DNA of 64,000 bases from an uncultured Gaiellales bacterium (lineage in GTDB: Bacteria > Actinomycetota > Thermoleophilia > RBG-16-64-13): the NCBI GenBank assembly GCA_964399135.1, contig CAYNPL010000007.1, positions 26,014-90,013 on the forward strand. Direction: 5' to 3'. Positions 1 to 64,000 of the stretch are shown piece after piece. The translations under genes were made by a program, and so were the position numbers. Numbering within the stretch: position 1 is the stretch's first letter; each line of letters starts with the position of its first letter. Below the pieces are notes generated by a model. That model saw only the letters and a list, made by a program, of their open reading frames with translations. It searched no databases and had not been told where the DNA came from.

Positions 1-404
1 TGCTCTGGTACATCCAGGACAGGACTCGCGCTGGGGCCATCATCCGGGCGGGCATGGACAACAAGGACATGACCGTCAGCCTGGGCATCAACTACGGGAT
101 GGTGAGCACGCTGGTGTTCCTGCTCGGTATCGCCCTCGCCGGCGTGGCCGGCGTCATCGGGGCCCCCATCACCGGGGCCTACCCTTCCATGGGTGACAAT
201 CTGCTTCTGCTCACCCTGATCGTGGTGGTGGTCGGCGGGACCGGCTACATCCAGGGGACCATGCTGGGGGCGCTCGTCATCGGGCTTCTCGACACCTTCG
301 GGAAGGCCTACATCCCGGGGGTCGCCCTCTTCTTCGCCTGGATTGTCTTTCTGGCCGTCCTTCTGCTCAGACCGAGCGGGCTGATCGGTAGGAAGGTGTT
401 CTGA
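1..404 (+). CDS. livH: Branched-chain amino acid (HAAT family) ABC transporter permease, LivH-like, 5'-truncated by window edge
   Basis: Open frame from position 3. Translation (...AIIRAGMDNKDMTVSLGINYGMVSTLVFLLGIALAGVAGV...) matches the conserved C-terminal part of LivH permeases. Hydrophobic TM segments. Confidence 0.7.
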   Translation, partial: LWYIQDRTRAGAIIRAGMDNKDMTVSLGINYGMVSTLVFLLGIALAGVAGVIGAPITGAYPSMGDNLLLLTLIVVVVGGTGYIQGTMLGALVIGLLDTFGKAYIPGVALFFAWIVFLAVLLLRPSGLIGRKVF

Positions 405-1423
405 TGGCGCGCCGTCCTCACCTACCGGCCTCCTTTGTCCAGACGGTGCTGCCGATCATCTTGGTCTCGGTCGTCGTCCTGGTGCTGCCGCTGTTCATCC
501 CCAGTTTCGTGTCCAGCCTGGTGACCAAGATGATGATCTTCGGCCTGTTCGGCGTGAGTCTCAACCTCATCTGGGGCTACGCGAACATCCCCAGCTTCGG
601 CCACGCCGCCTTCTTCGGCGTGGGTGCCTACACAGCGGCCGTCATTGTGACCAAGGTCGGACTCTCCAACTTCTGGCTGAGCCTGCTGATCGCCATCATC
701 TTGACCGCGATCGTCGCCGCGATCCTGGGTGTACCTGCCTTCCGGGTGTTCGGAGTGGGGGCAGGGGCCTCCAACCCCATCTACTTCCTCCTGGCCACCA
801 TCGCCTTCGGAGAGCTGCTTTCGCGTCTGGCCATCTCCTTGCGGCCACTGACCGGCGGTACCACCGGCCTGTCCGGCATCCCCAATCCGGACATCGGATT
901 CGGGGCCAAGGTGGGCTCGGAGGCGTACTACTACTTGGTCTTCGTGATCTGCGCGATCTGTCTTTTCATCATGTACAGGATCGTCAACTCCCACTACGGC
1001 TACGCGCTGCGCGGCATCCATGACAACGAGCGCCGTATGCAGGCTCTGGGTTACAACACCTGGCTCTACAAGTACACTTCCTGGATCATCGCCGCGGTCT
1101 TTGGGGGCGTCGCCGGGGCGCTCTTCGCCTACTTCGGGAGTGCGCTCATCCCCAACAACTTCGCCATGGTCCAAAGCGATATCTCTTTCCTGCTGGTCAT
1201 CCTGGGGGGCACCACCGTCTTCTTCGGGCCTCTCGTCGCTTCTGTTCTCTACGTCGGCATCGAGTATCTGGCCAGCGTCTACATGCCTCAGCGGTGGCCA
1301 CTAATACTGGGTGCCCTCTTCGTGATAGCGATCATGATGATCCCCTGGACCAACGGCCGGTACCAGGGGCTCGGTCCCGAGGTGCTGCGGCTATGGAAGA
1401 AGGCGACCCGTGGCGCTGCTTGA
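404..1423 (+). CDS. livM: HAAT-family ABC transporter permease, LivM-like
   Basis: 339 aa multi-TM protein directly downstream of the LivH-like gene, start overlapping its stop. Typical LivM length and hydrophobicity. Confidence 0.8.
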   Translation: MARRPHLPASFVQTVLPIILVSVVVLVLPLFIPSFVSSLVTKMMIFGLFGVSLNLIWGYANIPSFGHAAFFGVGAYTAAVIVTKVGLSNFWLSLLIAIILTAIVAAILGVPAFRVFGVGAGASNPIYFLLATIAFGELLSRLAISLRPLTGGTTGLSGIPNPDIGFGAKVGSEAYYYLVFVICAICLFIMYRIVNSHYGYALRGIHDNERRMQALGYNTWLYKYTSWIIAAVFGGVAGALFAYFGSALIPNNFAMVQSDISFLLVILGGTTVFFGPLVASVLYVGIEYLASVYMPQRWPLILGALFVIAIMMIPWTNGRYQGLGPEVLRLWKKATRGAA

Positions 1424-2171
1424 GGCCCGAAATCTCTCCGTCCATTTCGGCGGTCTGGCCGCGGTCAGCAACGTCACGTTCGCCATCGAGCCGGGCGAAA
1501 GGCTGGCTTTGATCGGGCCCAACGGGGCGGGCAAGACCACTCTCTTCAACCTGCTCACCGGGCAGCTCAAGCCTTCGGCGGGGAGGGTGATCTTCAAAGG
1601 GCAGGACATCACCGACGCCAGAGTCTACGAACGCACTCATCTGGGGATGGCCCGGTCGTTTCAGATCACCAGCCTCTTCCCCTACCAGAGTGTCATGGTC
1701 AACGCCATGATCGGCCTGCAGGGCGTGGAGAAAAGCCGGTATCGCCTCTACCGGCCGTTCTTCAAGGACCGGGCTCTCACCGCCGCCGCCCAGGAACTGC
1801 TCGAGTCCACCGACCTCTGGGATCTCAAAGACGAGATCGTCAGCTCCCTGGCCTATGGGCAACAGCGGAAACTGGAGATCGCGCTGAGCCTGGCCAGCCG
1901 ACCGGACCTGCTCCTGCTGGACGAACCGAGCTGTGGTCTGACGGCCGCCGAGAGCGCCGACATCACCAAGAGGATCCGCGATCTGGGCTCGAAGATCACC
2001 GTCCTCATGATCGCCCACGACATGGACCTGGTGTTCGGCGTCGCCGAGCGGGTCATCCTGCTTCACTACGGCGAGATCGCCTGCGAAGGGACCTGCGAGG
2101 AGATCCGCATCAACCCGATGGTCAGGGAGATCTACATGGGGACCCGCAAACAGTTGGGCGGGGGGCTCTGA
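1410..2171 (+). CDS. livG: ABC transporter ATP-binding protein, LivG-like
   Basis: Walker A GPNGAGKTT, ABC signature LAYGQQRKLE, Walker B LLLLDEP. N-terminus MALLEARNLSVHFGG is typical of LivG. Confidence 0.85.
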   Translation: MALLEARNLSVHFGGLAAVSNVTFAIEPGERLALIGPNGAGKTTLFNLLTGQLKPSAGRVIFKGQDITDARVYERTHLGMARSFQITSLFPYQSVMVNAMIGLQGVEKSRYRLYRPFFKDRALTAAAQELLESTDLWDLKDEIVSSLAYGQQRKLEIALSLASRPDLLLLDEPSCGLTAAESADITKRIRDLGSKITVLMIAHDMDLVFGVAERVILLHYGEIACEGTCEEIRINPMVREIYMGTRKQLGGGL

Positions 2172-2174
2172 TCG

Positions 2175-2879
2175 ATGCTCGAGGTCAAAGACATCCACAC
2201 CTGGTATGGAGACAGCTACATCCTGCAAGGGGTGTCTCTGGAGGTCAAGGACGGCACGGTCGTCGCCCTTCTCGGTCGCAACGGCATGGGAAAGACCACG
2301 ACCATCCGCTCCATCATGGGGTTGGCTCCTCCTCGCAGAGGGAGCATCGTATTCAACGGGCAGGAACTGGTCGGTCTCCCCTCCTTCAAGATCGCCCGTC
2401 TGGGGATAGGGCTGGTCCCGCAGGGCAGGCTCATCTTCTCTTCGCTGTCGGTCCTCGAGAATCTCAAGATGGCCGCGCGCACCAGCGGCAAGAAGGACCC
2501 CTGGACTCTGGACAAGGTCTTCGCCATCTTCCCCAAGCTCGCCGAGCGGCGCAAGAACAAGGGGAACCTCTTGAGCGGCGGCGAGCAACAGATGCTCACC
2601 ATCGGGCGGGCGCTCATGACCAATCCGGATCTGTTGCTCTTCGACGAGCCTTCCGAAGGGCTGGCCCCGGTGGTGGTGGACGAAGTGTTTCGCATCATCG
2701 GTGAGCTCAAGGCGGCCGGCGAGTCCATCCTTTTGGTCGAGCAGGACTTCGGCATGGCCATGAGTGTGGCCGACTACGCGTACATTATGAGCAGAGGCAC
2801 CATCGTGTACGAGTCGACTCCGGACAAGCTCATCGACAACGAGACCGTGAAGGCAACCTATCTGGGCGTGGGAGAGTGA
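2175..2879 (+). CDS. livF: ABC transporter ATP-binding protein, LivF-like
   Basis: Walker A GRNGMGKTT, signature LSGGEQQML, Walker B LLLFDEPSEGLAP. LivF-type C-terminus. Confidence 0.85.
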   Translation: MLEVKDIHTWYGDSYILQGVSLEVKDGTVVALLGRNGMGKTTTIRSIMGLAPPRRGSIVFNGQELVGLPSFKIARLGIGLVPQGRLIFSSLSVLENLKMAARTSGKKDPWTLDKVFAIFPKLAERRKNKGNLLSGGEQQMLTIGRALMTNPDLLLFDEPSEGLAPVVVDEVFRIIGELKAAGESILLVEQDFGMAMSVADYAYIMSRGTIVYESTPDKLIDNETVKATYLGVGE

Positions 2880-2960
2880 GGACCAGGGAATAAGAAGGGA
2901 CAAGAGGCAGATATACTCGCCGTGTGAGCAACGGAAGTCTCGATTCGAAGGGGGGAAGGA

Positions 2961-4196
2961 ATGGACAGAAGACTCTTGACAGTAGTAGTGGTACTGATGC
3001 TGGGCGTGGCCTTGGTGGTGGCAGCCTGCGGCGAAGCCGAGGAGACCACGACCACAACTGCGGCATCCACAAGCAGCACCGTCGCCGGAGAGCCCATCAA
3101 GATCGGTTATGACGAAGGGTTCACCGGCTTCATGGCTTACGACTGCCAGCTGGCCGACCAGGGGATCAAGACGGCACTGGCGATGCTGGACAACCAGTGG
3201 GAAGGCCGTCCGCTCCAGTACTTCGCCGAAGACAACGGCTCCGACCCGGTCGTCGCCGTGGACAAGGCCCGCAAGCTGGTGGAGAGCGATAAGATCGACG
3301 TCATGATCGGCCCCATCTTCTCGCCTTCGGCGAAGGCAGTGGCCGACTACCTGGCCAAGTCCTCGGGCATACCCGAGATCTCCATTGTGGGGCAGCCCAC
3401 CGAGAACCTCGAGACCGCCAACGGGCTGGCCTTCATCCACACGGGGTTCTTCGACTCCCACGGCTACTACTTCGGCAAGTACCTGGCGGAGAAGGGCTAC
3501 AAGACCGCCAACGTCATCAACTATGACGACACGCCCGCCTATGCCCTGACCGCGGGCTTCAAGAAGGCCTTCGTCGAGGAAGGCGGCGGCCAGGTCCTCA
3601 GCGAGAACTACGTGCCCCTGGATACGGTCGACTTCAGCTCCTATCTGAGCGCCATGGAGCCGGCCGACGTCACGGTGAACTGGATCTTCGGCAACGGCGC
3701 CGTGCCCTTTGTCAAGCAGTTCCACGATTATGGGCTGCAGGGAGCGGTCGCCGTCCCCATGTCCAACAACTTCAGTGACGCGCAGCTGGCTGAGCTCGGT
3801 GACATCGCGCTGGGCATGATCGCCTGCGACTACTACGCCTGGACGATCGACAACCCGCTCAACGCCGAGTTCATCGCCGCCTACGAGAAGCTGTTCAACG
3901 GGGAGAAGCCCACCCCGCAGGCCTACGGCTCCTGGCAGGGCGTGATGATGTATCTGGAGGCCCTCAAGGCCACCGGCGGGGACACCGATCCCAAGAAGGT
4001 CATTCCGGCCATGGCCAACCTGACCATGGACTCGCCCGCGGGCAAGTTCACCATTGTGCCCTTCCAGAGCGCCTACATCGCCAAGCGCGACTTCTTCATC
4101 CTCGAGGTGCAGAAGGTGGACGAGGTCCTCACGTGGGTGCCGGTGAAGACCTACGATCAGGTGCTGCTGGGCGATCTCGCCTCGGTAGGGCAGTAG
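2961..4196 (+). CDS. Periplasmic-binding-protein type I substrate-binding lipoprotein of the HAAT ABC transporter (LivK-like). True ligand unknown, could be an amino acid or an aromatic acid
   Basis: Signal peptide plus lipobox LVVAAC, Thr/Ser-rich linker, then a LivK-like domain (IKIGYDEGFTG...). Last gene of the transporter cluster. Confidence 0.8.
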   Translation: MDRRLLTVVVVLMLGVALVVAACGEAEETTTTTAASTSSTVAGEPIKIGYDEGFTGFMAYDCQLADQGIKTALAMLDNQWEGRPLQYFAEDNGSDPVVAVDKARKLVESDKIDVMIGPIFSPSAKAVADYLAKSSGIPEISIVGQPTENLETANGLAFIHTGFFDSHGYYFGKYLAEKGYKTANVINYDDTPAYALTAGFKKAFVEEGGGQVLSENYVPLDTVDFSSYLSAMEPADVTVNWIFGNGAVPFVKQFHDYGLQGAVAVPMSNNFSDAQLAELGDIALGMIACDYYAWTIDNPLNAEFIAAYEKLFNGEKPTPQAYGSWQGVMMYLEALKATGGDTDPKKVIPAMANLTMDSPAGKFTIVPFQSAYIAKRDFFILEVQKVDEVLTWVPVKTYDQVLLGDLASVGQ

Positions 4197-4232
4197 CGCC
4201 CTATCCCGTCCGCGGACGGGCGGTAGCGAAAC

Positions 4233-4270
4233 AAAGGCCCCCCGGCGCCTGCGGCGCCGGGGGGCCTTCT
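4233..4270. terminator. Bidirectional GC-rich hairpin terminator between convergent genes
   Basis: Perfect 14-bp inverted repeat ggccccccggcgcc/ggcgccggggggcc (4236-4249 and 4253-4266), flanked by aaa and ttct. A second palindrome cccgtccgcggacggg lies at 4205-4220. Confidence 0.5.
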
Positions 4271-4297
4271 CGTGGGCGCGCGGCCGCGCCCCTCCCG

Positions 4298-5116
4298 CTA
4301 CTTGGCCAGCGCTATGTCACCCAGGTTGACGTCCTTCTCGGTGGAGATGGCGTCGATGGTCTTGGCGGCGAAACCCGGGGCGGCGATGGTCAGCGAGTAG
4401 GTGGCCCCGTCGGCCAGGCCGCGGAACCAGAAGTCCCCGAAGCCGTCGGTGGTCACCGTGTAGGTGGCCCCGTCCGCTCCTTTGAGGGTGCAGGTGGCTC
4501 CCTCAATGATCTCCTTCTCCACCGGGTCGTACACCGTGCCAGCGATGAACTTCTTGGGGATGTTCAGGTAGTAGACGCGCGGTTTGGCGCCCAGCTCGGG
4601 CCTCATGACCTCAGCCCTGGCGATCTCGGCCGCGAAGTCGGCTTCTTCGCCGAACTTGATGGCCTCGGTGGGGCAGGCGTCGGCGCAGCGGGGCACCGTC
4701 CACTCGCCGCCGTCCAGCAGGTGCGCGCAACCGGTGCACTTCTGGGCTAGGTTGAGATCGTCATTGAAGTAGATGGCTTTGTACGGGCAGGCGTCGACGC
4801 AGTTCCTACAGCCGGTGCACTTGTCGGTGTCGATGATCACCAGGCCGTCATCCCGCTTGTAAATGGCGCCTTCCACCGGGCAGGCCGGCAGACAGGGCGG
4901 CTCATCGCAGTGGTAGCAGGGATTGGCGATGTAGTGCATCTCCACCTTGGGTACGGTGCCGCGGATGTACTCGTCCACCCTCATCCAGAACTGGCCGGTG
5001 TCGGGCTGAGGCTTGGCGATGGGCGACCAGTCGTTCCCCACATGCTCGTCTTTGCAGACGAACTGGCAGGCATAGCAGCCCACGCACAGATCGACATCTA
5101 TCACGAAGACCTTCAT
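4298..5116 (-). CDS. Fe-S (beta) subunit of an AthL/BthL-like molybdoenzyme, copy 1. Several Cys-cluster ferredoxin N-domain plus a C-terminal transthyretin/carboxypeptidase-regulatory-like beta-sandwich
   Basis: Multiple Cys clusters (CVGCYACQFVC, CYHCDEPPCLPACP, CTGCRNCVDACP, CTGCAHLL...CADACP). The domain layout resembles the small subunit BthL of Pelobacter pyrogallol hydroxytransferase. Sits 8 bp downstream of the alpha gene on the same strand. Confidence 0.8.
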   Translation of the reverse strand: MKVFVIDVDLCVGCYACQFVCKDEHVGNDWSPIAKPQPDTGQFWMRVDEYIRGTVPKVEMHYIANPCYHCDEPPCLPACPVEGAIYKRDDGLVIIDTDKCTGCRNCVDACPYKAIYFNDDLNLAQKCTGCAHLLDGGEWTVPRCADACPTEAIKFGEEADFAAEIARAEVMRPELGAKPRVYYLNIPKKFIAGTVYDPVEKEIIEGATCTLKGADGATYTVTTDGFGDFWFRGLADGATYSLTIAAPGFAAKTIDAISTEKDVNLGDIALAK

Positions 5117-5123
5117 CTATGCC

Positions 5124-7811
5124 TTACCTTTCCTCGATCCAGGCGTCGAATCGCAACCCGGCTCCTGGGTCGTATTGCCGGGCGAAGGCTTCGGGGTAGT
5201 CCCTACGCCACGTCTCCCACTCCTCGTTCTTGACCCGCTGCACGTCGACCAGGTAGCCGCTGGTGGCCTGCCCGCAGCAGTTCTTGGAGGTCAACCCGTT
5301 GGGGGCGATGGTGTTGATGGCGCCGCCGCGGTCGACCTTCCCCGGGACCAGGGGGTCATGCCGCGCGCCGTGGTCCACGTATACCACGCCCGGTCTGATC
5401 CGCTCCCATACCCGGGCGCCCACCAGCACGATGCCGCGCTCGTTGAAGACCTTGACGATGTCGCCGTCTTTGATGTCGCGGGCGGCCGCGTCGACGGGGT
5501 TGATCCAGATGGGCTCGTAGCGGTAGCCGTCGAAGCCCAGCACCTTGCCGGTGGGAGTCTCCCGGGCCCAGCTGATGTCGTCACCCTGGGCGTGGGTACG
5601 CCAGCGCGGGTGGTTGGACATGAGCAGGAGGGGGAACATGGCGGCGCGCTCGCTGGACAACGCTTCGTCGTGGGTCTCGCCCTTCTCGATCCACTTGGGG
5701 AAGGGCGGGCGCTCGTTGTCGCAGGGGAAGTGCTGATGCAGCCGCTCGGAGTAGAACTCCAGCAGGCCGCTGGGGGTCTTCAGTGGGTTGTTCTTGGGGT
5801 CCTCGTAGAAGAGGCGGAAGCCGGGCGGGTCCTGCTCCCAGTCCGGGGCGGTCTTGTAGACGTAGGTCTTCTTCTCGTAGAAATCCTCCCAGGTGGTGAG
5901 CTTGTCCATCTTCATGGCGTCGAACACGATCTTCTGCAGGTCCCTCGTGCCCAGGCCGCCGGTGAACTCCTCGCCGTAGCCGAGCTTCTCGGCGATGGCG
6001 GCTACGATCTCATAGTCGCTCTTCGACTCGCCGATAGGCTTGACCGACTGTTCCTGGATGGACACGCTGGCGAAGTGCGGGCCCTGCCGCACCGTGGTGA
6101 CGATATCCTCCACCTCGAGGGTGGTGTTGGCCGGTAGGACGATGTCGGCGTAGAGGCACTCGTTCTCCATCCAAGGATGCTGGGCGACGATGCACTCGAT
6201 GCTGGGGTCCTTGAAGGCCTCGATGGTCCAGTTGCCGTGGTTCCAACAGGTGATCCGGCAGGGGGTGTCGGTCCAGATCATGTGGATGGGTACGCCGCCC
6301 TCTTCTTTGGCGATCGGGTAGGTGTAGCGGTCGAATTGCTCCTCGGTCTGGCACTCCTGGCCGCCGCTGCCGTGGAAGACCAACGGGGGCTTGAGGATGG
6401 CGTCCTGGATGAGGGTCTTGGGGATGAGCTGCGGACCCCAGGCGTGCACCGTGGTCCAGCAGGGTTTGGTGAGCCGCTCGGGCAGCTCGGGGTTGAAGAA
6501 GCGGACGCTGCCCAGCCCTTCCGCCCGGGGCATGCCGAAGTAGGTCATCTGGCACTGATGCACGCCGGGACCGCCCAGGCCCTGCATGCCCAGCATGACG
6601 CACTCGAGCCGGCCCGGCTCATGGGAGTACGGACCGCGGAAGGCGGAGCCGCCGAAATAGTGGATGATGGAAGTGGTGTTCTTGGCGAACTGCCGGGCGA
6701 GGGCCTTGATGGTCCACTCGGGCACGCCGCACTTCTTGGACGCCCATTCCGGGGTCTTGGGGATGCCTTCCTCGTCTTCCCCCAGGACGTAGGAGGCCAC
6801 CTTGTCCATGCCCACGGCGTGGGTGGCGACGTACTCCTTGTCCCAGGTGTCTTCCTTGAGCCACACGTAGATGATGGCCAACTGAAGGGCGGCGTCGGTG
6901 TTCGGCAGCACTGGGATCCATTTGTCGGCGTGCACCGCGGCCGCGTAGTTGAGGTCGGGACAGATGTACACCTGTTTGATGCCGGCCCGGGTCCAGAACT
7001 GGGAGATGCGGCTGGCGTACTGGCCGGTGAAACCCCAGGGCGTGGTCTCCTCGTCGCAGCCCCACTTGAGCACCATGTCGCAGTGCTCGGAGATGTCCTT
7101 GATGAGGTTGGCGGCCGGCGACATCATGCCCTGGAACCCCTGACCCCAGACATGCTTGGCTCCCCAGTACCAGCCTTCCCAGCTGTCAGGGTTGCGGACC
7201 TGCTGGGTGAAGCCGCCCATCATGTCGAGGAGGCGGGCCTGGTGGCCGTGGGGGGTGTGGATGGTCTTGTTCTCGCCGTGGCCGTCACCCTGGGCTAGGA
7301 TGGCGAGCGGCCCGTACTCTTTGTGGACACGCCGGATCTCGGAGGCGACGAGGTCGATGGCCTCGTCCCAGGAGATGCGCACGAACTTGCTCTTGCCGCG
7401 ATTCTGGGTGTTACGCCCGCCCGGGCCCACCGAGCCGGGGGCCCCGGTGGGGTCCCAGTCCACCCGTTTGAGGGGGAACTTGATGCGGTTGGGGGAGAAC
7501 GTCCGCTTCTTATAGGCCAGCGAGAACGGCGCGGGGAGGGCCTTGCGCAGTGGCATCAAGGTCTCGCCGTTACGCTCTATCTTCCACGGGCGCAGCGATT
7601 CGAAGTCGTACTTCCAGTCGTACTTGAACGGCCTGATCCTGATGGCCTTGCCGTCTTTGACGTCGACGAAGCATTCGCCTCCTCCCCCGAGGAGTCCGCC
7701 CATCGCCAGGTTCTTGATGGTCGTCTTGTCGATGCTTACGTCGACTTTCTTGCGTTCCTCTTCCGCCATCTCAATCGTCGTCCTTTCGTCTTCCGATGCC
7801 CGGTCGGTCAA
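5124..7811 (-). CDS. Molybdopterin (bis-MGD) oxidoreductase catalytic alpha subunit, pyrogallol-phloroglucinol transhydroxylase-like, divergent copy 1
   Basis: 895-aa ORF sharing conserved blocks with copies 2 and 3 (VDVKDGK.IRIRP, NPDSWEGW.WG, GCDEETTPWG, PEWA...CGVP) and with my recollection of P. acidigallici AthL. No N-terminal Cys cluster and no twin-arginine (Tat) signal peptide. The ORF opens with TTG at 7811 and no RBS. An in-frame ATG at 7769 (MAEEERKK...) with AAGGA upstream is the more likely start. Confidence 0.8.
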   Translation of the reverse strand: MTDRASEDERTTIEMAEEERKKVDVSIDKTTIKNLAMGGLLGGGGECFVDVKDGKAIRIRPFKYDWKYDFESLRPWKIERNGETLMPLRKALPAPFSLAYKKRTFSPNRIKFPLKRVDWDPTGAPGSVGPGGRNTQNRGKSKFVRISWDEAIDLVASEIRRVHKEYGPLAILAQGDGHGENKTIHTPHGHQARLLDMMGGFTQQVRNPDSWEGWYWGAKHVWGQGFQGMMSPAANLIKDISEHCDMVLKWGCDEETTPWGFTGQYASRISQFWTRAGIKQVYICPDLNYAAAVHADKWIPVLPNTDAALQLAIIYVWLKEDTWDKEYVATHAVGMDKVASYVLGEDEEGIPKTPEWASKKCGVPEWTIKALARQFAKNTTSIIHYFGGSAFRGPYSHEPGRLECVMLGMQGLGGPGVHQCQMTYFGMPRAEGLGSVRFFNPELPERLTKPCWTTVHAWGPQLIPKTLIQDAILKPPLVFHGSGGQECQTEEQFDRYTYPIAKEEGGVPIHMIWTDTPCRITCWNHGNWTIEAFKDPSIECIVAQHPWMENECLYADIVLPANTTLEVEDIVTTVRQGPHFASVSIQEQSVKPIGESKSDYEIVAAIAEKLGYGEEFTGGLGTRDLQKIVFDAMKMDKLTTWEDFYEKKTYVYKTAPDWEQDPPGFRLFYEDPKNNPLKTPSGLLEFYSERLHQHFPCDNERPPFPKWIEKGETHDEALSSERAAMFPLLLMSNHPRWRTHAQGDDISWARETPTGKVLGFDGYRYEPIWINPVDAAARDIKDGDIVKVFNERGIVLVGARVWERIRPGVVYVDHGARHDPLVPGKVDRGGAINTIAPNGLTSKNCCGQATSGYLVDVQRVKNEEWETWRRDYPEAFARQYDPGAGLRFDAWIEER

Positions 7812-7863
7812 GCGATGCGTTCAACAGAGAGCCACCCCCTAGTCCTCTCGTACTTCATACAGC

Positions 7864-8706
7864 TTACTGAGATGCCTGCCTTCCGTTTTGGGCGGTCGTG
7901 GCCGCCCGCTGGGAGGTCGTGCCCGGCCATCCCAGGTACGCCGAGAAGGAGGCCGCGGCCTTCTTCACCGCCTCTGTGCATAGGTCCCGTTCCTCCGGAC
8001 CGAACCGGCCGGTCGGCACCACCACCGATATGGAGGCGACCACCGTTCCCGCCTGGTCGCGCACAGGCGCACCCACCGCGCAGGTGCCCAGATACATGCC
8101 CTCCAGGTCGAAGGCCACGTCGTTGCGCGTCACTTCCTCCAGTTCGGCGGCGAGGGCGGCGCGGTCGGTCACCGTATAAGGAGTGCGGGGAGAAAGCGCC
8201 TGATCGAGTATCGCCTCCCGCTCCTCCGGTGGTTTGTAAGCCGTAAATAGCTTGCCGTGGACCGAGGCCAGGTCGCCCAGGATGCGCCCGGGGGCGGTCT
8301 TGCGTTTGAATGGGCGGGTGGTGTTGATGATGTCCACGCATACGGGGTACCCGTCGATCTCGACCGCCAAGGTCACCGATTCCCCCGTTTCCTTGGTGAG
8401 GGCCTCCAGGAAGGGCCGGGCCGCCTCCACCAGGTCCGATTGGTCTTGGGAGACGTAGGTGAGGGCGATGGTGGCCGGGCCCAACCGGTAGCGGTTGGTG
8501 GCGGGGTCCCGGACGAGATAGGCCATCGACTCCAGGGTCCGCACCATGCGGTAGACCGTCATGCGGAGAAGCCCGGTCTGCTCCGCCATCTCGTCGATGG
8601 TCCACTCTCGGTGGTCCACATCGAAGAGGCTGAGGATGGACAGCCCGCGGGTGAGGGCCCGCACGGAGAACGGGTCGGTCTCCCGAGATTCCTTGGTCGC
8701 CGCCAT
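7864..8706 (-). CDS. IclR-family transcriptional regulator
   Basis: N-terminal winged HTH (LTRGLSILSLF...EWTIDEMAEQTGLLRMTVYRMVRTLE) plus a C-terminal IclR effector domain. Lies upstream of and co-directional with operon 1, and divergent from operon 2. Confidence 0.85.
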   Translation of the reverse strand: MAATKESRETDPFSVRALTRGLSILSLFDVDHREWTIDEMAEQTGLLRMTVYRMVRTLESMAYLVRDPATNRYRLGPATIALTYVSQDQSDLVEAARPFLEALTKETGESVTLAVEIDGYPVCVDIINTTRPFKRKTAPGRILGDLASVHGKLFTAYKPPEEREAILDQALSPRTPYTVTDRAALAAELEEVTRNDVAFDLEGMYLGTCAVGAPVRDQAGTVVASISVVVPTGRFGPEERDLCTEAVKKAAASFSAYLGWPGTTSQRAATTAQNGRQASQ

Positions 8707-8747
8707 GCCCCCCCTTCCGCGGGGACCTGCCCTCAGGGCCCCGCGCC

Positions 8748-8776
8748 TTGCAAATCGACTCCGGCTACCCTACGAT
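8748..8776 (+). promoter_or_regulatory. Candidate sigma-70-type promoter of alpha2 operon (TTGCAA-17-TACGAT) at the edge of an AT-rich island
   Basis: Hexamers with 17-nt spacer read directly in the 153-bp divergent intergenic region. Followed by AT-rich 8771-8815 containing direct repeats (CAATAT x2, ATATCG x2). Confidence 0.3.
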
Positions 8777-8859
8777 ACTACCAATATTATTCGTCAATAT
8801 CGAGATATCGCATTGTGTTCCGCCCGGCAAGCTCATCCGATCCGATTGGGGGCTGATGT

Positions 8860-11388
8860 TTGATGTCTGAGAAGGTCTATACGAACCTCACCAACAGCGG
8901 CCCGGTGACCGTTTACGTCAAGGACGGCAAGATAGTCAGGGTCCGTCCTCTGGTGGTCGCCGACGGCGACATGAGGCCCTGGACGATCGAGGCCGGGGGC
9001 AAGGAGTACTCGCCCTGGAAGAAGTGCACTCTCTCGCCCTATATCCATGCCGAGCGCCGCCGCATCCACTCCGACGAGCGCATCCGTTATCCCATGAAGC
9101 GGGTGGATTTCGACCCCGACGGCGAGCGCAATCCTCAGAACAGGGGTAAGTCGCGCTACGAGCGCATCTCTTGGGAAGAGGCCTCCACTCTGGTGGCCAA
9201 GGAACTCATGCGGGTCAAGCAGACCTACGGCGGCTCGGCCATCAGCGGCATCACCTCCTCCCACCACAACTGGGGCATAGTGGGCTACAAGATGGGCCCC
9301 TTCGCCCGCTTCATGAACATGATGGAGTTCACTCCGGTGCTGGACAACCCCGACAGCTGGGAGGGGTGGCACTGGGGCGCGAGTCACACCTACGGTTTCT
9401 TCTGGCGCCTGGGGATGCCGGAGCCCTACGACATGTTGGGCGACGCCTTGCAGAATGCTGAGATGATCGTCTACTGGTCCAACGACCCCGACAGCACCCG
9501 GGGCACCTACTCCGGCCAGGATTCGGCCTTGTGGCGGCAGTGGCTCAAGGAGAAGGGCGTCAAGATGGTGTTCATCGACCCCTTCTACAACTACACCAAC
9601 GCCGTCATGGGGGGCAAGTGGATCGCCCCGCGCATGGGGACCGACACCGCCGTCGCCATGGCCATCGCCTTCGTGTGGATCACCGAGGACACGTACAACA
9701 AGGAGTACGTGGCCGACCGGACCATCGGCTTCGAGAAGTTCAAGCCCTATGTGTTGGGTGAGACCGACGGGATGCCCAAGACCCCGGAATGGGCGGAAGC
9801 CGAATCGGGTGTGGACGCCCGGGTCATCCGGACCCTGGCCCGGGAGTGGGCGGCCAAGCGGACCATCCTGTCCGGAGGCTCCCGCGGCGGCGAGGGCGGC
9901 GCCTGCCGGACGGCCTACGGTACCGAGTGGGCCCGCATGATGGTGCTGCTACAGGCCATGCAGGGCCTGGGCGCTCCCGGGCGCAGCATCTGGGGCACGA
10001 CGATGGGGGCCCCCATGTACACCGACCCCTGGTTCCCCAGTTACGGCGAACCCGAGGGCCGGATGTCCAGCGCGACCCGGGTGGCCAAGTATATCCCCCA
10101 GAACCCCACTAAGCAGCGCCTGTGGCGCCTGACGGTGCCGGAGGCCATCCTCAACGGCCATGATGAGTGGTACGGCGAAGGCTTCTGCGGCAGGAGCCTG
10201 GAGCAGCAGTTCACGCACTTCACCTATCCCATGGAGGGCCACTCCGAGATCAAACTCTGGTACCGGTACGGAGGCTCGTTCATCGGCACCATGAGCGAGA
10301 CCAACAACTGGGTGCGCATGTATCAGAGCCCCAAGCTGGAGTTCGTGGTCAACCAGGACATCTGGTGGCAGAGCGAGACCCGCATGGCTGATGTCATCCT
10401 GCCCGCCTGCACCAACTTCGAGCGGGACGACGTGGGCGAGTGGGCGGCCATCAACGGCTACACCGTGCACGCCAGCTCGGGCTGCAACTACCGGGTGGTG
10501 GTGCGCGAGCAGAAGTGCATCGAGCCCCTGTGGGAATCCAAGTCGGACTACCAGATCTTCTCCCTCATAGCCGAAAAGATGGGCCTGCGGGACGAATACA
10601 CCGACGGCGGCAAGACCGAGGTCGACTGGGTCAAAGGTTTCTTCGACATCTCCGACCTGCCCAAGGAGATCAGCTGGGAGGAGTTCAACACCAAGGGCTA
10701 CCACATCATCAACGTGCCCGATGACTACAAGCCTACCCCGGGCCTGCGTTGGTTCTACGAGGGGCGCCCCTGCGACACGCCCGACCTGGGCAACCCCAAA
10801 CGCCTCACCGCGCAGCGGGCTGAACTGGGCACCTTCAGCGGCAAGATCGAGTTCGAGTCGGTCAGCCTCAAGCAGTACTTCCCCGATGACGAGGAACGGC
10901 CGGTGGTCCCCCGCTACATCCCGAGCTGGGAGGGGCACCACACCACCGAGTTGTTCGCCAAGTACCCCCTCGCTCTGGTGTCGCCGCACCCGCGGATGTC
11001 CTTCCACTGCCACTACGACAAGCACACGGACTGGCTGAACGACATCCCCGCCCACCGGATCAAGAAAGACGGCTACGCCTGGTGGCCGGCCCGCATCAAC
11101 CCTGAGGACGCGGCCCCGCGGGGCATCAACAACAACGACATCGTGCGGCTCTACAACGACAGAGGCTCGGTGCTCTGCATCGCCGTGGTCACCGGGCGGG
11201 TCAGACCCGGTGTCATCCACAGCTACGCTTCGTCCGCTCTGTACGATCCGCTGACTCCGGGTGACCCCAACGCCATCGACAAGGGCGGGTGCGTGAGCAT
11301 CCTCACCCCGGCGCGGATTATGTCCAAGAACGTCCCCGGCATGACGCCCAACTCGTGCCTCATCGAGATCGAGAAATGGGAGGGCTGA
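8860..11388 (+). CDS. Molybdopterin (bis-MGD) oxidoreductase catalytic alpha subunit, pyrogallol-phloroglucinol transhydroxylase (AthL)-like, copy 2
   Basis: N-terminus MMSEKVYTNLTNSGPVTVYVKDGKIVRVRPL and the blocks RYERISWEEA, SSHHNWG (the Ser-containing motif at the Mo-ligand position), NPDSWEGWHWG, TPEWAE...GV all match AthL as I recall it. No Fe-S Cys motif, no Tat signal. Probable true start is ATG at 8863. Confidence 0.85.
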   Translation: MMSEKVYTNLTNSGPVTVYVKDGKIVRVRPLVVADGDMRPWTIEAGGKEYSPWKKCTLSPYIHAERRRIHSDERIRYPMKRVDFDPDGERNPQNRGKSRYERISWEEASTLVAKELMRVKQTYGGSAISGITSSHHNWGIVGYKMGPFARFMNMMEFTPVLDNPDSWEGWHWGASHTYGFFWRLGMPEPYDMLGDALQNAEMIVYWSNDPDSTRGTYSGQDSALWRQWLKEKGVKMVFIDPFYNYTNAVMGGKWIAPRMGTDTAVAMAIAFVWITEDTYNKEYVADRTIGFEKFKPYVLGETDGMPKTPEWAEAESGVDARVIRTLAREWAAKRTILSGGSRGGEGGACRTAYGTEWARMMVLLQAMQGLGAPGRSIWGTTMGAPMYTDPWFPSYGEPEGRMSSATRVAKYIPQNPTKQRLWRLTVPEAILNGHDEWYGEGFCGRSLEQQFTHFTYPMEGHSEIKLWYRYGGSFIGTMSETNNWVRMYQSPKLEFVVNQDIWWQSETRMADVILPACTNFERDDVGEWAAINGYTVHASSGCNYRVVVREQKCIEPLWESKSDYQIFSLIAEKMGLRDEYTDGGKTEVDWVKGFFDISDLPKEISWEEFNTKGYHIINVPDDYKPTPGLRWFYEGRPCDTPDLGNPKRLTAQRAELGTFSGKIEFESVSLKQYFPDDEERPVVPRYIPSWEGHHTTELFAKYPLALVSPHPRMSFHCHYDKHTDWLNDIPAHRIKKDGYAWWPARINPEDAAPRGINNNDIVRLYNDRGSVLCIAVVTGRVRPGVIHSYASSALYDPLTPGDPNAIDKGGCVSILTPARIMSKNVPGMTPNSCLIEIEKWEG

Positions 11389-11392
11389 GAGC

Positions 11393-12229
11393 ATGGCACG
11401 CTTGAGCCTGCTGATCGACGTCACCAAGTGCAGCGGCTGCCACAACTGCTTCTTGGCCTGCCGCGACGAGTACTACGACAACGACTATTCCCCCTACTCG
11501 GCGCCCCAGCCGCTGGAAGGGCAGCACTGGATGCAGATCAAGGAGGTCGAGCGGGGGGGCTATCCCAAGCCCAAGCTCGACTACATCCCCCTGCCCTGTC
11601 TGCACTGCGAAGACGCTCCCTGCATCACGGCGGCCGCTGACGAGGCGGTCTACCGGCGTGGGGACGGCATCGTCCTCATCGACCCGGTGAAGGCCAAGGG
11701 CCAGAGGGACATCGTCCGGGCCTGTCCCTACCGGGTGATCTTCTGGAACGCGGAGCTGGACATCCCGCAGAAGTGCACCCTGTGCGCGCACCGTCTGGAT
11801 GAAGGGGAGAAGGAGCCCCGCTGCGTGGAGGCCTGCCCCACCGGCGCCCTGGCCTTCGGCGACATAGACGATCCGAACAGCGATATCTCCAAGCTGATGG
11901 CGGAGAAGAACATCGAGGTCTACCATCCCGAGTTCGGGACGTCGCCGCTGGTGAAGTACGTGGGGATCCCCAAGCGGTTCATCGCCGGAGAGGTGGTCCG
12001 GGACGACCTGCGCGGCGAGTGCGCCCAGGGGGTGAAGGTCACGCTGCAGGGGGCCGGCGGCACCTGGGAGACGACGACCGACAGCTACGGCGACTTCGAG
12101 TTCGAGGGCCTGGAGAAGAACGCGGCCTACACCGTGCGGGTGGAGCTGGCCGGTTACGCGCCGCGGACTTTCGACGTGGTGACCAGCAAGGACGTCGTCC
12201 TGGGTGAGATCGTCCTGACCCGCACGTGA
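11393..12229 (+). CDS. Fe-S (beta) subunit of AthL/BthL-like molybdoenzyme, copy 2
   Basis: CSGCHNCFLACRDE, PCLHCEDAPC, ACPYRVIFW and CTLCAHRL...CVEACPTGA ferredoxin motifs plus a C-terminal beta-sandwich domain. Lies 4 bp after alpha2 and is paralogous to beta1. Confidence 0.85.
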   Translation: MARLSLLIDVTKCSGCHNCFLACRDEYYDNDYSPYSAPQPLEGQHWMQIKEVERGGYPKPKLDYIPLPCLHCEDAPCITAAADEAVYRRGDGIVLIDPVKAKGQRDIVRACPYRVIFWNAELDIPQKCTLCAHRLDEGEKEPRCVEACPTGALAFGDIDDPNSDISKLMAEKNIEVYHPEFGTSPLVKYVGIPKRFIAGEVVRDDLRGECAQGVKVTLQGAGGTWETTTDSYGDFEFEGLEKNAAYTVRVELAGYAPRTFDVVTSKDVVLGEIVLTRT

Positions 12230-13419
12230 GAGACGTCGTCATAGTCAGCGCGGTCCGTACGGCAGGAGGCCGCATCGGGGGCTGCTTCAAGGACGTGCAG
12301 CCGGACGATCTGGCCAAGGTCGTCATCTCCGCCGCGGTCCAACGAGCCGGGGTGGACCCCGGCGACGTCGACGAGGTCATCATGGGGCAGGCCAAGCAGA
12401 GCGCCGACGCGGCCAATCTGGCCCGCGTCGCCGCTCTCAAAGCCGGTCTGCCCATCGAGGTGCCGGCCTACACGGTGATGCGCCAGTGCGGTTCGGGCCT
12501 GCAGGCCGTCAACAGCGCCGCCCAGGCCGTCATGTGCAGTCTGGCCGACATCGTGGTGGCCGGCGGTGTGGAGAGCATGAGCAACGCCCCCTACTACCTA
12601 CGGGGTGCCCGCTTCGGCTACGGGTCGGGCAACGCCGTCCTGGTCGACTCCAACACCGAGAGCCAGCCTCGTTCGCAACCGGTGGAGGTGTACGGCAACC
12701 TGACCATGGGGATGACGGCGGAGAACCTGGCCGTCAAGTACGGCATCAGCCGGGAGGAGCAGGACGCCTTCGCCCTGGCCAGCCAGGAGAAGGCGCTGGC
12801 CGCCGTCGCCGAGGGCCGGTTCTTGGAGGAGATCGTGCCGGTGGAAGTACCTCAGAGGAAGGGTCCGCCGCTGTCGGTGGTCACCGACGAGCATCCCCGC
12901 GCCACCAGCATGGAGGCGCTCGCTCAGCTGAAGCCGGTGTTCAAGACGGGTGGAACGGTCACCGCCGGCAACTCCTCGGGGCGTAACGACGGGGCTGCCT
13001 GCTTGGTGGTCATGGCGGCGGAGGAAGCCCAGCGCCGGGGCCTCGAGCCGATGGCCTTCATCCGCAGCCAGGCGGTCTCGGCGGTGTCGCCCGAGATCAT
13101 GGGCATCGGGCCGGCGCCGGCCACGCGCAGGGCGCTGGCCGCGGCCGGCCTCGACCTCGCCGACATCGGCCTCATCGAGCTCAACGAGGCCTTCGCCGCT
13201 CAGAGTCTGGCCGTGATCAAAGAGCTGGGCCTCGACCAGACCATCGTCAACGTCAACGGCGGCGCCATCGCGCTCGGACATCCGTTGGGCTGTTCGGGCG
13301 CGCGTATCCTCACCACCCTGCTCTTCGAGATGAAGCGGCGGGGCACCCGCTACGGGCTTGCTACCATCTGCATAGCCGGTGGGCAGGGCATCGCCACCAT
13401 CGTGGAGGCAGCCGCCTAG
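12226..13419 (+). CDS. Acetyl-CoA C-acetyltransferase (thiolase II family)
   Basis: N-terminal [15 protein letters not shown], active-site Cys in [10 protein letters not shown], and C-terminal [18 protein letters not shown]...CIAGGQG thiolase signatures. GTG start overlaps the beta2 stop (GTGA). Confidence 0.85.
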
Positions 13420-13455
13420 CTCCGCCGGCCCGCGGGCCGCCGGGAGAGAGACCGC

Positions 13456-14637
13456 ATGAACACACATGAATACCAGGCGCGCGAGGTCCTGGCCGGTTAC
13501 GGCGTGCCCTTCCCACCGGCCAAACTGGCCTTCACCGCCGCCGAGGTGGAACGGGTCGCCCGCGACCTGGGCGGCGCGGTGGTGGTCAAGGCTCAGATCC
13601 ACGCCGGGGGGCGGGGCAAGGCCGGCGGGGTCAAGCGGGCCGCCTCGGCGGAAGAGGCGCGGGAGTGCGCCCTGGCCCTGCTGGGCAAGTGCATCATGGG
13701 CCGGCCGGTGCGCAAGGTCTTGGTGGTCCAGGCCGTTGCTCTCGCTCGGGAGATCTACCTGGGGGCGGTCATCGACCGCGCGGCCCAGACCGTCACCCTG
13801 ATGGCCAGCGCCACCGGCGGGGTCGATATCGAAGAGGTGGCGCGGACCGCACCCGGGGCGATCGTCAAGGTGGCGGCCGACCCGCTGCTGGGGCTGGCCG
13901 ACTACCAGGCCCGCGACCTGGCCCGGGCGGTCGGGCTGGCCGGGGAGCAGGTGCGGGTGTTCCAGAGGGTGGCCCGGGGCCTGTACCAAGCCTTCATCGA
14001 GTGTGACTGCTCTCTGCTGGAGGTGAATCCGCTGGGGGTGACGACAGGGGGGGAGATAATCGCCCTCGATTCCAAGATGGTCATCGACGACAACGCCCTC
14101 TTCCGCCGGCCGGCGCTCGCCGCTCTCCGCGATGTGGACGAGGAAGACCCTGCCGAGGTGGAGGCCCAACGGGTGGGGGTGCAGTACGTCAAGTTGGGCG
14201 GCCAGGTGGGCTGCATGGTCAACGGGGCCGGCCTGGCCATGGCCACCATGGACGCCATCAAACTCTTCGGGGGGGAGCCGGCCAACTTCCTTGACATCGG
14301 CGGGGGAGCCCGTCCCGATCAGATCGACGCCGCCCTCCGCATCATCCTGCTTGACCCCCACGTGCGGGCGGTCCTCGTCAACATCTTCGGGGGCATCATC
14401 CGCTGCGACGTGGTGGCCCAAGCCATAGCCGGCCACATCGCGGGCGGAGGGGTGCGCGTCCCGGTGGTCGCCCGCCTGGTGGGTACCAACGCGGCTGAGG
14501 GCCGGGAGATCCTGTCCGGAACCCAAGTGCACCTGGCCGACACCATGGTGGAGGCGGCCGAGAAGGCGGTGGCTCTGGCCGGGATTGTTCTGGCGCCGAG
14601 CCGGTCGGGGGCGGCCGGAGGGACGGAGGGGCCGTGA
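13456..14637 (+). CDS. sucC: Succinyl-CoA synthetase-type ADP-forming acyl-CoA ligase, beta (ATP-grasp) subunit
   Basis: [18 protein letters not shown]...[18 protein letters not shown] and [15 protein letters not shown]...[14 protein letters not shown] are collinear with E. coli and M. tuberculosis SucC. Confidence 0.85.
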
Positions 14638-15527
14638 GCATTCTGGTCGACGCCGCCAGCCGCGTCCTGGTACAGAACATCACCGGCCGGGAGGGGAGCC
14701 ACCAGACCCGGCAGATGCTGGCCTACGGAACCAACATCGTTGCGGGCACGGCGCCGGGCAAGGGCGGTCGGGAGGTGGAAGGCGTCCCTGTCTTCGAATC
14801 GGTGCGGGAGGCGGTGGATGCCACCGGGGCGACCGATTCCATCATCTTCGTCCCCGCCGCGTTCGCGCCCGACGCCATCATCGAGGCCGCCGACAACGGC
14901 CTGCGCCTGATCGTCTGCATCACCGAAGGGATACCCGTGCTCGACATGGTCAAAGTGTGCGCCCATGTCCGGACCAAAGGCTCCCGCCTACTGGGACCCA
15001 ACTGCCCGGGTGCCATCAGCCCCGGCTTGTGCAAGCTGGGCATCATGCCGGCGGAGGTGTTCACCCCGGGGCCGGTGGGGCTGGTGTCCCGCAGCGGCAC
15101 CCTCACCTATGAGGTGGCCCAGCAGCTCACCTCCCTGGGAGTGGGGCAGTCCACGTGCGTGGGCATCGGCGGAGACCCGGTGGTAGGCACCTCTTTCACC
15201 GACATCTTGGCCCTCTTTGAGGAAGACCCGGCCACCAAGGTCATCGCCATGATCGGCGAGATCGGGGGCGCGGCCGAAGAGGCGGCGGCCGCCTTCATCG
15301 CCGAACGGGTGACCAAGCCGGTGGTGGCCTTCGTGGCCGGCAAAACGGCCCCACCCGGCAGGCGCATGGGTCACGCCGGAGCCATCGTCTCGGCCGGACA
15401 GGGCACGGCGGCCGGGAAGATCGCCGCGCTGGAGGCGGCGGGGGTGACCGTCGGCGGGACCATGGAGAAGACCACCGAGGCGGTGGCCGCCATAGCCGCC
15501 GGCCTGGGCCTGCGGGGCGGCGCCTGA
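14634..15527 (+). CDS. sucD: Succinyl-CoA synthetase-type ligase, alpha (CoA-binding) subunit
   Basis: Rossmann CoA-binding N-terminus and phospho-His motif [14 protein letters not shown] overlap with sucC. Confidence 0.85.
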
Positions 15528-15555
15528 CCAGTGGTGGTGCGCCGGCCGCAGCCGG

Positions 15556-16272
15556 CTACGGGGCCAGGGAGATACGGGGCGTCTCGGCCGTGAGGTAGTC
15601 TATCCGGATACGGCCGCCGCAGAACCGCGCGATCAACTCCGCCACCTCGGCGCAGGCCTCTTCGATCTCCGCCCTGGTGACGGGAGGCAATCCGTCGACG
15701 TTGAACTCGATGGCCGTGGTGTCGGGGAGGGTCAGGGTGTGGTTGCCCTGGCGCCAGGTCCAGCGGCGGGTGAGGACGGTGTCGCCTTCGGCGAAGATGA
15801 CCTCCCCGGGAAGAGGGTGCTCCGTCTGGTCGGAACCGAGGGGGACGAACTCCTCGGTGCCGGTGGCGAACCGTAGCTCGATATCCCCGTTCAACAGGTC
15901 GATGGCGTGACCGCCGGCCGGGATGAGGTGGCGCAGCGACATGACGTTGCCGATGTCGACCAGGGCGTTGATGGCGGGGAGCTCGTCGCCCCGCAGGGCC
16001 CGTCTGGCCATGGCCTCCACCGACGAGCGGAACTCGGCGGGCTTGGCCCCGAAAGCGCGGTAGGCGTCACGCCAGGCCTTGATGCGGGGCTCCTCGGCGA
16101 TCTTCTCGAGGTCGACCCGGGCCCGCACCGACGCCTCCGCCTCGCGGAGCATGGCCACCAGCTCTTCCGGAGAGGGGCCGTTCTTGACGTCATGGGCTAT
16201 GACCACGCCTCGGACGTAGCCGGGGAACCGCTCGAAGATCTCGGGGGCGATGCTGTATTCGAAGTACGGCAT
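15556..16272 (-). CDS. Stand-alone B3/4 tRNA-binding-like domain protein (PheT B3/4 family)
   Basis: 238 aa. Motifs KAWRDAYRAFGAKP and NALVDIGNVMSLRHLIPAGGHAIDL resemble the B3/4 domain of Phe-tRNA synthetase beta subunit. No synthetase core. Confidence 0.5.
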   Translation of the reverse strand: MPYFEYSIAPEIFERFPGYVRGVVIAHDVKNGPSPEELVAMLREAEASVRARVDLEKIAEEPRIKAWRDAYRAFGAKPAEFRSSVEAMARRALRGDELPAINALVDIGNVMSLRHLIPAGGHAIDLLNGDIELRFATGTEEFVPLGSDQTEHPLPGEVIFAEGDTVLTRRWTWRQGNHTLTLPDTTAIEFNVDGLPPVTRAEIEEACAEVAELIARFCGGRIRIDYLTAETPRISLAP

Positions 16273-16373
16273 GGTTACATCCCTGTCGCTAGGATTGACC
16301 GGGTGGCGTCGTTGTCTGACTCGATTCTACAGGCTATGCTCCCCTTCGGCAGGTGGAAGGGAGGAGGCATACG

Positions 16374-17651
16374 ATGCGCATCGAGCTCCCGTGGGGACCG
16401 GGACCGGCGACGGTCGAGATCGACGATCGCCGGGTGGCCGGCGTGCTGGGGGCGAACGTAGAGCGGGCGGCCGACCCCGCGGGTGTCCTGCGGGCGGCGC
16501 TGACGGCACCCGACTCGGAGTTCGCGTCTTTCTTGGCCGGAGCGCAGTCGCCCTTGCTGGTGGTGGTCAACGACGGCACCCGGCCCACCCCCTCGGCGGA
16601 GGTGCTGGGGGTGCTCCGCCCGGGATTGGAGGCGTGGGCGGAGCGACCCGGCCACGAGGTCGGCTTCGCGGTAGCCACCGGCACCCACCGGGCCGCCCTT
16701 CCTTTGGAGCTGGAGCGCATCTTCGGGGCCGACTTCTTGGCCGCTCACGGCGCGCGCGTCTTCTCCCACGATGCCAAGGACGAGGCCGGCTTGGTGGAGC
16801 TGGGCCGGAGCAGCCGGGGTACTCCCCTCTGGGTCAACAGACGGCTGGCCGAGGCCCGCAGCGTCCTGCTCATCAACTCGGTGGAGCCGCATTACTTCGC
16901 CGGCTACACCGGGGGGCGCAAGTCGCTCTTTCCCGGGCTGGCCGGATACCGGACGGTCTGGGCCAACCACAAGTTGTCGATGCAGCCGGGCTCGGAATCC
17001 CTGGTCCTCGCCGGGAATCCGGTCCACGAGGACCTGGAGGAAGCGCTCGCCCTGGGCATCGCCGGCAAACAGGTGTACTCAATCCAGTTGGTTCTCGACA
17101 AGGATCACCGCATCGGCTTCGCCGCAGCCGGGGATCTGGACCGGACCTTCCGCCGGGCGGTCGCCGTGGCCGACCGGCAGTTCGTCCTCGACATCGAGAG
17201 GCCCTACGAGGTGGTGGTCGCCGTCGCGCCGCCCCCCATGGACTGCAACTTCTACCAGACGAACAAGGCCATCCAGGGCGGCGTCCCGGCCGTGAAGGAC
17301 GGGGGCATCCTGATCGTCCTATCGGAGTGCCCTTTCGGGCTGGGCGAGAACCAGACACTCTATGACATGCTGGCCGCGGCCGGCTCGCCTGCCGAGGCTC
17401 TCGAGCGGGCCGACCAGGAGGAGTACCGGCTGGGAGTGCAGCAGGCCACCCGCATCGCCGCCGTGCTGCAAAGGGCTCAGATATGGGCGGTCACGTCGCT
17501 GGATGAAGCTCAGGTGCGGGCCATGTTCATGACCCCCTACCGCGATGTCCAGACGGCTGTCGACGCCGCTCTGGAGCAGCAAGGTCCCGCCGCCCAAGTC
17601 CTTTTCCTGAAGGAGGCCAGCATCACGGTGCCCCGGGTCCGGATTTCTTGA
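16374..17651 (+). CDS. LarA-family (nickel-pincer nucleotide-dependent lactate racemase-like) 2-hydroxyacid racemase/epimerase homolog
   Basis: Conserved LarA block EPHYFAGYTGGRKSLFPG (cofactor-binding Lys) and overall 425-aa length. The ORF opens at 16353, but ATG 16374 has RBS GGAAGGGAGGAGG. No larBCE genes in the window. Confidence 0.75.
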   Translation: MRIELPWGPGPATVEIDDRRVAGVLGANVERAADPAGVLRAALTAPDSEFASFLAGAQSPLLVVVNDGTRPTPSAEVLGVLRPGLEAWAERPGHEVGFAVATGTHRAALPLELERIFGADFLAAHGARVFSHDAKDEAGLVELGRSSRGTPLWVNRRLAEARSVLLINSVEPHYFAGYTGGRKSLFPGLAGYRTVWANHKLSMQPGSESLVLAGNPVHEDLEEALALGIAGKQVYSIQLVLDKDHRIGFAAAGDLDRTFRRAVAVADRQFVLDIERPYEVVVAVAPPPMDCNFYQTNKAIQGGVPAVKDGGILIVLSECPFGLGENQTLYDMLAAAGSPAEALERADQEEYRLGVQQATRIAAVLQRAQIWAVTSLDEAQVRAMFMTPYRDVQTAVDAALEQQGPAAQVLFLKEASITVPRVRIS

Positions 17652-17676
17652 AATGGCCTAGGCGTTTGGGTATCAT
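17648..17676 (+). promoter_or_regulatory. Candidate promoter for the tRNA-Tyr/Thr/Met cluster: TTGAAA-17-TATCAT
   Basis: -35 at 17648-17653 overlaps the LarA stop. -10 at 17671-17676 lies ~32 nt before tRNA-Tyr. Followed by motif GCACGTT, also seen before rpoB. Confidence 0.4.
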
Positions 17677-17708
17677 GCACGTTCGCCTCCGCGCGGGGTC
17701 ACGCGTGT

Positions 17709-17793
<85 letters not shown>

Positions 17794-17844
17794 AGCCGGT
17801 CCGCCGGTGGTCGGAACAGAGGCCGGCAGGGGCCGGCCGGATGG

Positions 17845-17920
17845 GCCTCCATAGCTCAGTTGGCAGAGCACTTCCATGGTAAGGAAGGGGTCCTCGGTTC
17901 AAATCCGAGTGGGGGCTCCA
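17845..17920 (+). tRNA. tRNA-Thr (anticodon GGT), CCA encoded
   Basis: Acceptor GCCTCCA/TGGGGGC (one G.U pair), D-arm GCTCAGTTGGCAGAGC, anticodon stem-loop CTTCC-ATGGTAA-GGAAG, T-arm CTCGGTTCAAATCCGAG. 76 nt. Confidence 0.85.
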
Positions 17921-17926
17921 TGGCGG

Positions 17927-18000
17927 GGCGGCGTAGCTCAGTCGGTCAGAGCAGCGGAATCATAATCCGCGTGTCAGAGGTTCGAGTCCTCTCGCCGCTA
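17927..18000 (+). tRNA. tRNA-Met elongator type (anticodon CAT; could alternatively be lysidine-modified tRNA-Ile). CCA not encoded
   Basis: Acceptor GGCGGCG/CGCCGCT, D-arm GCTCAGTCGGTCAGAGC, anticodon loop ATCATAA, T-arm AGAGGTTCGAGTCCTCT. 74 nt to the discriminator. Confidence 0.7.
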
Positions 18001-18053
18001 CCTCCGTATGTGGTAGCATGCACGGGCGTCAATGACTAGGAAGTGGTGAAGTA

Positions 18054-18203
18054 ATGCGGGTTCGGGTGACGATGGCTTGCCAGGAATGCAAGCGCCGTAA
18101 TTACACCAGCATGAAGAACAAACGCAACGACCCCGAGCGGATCGAGTTGCGCAAGTACTGCAAGTGGTGCGATACGGTCACCGTCCACAAAGAGACCAAG
18201 TAG
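18054..18203 (+). CDS. rpmG: 50S ribosomal protein L33 (zinc-ribbon C+ form)
   Basis: 49-aa [52 protein letters not shown] with four Cys. Below the ORF-track size cutoff. Position between tRNA-Met and tRNA-Trp matches actinobacterial synteny. Confidence 0.85.
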
Positions 18204-18231
18204 TCCGGACAACGGAAGGCTGGGTGGGCGT

Positions 18232-18307
18232 AGGGCAGTAGCTCCAACGGTAGAGCGCCGGTCTCCAAAACCGGATGTTGGGGGTTCGAATCCCTCCTGC
18301 CCTGCCA
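18232..18307 (+). tRNA. tRNA-Trp (anticodon CCA), CCA end encoded
   Basis: Acceptor AGGGCAG/CTGCCCT, anticodon stem-loop CCGGT-CTCCAAA-ACCGG, T-arm GGGGGTTCGAATCCCTC. 76 nt. Confidence 0.9.
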
Positions 18308-18334
18308 CTTCTTCCCCGAGGCCGAACAGAGGCG

Positions 18335-18721
18335 ATGGCAAAGACCGTGAGTGACAAATCAGTGGCTGCGACCAAGGCGCCGGCCCCGGCGGCGAAAGCC
18401 CCTGCGCCGGCCTCTTCCTCGCTGCCCGCCAAGGCCCCGGCCAAGAAGTCCACCGGCCTCAAGAACCCGTTCTCTCGTTCGAGCTCGCCCGCCAAGACGG
18501 GCACCGCCCCGCGCGGGGCGGTGAGCGCCAAGCCGGTAGGCCGCATCCGCACGTTCTTGCGGGAAGTGCGGATCGAGATGAGCAAGGTCACCTGGCCGCC
18601 GCGCAAGGAGTTGATCACCGCCACCGGCGTGGTCATCGTCGCGGTCATCATAGCCGGGGTCTACATCGGCGTGCTCGACTTCATCTGGCAGATCATCGTG
18701 CGCGCGGTGGGGCTGGGCTAG
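18335..18721 (+). CDS. secE: Preprotein translocase subunit SecE with long Ala/Pro/Lys-rich N-terminal extension
   Basis: C-terminal VRIEMSKVTWPPRKELITATGVVIVAVIIAGVYIGVLDF is the SecE TM core. The ORF-track start at 18275 lies inside tRNA-Trp, so ATG 18335 (MAKTVSDK...) was chosen. Confidence 0.8.
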   Translation: MAKTVSDKSVAATKAPAPAAKAPAPASSSLPAKAPAKKSTGLKNPFSRSSSPAKTGTAPRGAVSAKPVGRIRTFLREVRIEMSKVTWPPRKELITATGVVIVAVIIAGVYIGVLDFIWQIIVRAVGLG

Positions 18722-18724
18722 GCT

Positions 18725-19288
18725 GTGGACGAGACTTCCGGCAACAAAGGAGCCGTCGACTCCCTCGATGCCAAGTGGTACGTCATCAACACGTACTCCG
18801 GGCACGAGAACAAGGCGCGCACCAACCTGGAGCACCGCATCCAGTCGATGAATCAGGCCCAGTACTTCGCCGAGATAGTCGTCCCCACCGAGCAGGTGGT
18901 CGAGACCAAGGGCGGTGAGAAGGTCCAGGTGGAGAAGCGCATCTTCCCCGGCTACCTGCTGGTCAAGATGATCCTCACCGACGACTCTTGGTCGCTGGTC
19001 AAGAACACCCCGGGTGTCACCGGGTTCGTGGGCTCCGAGAACAAGCCCACCCCGCTCATGCCCTCGGAGGTCGACCGCATCCTCCACACCACCACCGTCG
19101 AGAAGCCCAAGGCCAAGGCGGAGTTCGTGGTGGGCGACCAGGTGCGGGTGGTGAGCGGGCCCCTTACCGATTTCACCGGCGAGGTCTCCGAAGTCAACAT
19201 CGAACAGAGCAAGCTCAAGGTCATGGTGTCCATCTTCGGGAGGGACACGCCGACCGAGCTGGGCTTCGAGCAGGTCAAGAAGATCTAG
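18725..19288 (+). CDS. nusG: Transcription termination/antitermination factor NusG
   Basis: [24 protein letters not shown]...[29 protein letters not shown]...[23 protein letters not shown] is nearly collinear with mycobacterial NusG. GTG start. Confidence 0.9.
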
Positions 19289-19332
19289 GGTCGCTCAGAC
19301 CGCGGATCCCTATAGAGAGACGGAGAACCAAG

Positions 19333-19758
19333 GTGGCGAAGAAGGTACGGGCGATAGTCAAGCTGCAGATCGTGGGGGGCAAGGCCAACCCGGCTCCTCC
19401 CGTGGGCCCTGCCCTGGGCCAGCACGGCGTCAACATCATGGAGTTCTGCAAGGCCTACAACGCGGCCACCCAGGACAAGATCGACCAGGTGGTGCCGGTC
19501 GAGCTGACGGTCTACGAAGACCGCTCCTTCAGTTTCGTGCTCAAGACCGCCCCCGCGGCCGTTCTCATCCGCAACGCCGCCGGCATCGCCAAGGGCGCGG
19601 CCAACCCGCGCAAAGAGAAGGTGGGCAAGATCACGCGCGACCAGCTCCGGCAGATCGCCGAGGTCAAGATGCCCGACCTCAACGCCAACGACATCGACGC
19701 CGCCATGAACATCCTGGCGGGCACCGCCCGCAGCATGGGGGTCACGGTCGTCGACTGA
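19333..19758 (+). CDS. rplK: 50S ribosomal protein L11
   Basis: (M)[42 protein letters not shown]... with GTG start at 19333. The listed ORF 18988-19758 is an upstream in-frame extension. Confidence 0.9.
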
Positions 19759-19896
19759 CCCACGGTGACACGCCGGCGCGGCGGCCTGGGGGCCGGCCGC
19801 GCCGCGCAAACAGACCCGGCGGGGCGCTCAACCCTCAGGCCGGGACGGAAGGTGGGAGGGCCACGGGGCCCGCTTGACCACCAGGAGGTATGAGAC

Positions 19897-20610
19897 ATGA
19901 GCAGGGATTCCAAACGCTACCAGGAAGCCAAGAAGGCCATCGAGCCCGGGCGCTTCTACACTCCTCTCGAGGCGGCCAAGCTGCTCAAGAGCCTGGAGAC
20001 CGCCAACTTCGACGAGACCGTCGAGGTCCACATCAAGCTGGGGGTCAACCCCCGCCACGCCGACCAGCAGGTGCGCGGCACCGTCATGCTGCCCCACGGC
20101 ACCGGCAAAACCGTCCGGGTGGCCGTGTTCGCCAAGGGCGAGAAGGCCACCGAGGCCGAAGCGGCGGGTGCCGACATCGTGGGCGCGGAGGATCTGGCCG
20201 CCCGGGTGGAGGGCGGCATGCTCGACTTCGACGCCGCCATCGCCACCCCCGACATGATGGGCGTGGTGGGCAAGCTGGGCCGGGTGCTCGGCCCCCGCGG
20301 GCTCATGCCCAACCCCAAGGCCGGCACCGTCACCTTCGACGTGGGCAAAGCCGTACAGGACATGAAGGCCGGCAAGGTGGAATACCGCACCGATAAGTTC
20401 GGGGTGGTCCATCTCATTGTCGGCAAGAAATCGTTCGACGCCGAGAAGCTGGTGGGCAACTACAGCGAGGTGCTGGGCGAGATCGTGCGGGCGAAACCGG
20501 CGGCCGCCAAAGGCAAGTACCTGCGCTCCATCACCATGACCACCACCATGGGTCCCGGCGTCCCCCTGGATACCTCCAAGACCCGGGCGCTGCTGGAGGA
20601 GGAGGCCTAG
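19897..20610 (+). CDS. rplA: 50S ribosomal protein L1
   Basis: [31 protein letters not shown]..., canonical L1 length, follows rplK. Confidence 0.9.
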
Positions 20611-20904
20611 GCGCCTCCGGTCTTTCTGCCGGCCTGCGATCTTTGCGGCCGCCGGGCCCCGCGCGCGGGGCCCGGCGGCCGTGCTATACTGCCCCGCGCA
20701 AACCCGCCCAAGACAGCTGGTGCCGCCCAGGCGGCAGAAGCGGAGCGGCGGAGAGCCCGCCCCGGTCCCTCGGGGCAGGTTCCCGCAGCGGCCCGCCAGC
20801 CGAGGCAGAGCGTGAGCGACATGACGGCCGCACGGCATGCAGTGTCATCGTCCGCCTCTGCTGTCAGAGGCGGACGATTCTTGTTGAAGGAGGTGACACA
20901 CAGT
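20611..20904 (+). promoter_or_regulatory. rplJ leader region (candidate L10(L12)4 autoregulatory leader / promoter of rplJL-rpoBC)
   Basis: 294-bp untranslated gap before rplJ, GC-rich and structured. A long leader at this position is conserved and regulatory in other bacteria (established knowledge). The structure itself was not verified. Confidence 0.35.
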
Positions 20905-21429
20905 ATGCCGAAACCGAACAAAGTCGACGCCGTCAAGGAGATCACCGCCGATCTCAAGGCCACCGATGTCTACCTCTTCGTAGACTACCGGGGCCTGACC
21001 TTCGCGGAGGCCACCGAGTTGCGCAGCCGTCTCCGGAAGGCCGACGCCAGCCTCAAGGTGGTCAAGAACACGCTGGCCAAGATCGCGGCGGCCGATGCGG
21101 GGGTGGAAGGCCTGGACGAGCTGCTCCAGGGTCCCACCGCCATCGTCTACTGCCACGGCGATCCCGTCCGGGCCGCGAAGGTGGTCCAAGACTTCATCAA
21201 GGAGAAGAAGAAAGCCGCCGTCCGGGGCGGCAAGCTGCAGAGCGCGCTGCTGAAGGCGGGGGAGGTCGAAGCCCTGGCCGCCATGCCCAGTCGCGAGCAA
21301 CTCATCGCCCAAGTGGTCGGCGCCATCGCCGCGCCGTTGACCGGTCTGGTGAACGTCTTGAACGGTCCCATCCGAGGCCTGGTGGTCGTTCTGGCGCAGG
21401 CCGAGGAGAAGAAAGCAAGCGCCGCCTGA
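20905..21429 (+). CDS. rplJ: 50S ribosomal protein L10
   Basis: MPKPNKVDAVKEITADLKATDVYLFVDYRGLTFAEATELRSRLRKA.... ATG 20905 preceded by GAAGGAGGTG. The ORF-track start at 20812 is an upstream extension. Confidence 0.9.
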   Translation: MPKPNKVDAVKEITADLKATDVYLFVDYRGLTFAEATELRSRLRKADASLKVVKNTLAKIAAADAGVEGLDELLQGPTAIVYCHGDPVRAAKVVQDFIKEKKKAAVRGGKLQSALLKAGEVEALAAMPSREQLIAQVVGAIAAPLTGLVNVLNGPIRGLVVVLAQAEEKKASAA

Positions 21430-21506
21430 TCCGGCGCCCGCGGGCGTCCGGCGCAAGAACCCGGCGCAGAATCGTCACTCGAGAAGTACGAAGGAGCTGA
21501 ACCGAA

Positions 21507-21887
21507 ATGACCCCGCAAGAGATCGTTGAAGAGATCAAGAAGATGACCGTGCTCGACCTCTCCGCCCTGGTCAAGGCGCTGGAAGAGGAGTTCGGCGTGA
21601 GCGCCGCTATGCCGATGGCCGTCGCCGCCGCTCCGGCCGGTGGGGCCGCGGCCGCCGCCGTGGAGGAAGAGGAGCAAACCGAGTTCGACGTCATCCTCAA
21701 GGCGGCCGGCGAGAAGAAGATCAACGTGATCAAGGAAGTCCGTGCCATCACCGGTCTGGGTCTCAAAGAGGCCAAAGACCTGGTCGACGGCGCCCCCAAC
21801 CCGGTCAAGCAGGCCATCCCCAAGGCCGAAGCCGAAGAGATCAAGAAGAAGCTGGAAGAAGCCGGCGCCGAGGTGGAGGTCAAGTAG
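21507..21887 (+). CDS. rplL: 50S ribosomal protein L7/L12
   Basis: [33 protein letters not shown]...Ala-rich hinge...[27 protein letters not shown]... Confidence 0.95.
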
Positions 21888-21893
21888 TACCCG

Positions 21894-21937
21894 CCGCCGC
21901 CGGAACCGGGGCGTCCCCGCCCCGGTTCCGGCGGCGG
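21894..21937 (+). terminator. rplL-rpoB intergenic attenuator-like hairpin (18-bp GC stem, no U-tract)
   Basis: Perfect inverted repeat ccgccgccggaaccgggg (21894-21911) / ccccggttccggcggcgg (21920-21937) with 8-nt loop, 7 nt after the rplL stop. Confidence 0.5.
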
Positions 21938-21987
21938 AAGGCAGGCCCGGTCTCCCGCAGACTCCTCGCGGAGTCCAGGAGGCCGGG

Positions 21988-22016
21988 CTTGCCGTGCATT
22001 AACCAATGTGTTATCT
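21988..22016 (+). promoter_or_regulatory. Candidate internal promoter before rpoB: TTGCCG-17-TATCTT followed by GCACGTT
   Basis: Hexamers read directly. Shares the motif TATC(A/T)TGCACGTT with the tRNA-Tyr promoter candidate. Confidence 0.35.
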
Positions 22017-22074
22017 TGCACGTTTGCGCGTTGACCCCTGTTCAAAACCCCGGCCATGTGAGGAGTGATCCCCT

Positions 22075-25860
<3,786 letters not shown>

Positions 25861-25869
25861 GAGCCTTCC

Positions 25870-30186
<4,317 letters not shown>

Positions 30187-30201
30187 GGGGTCCGCGCAGC
30201 C

Positions 30202-30230
30202 GCCCATCTGCTTGCAGGCGTAGCCCGGAG
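30202..30230 (+). promoter_or_regulatory. Candidate promoter of rpsL-rpsG-fusA-tuf (str) operon: TTGCAG-17-TATACT
   Basis: Near-consensus hexamers with 17-nt spacer, in the 156-bp gap after rpoC. Confidence 0.45.
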
Positions 30231-30342
30231 TTGTTATACTTCGCGGCCGCTGCGCGACCGGGCGCATGCTTTTTGCATGCCCACGCGCGGCGGTGGAGGA
30301 CAAAGACGGCAAGCATCAGCGAGTAACGAACGAGGAGCATTT

Positions 30343-30714
30343 GTGCCGACGATCAACCAGTTGATCCGCAAGGGCAGGCAGGAACAGTCCAAGAGGACCA
30401 AGACCCCGGCCCTCAAAGGTGCGCCGCAGAAGCGAGGCGTGTGCACCCGCGTGTACACCACCACGCCCAAGAAGCCCAACTCGGCCCTGCGGAAGGTGGC
30501 GCGCGTGCGGCTGGTCAACGGGATGGAAGTCACCGCCTACATCCCCGGCATCGGGCACAACCTTCAGGAACACTCGGTCGTGCTCATCCGGGGAGGCAGG
30601 GTCAAGGACCTGCCCGGCGTCCGCTACAAGATCATCCGCGCGGCTCTCGATGCTGCCGGAGTGGCCAACCGCAAGCAGGGCCGCTCCAAGTACGGCGTCA
30701 AGCTGGGCAAGTAG
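30343..30714 (+). CDS. rpsL: 30S ribosomal protein S12
   Basis: (M)[56 protein letters not shown].... GTG start with GAGGAG RBS. The ORF-track start at 30277 is an extension. Confidence 0.9.
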
Positions 30715-30738
30715 GGGAGAGGAAGGCGCAGCAGAGCC

Positions 30739-31209
30739 ATGTCGAGACGAGTCAAGGCAGCCAAGCGGGACATCCAGCCCGACCCCATCTACCGCAGCCG
30801 TCTGGTCACCCAGATCGTCAACCGTATGATGGTCGACGGCAAGAAGTCCACGGCCGAGCACATCATGTACGACGCCATGAACATACTGCGCGAGCGCACC
30901 GGCAACGATCCGGCCGGCGTGCTCAAAGAAGCGGTCGAGAACGTGCGCCCGGCCCTCGAAGTGCGGTCCCGCCGGGTCGGGGGCGCCAACTACCAGGTGC
31001 CGGTCGAGGTCCCCACCCGCCGCTCGTACACCCTCGCCGTGCGGTGGATCATCACGCACAGCCGGGCCCGCCGCGAGCACAGCATGGCCGAGCGCTTGGC
31101 CGGTGAGCTGCTCGACGGCTACAACCGCACCGGCGTCACCATGAAGAAGAAGGAAGATCTCCTCCGCATGGCCGAGGCCAACCGGGCCTTCGCCCACTAC
31201 CGCTGGTAG
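30739..31209 (+). CDS. rpsG: 30S ribosomal protein S7
   Basis: [47 protein letters not shown]... Confidence 0.95.
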
Positions 31210-31242
31210 GGCGGACCAGACCACAGGACCAGAAAGCAGCAC

Positions 31243-33372
31243 GTGGCACAGGCGACAGCAAATAGATCCGACGCGAAGACGGCCCAGCGGCATCCGCTGG
31301 CCATGGTCCGCAACATCGGCATCATGGCTCACATCGATGCCGGCAAGACCACGACCACCGAGCGGATCCTCTACTACACCGGCCGCACCTACAAGATCGG
31401 CGAGGTGCACGACGGCGCCGCCGTGATGGACTGGATGGCCCAAGAGCAGGAGCGGGGCATCACCATCACCTCGGCGGCCACCACCTGCGAATGGCGTGAT
31501 CATCGCATCAACATCATAGACACGCCCGGGCACGTGGACTTCACTATGGAGGTCGAGCGTTCCCTGCGCGTGCTTGACGGCGCTATCGCGCTGTTCTGCT
31601 CCGTGGCCGGGGTGGAGCCTCAGTCCGAGACGGTGTGGCGCCAGGCCGACAAGTACCGGGTGCCCCGCATCGCCTTCGTCAACAAGATGGACCGGGTGGG
31701 CGCCGACTTCATGCGTGGGGTGCAGATGATGGTCGACCGTCTGCACGCCCGGCCTATCGTGATCCAGTTGCCCCTGGGGCGGGAGGACCAGTTCCGGGGG
31801 GTCATCGACCTGGTGCGCATGGTGGCCTACGTCTATGACGACGAGATGGGGGTGGAGTGGGACGAGGTCCCTATCCCCGCCGAGATGCGGGAAAGGGCTG
31901 AGATCGAGCGCACCCACATGATCGAACTGCTGGCCGAGCGCGACGACCACCTCATGATGGACTATCTCGAGGGGGAAGAGATCTCGGAAGCGCGGCTGAA
32001 GGCCGCCATCCGCCAAGCCACCCTCGACATCGAACTCACCCCCGTGCTCTGCGGGTCGTCATTCAAGAACAAGGGCGTGCAGATGCTGCTCGACGCTATC
32101 GTCGACTACCTGCCCTCGCCGCTCGATGTGCCGCCGGTGGAAGGCGTCAATCCCAAGAACGGGGCCGTCATCACCCGCCAAGCCGCCGACGACGAGCCCT
32201 TCTCGGCCATCGCCTTCAAGATCATGTCCGATCCCTTCGTGGGCAAGCTCACCTACTTCCGGGTGTACTCGGGCACGCTCAAGGCCGGGTCGTATGTGTA
32301 CAACTCGAGCAAGGACAAGAAAGAACGGGTAGGCCGCATCCTGCAGATGCATGCCAACCACCGGGAGGACATCACCCAGGTCTTCGCCGGCGATATCGCG
32401 GCGGCGGTGGGCCTCAAGGGCACCACCACCGGTGACACCCTGTGCGACGCCGACGCGGCCATCCTGCTCGAGTCCATCGAGTTCCCCGAGCCGGTGATCT
32501 TCGTGGCCATCGAGCCCAAGACCAAGGCCGACCAGGACCGCCTCTCCGAGAGCCTGATGAAGCTGGCTGAAGAAGACCCCACCTTCCGGGTGCGCACCGA
32601 CGAAGAGACCGGCCAGACGATCATCGCCGGCATGGGCGAGCTGCACCTTGAGATCATTGTCGACCGCCTGCTGCGCGAGTTCCGAGTGGACGCCAACGTG
32701 GGTCGCCCGCAGGTGGCCTACCGGGAGGGCATCACCAAGGCCGTGCCCAAAGCGGAGGGCCGCTTCGTCCGCCAGACCGGCGGCCGTGGCCAGTACGGCC
32801 ATGTGGTCATCAAGATGGAGCCCAACCAGTTCGGGGCGGGCTTCACCTTCGAGAACAAGATCGTGGGGGGTGCCATCCCCAAGGAATACATCCCCGCCAT
32901 CCAGGCGGGCATGCATGAGGCCATGGAGACCGGCGTCCTGGCCGGGTTCCCGGTGGAGGACGTGAAGGTGGAGCTCATCGACGGGTCGTTCCATGAGGTC
33001 GACTCCTCCGAGATGGCCTTCAAGATCGCCGGCTCGCTGGCCTTCCGGGAAGCGGCCAAGAAGGCCCACCCCGTGCTGCTCGAGCCCATCGAAGACGTCG
33101 AGGTGGTCGTGCCCGAAGAGTACATGGGCGACGTGATGGGCGATCTCAACTCCCGCCGCGGTCACATCGAGGGCATTGAGCCCCGGGCGGGGGCCCAGGT
33201 CATCCGGGCCCGGGTGCCGCTGGCGACGATGTTCGGGTATGCTACCGACCTGCGCTCCATGTCGCAGGGCCGGGCGACGTACACCATGCAATTCAGTCAC
33301 TACGCTGAGGTGCCCAGCACCATCGCGCAGGAAATAATCGCCCAGCAGGGCGGACGGGTAACGAGCGACTGA
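31243..33372 (+). CDS. fusA: Elongation factor G
   Basis: [53 protein letters not shown].... Nearly collinear with M. tuberculosis FusA, including its ~20-aa N-terminal lead. GTG start. Confidence 0.95.
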
Positions 33373-33443
33373 CCGACAAGGGAAACCGGCCGCCTGGCTG
33401 CGGTGGCCGCCTGAGAGACTCAGGTAGAAAGGGAGGAACCGTA

Positions 33444-34649
33444 ATGGCGAAGCAGAAGTTTGCACGGACCAAACCGCACGTCAACGTGGGCACCATCGGC
33501 CACATCGACCATGGCAAGACCACGCTCACCGCGGCCATCACCAAGTGCCTGCACAACATCAACCCCAACGTCGAGTTTCGCAGTTTCGACTCCATCGACA
33601 ACGCCCCTGAAGAGCGCGAGCGCGGCATCACCATCGCCACCGCCCACGTCGAGTACGAGACCGAGAAGCGGCACTACGCCCACGTCGACTGCCCGGGGCA
33701 CGCCGACTACATCAAGAACATGATCACCGGCGCCGCTCAGATGGACGGGGCCATCCTGGTCGTGTCCGCCGCCGACGGTCCCATGCCCCAGACCCGTGAG
33801 CACATCCTGCTCGCTCGCCAGGTGGGTGTCCCCTTCATCGTCGTCTATCTGAACAAGGCCGACATGGTCGACGACCCCGAGCTGCTCGAGCTGGTCGAGA
33901 TGGAAGTGCGGGAGCTGCTGACCGAGTACGAGTTCCCGGGCGACGAGATCCCGGTGGTGGTCGGCTCCGCCCTGCAGGCGCTCGAGCACGGCTGCGGCGA
34001 CCGCGAGTGCTCGTCCTGCAAGTCCATCTTCGAGCTGGCCGATGCCATCGACAACTACATCCCCGAGCCTGTGCGGGCCATCGACAAGCCCTTCCTCATG
34101 CCGATCGAGGACGTGTTCAGCATCCAGGGCCGCGGTACCGTGGTCACCGGGCGCGTGGAGCGCGGTGTGGTCAAGGTGGGCGACCAGGTGGAGATCGTGG
34201 GCCTGCATCCCGAGAGCACCAAGACCGTGGCCACCGGCGTCGAGATGTTCCGCAAGCTGCTCGACGAAGGCCGCGCCGGCGACAACATCGGCGTGCTGCT
34301 CCGCGGCACCAAGCGGGACGAGGTGGAGCGCGGCATGGTCCTCGCGGCCCCCGGCAGCATCACCCCGCACACCGAGTTCGAGGCTCAGGTCTACGTCCTG
34401 TCCCGTGAAGAAGGTGGCCGTCATACCCCGTTCTTCAACGGGTATCGTCCGCAGTTCTACTTCCGCACCACCGACGTGACCGGCGACGTCACCCTGGCGG
34501 AGGGCGTGGAGATGGTCATGCCGGGCGACCACACCACCATCAAGGCCAAGCTCATCACCCCCATCGCCATGGACGAGGGTCTCCGCTTCGCCATCCGTGA
34601 GGGCGGCCGCACGGTCGGTTCCGGCGCCGTTACCAAGATCATCAAGTAG
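33444..34649 (+). CDS. tuf: Elongation factor Tu (with unusual Cys-rich insert [13 protein letters not shown])
   Basis: [34 protein letters not shown]... Confidence 0.95.
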
Positions 34650-34667
34650 GAGTCGCTCGGTGGCGCA

Positions 34668-34968
34668 ACAGAAGATACGTATCAGGCTCAAGGCCTACGA
34701 TCACGAGCTCGTGGACAAGAGCGCGCGGAGCATCGTCGAGACGGCCGAGCGCACCGGCGCCACCATCTCGGGGCCGGTCCCGCTGCCCACGGAGAAGAAC
34801 GTCTACTGCGTGATCCGCAGCCCGTTCAAGGACAAGGACTCGCGGGAGCATTTCGAGATCAGGACGCACAAGCGCCTCATCGACATCCATCAGCCCACCC
34901 CCAAGACGGTGGACTCGCTGATGCGGATGGACCTTCCCGCGGGCGTCGACATTGAGATCAAGTTGTGA
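34668..34968 (+). CDS. rpsJ: 30S ribosomal protein S10
   Basis: (M)[45 protein letters not shown].... GTG start. The ORF-track start at 34597 would overlap tuf. Confidence 0.9.
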
Positions 34969-35585
34969 TGAAGACGCTTCTAGGGACAAAGCTGGGCATG
35001 ACCCAGTTCTTCAGAGACGACGGCACCGTCGTCCGCTGCACCGTCATCCAGGCCGGGCCCTGCGTGGTCACCCAGAAGAAGACGGTGGAGAAGGACGGCT
35101 ACGCCGCCACCCAGATCGCCTATGGTGACGTCAAGGCCAAACGCCTCAACAAGCCCCTTCTGGGCCACCTCAAGAAGGCAGGGGTCAGCGGTCCCCTCGT
35201 CAAGCGGCACCTCATCGAGGTGCGCGGCGAGGACGAGCTGGCGGTCGGCGACGCCGTCACCGTCGAGGTGTTCGCGGTCGGCGACGAGGTCAAAGTGACG
35301 GGCGTCAGCAAGGGCAAGGGCTTCCAGGGCGTCATGAAGCGGCACGGGTTTGCCGGTGGTCCCGGCTACCACGGCGCCCACTTCCATCGGGCCCCCGGCT
35401 CTATCGGGGCGTCGGCCGATCCCTCCCGGGTCTTCCCGGGTTCCCGGTTGCCGGGGCAGATGGGCAATGTGCGAGTGACACAGACCGGTCTTACCGTGGT
35501 TGCGACAGACCCCGACAAGAACCTGGTGCTGGTCAAGGGCGCGGTCCCGGGGAGCAGAGGCTCCCTGGTCGTGATCAGAGGTTAG
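34965..35585 (+). CDS. rplC: 50S ribosomal protein L3
   Basis: [38 protein letters not shown].... Start GTG 34965 or ATG 34968, overlapping the rpsJ stop. Confidence 0.9.
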
Positions 35586-35589
35586 ACCT

Positions 35590-36228
35590 ATGCCAGTGAT
35601 AGACAAGATCGACGAGAACGGCACGGTCGTCGGGCAGCACGAGCTGGCCGAAGACCTGGTGCAGGACCAGATCAACGTGGGCCTGCTGCATCAGGTGGTC
35701 ACGGCCGAGTTGGCCGGGCACCGGCAGGGCACCGCCGCCGCCAAGACCAGGGGCGAGGTGGCGGGCACCACCGCGAAGCAGTGGAGGCAGAAAGGCACGG
35801 GCCGGGCCCGCGTGGGCTCCGGCAAAGTAGCGCACTTCACCGGCGGCGGCGTGGCCTTCCCTCCCATCCCGCGCAGCTATGCCCAGAAGGTCAACAAGAA
35901 AGTCAGGGCGGCCGCGTTCCGCATGGCTCTGGCCGACCTCGTGGCCGGCGGGACCGTGCGCGTACTCTCGGGCGCCTCCTGGGACGAACCCTCCACCAAG
36001 AAGGCCGCCACCATCCTTGACAAGGCCGGGATGGACCGCCCCCTGCTGGTGCTGGTGGGCGGGGACGAGCTCAACGCTCTCAAGAGCTTCCGCAACTTGG
36101 CGGGCACCCGGGCTCTGGCCGTGGGTGACGCCGAGGTGCAGGACTATGTCTGGGCCAAGAGCCTCCTTTTCACCGATGCCGCCGTGTCCTTCCTGGAGGG
36201 CGGTCTGAGCGAAGGTGGTGAGTCCTGA
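35590..36228 (+). CDS. rplD: 50S ribosomal protein L4
   Basis: Conserved L4 core, S10-operon position. Confidence 0.9.
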   Translation: MPVIDKIDENGTVVGQHELAEDLVQDQINVGLLHQVVTAELAGHRQGTAAAKTRGEVAGTTAKQWRQKGTGRARVGSGKVAHFTGGGVAFPPIPRSYAQKVNKKVRAAAFRMALADLVAGGTVRVLSGASWDEPSTKKAATILDKAGMDRPLLVLVGGDELNALKSFRNLAGTRALAVGDAEVQDYVWAKSLLFTDAAVSFLEGGLSEGGES

Positions 36229-36512
36229 TGGATGCGCGGGAGATCATCATCCGGCCCATCGTCTCGGAGAAGAGCTACCGGGCCATCGACACCAACCGGT
36301 ATTCGTTCGAAGTCAACTACCGGGCTACCAAGCCCCACATCCGGGCCGCGGTGGAGGAGATCTTCAAGGTCAAGGTCATCGGCGTGCAGACCATCAACGT
36401 CAAGCCGAAACCCAAGCGCCGGGGCGCCCACGTGGGCACCACCCGGCGTTGGAAGAAGGCGGTAGTGGAGCTGGCTCCGGGCAACCGGATCGAGTTCTTC
36501 GGCGCGACTTAA
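36228..36512 (+). CDS. rplW: 50S ribosomal protein L23
   Basis: MDAREIIIRPIVSEKSYRAIDTNRYSFEVNYRATKPHIRAAVEEIFKVKV... Confidence 0.9.
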   Translation: MDAREIIIRPIVSEKSYRAIDTNRYSFEVNYRATKPHIRAAVEEIFKVKVIGVQTINVKPKPKRRGAHVGTTRRWKKAVVELAPGNRIEFFGAT

Positions 36513-36536
36513 GACTAGGGGAGCGGTAAGAGAGAT

Positions 36537-37370
36537 ATGGCGATAAAGAAGTACAAGCCGACTTCTCCCGGACGCAGGTTCGCGACCACGCCTGCCTTCG
36601 ATGAGATCACGAGGACCGAACCGGAGAAGTCCCTCACCGTACCGGTGAAGCGCAAGGGCGGCCGCAACAACTACGGCCGCATCACCACCCGCCATCAGGG
36701 CGGGGGTCACAAGCGCCTCTACCGGATCATCGATTTCAAGCGCGACAAGGACGGCGTGCCGGGTCGGGTCGACTCCATCGAGTACGATCCCAATCGCAGC
36801 TGCCGTATCGCGCTCGTGGTATACGCCGACGGCGACAAGCGCTACATCCTGGCTCCCAACAAGCTGGCGGTTGGCGCCACCATCGAAGCCGGACCGACGG
36901 CCGATATCCGGGTGGGGTGCGCTCTTCCGCTGCGCAACATCCCGGTGGGGACCGTGGTCCACAATGTGGAGCTCTACAAGGGCAAGGGCGGGCAGATCGC
37001 CCGTTCAGCCGGGTGTTCCGCCCAGGTCATGGCCAAGGAGGGCGATTACGCCATCCTCCGCCTGCCCTCGGGCGAGATGCGCATGATCCACCTGGAGTGC
37101 CGGGCCACCGTGGGCGAGATCGGCAACGCCGAGCACGAGAACCTCACCACCGGCAAGGCCGGCCGCAAGCGCTGGATGGGTGTCCGTCCCGGCGTCCGCG
37201 GCACCACCATGAACCCGGTGGACCATCCGCACGGCGGGGGAGAGGGCTCCACGCCTCCCGGCCGCAACCCGGTGACTCCGTGGGGCGTGCCCACCCTGGG
37301 GCATAAGACCCGCAGCAAGAAGAAACCTTCGAGCAAGTACATCATCAGGCGAGCTGGGAAGGGGAGGTAG
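36537..37370 (+). CDS. rplB: 50S ribosomal protein L2
   Basis: [33 protein letters not shown]... Confidence 0.95.
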
Positions 37371-37379
37371 TACAGCACC

Positions 37380-37664
37380 GTGGCACGTTCAAGCAAGAAA
37401 GCTCCCTTCGTCGAAGAGCGGCTGATGAAACGGGTCGAGGCCATGAACGAGACCGGCGAGAAGCGCATGCTCAAGACCTGGTCCCGGGCCTCCACCATCT
37501 ATCCCGAGATGATCGGGCACACCATCGCGGTGCACGACGGCCGCAAGCATGTGCCCATCTATGTCACCGAGAGCATGGTGGGACACCGGCTGGGCGAGTT
37601 CGCGCTGACCCGGACCTTCCGCGGCCATGGCGGCAACAAAGAGCGCCGCATGAAGAGGAAGTGA
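37380..37664 (+). CDS. rpsS: 30S ribosomal protein S19
   Basis: [62 protein letters not shown].... GTG start. Confidence 0.9.
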
Positions 37665-37668
37665 CGGC

Positions 37669-38007
37669 ATGGTCAACGCGACAGCCAAATACGTGCGGGT
37701 CTCTCCCCGCAAGGCCGGCGACATGGCCCGGCTCATCCGGGGCAAGAAGGTGACCGAGGCCAAGGCCATCCTCGCGCTCAGCCCCCGGGCGGCCGCCAAG
37801 CTGGTGGGCAAGGTCCTCGACTCGGCGGTGGCCAACGCCGAGAACAACAACGACATGAGCGCCGACGACCTCTACGTCGTGCAGGCGTACGTGAACGGCG
37901 GCCCCACCATCAAGCGGTTCCGGCCGCGGGCGATGGGGCGGGCCAGCCGTATTCGCAAGAGGACCAGTCACATCACGGTGTGCGTCGACGAGAAGAAGGA
38001 GTCGTAG
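37669..38007 (+). CDS. rplV: 50S ribosomal protein L22
   Basis: [39 protein letters not shown]... Confidence 0.9.
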
Positions 38008-38010
38008 CAG

Positions 38011-38685
38011 GTGGGTCAGAAAGTTCATCCCGGAGGCATGCGGCTCGGCATCATCCATGACTGGAAGGCTCACTGGTACACCGAGAAGAACTTCGCCGGT
38101 CTTCTCCATGAGGACCTGGCCATCCGCAAGCACATCCAGAAGAAGATGGGCCACGCCGGGCTGTCCACGATCGTCATCCGCAAGGACACCAACAAGATCG
38201 TGATCGACATCCATACCGCCCGGCCCGGCATCGTCATCGGCAAGTCGGGCTCTGAGGTCGACGCGCTGCGGCGGGAGATCCACGACATGACGGGGAAGAC
38301 CGTCCACGTGAACATCGTGGAGATCAAGCGGCCTGAGCTCGACGCCAACCTGGTGGCCCAGTCCATCGCCGAGCAGCTGGCCAACCGGGTGAGCTTCCGG
38401 CGGGCCATGAAGCGGGCCATCACGTCGGCCATGCGCTCGGGGGCTGAAGGCATCAAGGTCAAATCGGGCGGCCGCCTGGGCGGAGCCGAGATGGCGCGCA
38501 TCGAGGGCTACAGCGAGGGGCGGGTGCCGCTGCACACGCTGCGGGCCGACATCGACTACGGGTTCTGCGAGGCCGACACCACGTTCGGCAAGATCGGCGT
38601 GAAGGTGTGGATCAACAAGGGCGAGATCATGCCCGAGGGGTTCGAACAGGGCTCCCGCGGGCAGGCGGAGGCCCGTATAGGGTGA
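38011..38685 (+). CDS. rpsC: 30S ribosomal protein S3
   Basis: (M)[41 protein letters not shown]... Confidence 0.9.
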
Positions 38686-38785
38686 CGGCTGCCGGTCTGT
38701 AGTCCGGTCCTCCCGCCCGGGATAAGCGACACCCGGGCCCGTGGACAAGAGGATGAAGGGCCTGGAGAAAAACGAGGAATAAGAG

Positions 38786-39211
38786 ATGCTACTACCAAAA
38801 CGGGTCAAACACCGCAAACAGCACCGGGGGCGCATGGCCGGCAAGGCCAAGGGCCAGACCACGGTCCATTTCGGGGAATACGGCCTACAGGCGCTGGAGC
38901 CGGGCTGGATCACCAGCCGGCAGATCGAGGCGGCTCGTATCGCCATGACCCGGAAGATCAAGAGGGGCGGGAAGGTGTGGATCAACATCTTCCCCGATAA
39001 GCCCATCACCAAGAAGCCGGCCGAGACCCGCATGGGCTCCGGTAAGGGTTCGCCCGACCAGTGGGTGGCCGTGGTCAAACCCGGCCGGGTGATGTTCGAG
39101 CTGGCGGGGGTCTCTGAGGAACTGGCTCGGGAAGCCATCCGGCTGGCTGCGCACAAACTTCCTGTCAAGTGCAGATTCGCGACCAGGGAGGACGGGGGCA
39201 TTGAAGCCTAA
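38786..39211 (+). CDS. rplP: 50S ribosomal protein L16
   Basis: [53 protein letters not shown].... Confidence 0.9.
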
Positions 39212-39401
39212 GGATCTCATCGAACTGGGTGACGAAGAATTGGCTCAGCGCCTCAAGCAGTCGCGCGAGGAGCTGTTCAACCTGCGGTTCCAGCATGCGG
39301 CCGGCCAACTGGAGAACACCAGCCGGCTCCGCCAGGTGCGCCAGGACATCGCCAGGATCATGACGGTGCAGTCGGCGAGAGAACGGTCGAGGGAGCTCTG
39401 A
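39201..39401 (+). CDS. rpmC: 50S ribosomal protein L29
   Basis: (M)[52 protein letters not shown].... TTG start overlapping the rplP end. Confidence 0.85.
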
Positions 39402-39664
39402 TGGCCGAGCAGCAAACCATTAAGCAGCGGGAGCGGCAGGGCGTGGTCGTCTCCGACAAGATGGACAAGACCATCGTCGTACAGGTCAGCGCCGTGCAGC
39501 CGCACGCCGATTACAAAAAGGTGGTGCGCCGGACCAGCCGGCTGAAGGCCCACGACGAGAAGAACGAAGCCCGCATCGGCGACACCGTGCTGGTGCGGGA
39601 ATGCCGGCCGCTTTCGCGGGACAAGACCTGGCGCCTGATCAAGGTGCTCGAGCGGGCCGAATGA
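39401..39664 (+). CDS. rpsQ: 30S ribosomal protein S17
   Basis: [72 protein letters not shown]. Confidence 0.9.
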   Translation: MAEQQTIKQRERQGVVVSDKMDKTIVVQVSAVQPHADYKKVVRRTSRLKAHDEKNEARIGDTVLVRECRPLSRDKTWRLIKVLERAE

Positions 39665-39692
39665 CCCGCGCGCGGGAGATGGGTGAAAGACG

Positions 39693-40061
39693 ATGATACA
39701 GGTGGAGACAAGACTCAAGGTCGCCGATAACACCGGCGCGCGCGAGCTGCTGTGCATCCGCATCAAGGGCGGGTCCAAGCGCCGCTACGCCGGGGTGGGC
39801 GACATCATCGTGGGGGCCGTCAAAGAGGCCACGCCGGGCGGCGCCGTGAAGAAGGGCGACGTCGTGCAGGCCGTGGTGGTCCGGGTCAAGAAGGCCTATG
39901 GGCGCAAAGACGGCACCTACATCGGCTTCGACGAGAACGCCGCCGTGCTCATAGACCGGCAGATGAACCCGCGGGGCACCCGCATCTTCGGCCCCGTCGG
40001 GCGTGAGCTGCGGGAGAAGAACTTCGCGAAGATCGTGTCGCTGGCCCCGGAGGTGCTCTGA
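39693..40061 (+). CDS. rplN: 50S ribosomal protein L14
   Basis: [46 protein letters not shown]... Confidence 0.95.
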
Positions 40062-40402
40062 TGGCCAGGACCGCCGAGCGCAAGAGCTTCCGCATCAAGA
40101 AGGGCGACACCGTCGAGGTGATCCAAGGCAAGGAGAGCGGTAAACGCGGCAAGGTCATGCGCGTGCTCGCCTCCGAAGACCGGGTCGTGGTGGAGCGGGT
40201 CAACTTCATCAAACGGCACGTGCGGCCCTCGCAGAAGAGGCCGCAGGGCGGCGTGATCGAGTTCGAGGCCGGGCTCCACATCAGTAACGTCAAGTTGGTG
40301 TGCCCCAGTTGCGACAAGGCCGTGCGCGTGGGCGTGCGCGCTGAGGGCCCGAACAAGGTCCGCTACTGCAAGAAATGCAACGTCCAGGTGGATAAGGGTT
40401 GA
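40061..40402 (+). CDS. rplX: 50S ribosomal protein L24
   Basis: [24 protein letters not shown]... KOW motif. Confidence 0.9.
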
Positions 40403-40953
40403 TGATGGCAGTCCCCAGGCTAAAAGAGAGATACCGCACCGAGATCGTGCCGGCCATGCGTGAGCAGTTCGGTTACAAGAACATCATGCAGGTCCCCCGG
40501 ATCACCAAGCTGACCCTGAACATGGGCATCGGCGAAGGTACGCACGACGCCAAGGCCATGGAAGAAGCGGCCAACCAACTCGGCCAGATCACCGGGCAGA
40601 AGCCCCAGGTGCGCCGGGCCCGCAAGTCGGTGGCCAACTTCAAGCTGAGGGCGGGCATGCCGGTGGGTCTGCGCGTCACCCTGCGGGGCGACCGCATGTA
40701 CGAGATGCTCGACCGGCTGGTGAGCGTGGCCCTACCTCGCATCCGGGACTTCCAAGGCATCTCCCCCAAGGGCTTCGACGGCCAAGGCAACTACAACCTC
40801 GGCCTCAAGGAACAGATCATCTTCCCGGAGATCGACTACGACAAGATCGACAAGATCCGGGGTCTCGACATCGCCATCACCACCACGGCGAAGACCGACG
40901 ACGAGGGATGGGCGCTCCTCAAGCTGATGGGCATGCCTTTCCGTGAGAGCTGA
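40399..40953 (+). CDS. rplE: 50S ribosomal protein L5
   Basis: [42 protein letters not shown]... Confidence 0.9.
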
Positions 40954-40972
40954 AGGATAGGAGCAGCAGCGC

Positions 40973-41158
40973 ATGGCAAAGAAATCGATGATCGCTAAGG
41001 CGCGGCGCCCGCAGAAGTACACGGTGCGGGCTCATAACCGTTGCCTCCGCTGCGGGCGGCCGCGCGGTTATGTCCGCCGCTTCGGCCTGTGCCGCATCTG
41101 TCTCCGTGACCTAGCGCACCAGGGCCTGATCCCCGGTGTCACCAAGTCGAGCTGGTAG
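40973..41158 (+). CDS. rpsN: 30S ribosomal protein S14 type Z (61-aa zinc-binding form)
   Basis: [61 protein letters not shown] with CxxC...CxxC. Confidence 0.9.
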
Positions 41159-41167
41159 GGAGGGGTC

Positions 41168-41566
41168 ATGTCGCACACCGATCCCATCGCCGACATGCTC
41201 ACCCGCGTGCGGAACGCCAACAAGGCCCTCCACGCCCAGGTCGACATGCCCGCTTCGGCGCTGAAGGTCGAACTGGCCCGCGTGCTGGCCCAGGAGGGCT
41301 ACATCGCCGGCTACTCGGTGGTGAAAGAGGGCAGCTTCGACAAGCTGGTGATCGACCTCAAGTACACCGACGGCCGCCGTCGGGTCATCTCGGAGGTCAA
41401 ACGGGTCAGCAAACCGGGCCGCCGCATCTATGCCAAGAAGGACAACCTCCCCAAGGTCTTGGGAGGCCTGGGGACCGCCGTCATCTCCACCTCGCGCGGG
41501 CTCATGACCGCGCGCGAGGCTCAGCGGCTGGGTGTCGGCGGCGAAGTCGTCTGTTTCGTCTGGTGA
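41168..41566 (+). CDS. rpsH: 30S ribosomal protein S8
   Basis: [49 protein letters not shown]... Confidence 0.9.
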
Positions 41567-41571
41567 TGCCA

Positions 41572-42104
41572 TGTCGAGGATAGGAAGAGCACCCATAACC
41601 ATCCCCGCCGGCGTCGATGTCACCATCGCCGGGAGCACCGTGGCCGTCAAGGGGCCCAAGGGCAGCCTCTCCATGGAGGTGCACCCCAACATGCAGGTAG
41701 CCATCGACGACGGCGTCATGACCATCACCCGGCCCGACGACTCCGGCGTCAACCGTTCCCTGCACGGGCTCACCCGCACGCTGCTCTCTAACATGGTCAC
41801 CGGAGTGACCACCGGCTTCCAGAAGAAGTTGGAGATCCAGGGAGTGGGCTACCGCGCCTCCAAGAAGGGTGACGACCTGGAGATCCTGGTGGGCTATTCC
41901 CATCCGGTGGTGGTGTCGCCGCCGGAGAACATCGAATTCGAGGTCCCTGTGCCCACCCAGATCGTGGTCAGGGGTATCGACAAGCAACGGGTCGGCCAAG
42001 TGGCCGCCGAGATCCGCGCCATCCGCAGCCCCGAGCCCTACAAGGGCAAAGGCATCCGCTATGAGGGCGAAGTGGTCCGGCGCAAGGTCGGCAAGCGGGC
42101 GTAA
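41572..42104 (+). CDS. rplF: 50S ribosomal protein L6
   Basis: [37 protein letters not shown].... ATG at 41572. The listed ORF from 41532 overlaps the rpsH end. Confidence 0.9.
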
Positions 42105-42121
42105 GGCAGGAAGAGGACAGA

Positions 42122-42478
42122 ATGAGCATCCAAGAGAAAATGGACCGGGCCAAGGAGCGGCGCGCCCTGCGCGTCCGCAGCAAAGTGCGTGGCACCGCGG
42201 AGCGGCCCCGTCTCTCCGTCTTCCGGTCGAACAAAGCGATCTGGGCTCAGGTCATCGACGACCGGACCGGCCGCACCCTGGCCAGCGCGGCCAGCGTGCA
42301 CGTGACCGAAAAGGGTCTCTCCAAGACCGACCAGGCCGCCAAGGTGGGCCGGTTGCTGGCCGAACGGGCAAAGGCGGCGGGCGTCGAGCGGGTCGTTTTC
42401 GATCGAGGGCCGTACCTATATCACGGCCGTGTCAAAGCTCTGGCGGATGGAGCCCGCCAGGGCGGCCTGGACTTCTGA
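42122..42478 (+). CDS. rplR: 50S ribosomal protein L18
   Basis: [58 protein letters not shown]... Confidence 0.9.
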
Positions 42479-42497
42479 GGGAGAGTGAGGTAGCACT

Positions 42498-43049
42498 TTG
42501 GCGCAGATCAAGGCAGATACGCTCAACCTTCAGGAGAGCGTGATCCATATCAACCGGGTGGCGAAGGTCGTCAAGGGCGGCCGGCGTTTCTCGTTCACGG
42601 CGTTGGTCGCGGTGGGCGACGGTGAGAGCACGGTGGGCATCGGCTACGGCAAGGCCAAGGAGGTGCCCCTGGCCATCCAGAAGGCGATAGAGGACGCGCG
42701 CAAGAACCTGTTCGTGGTCCCCAAACACGGCACCACCATAACCCATGAGGTGCTGGGCCACTACGGGGCCGGCAAGGTCCTGCTGCGGCCGGCCTCGGCC
42801 GGTACCGGCGTCATCGCCGGCGGTGGCGTCCGGGCCTTGCTCGAACTGGGCGGCGTCCACGACGTGCTCACCAAGTGCCTGGGCACCACCAACCCCATCA
42901 ACATGGTGCGGGCCGCCGAGCAGGGGCTTCGCTCCCTCCGCCGCCCTGAGGACATCGCCTTGCAGCGGGGCAAGACCGTGCGCGAGGTGGTCGGCCGGGC
43001 TCCGGTCGAACAGGAGGCGCCGGCCGCGCCGGCCGGGACCGGAGTGTGA
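42498..43049 (+). CDS. rpsE: 30S ribosomal protein S5
   Basis: [53 protein letters not shown].... TTG start. Confidence 0.9.
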
Positions 43050-43053
43050 CGGC

Positions 43054-43245
43054 ATGTTGAAGATCACCCAGGTCAAGAGCCGCATCAACCGCAAGAAAGA
43101 CCATAAGGCCACGCTCGACGCCCTGGGCCTCACCCGCCTGGGCCAGACGGTCTATCACGAAGATACCCCGGCCATCCGCGGGATGGTCCACAAGGTTTCG
43201 TACATGCTCGAGGTGGAAGTGGTTGACATCAAGGACAAAGGATAG
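43054..43245 (+). CDS. rpmD: 50S ribosomal protein L30
   Basis: [58 protein letters not shown], embedded in a longer spurious ORF. Confidence 0.85.
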
Positions 43246-43247
43246 AG

Positions 43248-43721
43248 ATGGGAGACATCTTCCTCCATAACCTCCGCCCCGACCCTGGCGCCCGCCGCGG
43301 CAAGAAGCGGGTGGGCCGCGGAGAGGGCTCGGGTCTGGGCAAGACCGCCGGCCGGGGCCACAAAGGCTCCAAGCAGCGCTCGGGCGGCCAGATCTCGCCT
43401 CGCTACGAGGGCGGTCAGATGCCTCTGCACATGAGGCTGCCCAAACTGCGCGGCCCGCTGGCCAAGACCGCCATGCCCATCGGCCCCTTCCGCACCTACA
43501 TGACCCCGGTCAACCTCTCCCGCCTGTCGGTCTTCGCGGCGGGCGAGGTGGTCTCTCCCGAGACCTTGCTGGACAAGGGGATCATCAAGAAGGTCGACGA
43601 GCGGGTGAAGATCCTCGCCTCGGGCGAGCTGGCTCACGCTCTGACCATCAAGGCCCACGGTTTCAGCGCCGCCGCCGTGGCCAAGATCGAGGCCGCCGGC
43701 GGCACGGCCGAGGTCATCTGA
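43248..43721 (+). CDS. rplO: 50S ribosomal protein L15
   Basis: [44 protein letters not shown]... Confidence 0.9.
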
Positions 43722-43771
43722 CCTATCGAGGAGCGGACTGACGAGTTGCGGACTATAGGGGTGAGAGCCTG

Positions 43772-45019
43772 ATGCTGCAATCCTTGCTCAACGCATGGAG
43801 ACTGCCCGACCTCCGGAAGAAGCTGCTCTTCACGGCCATGATCATCGCCATCTACCGGCTGGGCTGCTACATCCCCGTGCCGGGCGTCGACGTGGACGCC
43901 ATCAAAGAGGCCATGTTCGGCGGCGGAGGCGTCTTCGACTTCTACAACCTCTTTGCCGGGGGCGGCCTGGAGCGGGTGGCGATCTTCGCCATGGGCATCA
44001 TGCCCTACATCACGGCTTCCATCATCATGCAGCTGCTCACCATGGTCATCCCTCGCCTGGAGCAGCTCATGAAGGAAGGGGAAGCGGGCCAGAAGAAGGT
44101 CAACCAGTACACCCGCTACTTCACGGTGGTGCTGGCTCTCATCGAGGCCATCGGCTTCGTCTTCTTGTTCCGCAGCTATGGAGCCTTCCCCGACGGGCTG
44201 ACCCCGCTCAACTTCTACCTGATCGTGCTGACGCTCACCGTGGGGACCGCGCTGGTCATGTGGATGGGCGAACTCATCACCCAGCGGGGCATCGGCAACG
44301 GCATCTCCCTCATGATCTTCGCCAGCATTGTCTCCCGGCTTCCCAGCGGTCTGGCCAAGCTGTTCACGCTCAACCCGGGGTATTGGGTGCTTATGGGCGT
44401 CATCGCCGTGGTCGTGGTGGCGGCCATCATCTACATGACCGAAGGCCAGCGGCGCATCCCGGTGCAGTATGCCAAGCGGGTGGTAGGGCGCAAGGTCTAC
44501 GGCGGGCAGAGCACCTATCTGCCGCTGCGCATCAACATGGCCGGGGTCATACCGGTGATCTTCGCCTCCTCGGTGCTGCTCTTCCCGGTCACTCTGGCCG
44601 AGATGACGCCCTGGGGCTGGACCAAGTCGCTCGCCAGCGCCATCGGTCCGGGGTCTTGGTGGTACCTGGTGGCCGAGGTCGTCCTCATCATCCTCTTCAC
44701 CTACTTCTACACAGCGGTGCAGTTCAACCCCATCGACCAGGCCGACAACCTCAAGAAGTACGGCGGCTTCATCCCCGGCATCCGTCCGGGCCGCCCCACC
44801 GCGGCCTACCTCGACCGGGTGCTCACCCGCATCACCTTTCCCGGGGCGCTGTTCCTGGCGGCCATCGTTCTCTTGCCCACCGCCCTCATCCGCGGCCTCA
44901 ACATGCCCTTCTATTTCGGGGGCACGTCGCTCTTGATCGTGGTGGGGGTCGCCCTGGACACCATGAAACAGATGGAATCGCAACTTCTCATGCGCCACTA
45001 CGAGGGCTTCCTCAAGTGA
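43772..45019 (+). CDS. secY: Preprotein translocase subunit SecY
   Basis: 415 aa, ~10 TM helices, LLNAWRLPDLRKKLLFT start, GIMPYITASIIMQLL signature. Confidence 0.9.
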   Translation: MLQSLLNAWRLPDLRKKLLFTAMIIAIYRLGCYIPVPGVDVDAIKEAMFGGGGVFDFYNLFAGGGLERVAIFAMGIMPYITASIIMQLLTMVIPRLEQLMKEGEAGQKKVNQYTRYFTVVLALIEAIGFVFLFRSYGAFPDGLTPLNFYLIVLTLTVGTALVMWMGELITQRGIGNGISLMIFASIVSRLPSGLAKLFTLNPGYWVLMGVIAVVVVAAIIYMTEGQRRIPVQYAKRVVGRKVYGGQSTYLPLRINMAGVIPVIFASSVLLFPVTLAEMTPWGWTKSLASAIGPGSWWYLVAEVVLIILFTYFYTAVQFNPIDQADNLKKYGGFIPGIRPGRPTAAYLDRVLTRITFPGALFLAAIVLLPTALIRGLNMPFYFGGTSLLIVVGVALDTMKQMESQLLMRHYEGFLK

Positions 45020-45049
45020 CGCCCGGCCGATGACGGAGGAATCCAGACG

Positions 45050-45712
45050 ATGAGCCAGTTCAACCTCGTTCTGTTGGGACCGCCCGGAGCGGGCAAAGGC
45101 ACCCAAGCCGGCCGCATCGTGGCCGAGTACGGCATCCCCCACATCTCCACCGGCGACATCCTGCGGGCTGCGGTCAAGAACCAGACCGCCATGGGGATCG
45201 AGGCCAAGAAGTACATGGACGCCGGCGAACTGGTCCCCGACAGCGTGGTGATCGGCATCGTCAAGGACCGCCTGCAAGAGCCCGACACAGCCAAGGGTTT
45301 CCTGATGGACGGCTTCCCCCGCACCATTCCCCAGGCCGAGGCCCTGGACCAGGTCCTGGAAGGGCTCGACCGCGCTATCACCAAGACGCTGGTCATCCTG
45401 GTGGACGAGGAAGACCTGGTGCGGCGGCTTACTGGGCGGCGTATCTGTCGCTCGTGCCAGACGCCCTTCCATGTGTTGTTCAACCCTCCCCAGGTCGAGG
45501 GGGTCTGTGACAAGTGCGGGGGGGAGCTCTACCAGCGTGACGACGACACCGAGGCCACCGTGCGCAACCGCCTGGAGGTCTACAGCAGGCAGACCGAGCC
45601 GCTCATCGAGTACTACGACAAGGCCGGGGTGGTGGCTCGGATCGACGGGGCCAAAGCCCCCGACGCTGTCTATGAGGACATCCGCGAGGCCCTGGGCCCG
45701 GCGGAGGCCTGA
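45050..45712 (+). CDS. adk: Adenylate kinase (zinc-lid form)
   Basis: P-loop GPPGAGKGTQA and lid CRSCQTPF...CDKCGGEL. Confidence 0.9.
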   Translation: MSQFNLVLLGPPGAGKGTQAGRIVAEYGIPHISTGDILRAAVKNQTAMGIEAKKYMDAGELVPDSVVIGIVKDRLQEPDTAKGFLMDGFPRTIPQAEALDQVLEGLDRAITKTLVILVDEEDLVRRLTGRRICRSCQTPFHVLFNPPQVEGVCDKCGGELYQRDDDTEATVRNRLEVYSRQTEPLIEYYDKAGVVARIDGAKAPDAVYEDIREALGPAEA

Positions 45713-45756
45713 GGCCGCGGCGGCGGTACCGAAGCGGAGCGGAGAGCGGGCGCGGC

Positions 45757-46518
45757 GTGATCATACGGAAGTCGGCAGCGGAGATCGAGAAGATGGCCCG
45801 GGCGGGCAGGGTGGTCCGGGGGTGTCTGGAGCTGCTGGGCAGCGAGATCAGGCCGGGAGTGACTACGAAAGAGTTGGACGGCTTGGCGGAGAGATACATA
45901 CGGGCCAACGGCGGCGTGCCGACGTTCAAGGGCTACCGGGGTTTTCCGGGCTCCATCTGTGCCTCCCCCAATGACATGGTGGTGCACGGCATACCCGGCA
46001 AGCTCCGCCTGCGCGAAGGTGACATCCTCGGCATCGATGTCGGGGTGACCATGGATGGCTACATCGCCGACGCGGCCATGACGTTCCCGGTAGGGGAGAT
46101 CTCCGAGGAGGCCCGTCGGCTGCTGCGGGTCACCGAGGAGTCGCTGATGAAGGGCATCGCCCAGTGCCTGGTAGGCAACCGGGTGGGCGACATCTCGCAC
46201 GCGGTGCAGACCCACGCCGAGGCGCATGGGTTCTCGGTGGTGCAGAGCATGGTCGGCCACGGGGTGGGCAGGGAGATGCACGAGGATCCGCAGGTCCCCA
46301 ACTTCGGCCCGCCCGGCCAGGGTCCGGAGTTGCGCGAGGGCATGGTCCTCGCCATCGAGCCCATGGTCAACGCGGGCGGTCATCAGGTGGAAGTAGGCGA
46401 CGACTCCTGGGCCATCTACACCAAAGACGGCAGTCTGTCCGCCCACTTCGAGCACACGGTGGCCATCACCAGGCAGGGCCCGCGCATCCTTACCGATGCT
46501 GAAGTACAGGGTGCCTAG
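45757..46518 (+). CDS. map: Methionine aminopeptidase type I
   Basis: Metal-ligand context DGYIADAAMTFPVG, HGVGREMHEDP, LAIEPMV. GTG start. Confidence 0.9.
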   Translation: MIIRKSAAEIEKMARAGRVVRGCLELLGSEIRPGVTTKELDGLAERYIRANGGVPTFKGYRGFPGSICASPNDMVVHGIPGKLRLREGDILGIDVGVTMDGYIADAAMTFPVGEISEEARRLLRVTEESLMKGIAQCLVGNRVGDISHAVQTHAEAHGFSVVQSMVGHGVGREMHEDPQVPNFGPPGQGPELREGMVLAIEPMVNAGGHQVEVGDDSWAIYTKDGSLSAHFEHTVAITRQGPRILTDAEVQGA

Positions 46519-46583
46519 CGGGATGGAGGCGTGTGGTAAGATAAGCGGCCGACGTTCAGGCAGGGTGTCCGGGGTGGAGGGAC

Positions 46584-46805
46584 GTGTCTCCTAAAGAAGA
46601 AGCCATCGAGCTCGAGGGCGAGGTCACCGAGGCCCTGCCGAACACCATGTTCAGGGTGAAGCTCGACAACGAGCTGGAGATACTGGCCCACATCTCGGGC
46701 AAGATGCGGATGAACTACATCCGTATCCTGCCGGGCGACAGGGTCAAGGTGGAGTTGTCGCCGTACGATCTGACCCGGGGTCGGATCACGTACCGGTTCA
46801 AGTAG
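46584..46805 (+). CDS. infA: Translation initiation factor IF-1
   Basis: [70 protein letters not shown]. Confidence 0.9.
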
Positions 46806-46818
46806 AGAAGGGGCGGAG

Positions 46819-46932
46819 ATGAAAGTCAGAGCGTCGGTCAAACCGATGTGTGAGAAGTGCAAGATAGTGCGGCGGCGCGGCATCGTGCTGGTCATCTGCG
46901 AGAACCCGCGCCACAAGCAGCGGCAAGGCTAG
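46819..46932 (+). CDS. rpmJ: 50S ribosomal protein L36 (zinc C+ form)
   Basis: 37-aa [40 protein letters not shown], not in the ORF track. Confidence 0.85.
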
Positions 46933-46950
46933 GCTAGGCAGGAGTAAGGA

Positions 46951-47328
46951 ATGGCTCGTATCGCTGGTGTCACCCTCCCCCGGGAGAAGCGGATAGAGAT
47001 CGGTCTCACCTACGTGTACGGGATCGGCCGGTCGATGTCCAACAAGATCCTCTCCGATGTAAAGATCGACCCCGACACGTACGTGAAGGATCTCACCGAG
47101 GACGAAGAGATCCGTCTGCGCAGCTACATCGAAGAGAATGTGACGGTCGAGGGTGATCTGCGCCGCGAGCGCAGCCAGAACATCAAGCGGCTGATGGAGA
47201 TCGGCTGCTACCGGGGCATCCGCCACCGGCGCGGCATGCCGGTGCGAGGCCAGCGCACCAAGACGAACGCACGGGTGCGCAAAGGGCACAAGCCGACCGT
47301 GGGCGTCAAGAAGAAGGTGCGGGTCTAG
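46951..47328 (+). CDS. rpsM: 30S ribosomal protein S13
   Basis: [34 protein letters not shown]... Confidence 0.9.
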
Positions 47329-47374
47329 CCCCCCGGCTGCCTCGCAGGATATCTAGGGACGGAGTCAAGGAGAT

Positions 47375-47782
47375 ATGCCGAAACCCAAGCGCACAGTCAC
47401 CGGTCCGCGCGGCCGGCGCCGCAAGGTGCGGAAGAGCATCGCGGTAGGCAACGCCTACATCAAGACGTCGTTCAACAACACGCTGGTGACCCTCACCGAC
47501 AAAGAGGGCAATGTCATCGCCTGGGCGAGCGCCGGTTCGGCGGGCTTCAAGGGCTCGCGCAAGTCGACGCCGTTCGCGGCCCAGGTCACTGCCGAGCGAG
47601 CCGCCCGTGCGGCCATGGAGCACGGCCTGCAGAAGGTCGACTGCTTCGTCAAGGGCCCGGGCAGCGGCCGGGAGACCGCCATCCGGTCTCTCCAGGCCGC
47701 CGGCATCGACGTCACCAGTGTCAAGGACGTGACCCCCATCCCTCACAACGGTTGCCGCCCCAAGAAGCGGCGCCGGGTATAG
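47375..47782 (+). CDS. rpsK: 30S ribosomal protein S11
   Basis: [46 protein letters not shown]... Confidence 0.9.
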
Positions 47783-47797
47783 GGGAGGGCGCGCAGT

Positions 47798-48424
47798 ATG
47801 GCTAGAGACAGGTCTCCCCAGTGCAAGCAGTGCCGCCGCGAGGGCGAAAAGCTCTTCCTCAAGGGCGAGCGGTGCCTCACCGACAAGTGTGGTGTCGACC
47901 GGCGTGCGTACGCGCCCGGTGAGCACGGCCGCGGCAGGCGGCGCAAGCAGTCGGAGTATCTCACCCAGTTGCGGGAGAAGCAGAAGGCCCGCCGCTACTA
48001 CGGCGTCCTCGAGGGCCAGTTCCGCACCTACTACAAGGTGGCGGCCCGGCAGCCCGGCATCACCGGTGAGAACCTCCTCCGTCTGCTCGAGCTGCGCCTG
48101 GACAACGTGGTCTACCGCCTGGGCTTCGGCGCCTCCCGACGGCAGGCCCGGCAGCTGGTGCGGCACGGCCATTTCACCGTCAACGGCCGCAAGGTCAACA
48201 TCCCCTCGTACCGGGTCAAGCCCGACGATGTCATCACAGCCGTGCTCGACAGCGAGGGCCTCAAGGCGGTCGTCGAGGAGGCCACCGATCTGACAGCGTC
48301 CGTGCCCGCCTGGCTGCAGGCCGACCATGACAACATGGTGGGCAAGGTCCTCCGCCTGCCCGAGCGCACTGATATCGACATCCCCATCCAGGAGTCGCTC
48401 ATCGTCGAGTTGTACTCCAAGTAG
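47798..48424 (+). CDS. rpsD: 30S ribosomal protein S4
   Basis: [31 protein letters not shown]... with zinc finger and S4 domain. Confidence 0.9.
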
Positions 48425-48439
48425 TCTGAGGAGGGCCGC

Positions 48440-49396
48440 TTGTTAGACTTCGCCACCCCGCATAGTACCTATGAACCGGTCGGCGAGAACCGGGGCCGCT
48501 TCATCGTAGAGCCGCTGGCCCGCGGCTTCGGGTACACCTTCGGCAACTCGCTGCGGCGGGTGCTGCTGTCCTCCCTTGAGGGGGCGGCCATCTCGACCGT
48601 GAAGATCACCGGGGTCGAACACGAGTTCTCCACAGTGCCGCACGTCAAGGAAGACGTCACCGACATCATCCTCAACCTCAAGAAGATCGTGTTCGTACTG
48701 CACGGTGAGGCTGACGATCACGAGATCATGCTGCTCAAGGACGGCCCCGGCGAGGTCACTGCCGGCGACATCCAGCTGCCGGCGGCCGTGGAAGTGGTCG
48801 ATCCTTCGGCTTACATCGCCACCATCGAGGACGGCGGGCGTCTGGAGATGCAGCTCACCGTCCGGCGCGGCCGCGGCTATGCCACCGCCGATGACAACAA
48901 GCCTTCCGAGACCATCGTGGGCGTCATCCCTATCGACTCCATCTTCTCTCCGGTGCGGCGGGTCGCGTACAGCGTGGAGCCGGCCCGGGTGGGGCAGCGC
49001 ACCGACTTCGACAAGCTGATCCTCGAGATCGAGACCAACGGGGCCTTGGAGCCCAAGGCCGCGGTCCACAAGGCCGCCGGCATGCTTCGCGAGGAACTGC
49101 TCATCTTCACCGGCGACGGCCAAGAGGAGCGCGAAGACGTGGGGGCCGAGGCCGACGGTGAGGCGGCGGAGGCGCCCACAGGCAGGGCCGGCGCCTACGA
49201 CGATACCCCCATCGAGGAGCTGGAACTGGGGGTGCGCTCCTACAACTGCCTCAAACGGGAAGGCATCGAGACCATCGGGGATCTCATCGCCAAGTCCGAG
49301 CAGGAGCTCATGTGCATCCCCAACTTCGGTCGCAAGAGCATCGAAGAGGTGCGCGAGCGCCTGGAGAAGAACAACCTGACGCTTAAGGGAGAATAG
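48440..49396 (+). CDS. rpoA: DNA-directed RNA polymerase alpha subunit
   Basis: N-terminal domain FIVEPLARGFGYTFGNSLRRVLLSSLEGAAI and C-terminal domain LELGVRSYNCLKREGIETIGDLIAKSEQELMCIPNFGRKSIEEVRERL. TTG start. Confidence 0.9.
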   Translation: MLDFATPHSTYEPVGENRGRFIVEPLARGFGYTFGNSLRRVLLSSLEGAAISTVKITGVEHEFSTVPHVKEDVTDIILNLKKIVFVLHGEADDHEIMLLKDGPGEVTAGDIQLPAAVEVVDPSAYIATIEDGGRLEMQLTVRRGRGYATADDNKPSETIVGVIPIDSIFSPVRRVAYSVEPARVGQRTDFDKLILEIETNGALEPKAAVHKAAGMLREELLIFTGDGQEEREDVGAEADGEAAEAPTGRAGAYDDTPIEELELGVRSYNCLKREGIETIGDLIAKSEQELMCIPNFGRKSIEEVRERLEKNNLTLKGE

Positions 49397-49397
49397 A

Positions 49398-49748
49398 GTG
49401 AGGCACCAGAGGAAAGGAAGAAGGTTCGGCATGCAGCCGAGCCACCGCCGGCAGATGCTGGCGAATCTTGCCTGCTCTGTGCTCGAGCATGGACGCATCA
49501 AGACCACCGAAGCCCGGGCCAAAGAGGTCAAGCCCTTGGTGGAGAAGATGATCACCATGGGCAAGGCGGGAGACCTCAATTCGCGGCGCACGGCCATCGC
49601 TCAGCTGCGCAACAAGCAGATCTCGTACAAGCTGTTCAACGAGATCGCTCCCCGGTACGCCGACCGGCCGGGCGGCTACACCCGCATCATCCACGTGGGG
49701 CCGCGCCCGGGCGACGCGGCGGAGATGGTATACCTGGAACTGGTCTAG
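49398..49748 (+). CDS. rplQ: 50S ribosomal protein L17
   Basis: MRHQRKGRRFGMQPSHRRQMLANLACSVLEHGRIKTTEARAKEVKPLVEKMITMGK... Confidence 0.9.
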   Translation: MRHQRKGRRFGMQPSHRRQMLANLACSVLEHGRIKTTEARAKEVKPLVEKMITMGKAGDLNSRRTAIAQLRNKQISYKLFNEIAPRYADRPGGYTRIIHVGPRPGDAAEMVYLELV

Positions 49749-49796
49749 GCGCGGGAGCCGGGCGGGCCGGCTGGGCGGACATCGGATCGGCGACTC

Positions 49797-49837
49797 GGTG
49801 CCGGGGCCTCGGCGAGGCCCCGGCACCTTGGCTTTGA
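49797..49837 (+). terminator. Rho-independent-type terminator after rplQ (end of alpha operon)
   Basis: Perfect 14-bp inverted repeat ggtgccggggcctc / gaggccccggcacc with 4-nt loop (49797-49828), followed by ttggctttg. Confidence 0.5.
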
Positions 49838-49911
49838 AGGCCGGGACGCGTGGGACCGGCCTTGTGCCCGAGCCCACGCGGGCACGGGGGCGACGACGCC
49901 GGGAGGTCGAC

Positions 49912-50709
49912 ATGGAGCGCAACCACCGCCTGGAGCTGCAGTACGACGGCACCGGTCTGCATGGGTGGGCCAAGCAAGAAGGCCTGCCCACCGTGGAGGC
50001 GGCTTTGGAAGAGGCGTTCCGGACGGTGCTCGGCCGGGTGCCCGCGTGGCGGGTGGCGGGGCGTACCGACGCGGGAGTGCATGCGCGCAGGCAGGTGCTG
50101 AGCCTGCGACTGCCCGCCGATCTGGACCTGCGCAGGTTGCAGCGGTCGCTCAACGCGCTCACTCCCGCGGGGGTGGCTGTCGTGAAGATCGCGCCCGCGC
50201 CGGAGCAATTCGACGCGCGGGCGGACGCCACCAGTCGCACCTACCGCTACTTCCTGTCCACCGGTCCGGTGGTGTCGCCGTTCTGGACCCGATACTGCTG
50301 GCATCTGCCGGTCGAGCTCGACTGGGTCTCGATGGAGGCGGCCGCCGCCGCCGCGGCCGGCCGCCACGACTTCACCGCCTTCACTCCCACCGAGACGGAG
50401 CACGTCTTCTTCGAGCGGCTGGTGTTGCGCTGCCGCTGGCGGAGGGTCGAGGGCGACTTCCCGGGGTTGCCCCAGCCCCGCCAGCCCGCCGGCTTGCGCT
50501 ATCTTGAGGTCGAGGCCGAGGCTTTCCTGCGGCATATGGTGCGCACCCTGGTCGGCACCATGGTGGAAGTGGGCAAGGGAGCGATGACCCTCGACTGTTT
50601 CGAGCACCTGCTGGCCGGCGCTCCCCGCCAGACCGCCGGTCCTACGGCGCCGCCCCAAGGTCTCGTCCTCTGGGAAGTGAGCTACGGACGGCGCAGACGC
50701 TCAGCGTAG
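49912..50709 (+). CDS. truA: tRNA pseudouridine(38-40) synthase TruA
   Basis: MERNHRLELQYDGTGLHGWAKQEGLPTVEAALEEAFRTVLGRVPAWRVAGRTDAGVHARRQVLSL, with catalytic Asp in GRTDAGVHA. ATG 49912 chosen over the listed upstream start at 49798. Confidence 0.85.
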   Translation: MERNHRLELQYDGTGLHGWAKQEGLPTVEAALEEAFRTVLGRVPAWRVAGRTDAGVHARRQVLSLRLPADLDLRRLQRSLNALTPAGVAVVKIAPAPEQFDARADATSRTYRYFLSTGPVVSPFWTRYCWHLPVELDWVSMEAAAAAAAGRHDFTAFTPTETEHVFFERLVLRCRWRRVEGDFPGLPQPRQPAGLRYLEVEAEAFLRHMVRTLVGTMVEVGKGAMTLDCFEHLLAGAPRQTAGPTAPPQGLVLWEVSYGRRRRSA

Positions 50710-50736
50710 ACCCTCGACACACAGGGAGGAAGCGAC

Positions 50737-51180
50737 GTGACCACCGGAGATGGACCCCGCATCGAAGTGATCCACACCGCCCGGAACGATCCCAGCTACA
50801 ACCTGCCGTATGCACCCGCCATGGTGGTCAACGGGGGCCGGCTGCTGTTCACGGCGGCGATGGCCGCCCCCACGTATCACCACCATCCCCATCGCCCGGA
50901 GGAGTTCGATCACCTGCCCGATGACCCCGGGGAGCAGGCTCGGATGACCATGGAGCAGCTCAAGGAGATCCTGGCCGCGGCCGGGGGCACCCTGAAGGAT
51001 GTGGTCTTCGTCACCCGCTACATCAAAGACGTGGCGGCCAACCAGGATGCCATCAACCGGGTCCAGGCCGAGTATTTCGGGGACCACCGGCCGGCAAGCT
51101 GCACGGTGGAGGTGGTCCGCCTGGCCACCGACCCCAGACTCAAGCTCGAGATGAGCGTGATCGCTGCTCTGCCCGCGTAG
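50737..51180 (+). CDS. RidA/YjgF/TdcF-family reactive-intermediate deaminase-like protein
   Basis: 147 aa; fold pattern LLFTAAMAA...GTLKDVVFVTRYIKD...ASCTVEVVRLA typical of the RidA family. GTG start. Confidence 0.7.
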   Translation: MTTGDGPRIEVIHTARNDPSYNLPYAPAMVVNGGRLLFTAAMAAPTYHHHPHRPEEFDHLPDDPGEQARMTMEQLKEILAAAGGTLKDVVFVTRYIKDVAANQDAINRVQAEYFGDHRPASCTVEVVRLATDPRLKLEMSVIAALPA

Positions 51181-51243
51181 CCTAGCCCTGCCGGAGACCC
51201 GGCGGCTCGTCGTGTGAGTGGCCTCTGCCGCGGGGGCAGGCCG

Positions 51244-53826
51244 TCAGCCCTCCCACTTCTCGATCTCGATCAGACAGGAGTTGGGCGCCTGCCCGGTCGA
51301 GGTGGGGGTGATGAAGCGGCTGGAGGTGAGCAAGTTGACACAGCCCGCCTTGTCGGCCGATCGGCCCGGCTCGCCGATGGGCAGGTACTCGCAGCACGAC
51401 TCATAGGAGTGCACCGTCCCCGGGGGAAGCCGCTCGGTCACCTGGGCGCACAGGATGACCTCGGCCCGGTCGTTGAAGGCCCGGATGAGGTCGCCGTCCT
51501 TGATGCCGCGGGCCGCCGCGTCCTTGCTGTTGACGCGCATGATCCAGTAGTGGTGGCCGTCTTCCTTGAGGACCCGGTGGTCTTTGATGTCGTTGCTCCA
51601 GGAACCCTTGAGGTCGCCCATGGTGTGGAAGCTGAAGCGGGCGTGCGGGGACACCATCTGCAGCGGGTACTTCTGATAGAGGTCGGTGGTGTGGTGTCCC
51701 TCCCAACTGGGGATGTATTGCGGGCCCAGGGCCGGCCGCTCGGGGTCTTCCTCGTCGGTCTGATAGAAGCGGGTGAGACTGCTGGAGACGAACTCGATCT
51801 TGCCCGAGGAGGTCTGCAGACCTTTGCGCTGCACCATGTCCCACACGGGAGCGCCGTCCGGGGTGTCCTTGGCTCGGTCCTCGGCGAACCAGCGCAGAGC
51901 CGGGGTGTACGGGGTGTCCGCGGGCACCGGGACCACGTAGTAGCCTTTCTCGGCGAACTCGTCCCACGATATCCGCTTGGGCAGGTCGCTGGCGTCGAAC
52001 ATGCGTTTGACCCAATCGAGGTCGGTGTGGCCGCCCTCGGTGTAGATGTCGCCCACGCCCAGGCGATGGGCCAGCGCGGTGAAGATGTCGTAGTCGGACT
52101 TGGACTCGCCCAGGGGCTCGATGCACTTCTGCTGGAACACGATGGTGCGATGGTTGCACTGGTCGAACTTGTTGGCGCCGTAGCCGGAGGCGTACGCCCA
52201 GTCCCCGATATCCCAGCGCTCGAAGTTGGTGCAGGCCGGGAGGATGATGTCGGCGAAGCGGGCCTCGCCTTCGAACCAGATCGACTGGTTCACCACGAAG
52301 TCCACCTTGCCCTCGCGGTAGGCCCGCACATAGCGGTTGGTCTCGGTCATGGTGCCGATGAAGGACCCCCCGTAACGGTAGTACATCTGCACGTGGGGAT
52401 AGCCGGGAGCCGGGTAGCGGTACTTGGTGAACTGGGACTCAATGGAGCCGCCGCAGAAGCCCTTGGCCCGCCACTCCATGCGCTCGTGGTTCATGGCCTC
52501 GGGGATGCGTAGGCGGGAGACGATCTGTCCCTCAGGTGAATGGTGAGGGTTGGAGAAGGTGCCCCCGTTGGGCCACATGCGATGGGCGAGGCGGATACCG
52601 GCGGCGGTGCCGCCGATGTCGCCGGAGATGCCGCCTTCCGCGTAGCCGGGGAACCAGAACGAACGGTCGAACGGGCCGCCCGAGGTGGTCGACCAGAGGT
52701 TGCGGCCGGGCTTGCCCAGCCCCTGCATGGCCACCAACGCGATCATGGTGCGGGCCCATTCATTGCCGGTGGCCGCCCGGCAGGCTCCGCCCCATCCGCC
52801 CATCCCGCCGGCGGCGAGCATGGTCTTCTTGCTGCCCCACTCCCGGGCGAATGCCCGGATCTCCCGAGCGGGGATGCCGGTCTCAACCTCGGCCCACTCC
52901 GGGGTCTTGGCCGTGCCGTCGGTCTCGCCCAGCACGTAGGCTTTCCACTCGTCGAAACGGTGGGTGCGCGAGGCCACGTACTCCTTGTCGTAGGTGCCCT
53001 CGGTCAGCCACACGAAGGCGATGGCCAGGCCGAAGGCCACGTCGGTTCCCAGCCGGGGAGCGAACCACTTGTCGCCGAAGAGGCCGGCGGTGTGATTGTA
53101 GTAGGGATCGATGAAGATCATCTTCATCCCGGCGTCTTTCAGCCACTGGCGGCGGATGGTGCTCTCGAAGGCTCCGTACACGCCTCCCGTGGTCTCCGGG
53201 TCGGCCGACCAGAAGACCACCATCTCGCTGTGCTCGAGGGCGTCCCGCAGTAGGTCATACTGCTCGGGGATGCCCAGGCGGTTGCTGAAGCCCCACATGT
53301 GGGCCCCGCCCCACTGCCAACCTTCCCAGCTGTCGGGGTTGTGCTCGGCGTAGGTGTAGCCCACCAGGTTCATGAAGCGGTTGTAGGCGCTGAAGCGGTA
53401 GCCGATGTTTCCCCACAGATGGTGGGAGCCGGGCGTGGTCATGATGGCGGCCGGTCCCACCTCGCGCTTGAGGCGGATCATCTCGGCGGCCACCATGTCC
53501 AGGGCGTCGTCCCAGCTGACGGGCTCGTAGCCCGACTCTCCCCGGTTCTGGATATTGCGCTTGCCGTGCGGGTCGAAGTCCACCCGCTTGAGGGGAGTCA
53601 GGATGCGGTTGGGCGCGTATATGGTCGACTTGTGGGCCGCCGTCCAGGGGGAGAGGGTGGTCTTTCGGGGCGGGGTGAACTCGCGTCCTCGGGCCCGTAT
53701 GGTCCAGGAAGGTCCGTCGCTCTCGTCGAGCTGGAGGGGGATGATGCGGACGATCTTGCCGTCCTCGACGTCCACGTGCACGGGGCCGCCTGTCGTGAGG
53801 TTGGTGAGCCGACGAATTCCCGCCAT
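51244..53826 (-). CDS. Molybdopterin (bis-MGD) oxidoreductase alpha subunit, AthL-like, copy 3 (orphan, no adjacent beta subunit)
   Basis: 860 aa. MAGIRRLTNLTTGGPVHVDVEDGKIVRIIPL..., SGYEPVSWDDALDMVAAEMIRLK, TTPGSHHLWGNIGYRFSAYNRFMNLVGYTYAEHNPDSWEGWQWGGAHMWGF, TPEWAEVETGIPAREIRAFAREWG, LIEIEKWEG. The closest of the three to AthL as I recall it. No Tat signal, no Fe-S motif. Confidence 0.85.
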   Translation of the reverse strand: MAGIRRLTNLTTGGPVHVDVEDGKIVRIIPLQLDESDGPSWTIRARGREFTPPRKTTLSPWTAAHKSTIYAPNRILTPLKRVDFDPHGKRNIQNRGESGYEPVSWDDALDMVAAEMIRLKREVGPAAIMTTPGSHHLWGNIGYRFSAYNRFMNLVGYTYAEHNPDSWEGWQWGGAHMWGFSNRLGIPEQYDLLRDALEHSEMVVFWSADPETTGGVYGAFESTIRRQWLKDAGMKMIFIDPYYNHTAGLFGDKWFAPRLGTDVAFGLAIAFVWLTEGTYDKEYVASRTHRFDEWKAYVLGETDGTAKTPEWAEVETGIPAREIRAFAREWGSKKTMLAAGGMGGWGGACRAATGNEWARTMIALVAMQGLGKPGRNLWSTTSGGPFDRSFWFPGYAEGGISGDIGGTAAGIRLAHRMWPNGGTFSNPHHSPEGQIVSRLRIPEAMNHERMEWRAKGFCGGSIESQFTKYRYPAPGYPHVQMYYRYGGSFIGTMTETNRYVRAYREGKVDFVVNQSIWFEGEARFADIILPACTNFERWDIGDWAYASGYGANKFDQCNHRTIVFQQKCIEPLGESKSDYDIFTALAHRLGVGDIYTEGGHTDLDWVKRMFDASDLPKRISWDEFAEKGYYVVPVPADTPYTPALRWFAEDRAKDTPDGAPVWDMVQRKGLQTSSGKIEFVSSSLTRFYQTDEEDPERPALGPQYIPSWEGHHTTDLYQKYPLQMVSPHARFSFHTMGDLKGSWSNDIKDHRVLKEDGHHYWIMRVNSKDAAARGIKDGDLIRAFNDRAEVILCAQVTERLPPGTVHSYESCCEYLPIGEPGRSADKAGCVNLLTSSRFITPTSTGQAPNSCLIEIEKWEG

Positions 53827-53890
53827 CGTTCCTATCCTTGCTGTGGTTCTGAAGGTCCAGTACGGCCGGTGTGTCTGACTACCGGCCGAA

Positions 53891-53935
53891 AGTTTGTCAA
53901 TGCGCTAAACTACCGACTATGCGCTAGTTTGTCAA
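53891..53935. promoter_or_regulatory. Repeated sequence blocks in TetR/alpha3 divergent intergenic region (candidate operator and promoters)
   Basis: GTTTGTCAA at 53892-53900 and 53927-53935; TGCGCTA at 53901-53907 and 53920-53926. An embedded TTGTCA-17-TATGCG element faces the TetR gene. Confidence 0.35.
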
Positions 53936-54024
53936 GGCGGAGCGGGCGCCCGGACCCTCCCGGATGGCGGGCTTTTTCGCCGGAAGCGGAGGCTGTGATA
54001 CCGTGAGGCCATGGAGGGAGTGGG

Positions 54025-54678
54025 GTGAGCGAACGGACGCAGAGGCACACGCCTCGCATGACTGCCGACGCCAGGAAGCGGCAGATCGTCGACATCGCCC
54101 TCGACCTCATCCAGAAGCACGGGCTCCACGGTGTGACCATGGCTCGGATCGCGGCGGGAGCGGGCATCAGGCAGGCCTCTCTCTATACCCACTTCCAGAG
54201 TAGGCAGGAGATCCTGCTGGCGGCCTTGGACGTCATCTACGATCGCATCTACGCCTCGCGCATGACCGCCTCTGACGAGAACACCCTGCAGCGACTGCGC
54301 GAGATCTGCGACCACCACATCGAGCTCTGGCGCGGTCTGGGCGAGAAACACCACGCCCACCTGCTGCTGGAGTTCGTGGCGGGCGCCCCCGGCGAGGGAC
54401 TGCGGGAGACCCTGGCGGCCAAGCATCTGGAGACCCTCAAAGAGTTCATCCAGATCGTCGAGCGCGGCAAACAGGAAGGCAAGATCCCCGCCCACGTCGA
54501 TTCGGAGCGGGTGGCCTGGTTCATCACCGGCTTCGCCTTCGCGGGTGACGTGTCGCAGACCATGGGGTTCCAGAGATTCCTCGACCCGGAGATCGCCGGT
54601 CGCTGGCTCGACGTGATGTTCGCCAGTTTCGTGGCCGAACCGGACACACCCGGCGCAAAGACCGCGGGTGCCCCCTGA
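54025..54678 (+). CDS. TetR/AcrR-family transcriptional regulator
   Basis: N-terminal HTH RKRQIVDIALDLIQKHGLHGVTMARIAAGAGIRQASLYTHFQSRQEIL and a helical C-terminal ligand domain. Divergent from alpha3. Confidence 0.85.
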   Translation: MSERTQRHTPRMTADARKRQIVDIALDLIQKHGLHGVTMARIAAGAGIRQASLYTHFQSRQEILLAALDVIYDRIYASRMTASDENTLQRLREICDHHIELWRGLGEKHHAHLLLEFVAGAPGEGLRETLAAKHLETLKEFIQIVERGKQEGKIPAHVDSERVAWFITGFAFAGDVSQTMGFQRFLDPEIAGRWLDVMFASFVAEPDTPGAKTAGAP

Positions 54679-54706
54679 CAGGTGACCCGGGCCCGGGCTT
54701 TCTCGC

Positions 54707-54735
54707 TTGACACTGCCTGCTTCCCCCACTATTAT
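54707..54735 (+). promoter_or_regulatory. Candidate promoter of rplM-rpsI: TTGACA-17-TATTAT
   Basis: Consensus -35, 17-nt spacer, near-consensus -10, ~28 nt upstream of the AAGGAGG RBS and the GTG start of rplM. Confidence 0.45.
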
Positions 54736-54763
54736 CTGCGGTCGCGTTTTCTAAGGAGGCAGT

Positions 54764-55198
54764 GTGAAGACCTATTCGGCGAAACCCGGTGAGGTGCAGC
54801 GCAACTGGTGGGTCGTCGACGCCGACGGCAAGAATCTGGGCCGGCTGGCGTCGGAGATCGCCGATGTGCTGCGGGGCAAGAACAAGCCCCAATACACCCC
54901 GCACATCGACACCGGGGACTTTGTCGTCGTCGTCAATGCGGAGAAGATAGCGGTCACCGGCGACAAGATGACCAAGAAGGTCTACTACCGGCACTCGGGC
55001 CATCCGGGCGGTCTCAAGAGCGAAACCCTCGGCCACCTCATCGAGCGTCGGCCCACCGAAGTGCTGCGCAAGGCGGTCAAGGGCATGATGCCGAAGAACC
55101 GGCTGGCGGCCCAGCAACTAGGCAAACTCAAGATCTACGCCGGGCCCAAGCATCCCCATGCCGCCCAGAAGCCGGAGGAGTTCCCATGGCAGCAGTAG
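54764..55198 (+). CDS. rplM: 50S ribosomal protein L13
   Basis: (M)[67 protein letters not shown]... Confidence 0.9.
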
Positions 55199-55578
55199 TC
55201 TACGCGGCGACGGGCAAGCGGAAGACCGCGGTGGCCAGGGTCCGGCTGATGCCGGGCACAGGGAACATCATCGTCAACGGCAAGGATGCCAAGGACTACT
55301 TCAACCGCCAGACCCTGATGCTTCTCGTTCGCGCTCCACTGGTCGAGACCGGCACCGAGGCCCGCTACGACGTCGTCGCGCACATCGAGGGTGGCGGCAA
55401 GTCCGGGCAGGCCGGGGCCCTCAAGCACGGATTGGCTCGGGCCTTGGTCGAGGCCGATCCCTCGCTCAAGACCGATGTCAAGCGCGCCGGCCATCTGTCG
55501 CGCGACGCCCGTATGGTCGAGCGCAAGAAGGCCGGTCTGAAAAAGGCCCGCAAGCGCCCGCAGTTCTCCAAGCGCTAG
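55186..55578 (+). CDS. rpsI: 30S ribosomal protein S9
   Basis: [39 protein letters not shown]...[12 protein letters not shown]. It is the 3' part of a longer spurious ORF (54808-55578). ATG 55186 overlaps the rplM stop. Confidence 0.9.
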
Positions 55579-55602
55579 CCGCGCCGACATCCAGGGGAAT
55601 CC

Positions 55603-55642
55603 GAGGCGAGGGAGAATTCTCCCTCGCCTCTTCTCTTGTTCT
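55603..55642 (+). terminator. Rho-independent terminator after rpsI
   Basis: Perfect 28-nt palindrome gaggcgagggagaa|ttctccctcgcctc (55603-55630), followed by the T-rich run ttctcttgttct. Confidence 0.6.
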
Positions 55643-55651
55643 GAGGAGCGC

Positions 55652-56701
55652 ATGCCGGAGTTACGGGTCGACATAGACGCCATTGGCAGGAACACCGAGG
55701 TGGTCGCCGCTCTGCTGCGAGAGCGGGGGCTCGACTTGGTGGCGGTGACAAAGGGGTGCCTGGGCGAGCCCCGCGTCGCCGCGGCCATGCTGGCCGGCGG
55801 CGCGGCGGCTTTGGCCGACACCCGCGACCGGAACCTGCGCCGGCTGCGCTCCGCGCTGCCCGCCGCCCAGTTGCACCGCATCCACTTGCCCTCGCTCGCG
55901 GAGCCTTTCGAACCGGGGGACGTGACCTATGTGAGCAACGAGGAGGGCGCGGCCGCCGTGGCCGCCCGGGCGGGCTCGGCCGGGCCGCGCCGGGTGATGC
56001 TCCAGCTGGAGACCGGCGACGAACGGGAAGGGGTGCCGGCTGAGCGGCTGCTGGAGCTGGCCCGATACGTCGTCTCCGAGCCGCGCCTTTGCCTGGAAGG
56101 GGTATCCACCAACTTCGCCTGCTTCTTGGGGTGCGCCGATGGGATCATGGCCTCGGTGGAGGCCGTGGCCGGGGCCGCCGCCGCCCTGCGGGCGGCAGGG
56201 CTGCCCGTCCTGCGGGTGTCGGGCGGCAATTCCAGCCTCTTGTGGCTGCTGCGCCGAGGCGTCCGCCTGCCGGCTGAGATCACCGAGGTCCGCTGCGGCG
56301 AGGCTCTCCTGCTGGGGCAGGACGCCCTGCAGTACGAGCCCCTGCCGGGATGCCGCACCGATGCCTGTGTCATCAGGGCCGAGGTGCTGGAGGAGTATAC
56401 TAAGCGGGCCTTCCCGGGGCCGGATGCGCGGTCCGGACCGGGCCCGGGCGGGCGGTCCGCCCGCCGGTTGGTCCTGGGGATCGGACGGCAGGATCTGAGT
56501 CTGGGAGCGGTCAGGTTCGTGGAGCCGGGGCTGCGTGAGATCGGGCGATCGGCGGACTATCTGGTGGTGGAGGCGGCCACGGCCGGCGGGTCGGGCGGCG
56601 CTGGTCGGGTGGGGTCCCTGGTCGATATGATCCCGGCCTACGAGGCGCTAGTGGCGGCTTGGACGTCCCCGTATGTGGGACTTAAACTCCTAGAGCGTTG
56701 A
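55652..56701 (+). CDS. Alanine-racemase-fold (fold-type III PLP) domain protein, predicted amino-acid racemase-like (YhfX/COG3457-like). Specific activity unknown
   Basis: N-terminal TIM-barrel-like segment with candidate PLP lysine in LVAVTKGCLGEP. 349 aa. Not a close match to canonical Alr by eye. Confidence 0.5.
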   Translation: MPELRVDIDAIGRNTEVVAALLRERGLDLVAVTKGCLGEPRVAAAMLAGGAAALADTRDRNLRRLRSALPAAQLHRIHLPSLAEPFEPGDVTYVSNEEGAAAVAARAGSAGPRRVMLQLETGDEREGVPAERLLELARYVVSEPRLCLEGVSTNFACFLGCADGIMASVEAVAGAAAALRAAGLPVLRVSGGNSSLLWLLRRGVRLPAEITEVRCGEALLLGQDALQYEPLPGCRTDACVIRAEVLEEYTKRAFPGPDARSGPGPGGRSARRLVLGIGRQDLSLGAVRFVEPGLREIGRSADYLVVEAATAGGSGGAGRVGSLVDMIPAYEALVAAWTSPYVGLKLLER

Positions 56702-56735
56702 AGGCGGAGCCCACTGACACGGAGGGCGGTCTCTG

Positions 56736-58568
56736 ATGTGTGGCATCATCGGCTACGTGGGCGGCAGACCCTGCCGCGACATCCTGTTCCAGGGGCTGCG
56801 CAAGCTGGAATACCGCGGCTACGACTCGGCCGGTATCTCCATCATCTGTGACGGGCAGTTCCGACTGCTCCATTCCGTCGGCAACCTGGACCGCCTCGAG
56901 GCCAAACTCGACCGCCTCGACGGCGGCGGCACCGTGGGCATCGCGCACACGCGCTGGGCCACCCATGGCCGTCCGTCTGACGAGAACGCCCACCCCCACA
57001 CCGACTGCAGCGGCCGTTTCGCCATCGTGCTCAACGGCATCGTCGAGAACTACCTGAGTCTGCGCGCCCTGCTGCGCGAAGAGGGGCACGAGTTCACTTC
57101 CGAGACCGACGCCGAGGTGGTGGCGCATCTGATCGAACGGGCCTATGCCGGCTCACTGCGCGACGCCGTGGTGGAGGCGTTCAGGCAGATGGAGGGGCAC
57201 TTCACCTACTGCGCCATCGCCGTGGACGAGCCCGACGTCATCGTGGCCGTGCGCAAGGAAACCCCTCTGGTGGTGGGTCTGGGCCGAGGGGAGAACTTCG
57301 TGGCTTCAGCCGTGCCCGCCTTTCTGGCCGAGACCCGCACAGTGGTCTTCCCCGATGACGGCGAGGTGGTGACTGTCCGCAAGGACGCGGTGGAGATCTT
57401 CGGCCTGGATGGACAGCCTATCCTGCGGGAGGCCGAGACGGTCGACTGGGACGAAGAAGCCGCCGAAAAAGCGGGCTACGAGACGTTCATGCTCAAGGAG
57501 ATCCACGAGCAGCCCACCTCGCTGGCCGACACCCTGGCTGAGCGGGTGGGGGCCGACGGCCGGGTGATCTTGGACGGGCTGGGTCTGGCCCCCGAGGCCA
57601 TCAGAGCCCTCGAGCAGGTCACCATCGTGGCCTGCGGGACCTCCTATCACGCCGGTCTGGTAGGGAAGTACGCGCTGGAGCGTTGGGCCCGGGTGCCGGT
57701 GGAGGTGGAGGTGGCCTCCGAGTTCCGCTACCGCGACCCCGTCATCGGCCCCGCCTGTCTCTGCATTGCCATCAGCCAGTCGGGAGAGACCGCCGACACC
57801 CTGGCCGCCATGCGCCTGGCCCGGGAGGCGGGCGCTCACGTGCTGGCCGTGACCAACATCGTGGGTTCGCAGGCTACCCGGGAAGCCCACGGGGTGCTGT
57901 TCACCCGGGCCGGTCTGGAGATAGGGGTGGCCGCCACCAAGACTTTCCTCACCCAGGAGATGGCCATGCTGCTTCTCGCGCTCTATCTGGGCGAGCAGCG
58001 CGGGCACCTGGGCATCGAAGAGGTGCGGGCGTACACCGAGGAACTGCGGCGCATCCCGGGTCTGCTCCGCGACTACCTGGAGGACGGCGCTGCCGCCCGG
58101 GTGGAGGAGGTGGCCAAGAAGCACGCCGGCGGCCGGTTCTTCCTGTGCCTGGGCCGCAACATGAGTCTGCCCGTGGCGCTGGAAGGTGCGCTCAAGCTCA
58201 AGGAGATCTCCTACATCCCCACCGACGCCTACGCCGCCGGAGAGATGAAGCACGGGCCTATCGCCCTGCTGGAGGAAGGCTCGCCGGTGTTGGTGGTGGC
58301 CACCGACAGCCGGGTCTACGACAAGCTGGTCTCCAACGTGCAGGAGGTGCGGGCGCGGGGGGCGCGGGTCATCGCCGTGGCTTCCGAAGGCAACGAGAGC
58401 CTGCTGGAGATGGCCGACGAGATCTTCTATGTGCCCCGCACCGACGAGATGCTGGCCCCCCTTCTTTCCGTTGTGCCGCTGCAGCTCTTCGCCTACTACG
58501 TGGCCAAGCACAAGGGTGAGAAGGTCGACCAGCCCCGCAACCTGGCCAAGACCGTCACAGTGGAATAG
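56736..58568 (+). CDS. glmS: Glutamine--fructose-6-phosphate aminotransferase (isomerizing)
   Basis: MCGIIGYVGG...LEYRGYDSAGI Ntn-amidotransferase start. Two SIS domains. Ends ...KTVTVE. Confidence 0.9.
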   Translation: MCGIIGYVGGRPCRDILFQGLRKLEYRGYDSAGISIICDGQFRLLHSVGNLDRLEAKLDRLDGGGTVGIAHTRWATHGRPSDENAHPHTDCSGRFAIVLNGIVENYLSLRALLREEGHEFTSETDAEVVAHLIERAYAGSLRDAVVEAFRQMEGHFTYCAIAVDEPDVIVAVRKETPLVVGLGRGENFVASAVPAFLAETRTVVFPDDGEVVTVRKDAVEIFGLDGQPILREAETVDWDEEAAEKAGYETFMLKEIHEQPTSLADTLAERVGADGRVILDGLGLAPEAIRALEQVTIVACGTSYHAGLVGKYALERWARVPVEVEVASEFRYRDPVIGPACLCIAISQSGETADTLAAMRLAREAGAHVLAVTNIVGSQATREAHGVLFTRAGLEIGVAATKTFLTQEMAMLLLALYLGEQRGHLGIEEVRAYTEELRRIPGLLRDYLEDGAAARVEEVAKKHAGGRFFLCLGRNMSLPVALEGALKLKEISYIPTDAYAAGEMKHGPIALLEEGSPVLVVATDSRVYDKLVSNVQEVRARGARVIAVASEGNESLLEMADEIFYVPRTDEMLAPLLSVVPLQLFAYYVAKHKGEKVDQPRNLAKTVTVE

Positions 58569-58570
58569 CG

Positions 58571-60655
58571 ATGGGCGCGCCCGGAGCAGCCCAGCACGGC
58601 GCCGGCCCCGGGGACGTTCCGCGGAACCGGCCGGGGGGCGAGGGGCGGGGGACCACGGTTCCCTCGGGGAGCGCCTGGCCGGAGCGCCAAGTCCGGGTGG
58701 GCTTCGACCTGGTGGAGGTCGACCGTTTCCGGCGGGCGCTGGACCGGCACCCGGCGCTGGAGGCGCGGCTGTTCACCTCGAGCGAGATCGCCTATTGCCG
58801 AGCCCGGGGGACGCCGGAACTGCATCTGGCCGCGCGTTTCGCGGCCAAGGAGGCCGTTGGTAAACTCTTGGGGACCGGCGTGCTCTCCTGGCAGGAGATC
58901 GAGGTGCTGTCCGCCGGGCCGGACGGCGGTCCGGCCCGAGTGGTGTTGAGCGGCCGCACCGCTGTGGCGGCGGCGGCCGCCGGCATCGACGCGGCGGCGG
59001 TGTCCCTGTCGCACGTGGGTTCGGTGGCGGGCGGGTGTGTGGCCGTGGTCGCGCGGGGGGAGGGAGACATGGACGAGAACGAGGGTGGAACCGAAGCTCT
59101 CCTGGGTCTGGAAGACCGGCCGGTGGTGTTCACGCCGGCCCAAGTGCGCGAACTCGACCGGGCGGCGATCGAGGACATCGGGATCCCGGGCCCCGTGCTC
59201 ATGGAGCGAGCCGCCTTGGGGATCACCGCTTTGGTGCGGGGCCGCTTTCCCGGCCGGCACACTCTGATCGTCTGCGGCCGGGGCAACAACGGGGGGGACG
59301 GTCTGGCCGCCGCCCGGCAGTTGCACCTGGCCGGGCATCCGGTGGCCTGCGTGGTGACCGTCTCCTCAACGGGGGAGCTCAGCCCCGATGCCGCCCTCAA
59401 CTTCGAGGCGGCCCGTAGAGCCGGGGTCAACCTGCGGACGGGCGCCGTGCCTGATTACCTGTGGGAGGAGACCGAGCTGGTGGTGGACTGCCTACTGGGT
59501 ACGGGGGCCAGCGGGGAGCTGCGGGGCACGGTGGCGGAGTGGGCCGCGCTCATCAACGCCGCGGGGGCCCGGGGCGTCCCCGTGATCGCCTGCGACGTGC
59601 CCTCGGGAGTGGACGCCACCACCGGGAGTATCGCTAAGGGGACGGTGGCGGCCGACGTCACCGTCACGTTCCACGCGGCCAAGAGCGGGCTGGTGTGCCC
59701 ACCCGGGTCGGAGGCCGCGGGAGAGGTGCTGGTGTGGGACATCGGCATCCCCGAGTCGCTCGAACCTGAGCCCGACCTCTGGGTGGTCACCGAGGACGAT
59801 GTCAACATCCCCGGCAGGCGGGTGGACGACCACAAGTACAAGGCGGGATACGTGGCCGTGCTGGCCGGTTCCCGGGCATACCCGGGAGCCGCCTGGTTGG
59901 CGGCGCAGGCGGCGTACCGCACCGGCGCGGGCTATGTCCGCCTGCTTATGGCCCCCGGCGCCGCCGATGCTCTGCGCGGGCGCCTGGTGGAGACGGTCCT
60001 GTCGGAAGTGGGCAAGGGCGACGCCATCGACGACGCCGGGCCGGTGTTGGCGGTCGTCGGTGACAGCCGGCTGGGCGCGCTCGTGTGCGGCCCCGGCCTG
60101 GGTCGGGAGACGGCGACGGCGACTGCTGTGCGGCGGATCATTCTGGAAAGCACGGTGCCCGCGGTGCTCGATGCCGACGGGCTCTTCGCGTTCGCCGGGT
60201 CGGCCGACCTGCTGCGACGGCGCCCGGGCCTGGTGCTCACCCCGCACGTGGGGGAGCTGGCGGCGCTCTTGGGGGTGCCGGTGTCCGAGGTGGCGGCCGC
60301 GAGCCTGGCCGCCGCCCGCCGCGCGGCGGCGGCCACCCACCAGGTGATCCTCCTTAAGGGGTCCTCCACCGTCATTGCTCACCCGTCCGGACAGACGCGG
60401 GTGGTAGTGCAGGGACCGCCACAGCTCGCCTCCGCCGGCACCGGTGACGTGCTCTCCGGGGTCATCGGGGCCCTGTTGGCCAAGGGTCTGGAACCCTTTG
60501 AGGCCGCCTACGCAGGAGCCTGGCTGCACGCCGAAGCGGGCGCGTTGGGCGCCGAGACCGATCCGCAGGGTATCCTGGCGGGTGATCTGGTCGATCTTCT
60601 TCCCCTGGTCGTCGCCGACCGCATCTATGAGAGGAGACCTTCGTGGACGACTTGA
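58571..60655 (+). CDS. acpS: Tri-domain fusion: holo-ACP synthase (AcpS, 4'-phosphopantetheinyl transferase) + NAD(P)H-hydrate epimerase (YjeF-N) + ADP-dependent NAD(P)H-hydrate dehydratase (YjeF-C / Nnr). True start uncertain, possibly GTG ~58697
   Basis: AcpS motifs VGFDLVEVDRFRRAL and ARFAAKEAVGKLLGTG. YjeF-N motifs LIVCGRGNNGGDGL and DCLLGTGASGELRG. YjeF-C motifs DHKYKAGYVAVLAGS and GTGDVLSGVIGAL. The first ~40 codons are low-complexity Gly/Pro-rich and probably untranslated. Confidence 0.75.
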   Translation: MGAPGAAQHGAGPGDVPRNRPGGEGRGTTVPSGSAWPERQVRVGFDLVEVDRFRRALDRHPALEARLFTSSEIAYCRARGTPELHLAARFAAKEAVGKLLGTGVLSWQEIEVLSAGPDGGPARVVLSGRTAVAAAAAGIDAAAVSLSHVGSVAGGCVAVVARGEGDMDENEGGTEALLGLEDRPVVFTPAQVRELDRAAIEDIGIPGPVLMERAALGITALVRGRFPGRHTLIVCGRGNNGGDGLAAARQLHLAGHPVACVVTVSSTGELSPDAALNFEAARRAGVNLRTGAVPDYLWEETELVVDCLLGTGASGELRGTVAEWAALINAAGARGVPVIACDVPSGVDATTGSIAKGTVAADVTVTFHAAKSGLVCPPGSEAAGEVLVWDIGIPESLEPEPDLWVVTEDDVNIPGRRVDDHKYKAGYVAVLAGSRAYPGAAWLAAQAAYRTGAGYVRLLMAPGAADALRGRLVETVLSEVGKGDAIDDAGPVLAVVGDSRLGALVCGPGLGRETATATAVRRIILESTVPAVLDADGLFAFAGSADLLRRRPGLVLTPHVGELAALLGVPVSEVAAASLAAARRAAAATHQVILLKGSSTVIAHPSGQTRVVVQGPPQLASAGTGDVLSGVIGALLAKGLEPFEAAYAGAWLHAEAGALGAETDPQGILAGDLVDLLPLVVADRIYERRPSWTT

Positions 60656-61116
60656 AGGTGAAGGACATCATGCAGGCCGAGGTCATCGCGGTGGGACCGG
60701 ATACGACCGTGCGCGAGTTGGCCGACATCCTGGCCGAGAACAAGATCAGCGGGGTGCCGGTCATCGATGAGCAGGGTACCGTCCTCGGCATGGTGAGTGA
60801 AGCCGACATCATCGTCCAAGACGCCGATCTCCACTTCCCCTACTACATCCAGTTCCTTGACAGTGTCATCTACGTGCAGAGCTTCCACAAGTTCGAGGAG
60901 CGGTTCAAGAAGGCGTTCGGGACGAAGGTCGGGGAGATCATGAGCACCGAGGTGGTGGCCATCTCACCGGACGCGTCGGTGCGGCAGGCGGCCACTCTGA
61001 TGGCAGACCGGGGCGTCAACCGGCTGCCGGTGACGGAGATGGGCGATCCCAGCGGCCGGCTGCTCGGTATCGTCACCCGCGGTGACATCGTCCGGGCCAT
61101 CGCCGAGCGGGACTAG
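60643..61116 (+). CDS. CBS-domain pair protein
   Basis: Two CBS repeats (VKDIMQAEVIAVGPDTTVRELADILAENKISGVPVID and VGEIMSTEVVAISPDASVRQAATLMADRGVNRLPVTE). GTG start overlapping the acpS-nnr 3' end. Confidence 0.7.
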   Translation: MDDLKVKDIMQAEVIAVGPDTTVRELADILAENKISGVPVIDEQGTVLGMVSEADIIVQDADLHFPYYIQFLDSVIYVQSFHKFEERFKKAFGTKVGEIMSTEVVAISPDASVRQAATLMADRGVNRLPVTEMGDPSGRLLGIVTRGDIVRAIAERD

Positions 61117-61130
61117 GGGAACGGGGGAAC

Positions 61131-61508
61131 ATGTCCAAGAAGGAGACACGGAGAGCGGCCAGGCAGGCCTATCCCAAGGCCAAGAGTGGTGCGGCCGCCA
61201 AGGGGAGCGGGGGCAAGGGCAAAGGCGGGGGCAAGAGTGCCGTGGCCAAGGACGCCTCCGGCAGGCCGCTCCGCCCCCCCACTCTCAAGCGCGCCGCCAT
61301 CCAGGGCGCCATCCTCGCGGTCCTCTACTTCGTGGTCATCGAGTTCCTGTGGGTGCAGAAGGACGCCAGCGGGGCGAGGACCTCCAACACTTTGACCTCT
61401 GTCATCATCGCTCTGGCCGGCTTCGTCATCTACACCGGCATCGCCTACGCTGTCGACAAATACACCTATCAGCGCAAGCTGCGGAAGAGCAAGGGCGCCG
61501 CGAAGTAG
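61131..61508 (+). CDS. Hypothetical small membrane protein (basic Lys/Gly-rich N-terminus, two predicted TM helices)
   Basis: 125-aa ORF. Hydrophobic stretches AIQGAILAVLYFVVIEFLWV and VIIALAGFVIYTGIAYAV. No recognisable family. Confidence 0.4.
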   Translation: MSKKETRRAARQAYPKAKSGAAAKGSGGKGKGGGKSAVAKDASGRPLRPPTLKRAAIQGAILAVLYFVVIEFLWVQKDASGARTSNTLTSVIIALAGFVIYTGIAYAVDKYTYQRKLRKSKGAAK

Positions 61509-61514
61509 GCGCGG

Positions 61515-62942
61515 TTGGGCGGGCCCGGGAGGGCGAACACCACCGAGGGCAAGACGATGCTGCAGACCGTAGCCGACATCCTGCGCAGCCGGGCTGTCTC
61601 GGGCTGGCTCGTGGGCGGGAGCGTCCGTGACCGGGAGCTGGGCCGGCCTTCCCCCGACCTCGACCTGGTGGTGGCGGCGGACCCGGCGGCGGTGGCGAAG
61701 GACATCGCCCGAGCCTTCGGGAGCCCTTGGTTCACGTTGTCGGAGCGGCACGGAGCTTACCGGGTGATAGGCCCAGAGGGCCACATCGACGTGGCCGCGG
61801 TGCGAGGAACGGGGATCCTCGACGACCTCGCGCAGCGGGACTTCACCGTGAACGCCATGGCGGTGGCGGTGGAGGGCGGAGACCTCATCGACCCGCACAG
61901 CGGCCTCGCTCATCTGCGGGAGGGACGGCTGGTGGCGGTGTCGGAGCACATCTTCACCGACGACCCCCTTCGCTTGATGCGGGCCGCGCGCTTCTGCCAT
62001 GTGCTCGGCCTCGCCCTTGACCCGGCGCTGGCTGCGGCTGCGCGCGCGCAGGCTCCGCTGCTCGCGCGGGCCGCCCCCGAGCGGGTGGCCGTGGAGATGG
62101 TACTCACCTTGGCCGCCGGCCGCGCCGGCGATGCCGCGCGGCTGTGGGCGGATCTGGGGTTGCTCCAGGTGGTGCTGCTGGGGCCGGCGGGCACGAACGC
62201 CGGTGGCCCGGCCGGCACCACCGAGCCGGGCGCCGTGCCGGCCGATGCAGCCACGCCCGGCGGTGCCCAGTGGGATCTTCAGCCGGTCCTCAGCCTGCTT
62301 GACCGGCTTGAGGCGATCCTCGCCGGCCCCGCCGCCTGGTTCCCCGAGGCGGCCGAGGCTCTGGCGGCACGGCTGGCGGAACCGGTCGACGGCGCGATGG
62401 AACGGCCTGTGGCTTTGCGCCTGGCCGGCATGGTGTGGGGCACGGCACCGGCGCAGATCACGGCGGTGGGGAGCCGTCTGCACTTCTCGAGCGCGATGAA
62501 CTCTCTCCTCGCGAGAGTGGCCCACATGGGCGGCGACCGCGGGACCCCACCTCCCGCACCAGTGAGTCCGGCGCGCCCCGGCCGCCCGGCAATACTCTAC
62601 CTGTGGGCGGCGGCGCCCTGGGAGCCAGAGGTGATCGTGCTGGCGACGGCGGCGGAGGCGGCGGGTGGAGCCGCCGACGAGGGTCAGGCTGCGCCTTCCG
62701 GCTCCGCCCGCGCATTGATGGCTCTGTGGGCCTGCCGGGCGTCGGGCGGCGTCCCGCCGCTGCCGGTGGACGGTGAGACGCTGATGCGAGAGTTGGGCCT
62801 GGTTCCGAGCCCGAGGCTGGGCGCGGCTCTGCGGGCGGCTCGGCTGGCCTGGGAAGCCGGAGAGGCAACCGAGAGGGACCACGCACTCGCGGCCGCGCGG
62901 GAGGCGGCGGTCGCGGTCAACCCACATCAAGGCGGCGAGTAG
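61515..62942 (+). CDS. cca: tRNA nucleotidyltransferase (CCA-adding enzyme) / poly(A) polymerase-family protein
   Basis: Class-II nucleotidyltransferase head LVGGSVRDRELGRPSPDLDLVV...RDFTVNAMA. Likely start at ATG 61557 (MLQTVADIL). Long Ala-rich C-terminal region. Confidence 0.75.
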   Translation: MGGPGRANTTEGKTMLQTVADILRSRAVSGWLVGGSVRDRELGRPSPDLDLVVAADPAAVAKDIARAFGSPWFTLSERHGAYRVIGPEGHIDVAAVRGTGILDDLAQRDFTVNAMAVAVEGGDLIDPHSGLAHLREGRLVAVSEHIFTDDPLRLMRAARFCHVLGLALDPALAAAARAQAPLLARAAPERVAVEMVLTLAAGRAGDAARLWADLGLLQVVLLGPAGTNAGGPAGTTEPGAVPADAATPGGAQWDLQPVLSLLDRLEAILAGPAAWFPEAAEALAARLAEPVDGAMERPVALRLAGMVWGTAPAQITAVGSRLHFSSAMNSLLARVAHMGGDRGTPPPAPVSPARPGRPAILYLWAAAPWEPEVIVLATAAEAAGGAADEGQAAPSGSARALMALWACRASGGVPPLPVDGETLMRELGLVPSPRLGAALRAARLAWEAGEATERDHALAAAREAAVAVNPHQGGE

Positions 62943-62985
62943 GTCCACCGCCGCCTGGGGCTACGCCCAGGACCAGGATCGCGTG

Positions 62986-63771
62986 TCAGATGATGCCCTC
63001 GACCCCCAGCCGCCTGAATGCCCGCTGGTAGGTCTCTTCTTTTCGGTCGGTATGACCGGGCAGGGTCCAGGGCATCTCGTTCATGTTCCGCAAGACCCTG
63101 TCGATGTGATGCCAGGGGAGGATGACGATCGGCAGACCGGGAGGATAGAGCTTGTACATCTTCATCCCGTAACACACCCCGGTCCAGACGGTGTTGATGT
63201 TCCCGCTCACGAATGGGTACGTGAACATCCAGTTGCAGCCCATCACGTACGTCATGTGACTGATGATCATGTCGCCCGTATCCCACTGGGTGGCCCTCAG
63301 CACCCGCTCACCCTGGTCCATGTTGTCACAGCCGAGGATCAGCAGGTCCGGGTCGAAGGTCAACTTGTCCAGGGGAGCGTAGCCGGTCGCATACGTCGAC
63401 CCGGCGGCGAGGACGCTCACGTGGTTATAGACCCGCCGGTTGGGGCGCTCGTCGGCGTAGATGTCGAAGGGCGGGCCGATCCGGCCGCCGGCAGCCAGGG
63501 GGGTCAGTTCGCCGTGGCCGGACAAGAAGATCCCCGGCTCGCAGTACTGATTGTCAGCTGTAGCGTAGAACGCCCTTCCTTTCTGGGCCTCAAGAAGCAT
63601 TTGACACCATGCCAGCTTGCCTTCGAGTTGCTCAAGCCCTAAGCCTTCCAGGTCACCCTCGACGTTGAAGAACTTGAAGCCGACAGGAGCGTACTTGAAT
63701 TCGAACTTGTCCAGGATTGCGAAATCGTGCGGTTTCAGTCTGTGCCTTGTCTCCCAATGCAGCTCGCCCAT
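62986..63771 (-). CDS. DUF169-family protein (uncharacterised conserved protein)
   Basis: 261 aa. Family recognised from memory (FKYAPVGFKFF...YCEPG...MGCN motif pattern). Function unknown. Confidence 0.55.
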   Translation of the reverse strand: MGELHWETRHRLKPHDFAILDKFEFKYAPVGFKFFNVEGDLEGLGLEQLEGKLAWCQMLLEAQKGRAFYATADNQYCEPGIFLSGHGELTPLAAGGRIGPPFDIYADERPNRRVYNHVSVLAAGSTYATGYAPLDKLTFDPDLLILGCDNMDQGERVLRATQWDTGDMIISHMTYVMGCNWMFTYPFVSGNINTVWTGVCYGMKMYKLYPPGLPIVILPWHHIDRVLRNMNEMPWTLPGHTDRKEETYQRAFRRLGVEGII

Positions 63772-64000
63772 GAGGCATTCCTTTCTGCCGGACCAGCCAT
63801 CCGCCCCTGCACCGTAGCAGAGCGCTCCTGGGCTGCCAAGACGCGCCGGGCCGAGGATGCCCGCCCTTCGGTGCGCTGCCTTCGGTCACGGCTGTTCGGG
63901 TCGTGTGGGCCCCGACTTTGCCTTCGCCCCCTCGTCGGCCTCGGCCAGGCTCTTGATTCTGCACAGGGAGTGGTTCCAGAGCACGTCATGCGCGTACCCG

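Follow-up and report, generated by a model that had tools for sequence, protein, structure and literature searches.

Organization of the locus

The window, that is, the whole stretch of 64,000 nucleotides analysed here, from an uncultured actinobacterium, carries at 8860-15527 a string of five co-directional genes on the plus strand. These are: alpha2 (8863..11388), coding for an AthL-like transhydroxylase/hydroxylase large subunit; beta2 (11393..12229), coding for a BthL-like small subunit; a thiolase II gene of the acetoacetyl-CoA thiolase type (12226..13419); sucC (13456..14637), coding for the ADP-forming succinate-CoA ligase beta subunit; and sucD (14634..15527), coding for the alpha subunit of succinate-CoA ligase from a GTG start. 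A GC3 of 0.89-0.92 in each of them and domain matches over their full length indicate that all five are real, and the Pfam, NCBIfam and AthL/BthL matches bear out the identities given to them in a first-pass annotation. For alpha2 the gene caller's ATG at 8863 is a likelier start than the alternative TTG at 8860. For the thiolase a GTG at 12226 is better than the gene caller's 12295, because position 1 of the Pfam Thiolase_N model aligns at residue 4 of the longer ORF and in view of the 15 residues read at its N-terminus.

The tight packing described in the first-pass annotation is likewise evident from the junction sequences, with the addition of one gap that it had omitted. The TGA stop of alpha2 (11386-11388) is followed by a 4-nt gap, ‘agca’, and the ATG of beta2 at 11393; a GTGA at 12226-12229 is common to the end of beta2 and the start of the thiolase gene; another at 14634-14637 is common to the end of sucC and the start of sucD, whose stop is at 15525-15527. 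The TAG stop of the thiolase gene (13417-13419) is separated from the ATG of sucC at 13456 by a 36-nt spacer (13420..13455), which contains a purine-rich ribosome-binding stretch and a short GC-rich hairpin that lacks a T-run and is no stabler than shuffled sequence (fold z = -0.79). The same order of the five genes was found in at least 10 other contigs, and it is therefore no assembly accident. Neither the sequence nor the length of the thiolase-sucC spacer is constant among these relatives: it ranges from 19 nt (L003) to about 160 nt, and in L089 the thiolase stop overlaps the sucC start by 4 bp. Two further loci, L090 and L107, keep the order with three extra genes, coding for a caprolactamase-like HydAB and RidA, inserted between thiolase and sucC; in L090 it is the stop of the RidA gene that overlaps the sucC start.

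Divergently from alpha2 lies a gene for an IclR-family regulator (7864..8706, minus strand; Pfam HTH_IclR and IclR_C), which recurs at this position in almost all loci of the thiolase type and of type C. The relatively AT-rich intergenic region between the two (8707..8862), with a GC-rich inverted repeat at 8718-8745, presumably holds a promoter and operator. Further to the left are a second pair of molybdoenzyme genes, alpha1 (5124..7811) and beta1 (4298..5116), both on the minus strand, and a flanking branched-chain-type ABC transporter (54..4196, plus strand; Pfam BPD_transp_2, ABC_tran and Peripla_BP_6). The latter is made up of a solute-binding protein (Peripla_BP_6; 2961-4196), two ATPases and two permeases, of which the first is truncated where the window begins, and is syntenic in L003/L093, L004 and L095. 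On the right, a B3_4-domain protein gene (15556..16272, minus strand; Pfam B3_4) converges with sucD. It is a fixed border, found directly after sucD or, where sucCD is absent, directly after the thiolase gene. Next to it is a homolog of the LarA-like nickel-pincer 2-hydroxyacid racemases (16353..17651, plus strand; Pfam Lar_N and LarA_C), whose best model, malate racemase NF052593, scores 296.8 bits, below the cutoff of 500. The sucCD pair thus sits between the thiolase and the fixed B3_4/LarA border. The window belongs to the core of the chromosome; a ribosomal-protein/rpoBC block (rpmG-secE-nusG-rplKAJL-rpoBC) starts about 2 kb downstream. Neighbouring genes in the loci examined, among them those for aldehyde:ferredoxin oxidoreductase, pyruvate formate-lyase and indolepyruvate:ferredoxin oxidoreductase, indicate that the lineage is anaerobic and fermentative and that substrate-level phosphorylation is important to it.

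In a scan of 7800-16400 no terminator-like site was detected on the strand of the cluster; the single such site lies on the minus strand, inside alpha2, and shuffled sequences average 3.2. Within the same interval a sigma-70 consensus scan, which is uninformative for high-GC Actinomycetota, returned no promoter-like site. Given overlaps and gaps of at most 36 nt, the lack of a terminator-like site on the strand, and the overlap of an upstream stop with the sucC start in L089 and L090, co-transcription of the five genes, as the first-pass annotation had proposed, is plausible.

The molybdoenzyme subunits and the thiolase

By sequence, alpha2 (AthL match with E=1.3e-266, 889.9 bits) and beta2 (BthL, 4v4c_B, E=3e-63; Pfam Fer4_11 and CarboxypepD_reg) are strong homologs of the Pelobacter pyrogallol-phloroglucinol transhydroxylase. 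H134, Y142, D164, S165 and Y394 of alpha2 are equivalent to H144, Y152, D174, S175 and Y404 of AthL, so that alpha2 retains the Mo-ligand serine and all but one of the five substrate-site residues examined. More than 5,000 homologs of alpha2 are found at E<=1e-50, and in the 120 best of them the position of AthL R153 is, as in alpha2 (K143), invariantly lysine. The nearest AthL homolog in the window is not alpha2 but alpha3 (51244..53826, minus strand; Pfam and AthL matches), at 1179.5 as against 889.9 bits. This is an orphan large subunit without an adjacent beta gene, neighboured by a RidA-like and a TetR gene, and it retains all six of the AthL residues checked, including R153. Both the lysine of the alpha2 orthogroup and the closer likeness of alpha3 to AthL count against the substrate proposed below for alpha2beta2. 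Alpha1 is a more divergent AthL-like molybdopterin subunit (Pfam AhtL-like_1st, Molybdopterin and Molydop_binding; AthL E=1.6e-124) with equivalents of AthL H144, D174 and S175, and with T, P and a gap at Y152, R153 and Y404. Its partner beta1, a BthL-like iron-sulfur subunit with a C-terminal CarboxypepD_reg barrel (Pfam Fer4_11 and CarboxypepD_reg), is together with alpha1 76-90% conserved in related loci.

The thiolase scores 469 bits with TIGR01930 against a cutoff of 240.55 and possesses the catalytic motifs RQCGSG, GHPLG and GCSG. Among solved structures it is closest to acetyl-CoA acetyltransferases (400-415 bits), as against about 328 bits for beta-ketoadipyl-CoA thiolase. It follows beta2 in all 32 thiolase-type loci and is thus a constant partner of alpha2-beta2 in this lineage.

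The SucCD pair

Both subunits score at the equivalog level: SucC with NF001913 (483.4 bits, cutoff 370) and SucD with NF004230 (423.4 bits, cutoff 336). SucC matches the Thermus SCS beta subunit (3ufx_B, E=3.7e-112) and contains a 22-residue motif as well as NIFGGI; SucD keeps an 11-residue phosphohistidine loop (GHAGA) and SRSGTLTYE. The clade to which the window's SucC belongs (59 sequences) was set against 62 SucC sequences from outside it. At columns at least 90% conserved in the latter, the clade differs only at three, all conservatively (G22A, I190V and I251V), and 92 of the 114 columns at least 95% conserved in the other set are equally conserved in the clade. A neighbour-joining tree of SucC branches in the order Chloroflexi, L064, L005/L007, L006 and the rest, as a species tree would. 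In the equivalog cutoffs, motifs and conserved columns, no mark of a ligase dedicated to a ring-cleavage product was found, which tells against that role as suggested in the first-pass annotation. The pair thus appears to be the ordinary, vertically inherited succinyl-CoA synthetase of this lineage. SucC is nevertheless the least conserved and fastest-evolving gene of the cluster, with 62-80% identity where alpha2 shows 79-92%; in L006 it is 62% identical to that of the window, as against 92% for NusG and L1 and 79% for alpha2.

Distribution of the ligase genes in related loci

Among the 23 thiolase-type related loci with enough downstream sequence, sucCD follows the thiolase in 13 and is cleanly absent in 10, where the string passes straight to B3_4. 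These ten have neither sucCD nor another ligase nearby. In the ten loci of this kind in which it was measured, the thiolase-to-B3_4 gap is 50-343 nt and holds no sucCD remnants, and neither does an inserted block of about 6.6 kb in L085. On the tree of alpha2, loci that carry sucCD are intermingled with loci that lack it. The conserved unit, as judged from these comparisons, is alpha2-beta2-thiolase, and sucCD is separable from it. L172/L173 possess the same ortholog of SucC, which branches within the clade. There it is preceded, with 4 bp of overlap, by the alpha/beta genes of an indolepyruvate:ferredoxin oxidoreductase, and the 10 kb upstream contain no AthL-like genes; the LarA-like gene again follows sucD in L172. 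This arrangement recalls a pairing known from archaea, that of indolepyruvate:ferredoxin oxidoreductase with an ADP-forming acyl-CoA synthetase. Of the ten loci reached via SucC instead of alpha2, nine have AthL-like alpha and beta genes no more than 5 kb away, two of the nine being Thermoleophilia MAGs with a different, convergent arrangement. The adjacency of sucCD and AthL-like genes is thus more persistent than simple neighbourhood would predict. While the housekeeping identity entertained as an alternative in the first-pass annotation fits better than a dedicated ligase, its ‘by chance’ is too dismissive, since the genes have stayed adjacent through several rearrangements.

Orthologs of alpha2-beta2 also occur in other phyla, at 70-80% identity. 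Of 20 informative loci there, none of the thiolase type defined above, 18 carry an NDP-forming ligase of the acetyl-CoA-synthetase type and a thiolase downstream of these orthologs. Desulfobacter sp. (CP054837.1) and about 30 other contigs have a two-subunit ACD, an enoyl-CoA hydratase, a DUF35 protein and an SCPx-type thiolase; a third, high-GC arrangement has a fused 745-aa ACD. Counting the 13 sucCD loci, a ligase of the SucCD superfamily lies downstream in 31 of 43 alpha2-beta2 loci. Its recurrence in the 18 loci of other phyla suggests that CoA-ligase activity is part of the pathway. For the ACD of these clusters the most plausible function is the ATP-consuming activation of a ring-cleavage acid, a job that a strict SCS could not do.

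Possible roles of sucCD

Taken together, the two AthL/BthL-type molybdoenzymes (alpha1beta1 and alpha2beta2) and the acetoacetyl-CoA-type thiolase appear to constitute an IclR-controlled catabolic module. Most likely alpha2beta2 would shift or introduce a hydroxyl group on a tri- or tetra-hydroxybenzene. Reductive and hydrolytic steps of the phloroglucinol type, with their genes elsewhere in the genome, would then cleave the ring, and the thiolase would split the resulting acetoacetyl-CoA to acetyl-CoA. Transcription from the alpha2 promoter probably runs on into sucCD in this genome, and any help from sucCD would come from its normal succinyl-CoA/succinate/ATP chemistry, with no new substrate specificity: it might, for instance, renew the succinyl-CoA that donates CoA when acetoacetate is activated, or form ATP from succinyl-CoA. 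This combination of a module and an ordinary, probably read-through sucCD is the explanation we favour, with some confidence. The first-pass annotation, which saw in the five genes a ring-cleavage-to-ATP module, is partly supported: alpha2-beta2-thiolase is conserved and other phyla cluster a thiolase with an NDP-forming ligase, but sucCD itself is canonical and separable.

It is possible, if rather unlikely, that SucCD takes an active part in the pathway and substitutes in this lineage for the ACD-type NDP-forming acyl-CoA synthetase of other phyla. ATP could then be drawn from the thiolase product via an acetate:succinate CoA-transferase/SCS cycle, presented in PMC12817287 as an established ATP-yielding route, or succinyl-CoA could be regenerated for a succinyl-CoA:acetoacetate CoA-transferase, the transferase being encoded elsewhere in either case. 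The recurrence of same-superfamily ligases after alpha2-beta2, the translational-coupling-type overlaps into sucC in L089 and L090, the retention of sucCD in the string despite the HydAB/RidA insertion, its place behind an acyl-CoA-producing oxidoreductase in L172 and the fermentative character of the neighbourhood all agree with such a role. However, no CoA-transferase gene occurs in any locus examined, ten relatives dispense with the ligase, L172 has sucCD without the Mo enzymes, SucC has no change at conserved columns hinting at a new substrate, and the presumed ATP-spending reaction of the ACD is closed to a strict SCS. That SucCD has been neofunctionalised to ligate CoA directly to acetoacetate, triacetate or 3-hydroxy-5-oxohexanoate is very improbable: the rapid evolution of SucC would be compatible with it, and bacterial SucCD enzymes are somewhat promiscuous toward other dicarboxylates, but the equivalog-level scores of both subunits, the lack of non-conservative clade-specific replacements at conserved columns and the presence of the same ortholog in unrelated gene contexts speak against it.

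The adjacency might also be without transcriptional meaning, the Mo-enzyme/thiolase operon ending at 13419 and sucCD being constitutively expressed, as one of the core genes of the adjoining housekeeping block, from a separate promoter within the spacer or immediately before it. The core chromosomal setting, the variable spacer with its small hairpin and the uninformative promoter scan leave room for this. Yet 36 nt offer little space for a promoter and even less is available in L003, L089 and L090; the hairpin does not resemble a terminator in T-run or stability, and an internal promoter within the thiolase coding region, though conceivable, has nothing to point to it. We therefore consider a separate sucCD promoter distinctly unlikely.

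Comparison with known phloroglucinol pathways

For the favoured reading, that of a Mo-enzyme/thiolase module with an ordinary sucCD, the remaining pathway steps would have to be sought outside the cluster. Genes for phloroglucinol reductase, dihydrophloroglucinol cyclohydrolase and BKACE-family (triacetate-lyase-type) enzymes, homologs of which the first-pass annotation had suggested looking for, are absent from the window and from about 5 kb beyond its left end. In L086, genes for a 3-hydroxyacyl-CoA dehydrogenase, a BKACE protein and an SDR lie about 8 kb upstream of alpha2, and homologs of these lie upstream in L107. The phloroglucinol pathway of Clostridium scatologenes uses the same three enzyme families, and a thiolase too (PMC10470551). 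The presence of these families near alpha2 in L086 and L107 speaks for a link between the module and a phloroglucinol route.

Organization of the locus

The window, with a GC content of 65% and real genes of very high third-position GC, begins with a Liv-type ABC transporter and its Peripla_BP_6 binding protein (54-4196, + strand). These are followed on the - strand by the BthL-like small-subunit gene beta1 (4298-5116), the AthL-like large-subunit gene alpha1 (5124-7811) and an IclR regulator (7864-8706). Divergent from the latter is a row of five + strand genes: a further AthL-like/BthL-like pair, alpha2 (8863-11388) and beta2 (11393-12229); a thiolase (12226-13419); sucC (13456-14637), coding for a 393 aa protein with ATP-grasp_2 and Ligase_CoA domains; and sucD (14634-15527), coding for a 297 aa protein with CoA_binding and Ligase_CoA domains. 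To their right lie a B3_4-domain gene (15556-16272, -) and a LarA-like gene (16353-17651, +), and then rpmG-secE-nusG-rplKAJL-rpoBC and ribosomal-protein operons. An orphan AthL-like gene, alpha3, is found at 51244-53826 (-). The divergent spacer between the IclR gene and alpha2 (8707-8862) is locally AT-rich ('ctacgatactaccaatattattcgtcaatatcgagatatcgcattg') against the 65% GC of the genome, and is likely to represent the operator/promoter region.

When species-representative genomes were scanned with SucC, the closest public genomes to the window proved to be uncultured Actinomycetota MAGs; two JGI metagenome contigs (samples 3300037501 and 3300043177) code for an identical SucC. Contig L174 covers the stretch just to the left of the window start: here a MoaF-family gene (3698-4555) lies immediately 5' of the Liv-type transporter, and upstream of it are an alanine dehydrogenase, a class III aminotransferase and a divergent TetR gene, a trio also present in fragmentary form in L085. 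A DUF169 (COG2043) gene occupies the right end of the window (62986-63771, -); another (L005, 4478-5200, -) is found in a Thermoleophilia MAG close to its sucCD/AthL-like cluster, where there is also a fumarate-reductase-like flavoprotein gene.

The first-pass annotation had described tight packing at the alpha2-beta2, beta2-thiolase and sucC-sucD junctions, and direct reading of the sequence bears this out: the first junction reads TGA-agca-ATG and the other two are GTGA overlaps at 12226-12229 and 14634-14637. The GTG at 12226 is favored as the thiolase start over the gene caller's 12295, because the Thiolase_N alignment starts at residue 4 (model position 1) and the N-terminus so obtained is typical of thiolases. 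The thiolase-sucC junction, which that annotation had omitted, is a 36-nt spacer with a short GC-rich hairpin, no T-run and a stability ordinary for its composition (z = -0.79); a terminator at this position was rejected, the hairpin being unremarkable. A consensus scan of the region found no promoter-like sites and a single terminator-like site, on the opposite strand within alpha2, against 3.2 expected from shuffles. The five genes are thus on the same strand with minimal spacers and terminator-free junctions, and their order is found again in 12 other loci, two of which bear inserted genes. In the genome of the window, sucCD is therefore probably co-transcribed with the catabolic operon.

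The AthL/BthL-like molybdoenzymes

The AthL/BthL transhydroxylase converts pyrogallol to phloroglucinol by a hydroxyl transfer between phenols, with a tetrahydroxybenzene as the co-substrate. To our knowledge, the Pelobacter enzyme is the sole characterized transhydroxylase. The earlier identification of alpha2 and beta2 as members of this family holds, alpha2 matching the large subunit of the Pelobacter acidigallici enzyme over its full length (E=1.3e-266) and beta2 the small subunit (E=3e-63). All three alpha proteins match PF21423, PF00384 and PF01568, with no Molybdop_Fe4S4 match in Pfam, and both beta proteins combine Fer4_11 with CarboxypepD_reg, i.e. the ferredoxin domain and C-terminal barrel expected of the family. 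Alpha2 retains the equivalents of AthL His144, Tyr152, Asp174, the Mo-ligand Ser175 and Tyr404, along with the NPDSWEGW motif, of which D164 and S165 are invariant among 120 alpha2 homologs and also present in alpha1 and alpha3. The equivalent of Arg153 is a lysine in alpha2 and in all of its 120 best homologs. We take His144, Tyr152, Arg153 and Tyr404 to be substrate/co-substrate pocket residues; their roles reportedly derive from the crystal-structure paper of 2004. These four positions read H, Y, K, Y in alpha2, H, Y, R, Y in alpha3, and H, T, P and a gap in alpha1 (the last being an Arg in the HMMER alignment).

Alpha1 is much more divergent from AthL (E=1.6e-124), and its lack of the Tyr152, Arg153 and Tyr404 equivalents suggests that it may act on a different substrate or catalyze a hydroxylase-type reaction. 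It forms with beta1 a divergent pair that accompanies alpha2-beta2 across phyla, with alpha1 identities of 62-66% in the Desulfobacter-type loci and 70-95% in the actinobacterial ones. Alpha3 comes nearest to AthL of the proteins in the window (1179.5 bits) and retains all six residues checked, Arg153 included. It has no adjoining beta gene and sits between truA/RidA-like genes and TetR/rplM; the related locus L162 has a 77% identical copy beside its cluster. Sequential transhydroxylations have reportedly been described in Pelobacter massiliensis, and by analogy the three alpha paralogs in one genome could correspond to such a series.

Homologs of alpha2 number more than 5,000 at E<=1e-50. The top 120 share 70-100% identity with it and come, among others, from Desulfobacter, Desulfococcaceae, Thermodesulfobacteriota, Pseudomonadota and a MAG labelled as Acidobacteria. 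In previous studies, the AthL family has been placed among the Ser-coordinating MopB enzymes (PMC10100899), and AthL homologs in sediment Chloroflexi genomes have been noted as markers of pyrogallol use (PMC3971608).

Three types of alpha2-beta2 neighborhood

Gene neighborhoods were sorted by means of individual context look-ups and a metagenome scan of 80 loci, for which the alpha2 query biases the sample toward alpha2-bearing loci. The resulting counts include near-duplicate loci (L104/L105, L090/L107, L115/L157, L124/L161 and L118/L119); several long-read contigs (L086, L089 and L171) contain frameshifts; and the trees are neighbor-joining trees from tblastn-derived sequences. There are three distinct types of neighborhood. 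Type A, that of the actinobacterial lineage: these loci have a thiolase II gene directly after alpha2-beta2. Among the 23 with adequate downstream sequence, a set that includes the window and L171, sucCD comes next in 13 (in two of them behind a HydAB-RidA insert) and a convergent B3_4 gene directly follows the thiolase in 10. Type B, represented by about 30 contigs: these combine alpha2-beta2 with a cupin, an SDR, usually two PF04199 cyclases, a two-subunit ACD (the acetyl-CoA-synthetase-type, NDP-forming CoA ligase), an enoyl-CoA hydratase, a DUF35 protein and an SCPx-type thiolase, frequently with a TRAP transporter. Examples are the locus of Desulfobacter sp. CP054837.1 (5,035,455-5,057,974; L083), which has Mo-cofactor biosynthesis genes upstream, and the loci L084 and L087. 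Type C, represented by four high-GC contigs: these feature a fused 745-aa ACD after alpha2-beta2. An ACD is present in 18 of the 20 non-thiolase-type loci having at least 5 kb of downstream sequence.

The type A loci that lack sucCD carry no remnant of it, the thiolase-B3_4 gap being 50-343 nt where measured; the exception in length is L085, which has an insertion of about 6.6 kb with toxin-antitoxin and unassigned genes, likewise free of sucCD remnants. Loci with and without sucCD interleave on the neighbor-joining tree of alpha2, which points to sucCD having been gained or lost several times, the count being rough on such a tree. The B3_4 (-) and LarA-like (+) genes (15556-17651 in the window) constitute a constant right border of all type A loci, whether sucCD is present or absent. 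The top model for the LarA-like protein is the nickel-dependent malate racemase, with a score under the cutoff, and no larBCE genes were seen near it; a LarA gene is also found 3' of sucD in L172.

SucC and SucD in sequence and in context

The first-pass identification of SucC and SucD as an ADP-forming succinate-CoA ligase is upheld by the NCBIfam equivalog models, with scores of 483.4 against a cutoff of 370 (NF001913) and 423.4 against 336 (NF004230). The pair falls under the cutoff for malate-CoA ligase (420.9 vs 604) and far under that of the ACD alpha model TIGR02717 (80.5 vs 567). The ligase of the window is hence not an ACD, which consists of ATP-grasp_5 and a CoA_binding_2 plus Succ_CoA_lig part of about 460 aa: the superfamily is shared and the family differs. 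By motif inspection, SucD has the GHAGA phosphohistidine loop and GIGGDP, and SucC has NIFGGI.

We compared two sets of SucC: 59 sequences with 60.5% or more identity to that of the window, and 62 others from Chloroflexi and Thermoleophilia and from two solved structures. At columns conserved to at least 90% in the 62 others, the 59-sequence clade deviates in only three, G22A, I190V and I251V, all of them conservative; 92 of the 114 columns conserved to at least 95% in the others are equally conserved in the clade, and most of the remainder to at least 90%. As judged by column conservation and not by named pocket residues, there is no sign of a remodelled acid-binding site. The proposal of a ligase dedicated to ring-cleavage products thus finds no footing in the sequence, which retains the canonical conserved columns with three conservative changes only. 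In the relatives compared (L004, L006 and L102), no gene of the cluster is less conserved than sucC, yet its product keeps nearly all of these columns; in L006, SucC is 62% identical to that of the window, as against 92% for NusG and L1, 79% for alpha2 and 75% for the thiolase.

The linkage was also approached from SucC, by a scan of species-representative genomes and then a tblastn panel. The order alpha2-beta2-thiolase-sucC-sucD recurs in three MAGs whose SucC is 78%, 72% and 62% identical. In two Thermoleophilia MAGs (SucC 61-63%), sucCD is convergent to another AthL-like alpha/beta pair, accompanied by an IclR gene and an alpha1 ortholog and without a thiolase. Five more SucC homologs were selected solely for their long contigs. 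Three of these (L088, L089 and L171) display the five-gene order directly. In L090, caprolactamase-like HydA/HydB and RidA genes are placed between the thiolase and sucC, the RidA stop codon overlapping the sucC start; this insert (5519-10004) and that of L107 are tightly packed, and the best NCBIfam models for their hydantoinase A/B proteins are CapA/CapB, under cutoff. In the last, L172/L173 (SucC 71% identical), genes for the alpha and beta subunits of indolepyruvate:ferredoxin oxidoreductase (IOR), both over their equivalog cutoffs, are followed after a 4-bp overlap by sucC, sucD and LarA, with no AthL-like genes within 10 kb upstream of sucCD. Annotation of these upstream genes as a 2-oxoglutarate:ferredoxin oxidoreductase was rejected on the NCBIfam assignment; a succinyl-CoA synthetase behind an aryl-pyruvate oxidoreductase (L172 7555-12033, and L173) is an unusual combination. 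On the neighbor-joining tree the L172 SucC is nested within the AthL-linked SucC clade and is therefore the same ortholog and not a paralog, and the overall shape of the tree is vertical, like that of a species tree. No second sucCD on large related contigs, and no relocated copy on the contigs of L085 (452,532 nt) and L086 (115,600 nt), was recovered among the SucC matches, which is weak evidence.

The thiolase and an indirect link to a phloroglucinol-type route

The thiolase scores 469.3 with TIGR01930 (cutoff 240.55), has both the Thiolase_N and Thiolase_C domains and bears the catalytic Cys-His-Cys set in RQCGSG, GHPLG and GCSG. Among solved structures, it matches acetoacetyl-CoA thiolases with 400-415 bits and a beta-ketoadipyl-CoA thiolase with about 328 bits, scores from which substrate specificity is not readable. 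A 3-oxoadipyl-CoA thiolase that yields succinyl-CoA for SucCD is unlikely, given that the pcaF models score under cutoff and that acetoacetyl-CoA thiolases are the better matches among the structures.

The phloroglucinol cluster of Clostridium scatologenes comprises PGR, DPGC, the 3-hydroxyacyl-CoA dehydrogenase-like TfD, a BKACE-type TAL, a thiolase and a CoA-transferase; in its pathway acetoacetate is activated by the CoA-transferase and acetoacetyl-CoA is cleaved by the thiolase (PMC10470551). In L086, genes for a 3-hydroxyacyl-CoA dehydrogenase, a BKACE protein and an SDR are located about 8 kb upstream of alpha2, and homologs lie upstream in L107. As these are enzyme families of the Clostridium pathway, they tie the actinobacterial module indirectly to a phloroglucinol-type route. 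No PGR, DPGC or TAL/BKACE gene is present within the 64-kb window or in the approximately 5 kb beyond its left end, which hold the TetR, alanine dehydrogenase, aminotransferase and MoaF genes.

The role of SucCD

What is conserved as a module is the pair of AthL-like enzymes together with the IclR regulator, joined by the thiolase in this lineage. SucCD can be parted from this module both ways: the module occurs without sucCD in 10 loci, and sucCD without the module in L172. Given this, the fully canonical sequence and the vertical phylogeny, the best reading is that SucCD is probably the ordinary succinyl-CoA synthetase (SCS) of the lineage, parked behind a catabolic operon, which the first-pass annotation had offered as its own alternative. 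The evidence favors such an ordinary enzyme in an unusual position over a dedicated ligase. Against this has to be set the possibility, which we regard as doubtful, that SucCD serves the pathway. In 31 of 43 informative loci, spread over three designs, alpha2-beta2 has a ligase of the same superfamily behind it; AthL-like genes adjoin sucCD in nine of the ten loci reached via SucC, in three different arrangements; stop/start overlaps lead into sucC in two relatives; and in L172 the same SucCD stands behind another acyl-CoA-producing enzyme. Moreover, the neighboring aldehyde:ferredoxin oxidoreductase (L086 and L090), pyruvate formate-lyase and IOR genes point to anaerobic fermenters, in which substrate-level phosphorylation matters; the pyruvate formate-lyase-like genes (L089, 17969-20550) are frameshifted in the assembly and inserted between rplA and rplJ. 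A strict SCS could, however, take part only via a CoA-transferase, either by succinyl-CoA:acetoacetate transfer or in an acetate:succinate transferase/SCS cycle (of the kind noted in PMC12817287), and a CoA-transferase gene is absent from every locus examined.

In its most extended form, the participation of SucCD would mean that a canonical SCS has been recruited as an energy-coupling or CoA-recycling step of trihydroxybenzene fermentation in anaerobic Actinomycetota, in place of the ACD of the Desulfobacterota/Pseudomonadota clusters. With a CoA-transferase from elsewhere, the five genes would then cover hydroxyl shift, thiolysis and ATP formation, and the same SucCD behind other acyl-CoA-producing enzymes, such as the IOR of L172, would be a general substrate-level-phosphorylation module. 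We consider this unlikely; were SucCD a dedicated ligase, it would bear on ATP generation in these fermenters. Relatives with and without sucCD constitute a natural experiment on the participation of SCS.

Carbon turnover in peat, sediments and guts depends in part on how trihydroxybenzenes from tannin and lignin are degraded anaerobically. The alpha2 orthogroup, with its more than 5,000 homologs and 70-92% identity across Actinomycetota, Desulfobacterota and Pseudomonadota, is uncharacterized and occurs in at least three cluster designs, all of which end in CoA-thioester chemistry; the comparison yields a clean set of candidate genes for undescribed pathway variants. The literature searched contains no description of this orthogroup or of its three designs, the Desulfobacter-type included, and the string of transhydroxylase, thiolase and SucCD was likewise not found described there. 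What is new in the locus is the way in which known enzyme families and a canonical SCS are arranged in the genome, and not the mechanism.

Comparison with known systems

SucCD of the window resembles the canonical enzymes of E. coli (1jkj) and Thermus (3ufx) in domain order, length, motifs, equivalog scores and sucC-sucD start/stop coupling. It differs from them in that it is not beside TCA-cycle genes (sucAB, sdh) and trails a catabolic operon, or IOR genes in one relative; further, the copy of the window's lineage varies more among close relatives than the neighboring genes do. As in AthL/BthL of Pelobacter acidigallici (PDB 4v4c and related), the molybdoenzyme has two predicted subunits, an alpha with the AthL-like N-terminal and bis-MGD domains and a beta with a ferredoxin domain and CarboxypepD_reg-like barrel, and alpha2 shares the Ser175, H144, Y152, D174 and Y404 equivalents. 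Unlike AthL, alpha2 is a member of a distinct and very widespread orthogroup, 70-92% identical across phyla, that has an invariant Lys in place of Arg153, and the window holds three paralogous predicted alpha genes, the orphan alpha3 being nearer to AthL than alpha2.

With the Clostridium scatologenes cluster, the locus has in common a thiolase, which cleaves acetoacetyl-CoA in that organism, and, through the lineage relatives L086 and L107, 3-hydroxyacyl-CoA dehydrogenase, BKACE and SDR genes near alpha2. Unlike that cluster, the window locus is without a CtfAB-type CoA-transferase, phosphotransacetylase and acetate kinase, and has its Mo enzyme joined to the thiolase operon. The cluster of Desulfobacter sp. 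CP054837.1 and its kin, by its predicted gene content, resembles a version of the phloroglucinol route that runs through CoA esters and differs from the BKACE-based pathway of Clostridium. It shares with the window an orthologous alpha2-beta2 (about 77% and 62-67% identity, respectively), often a divergent alpha1-beta1 with an IclR or GntR regulator, and a co-directional thiolase and NDP-forming CoA ligase downstream. It differs in its ligase, an ACD of the ATP-grasp_5 plus Succ_CoA_lig type as against SucCD, and in its thiolase, a DUF35-associated SCPx enzyme as against thiolase II. It also differs in having within the same cluster an SDR and a cyclase, candidates for ring reduction and ring hydrolysis; in comparisons with solved structures these match generic SDRs and, weakly, one hydrolase, their candidate PGR/DPGC assignment being by Pfam family only.
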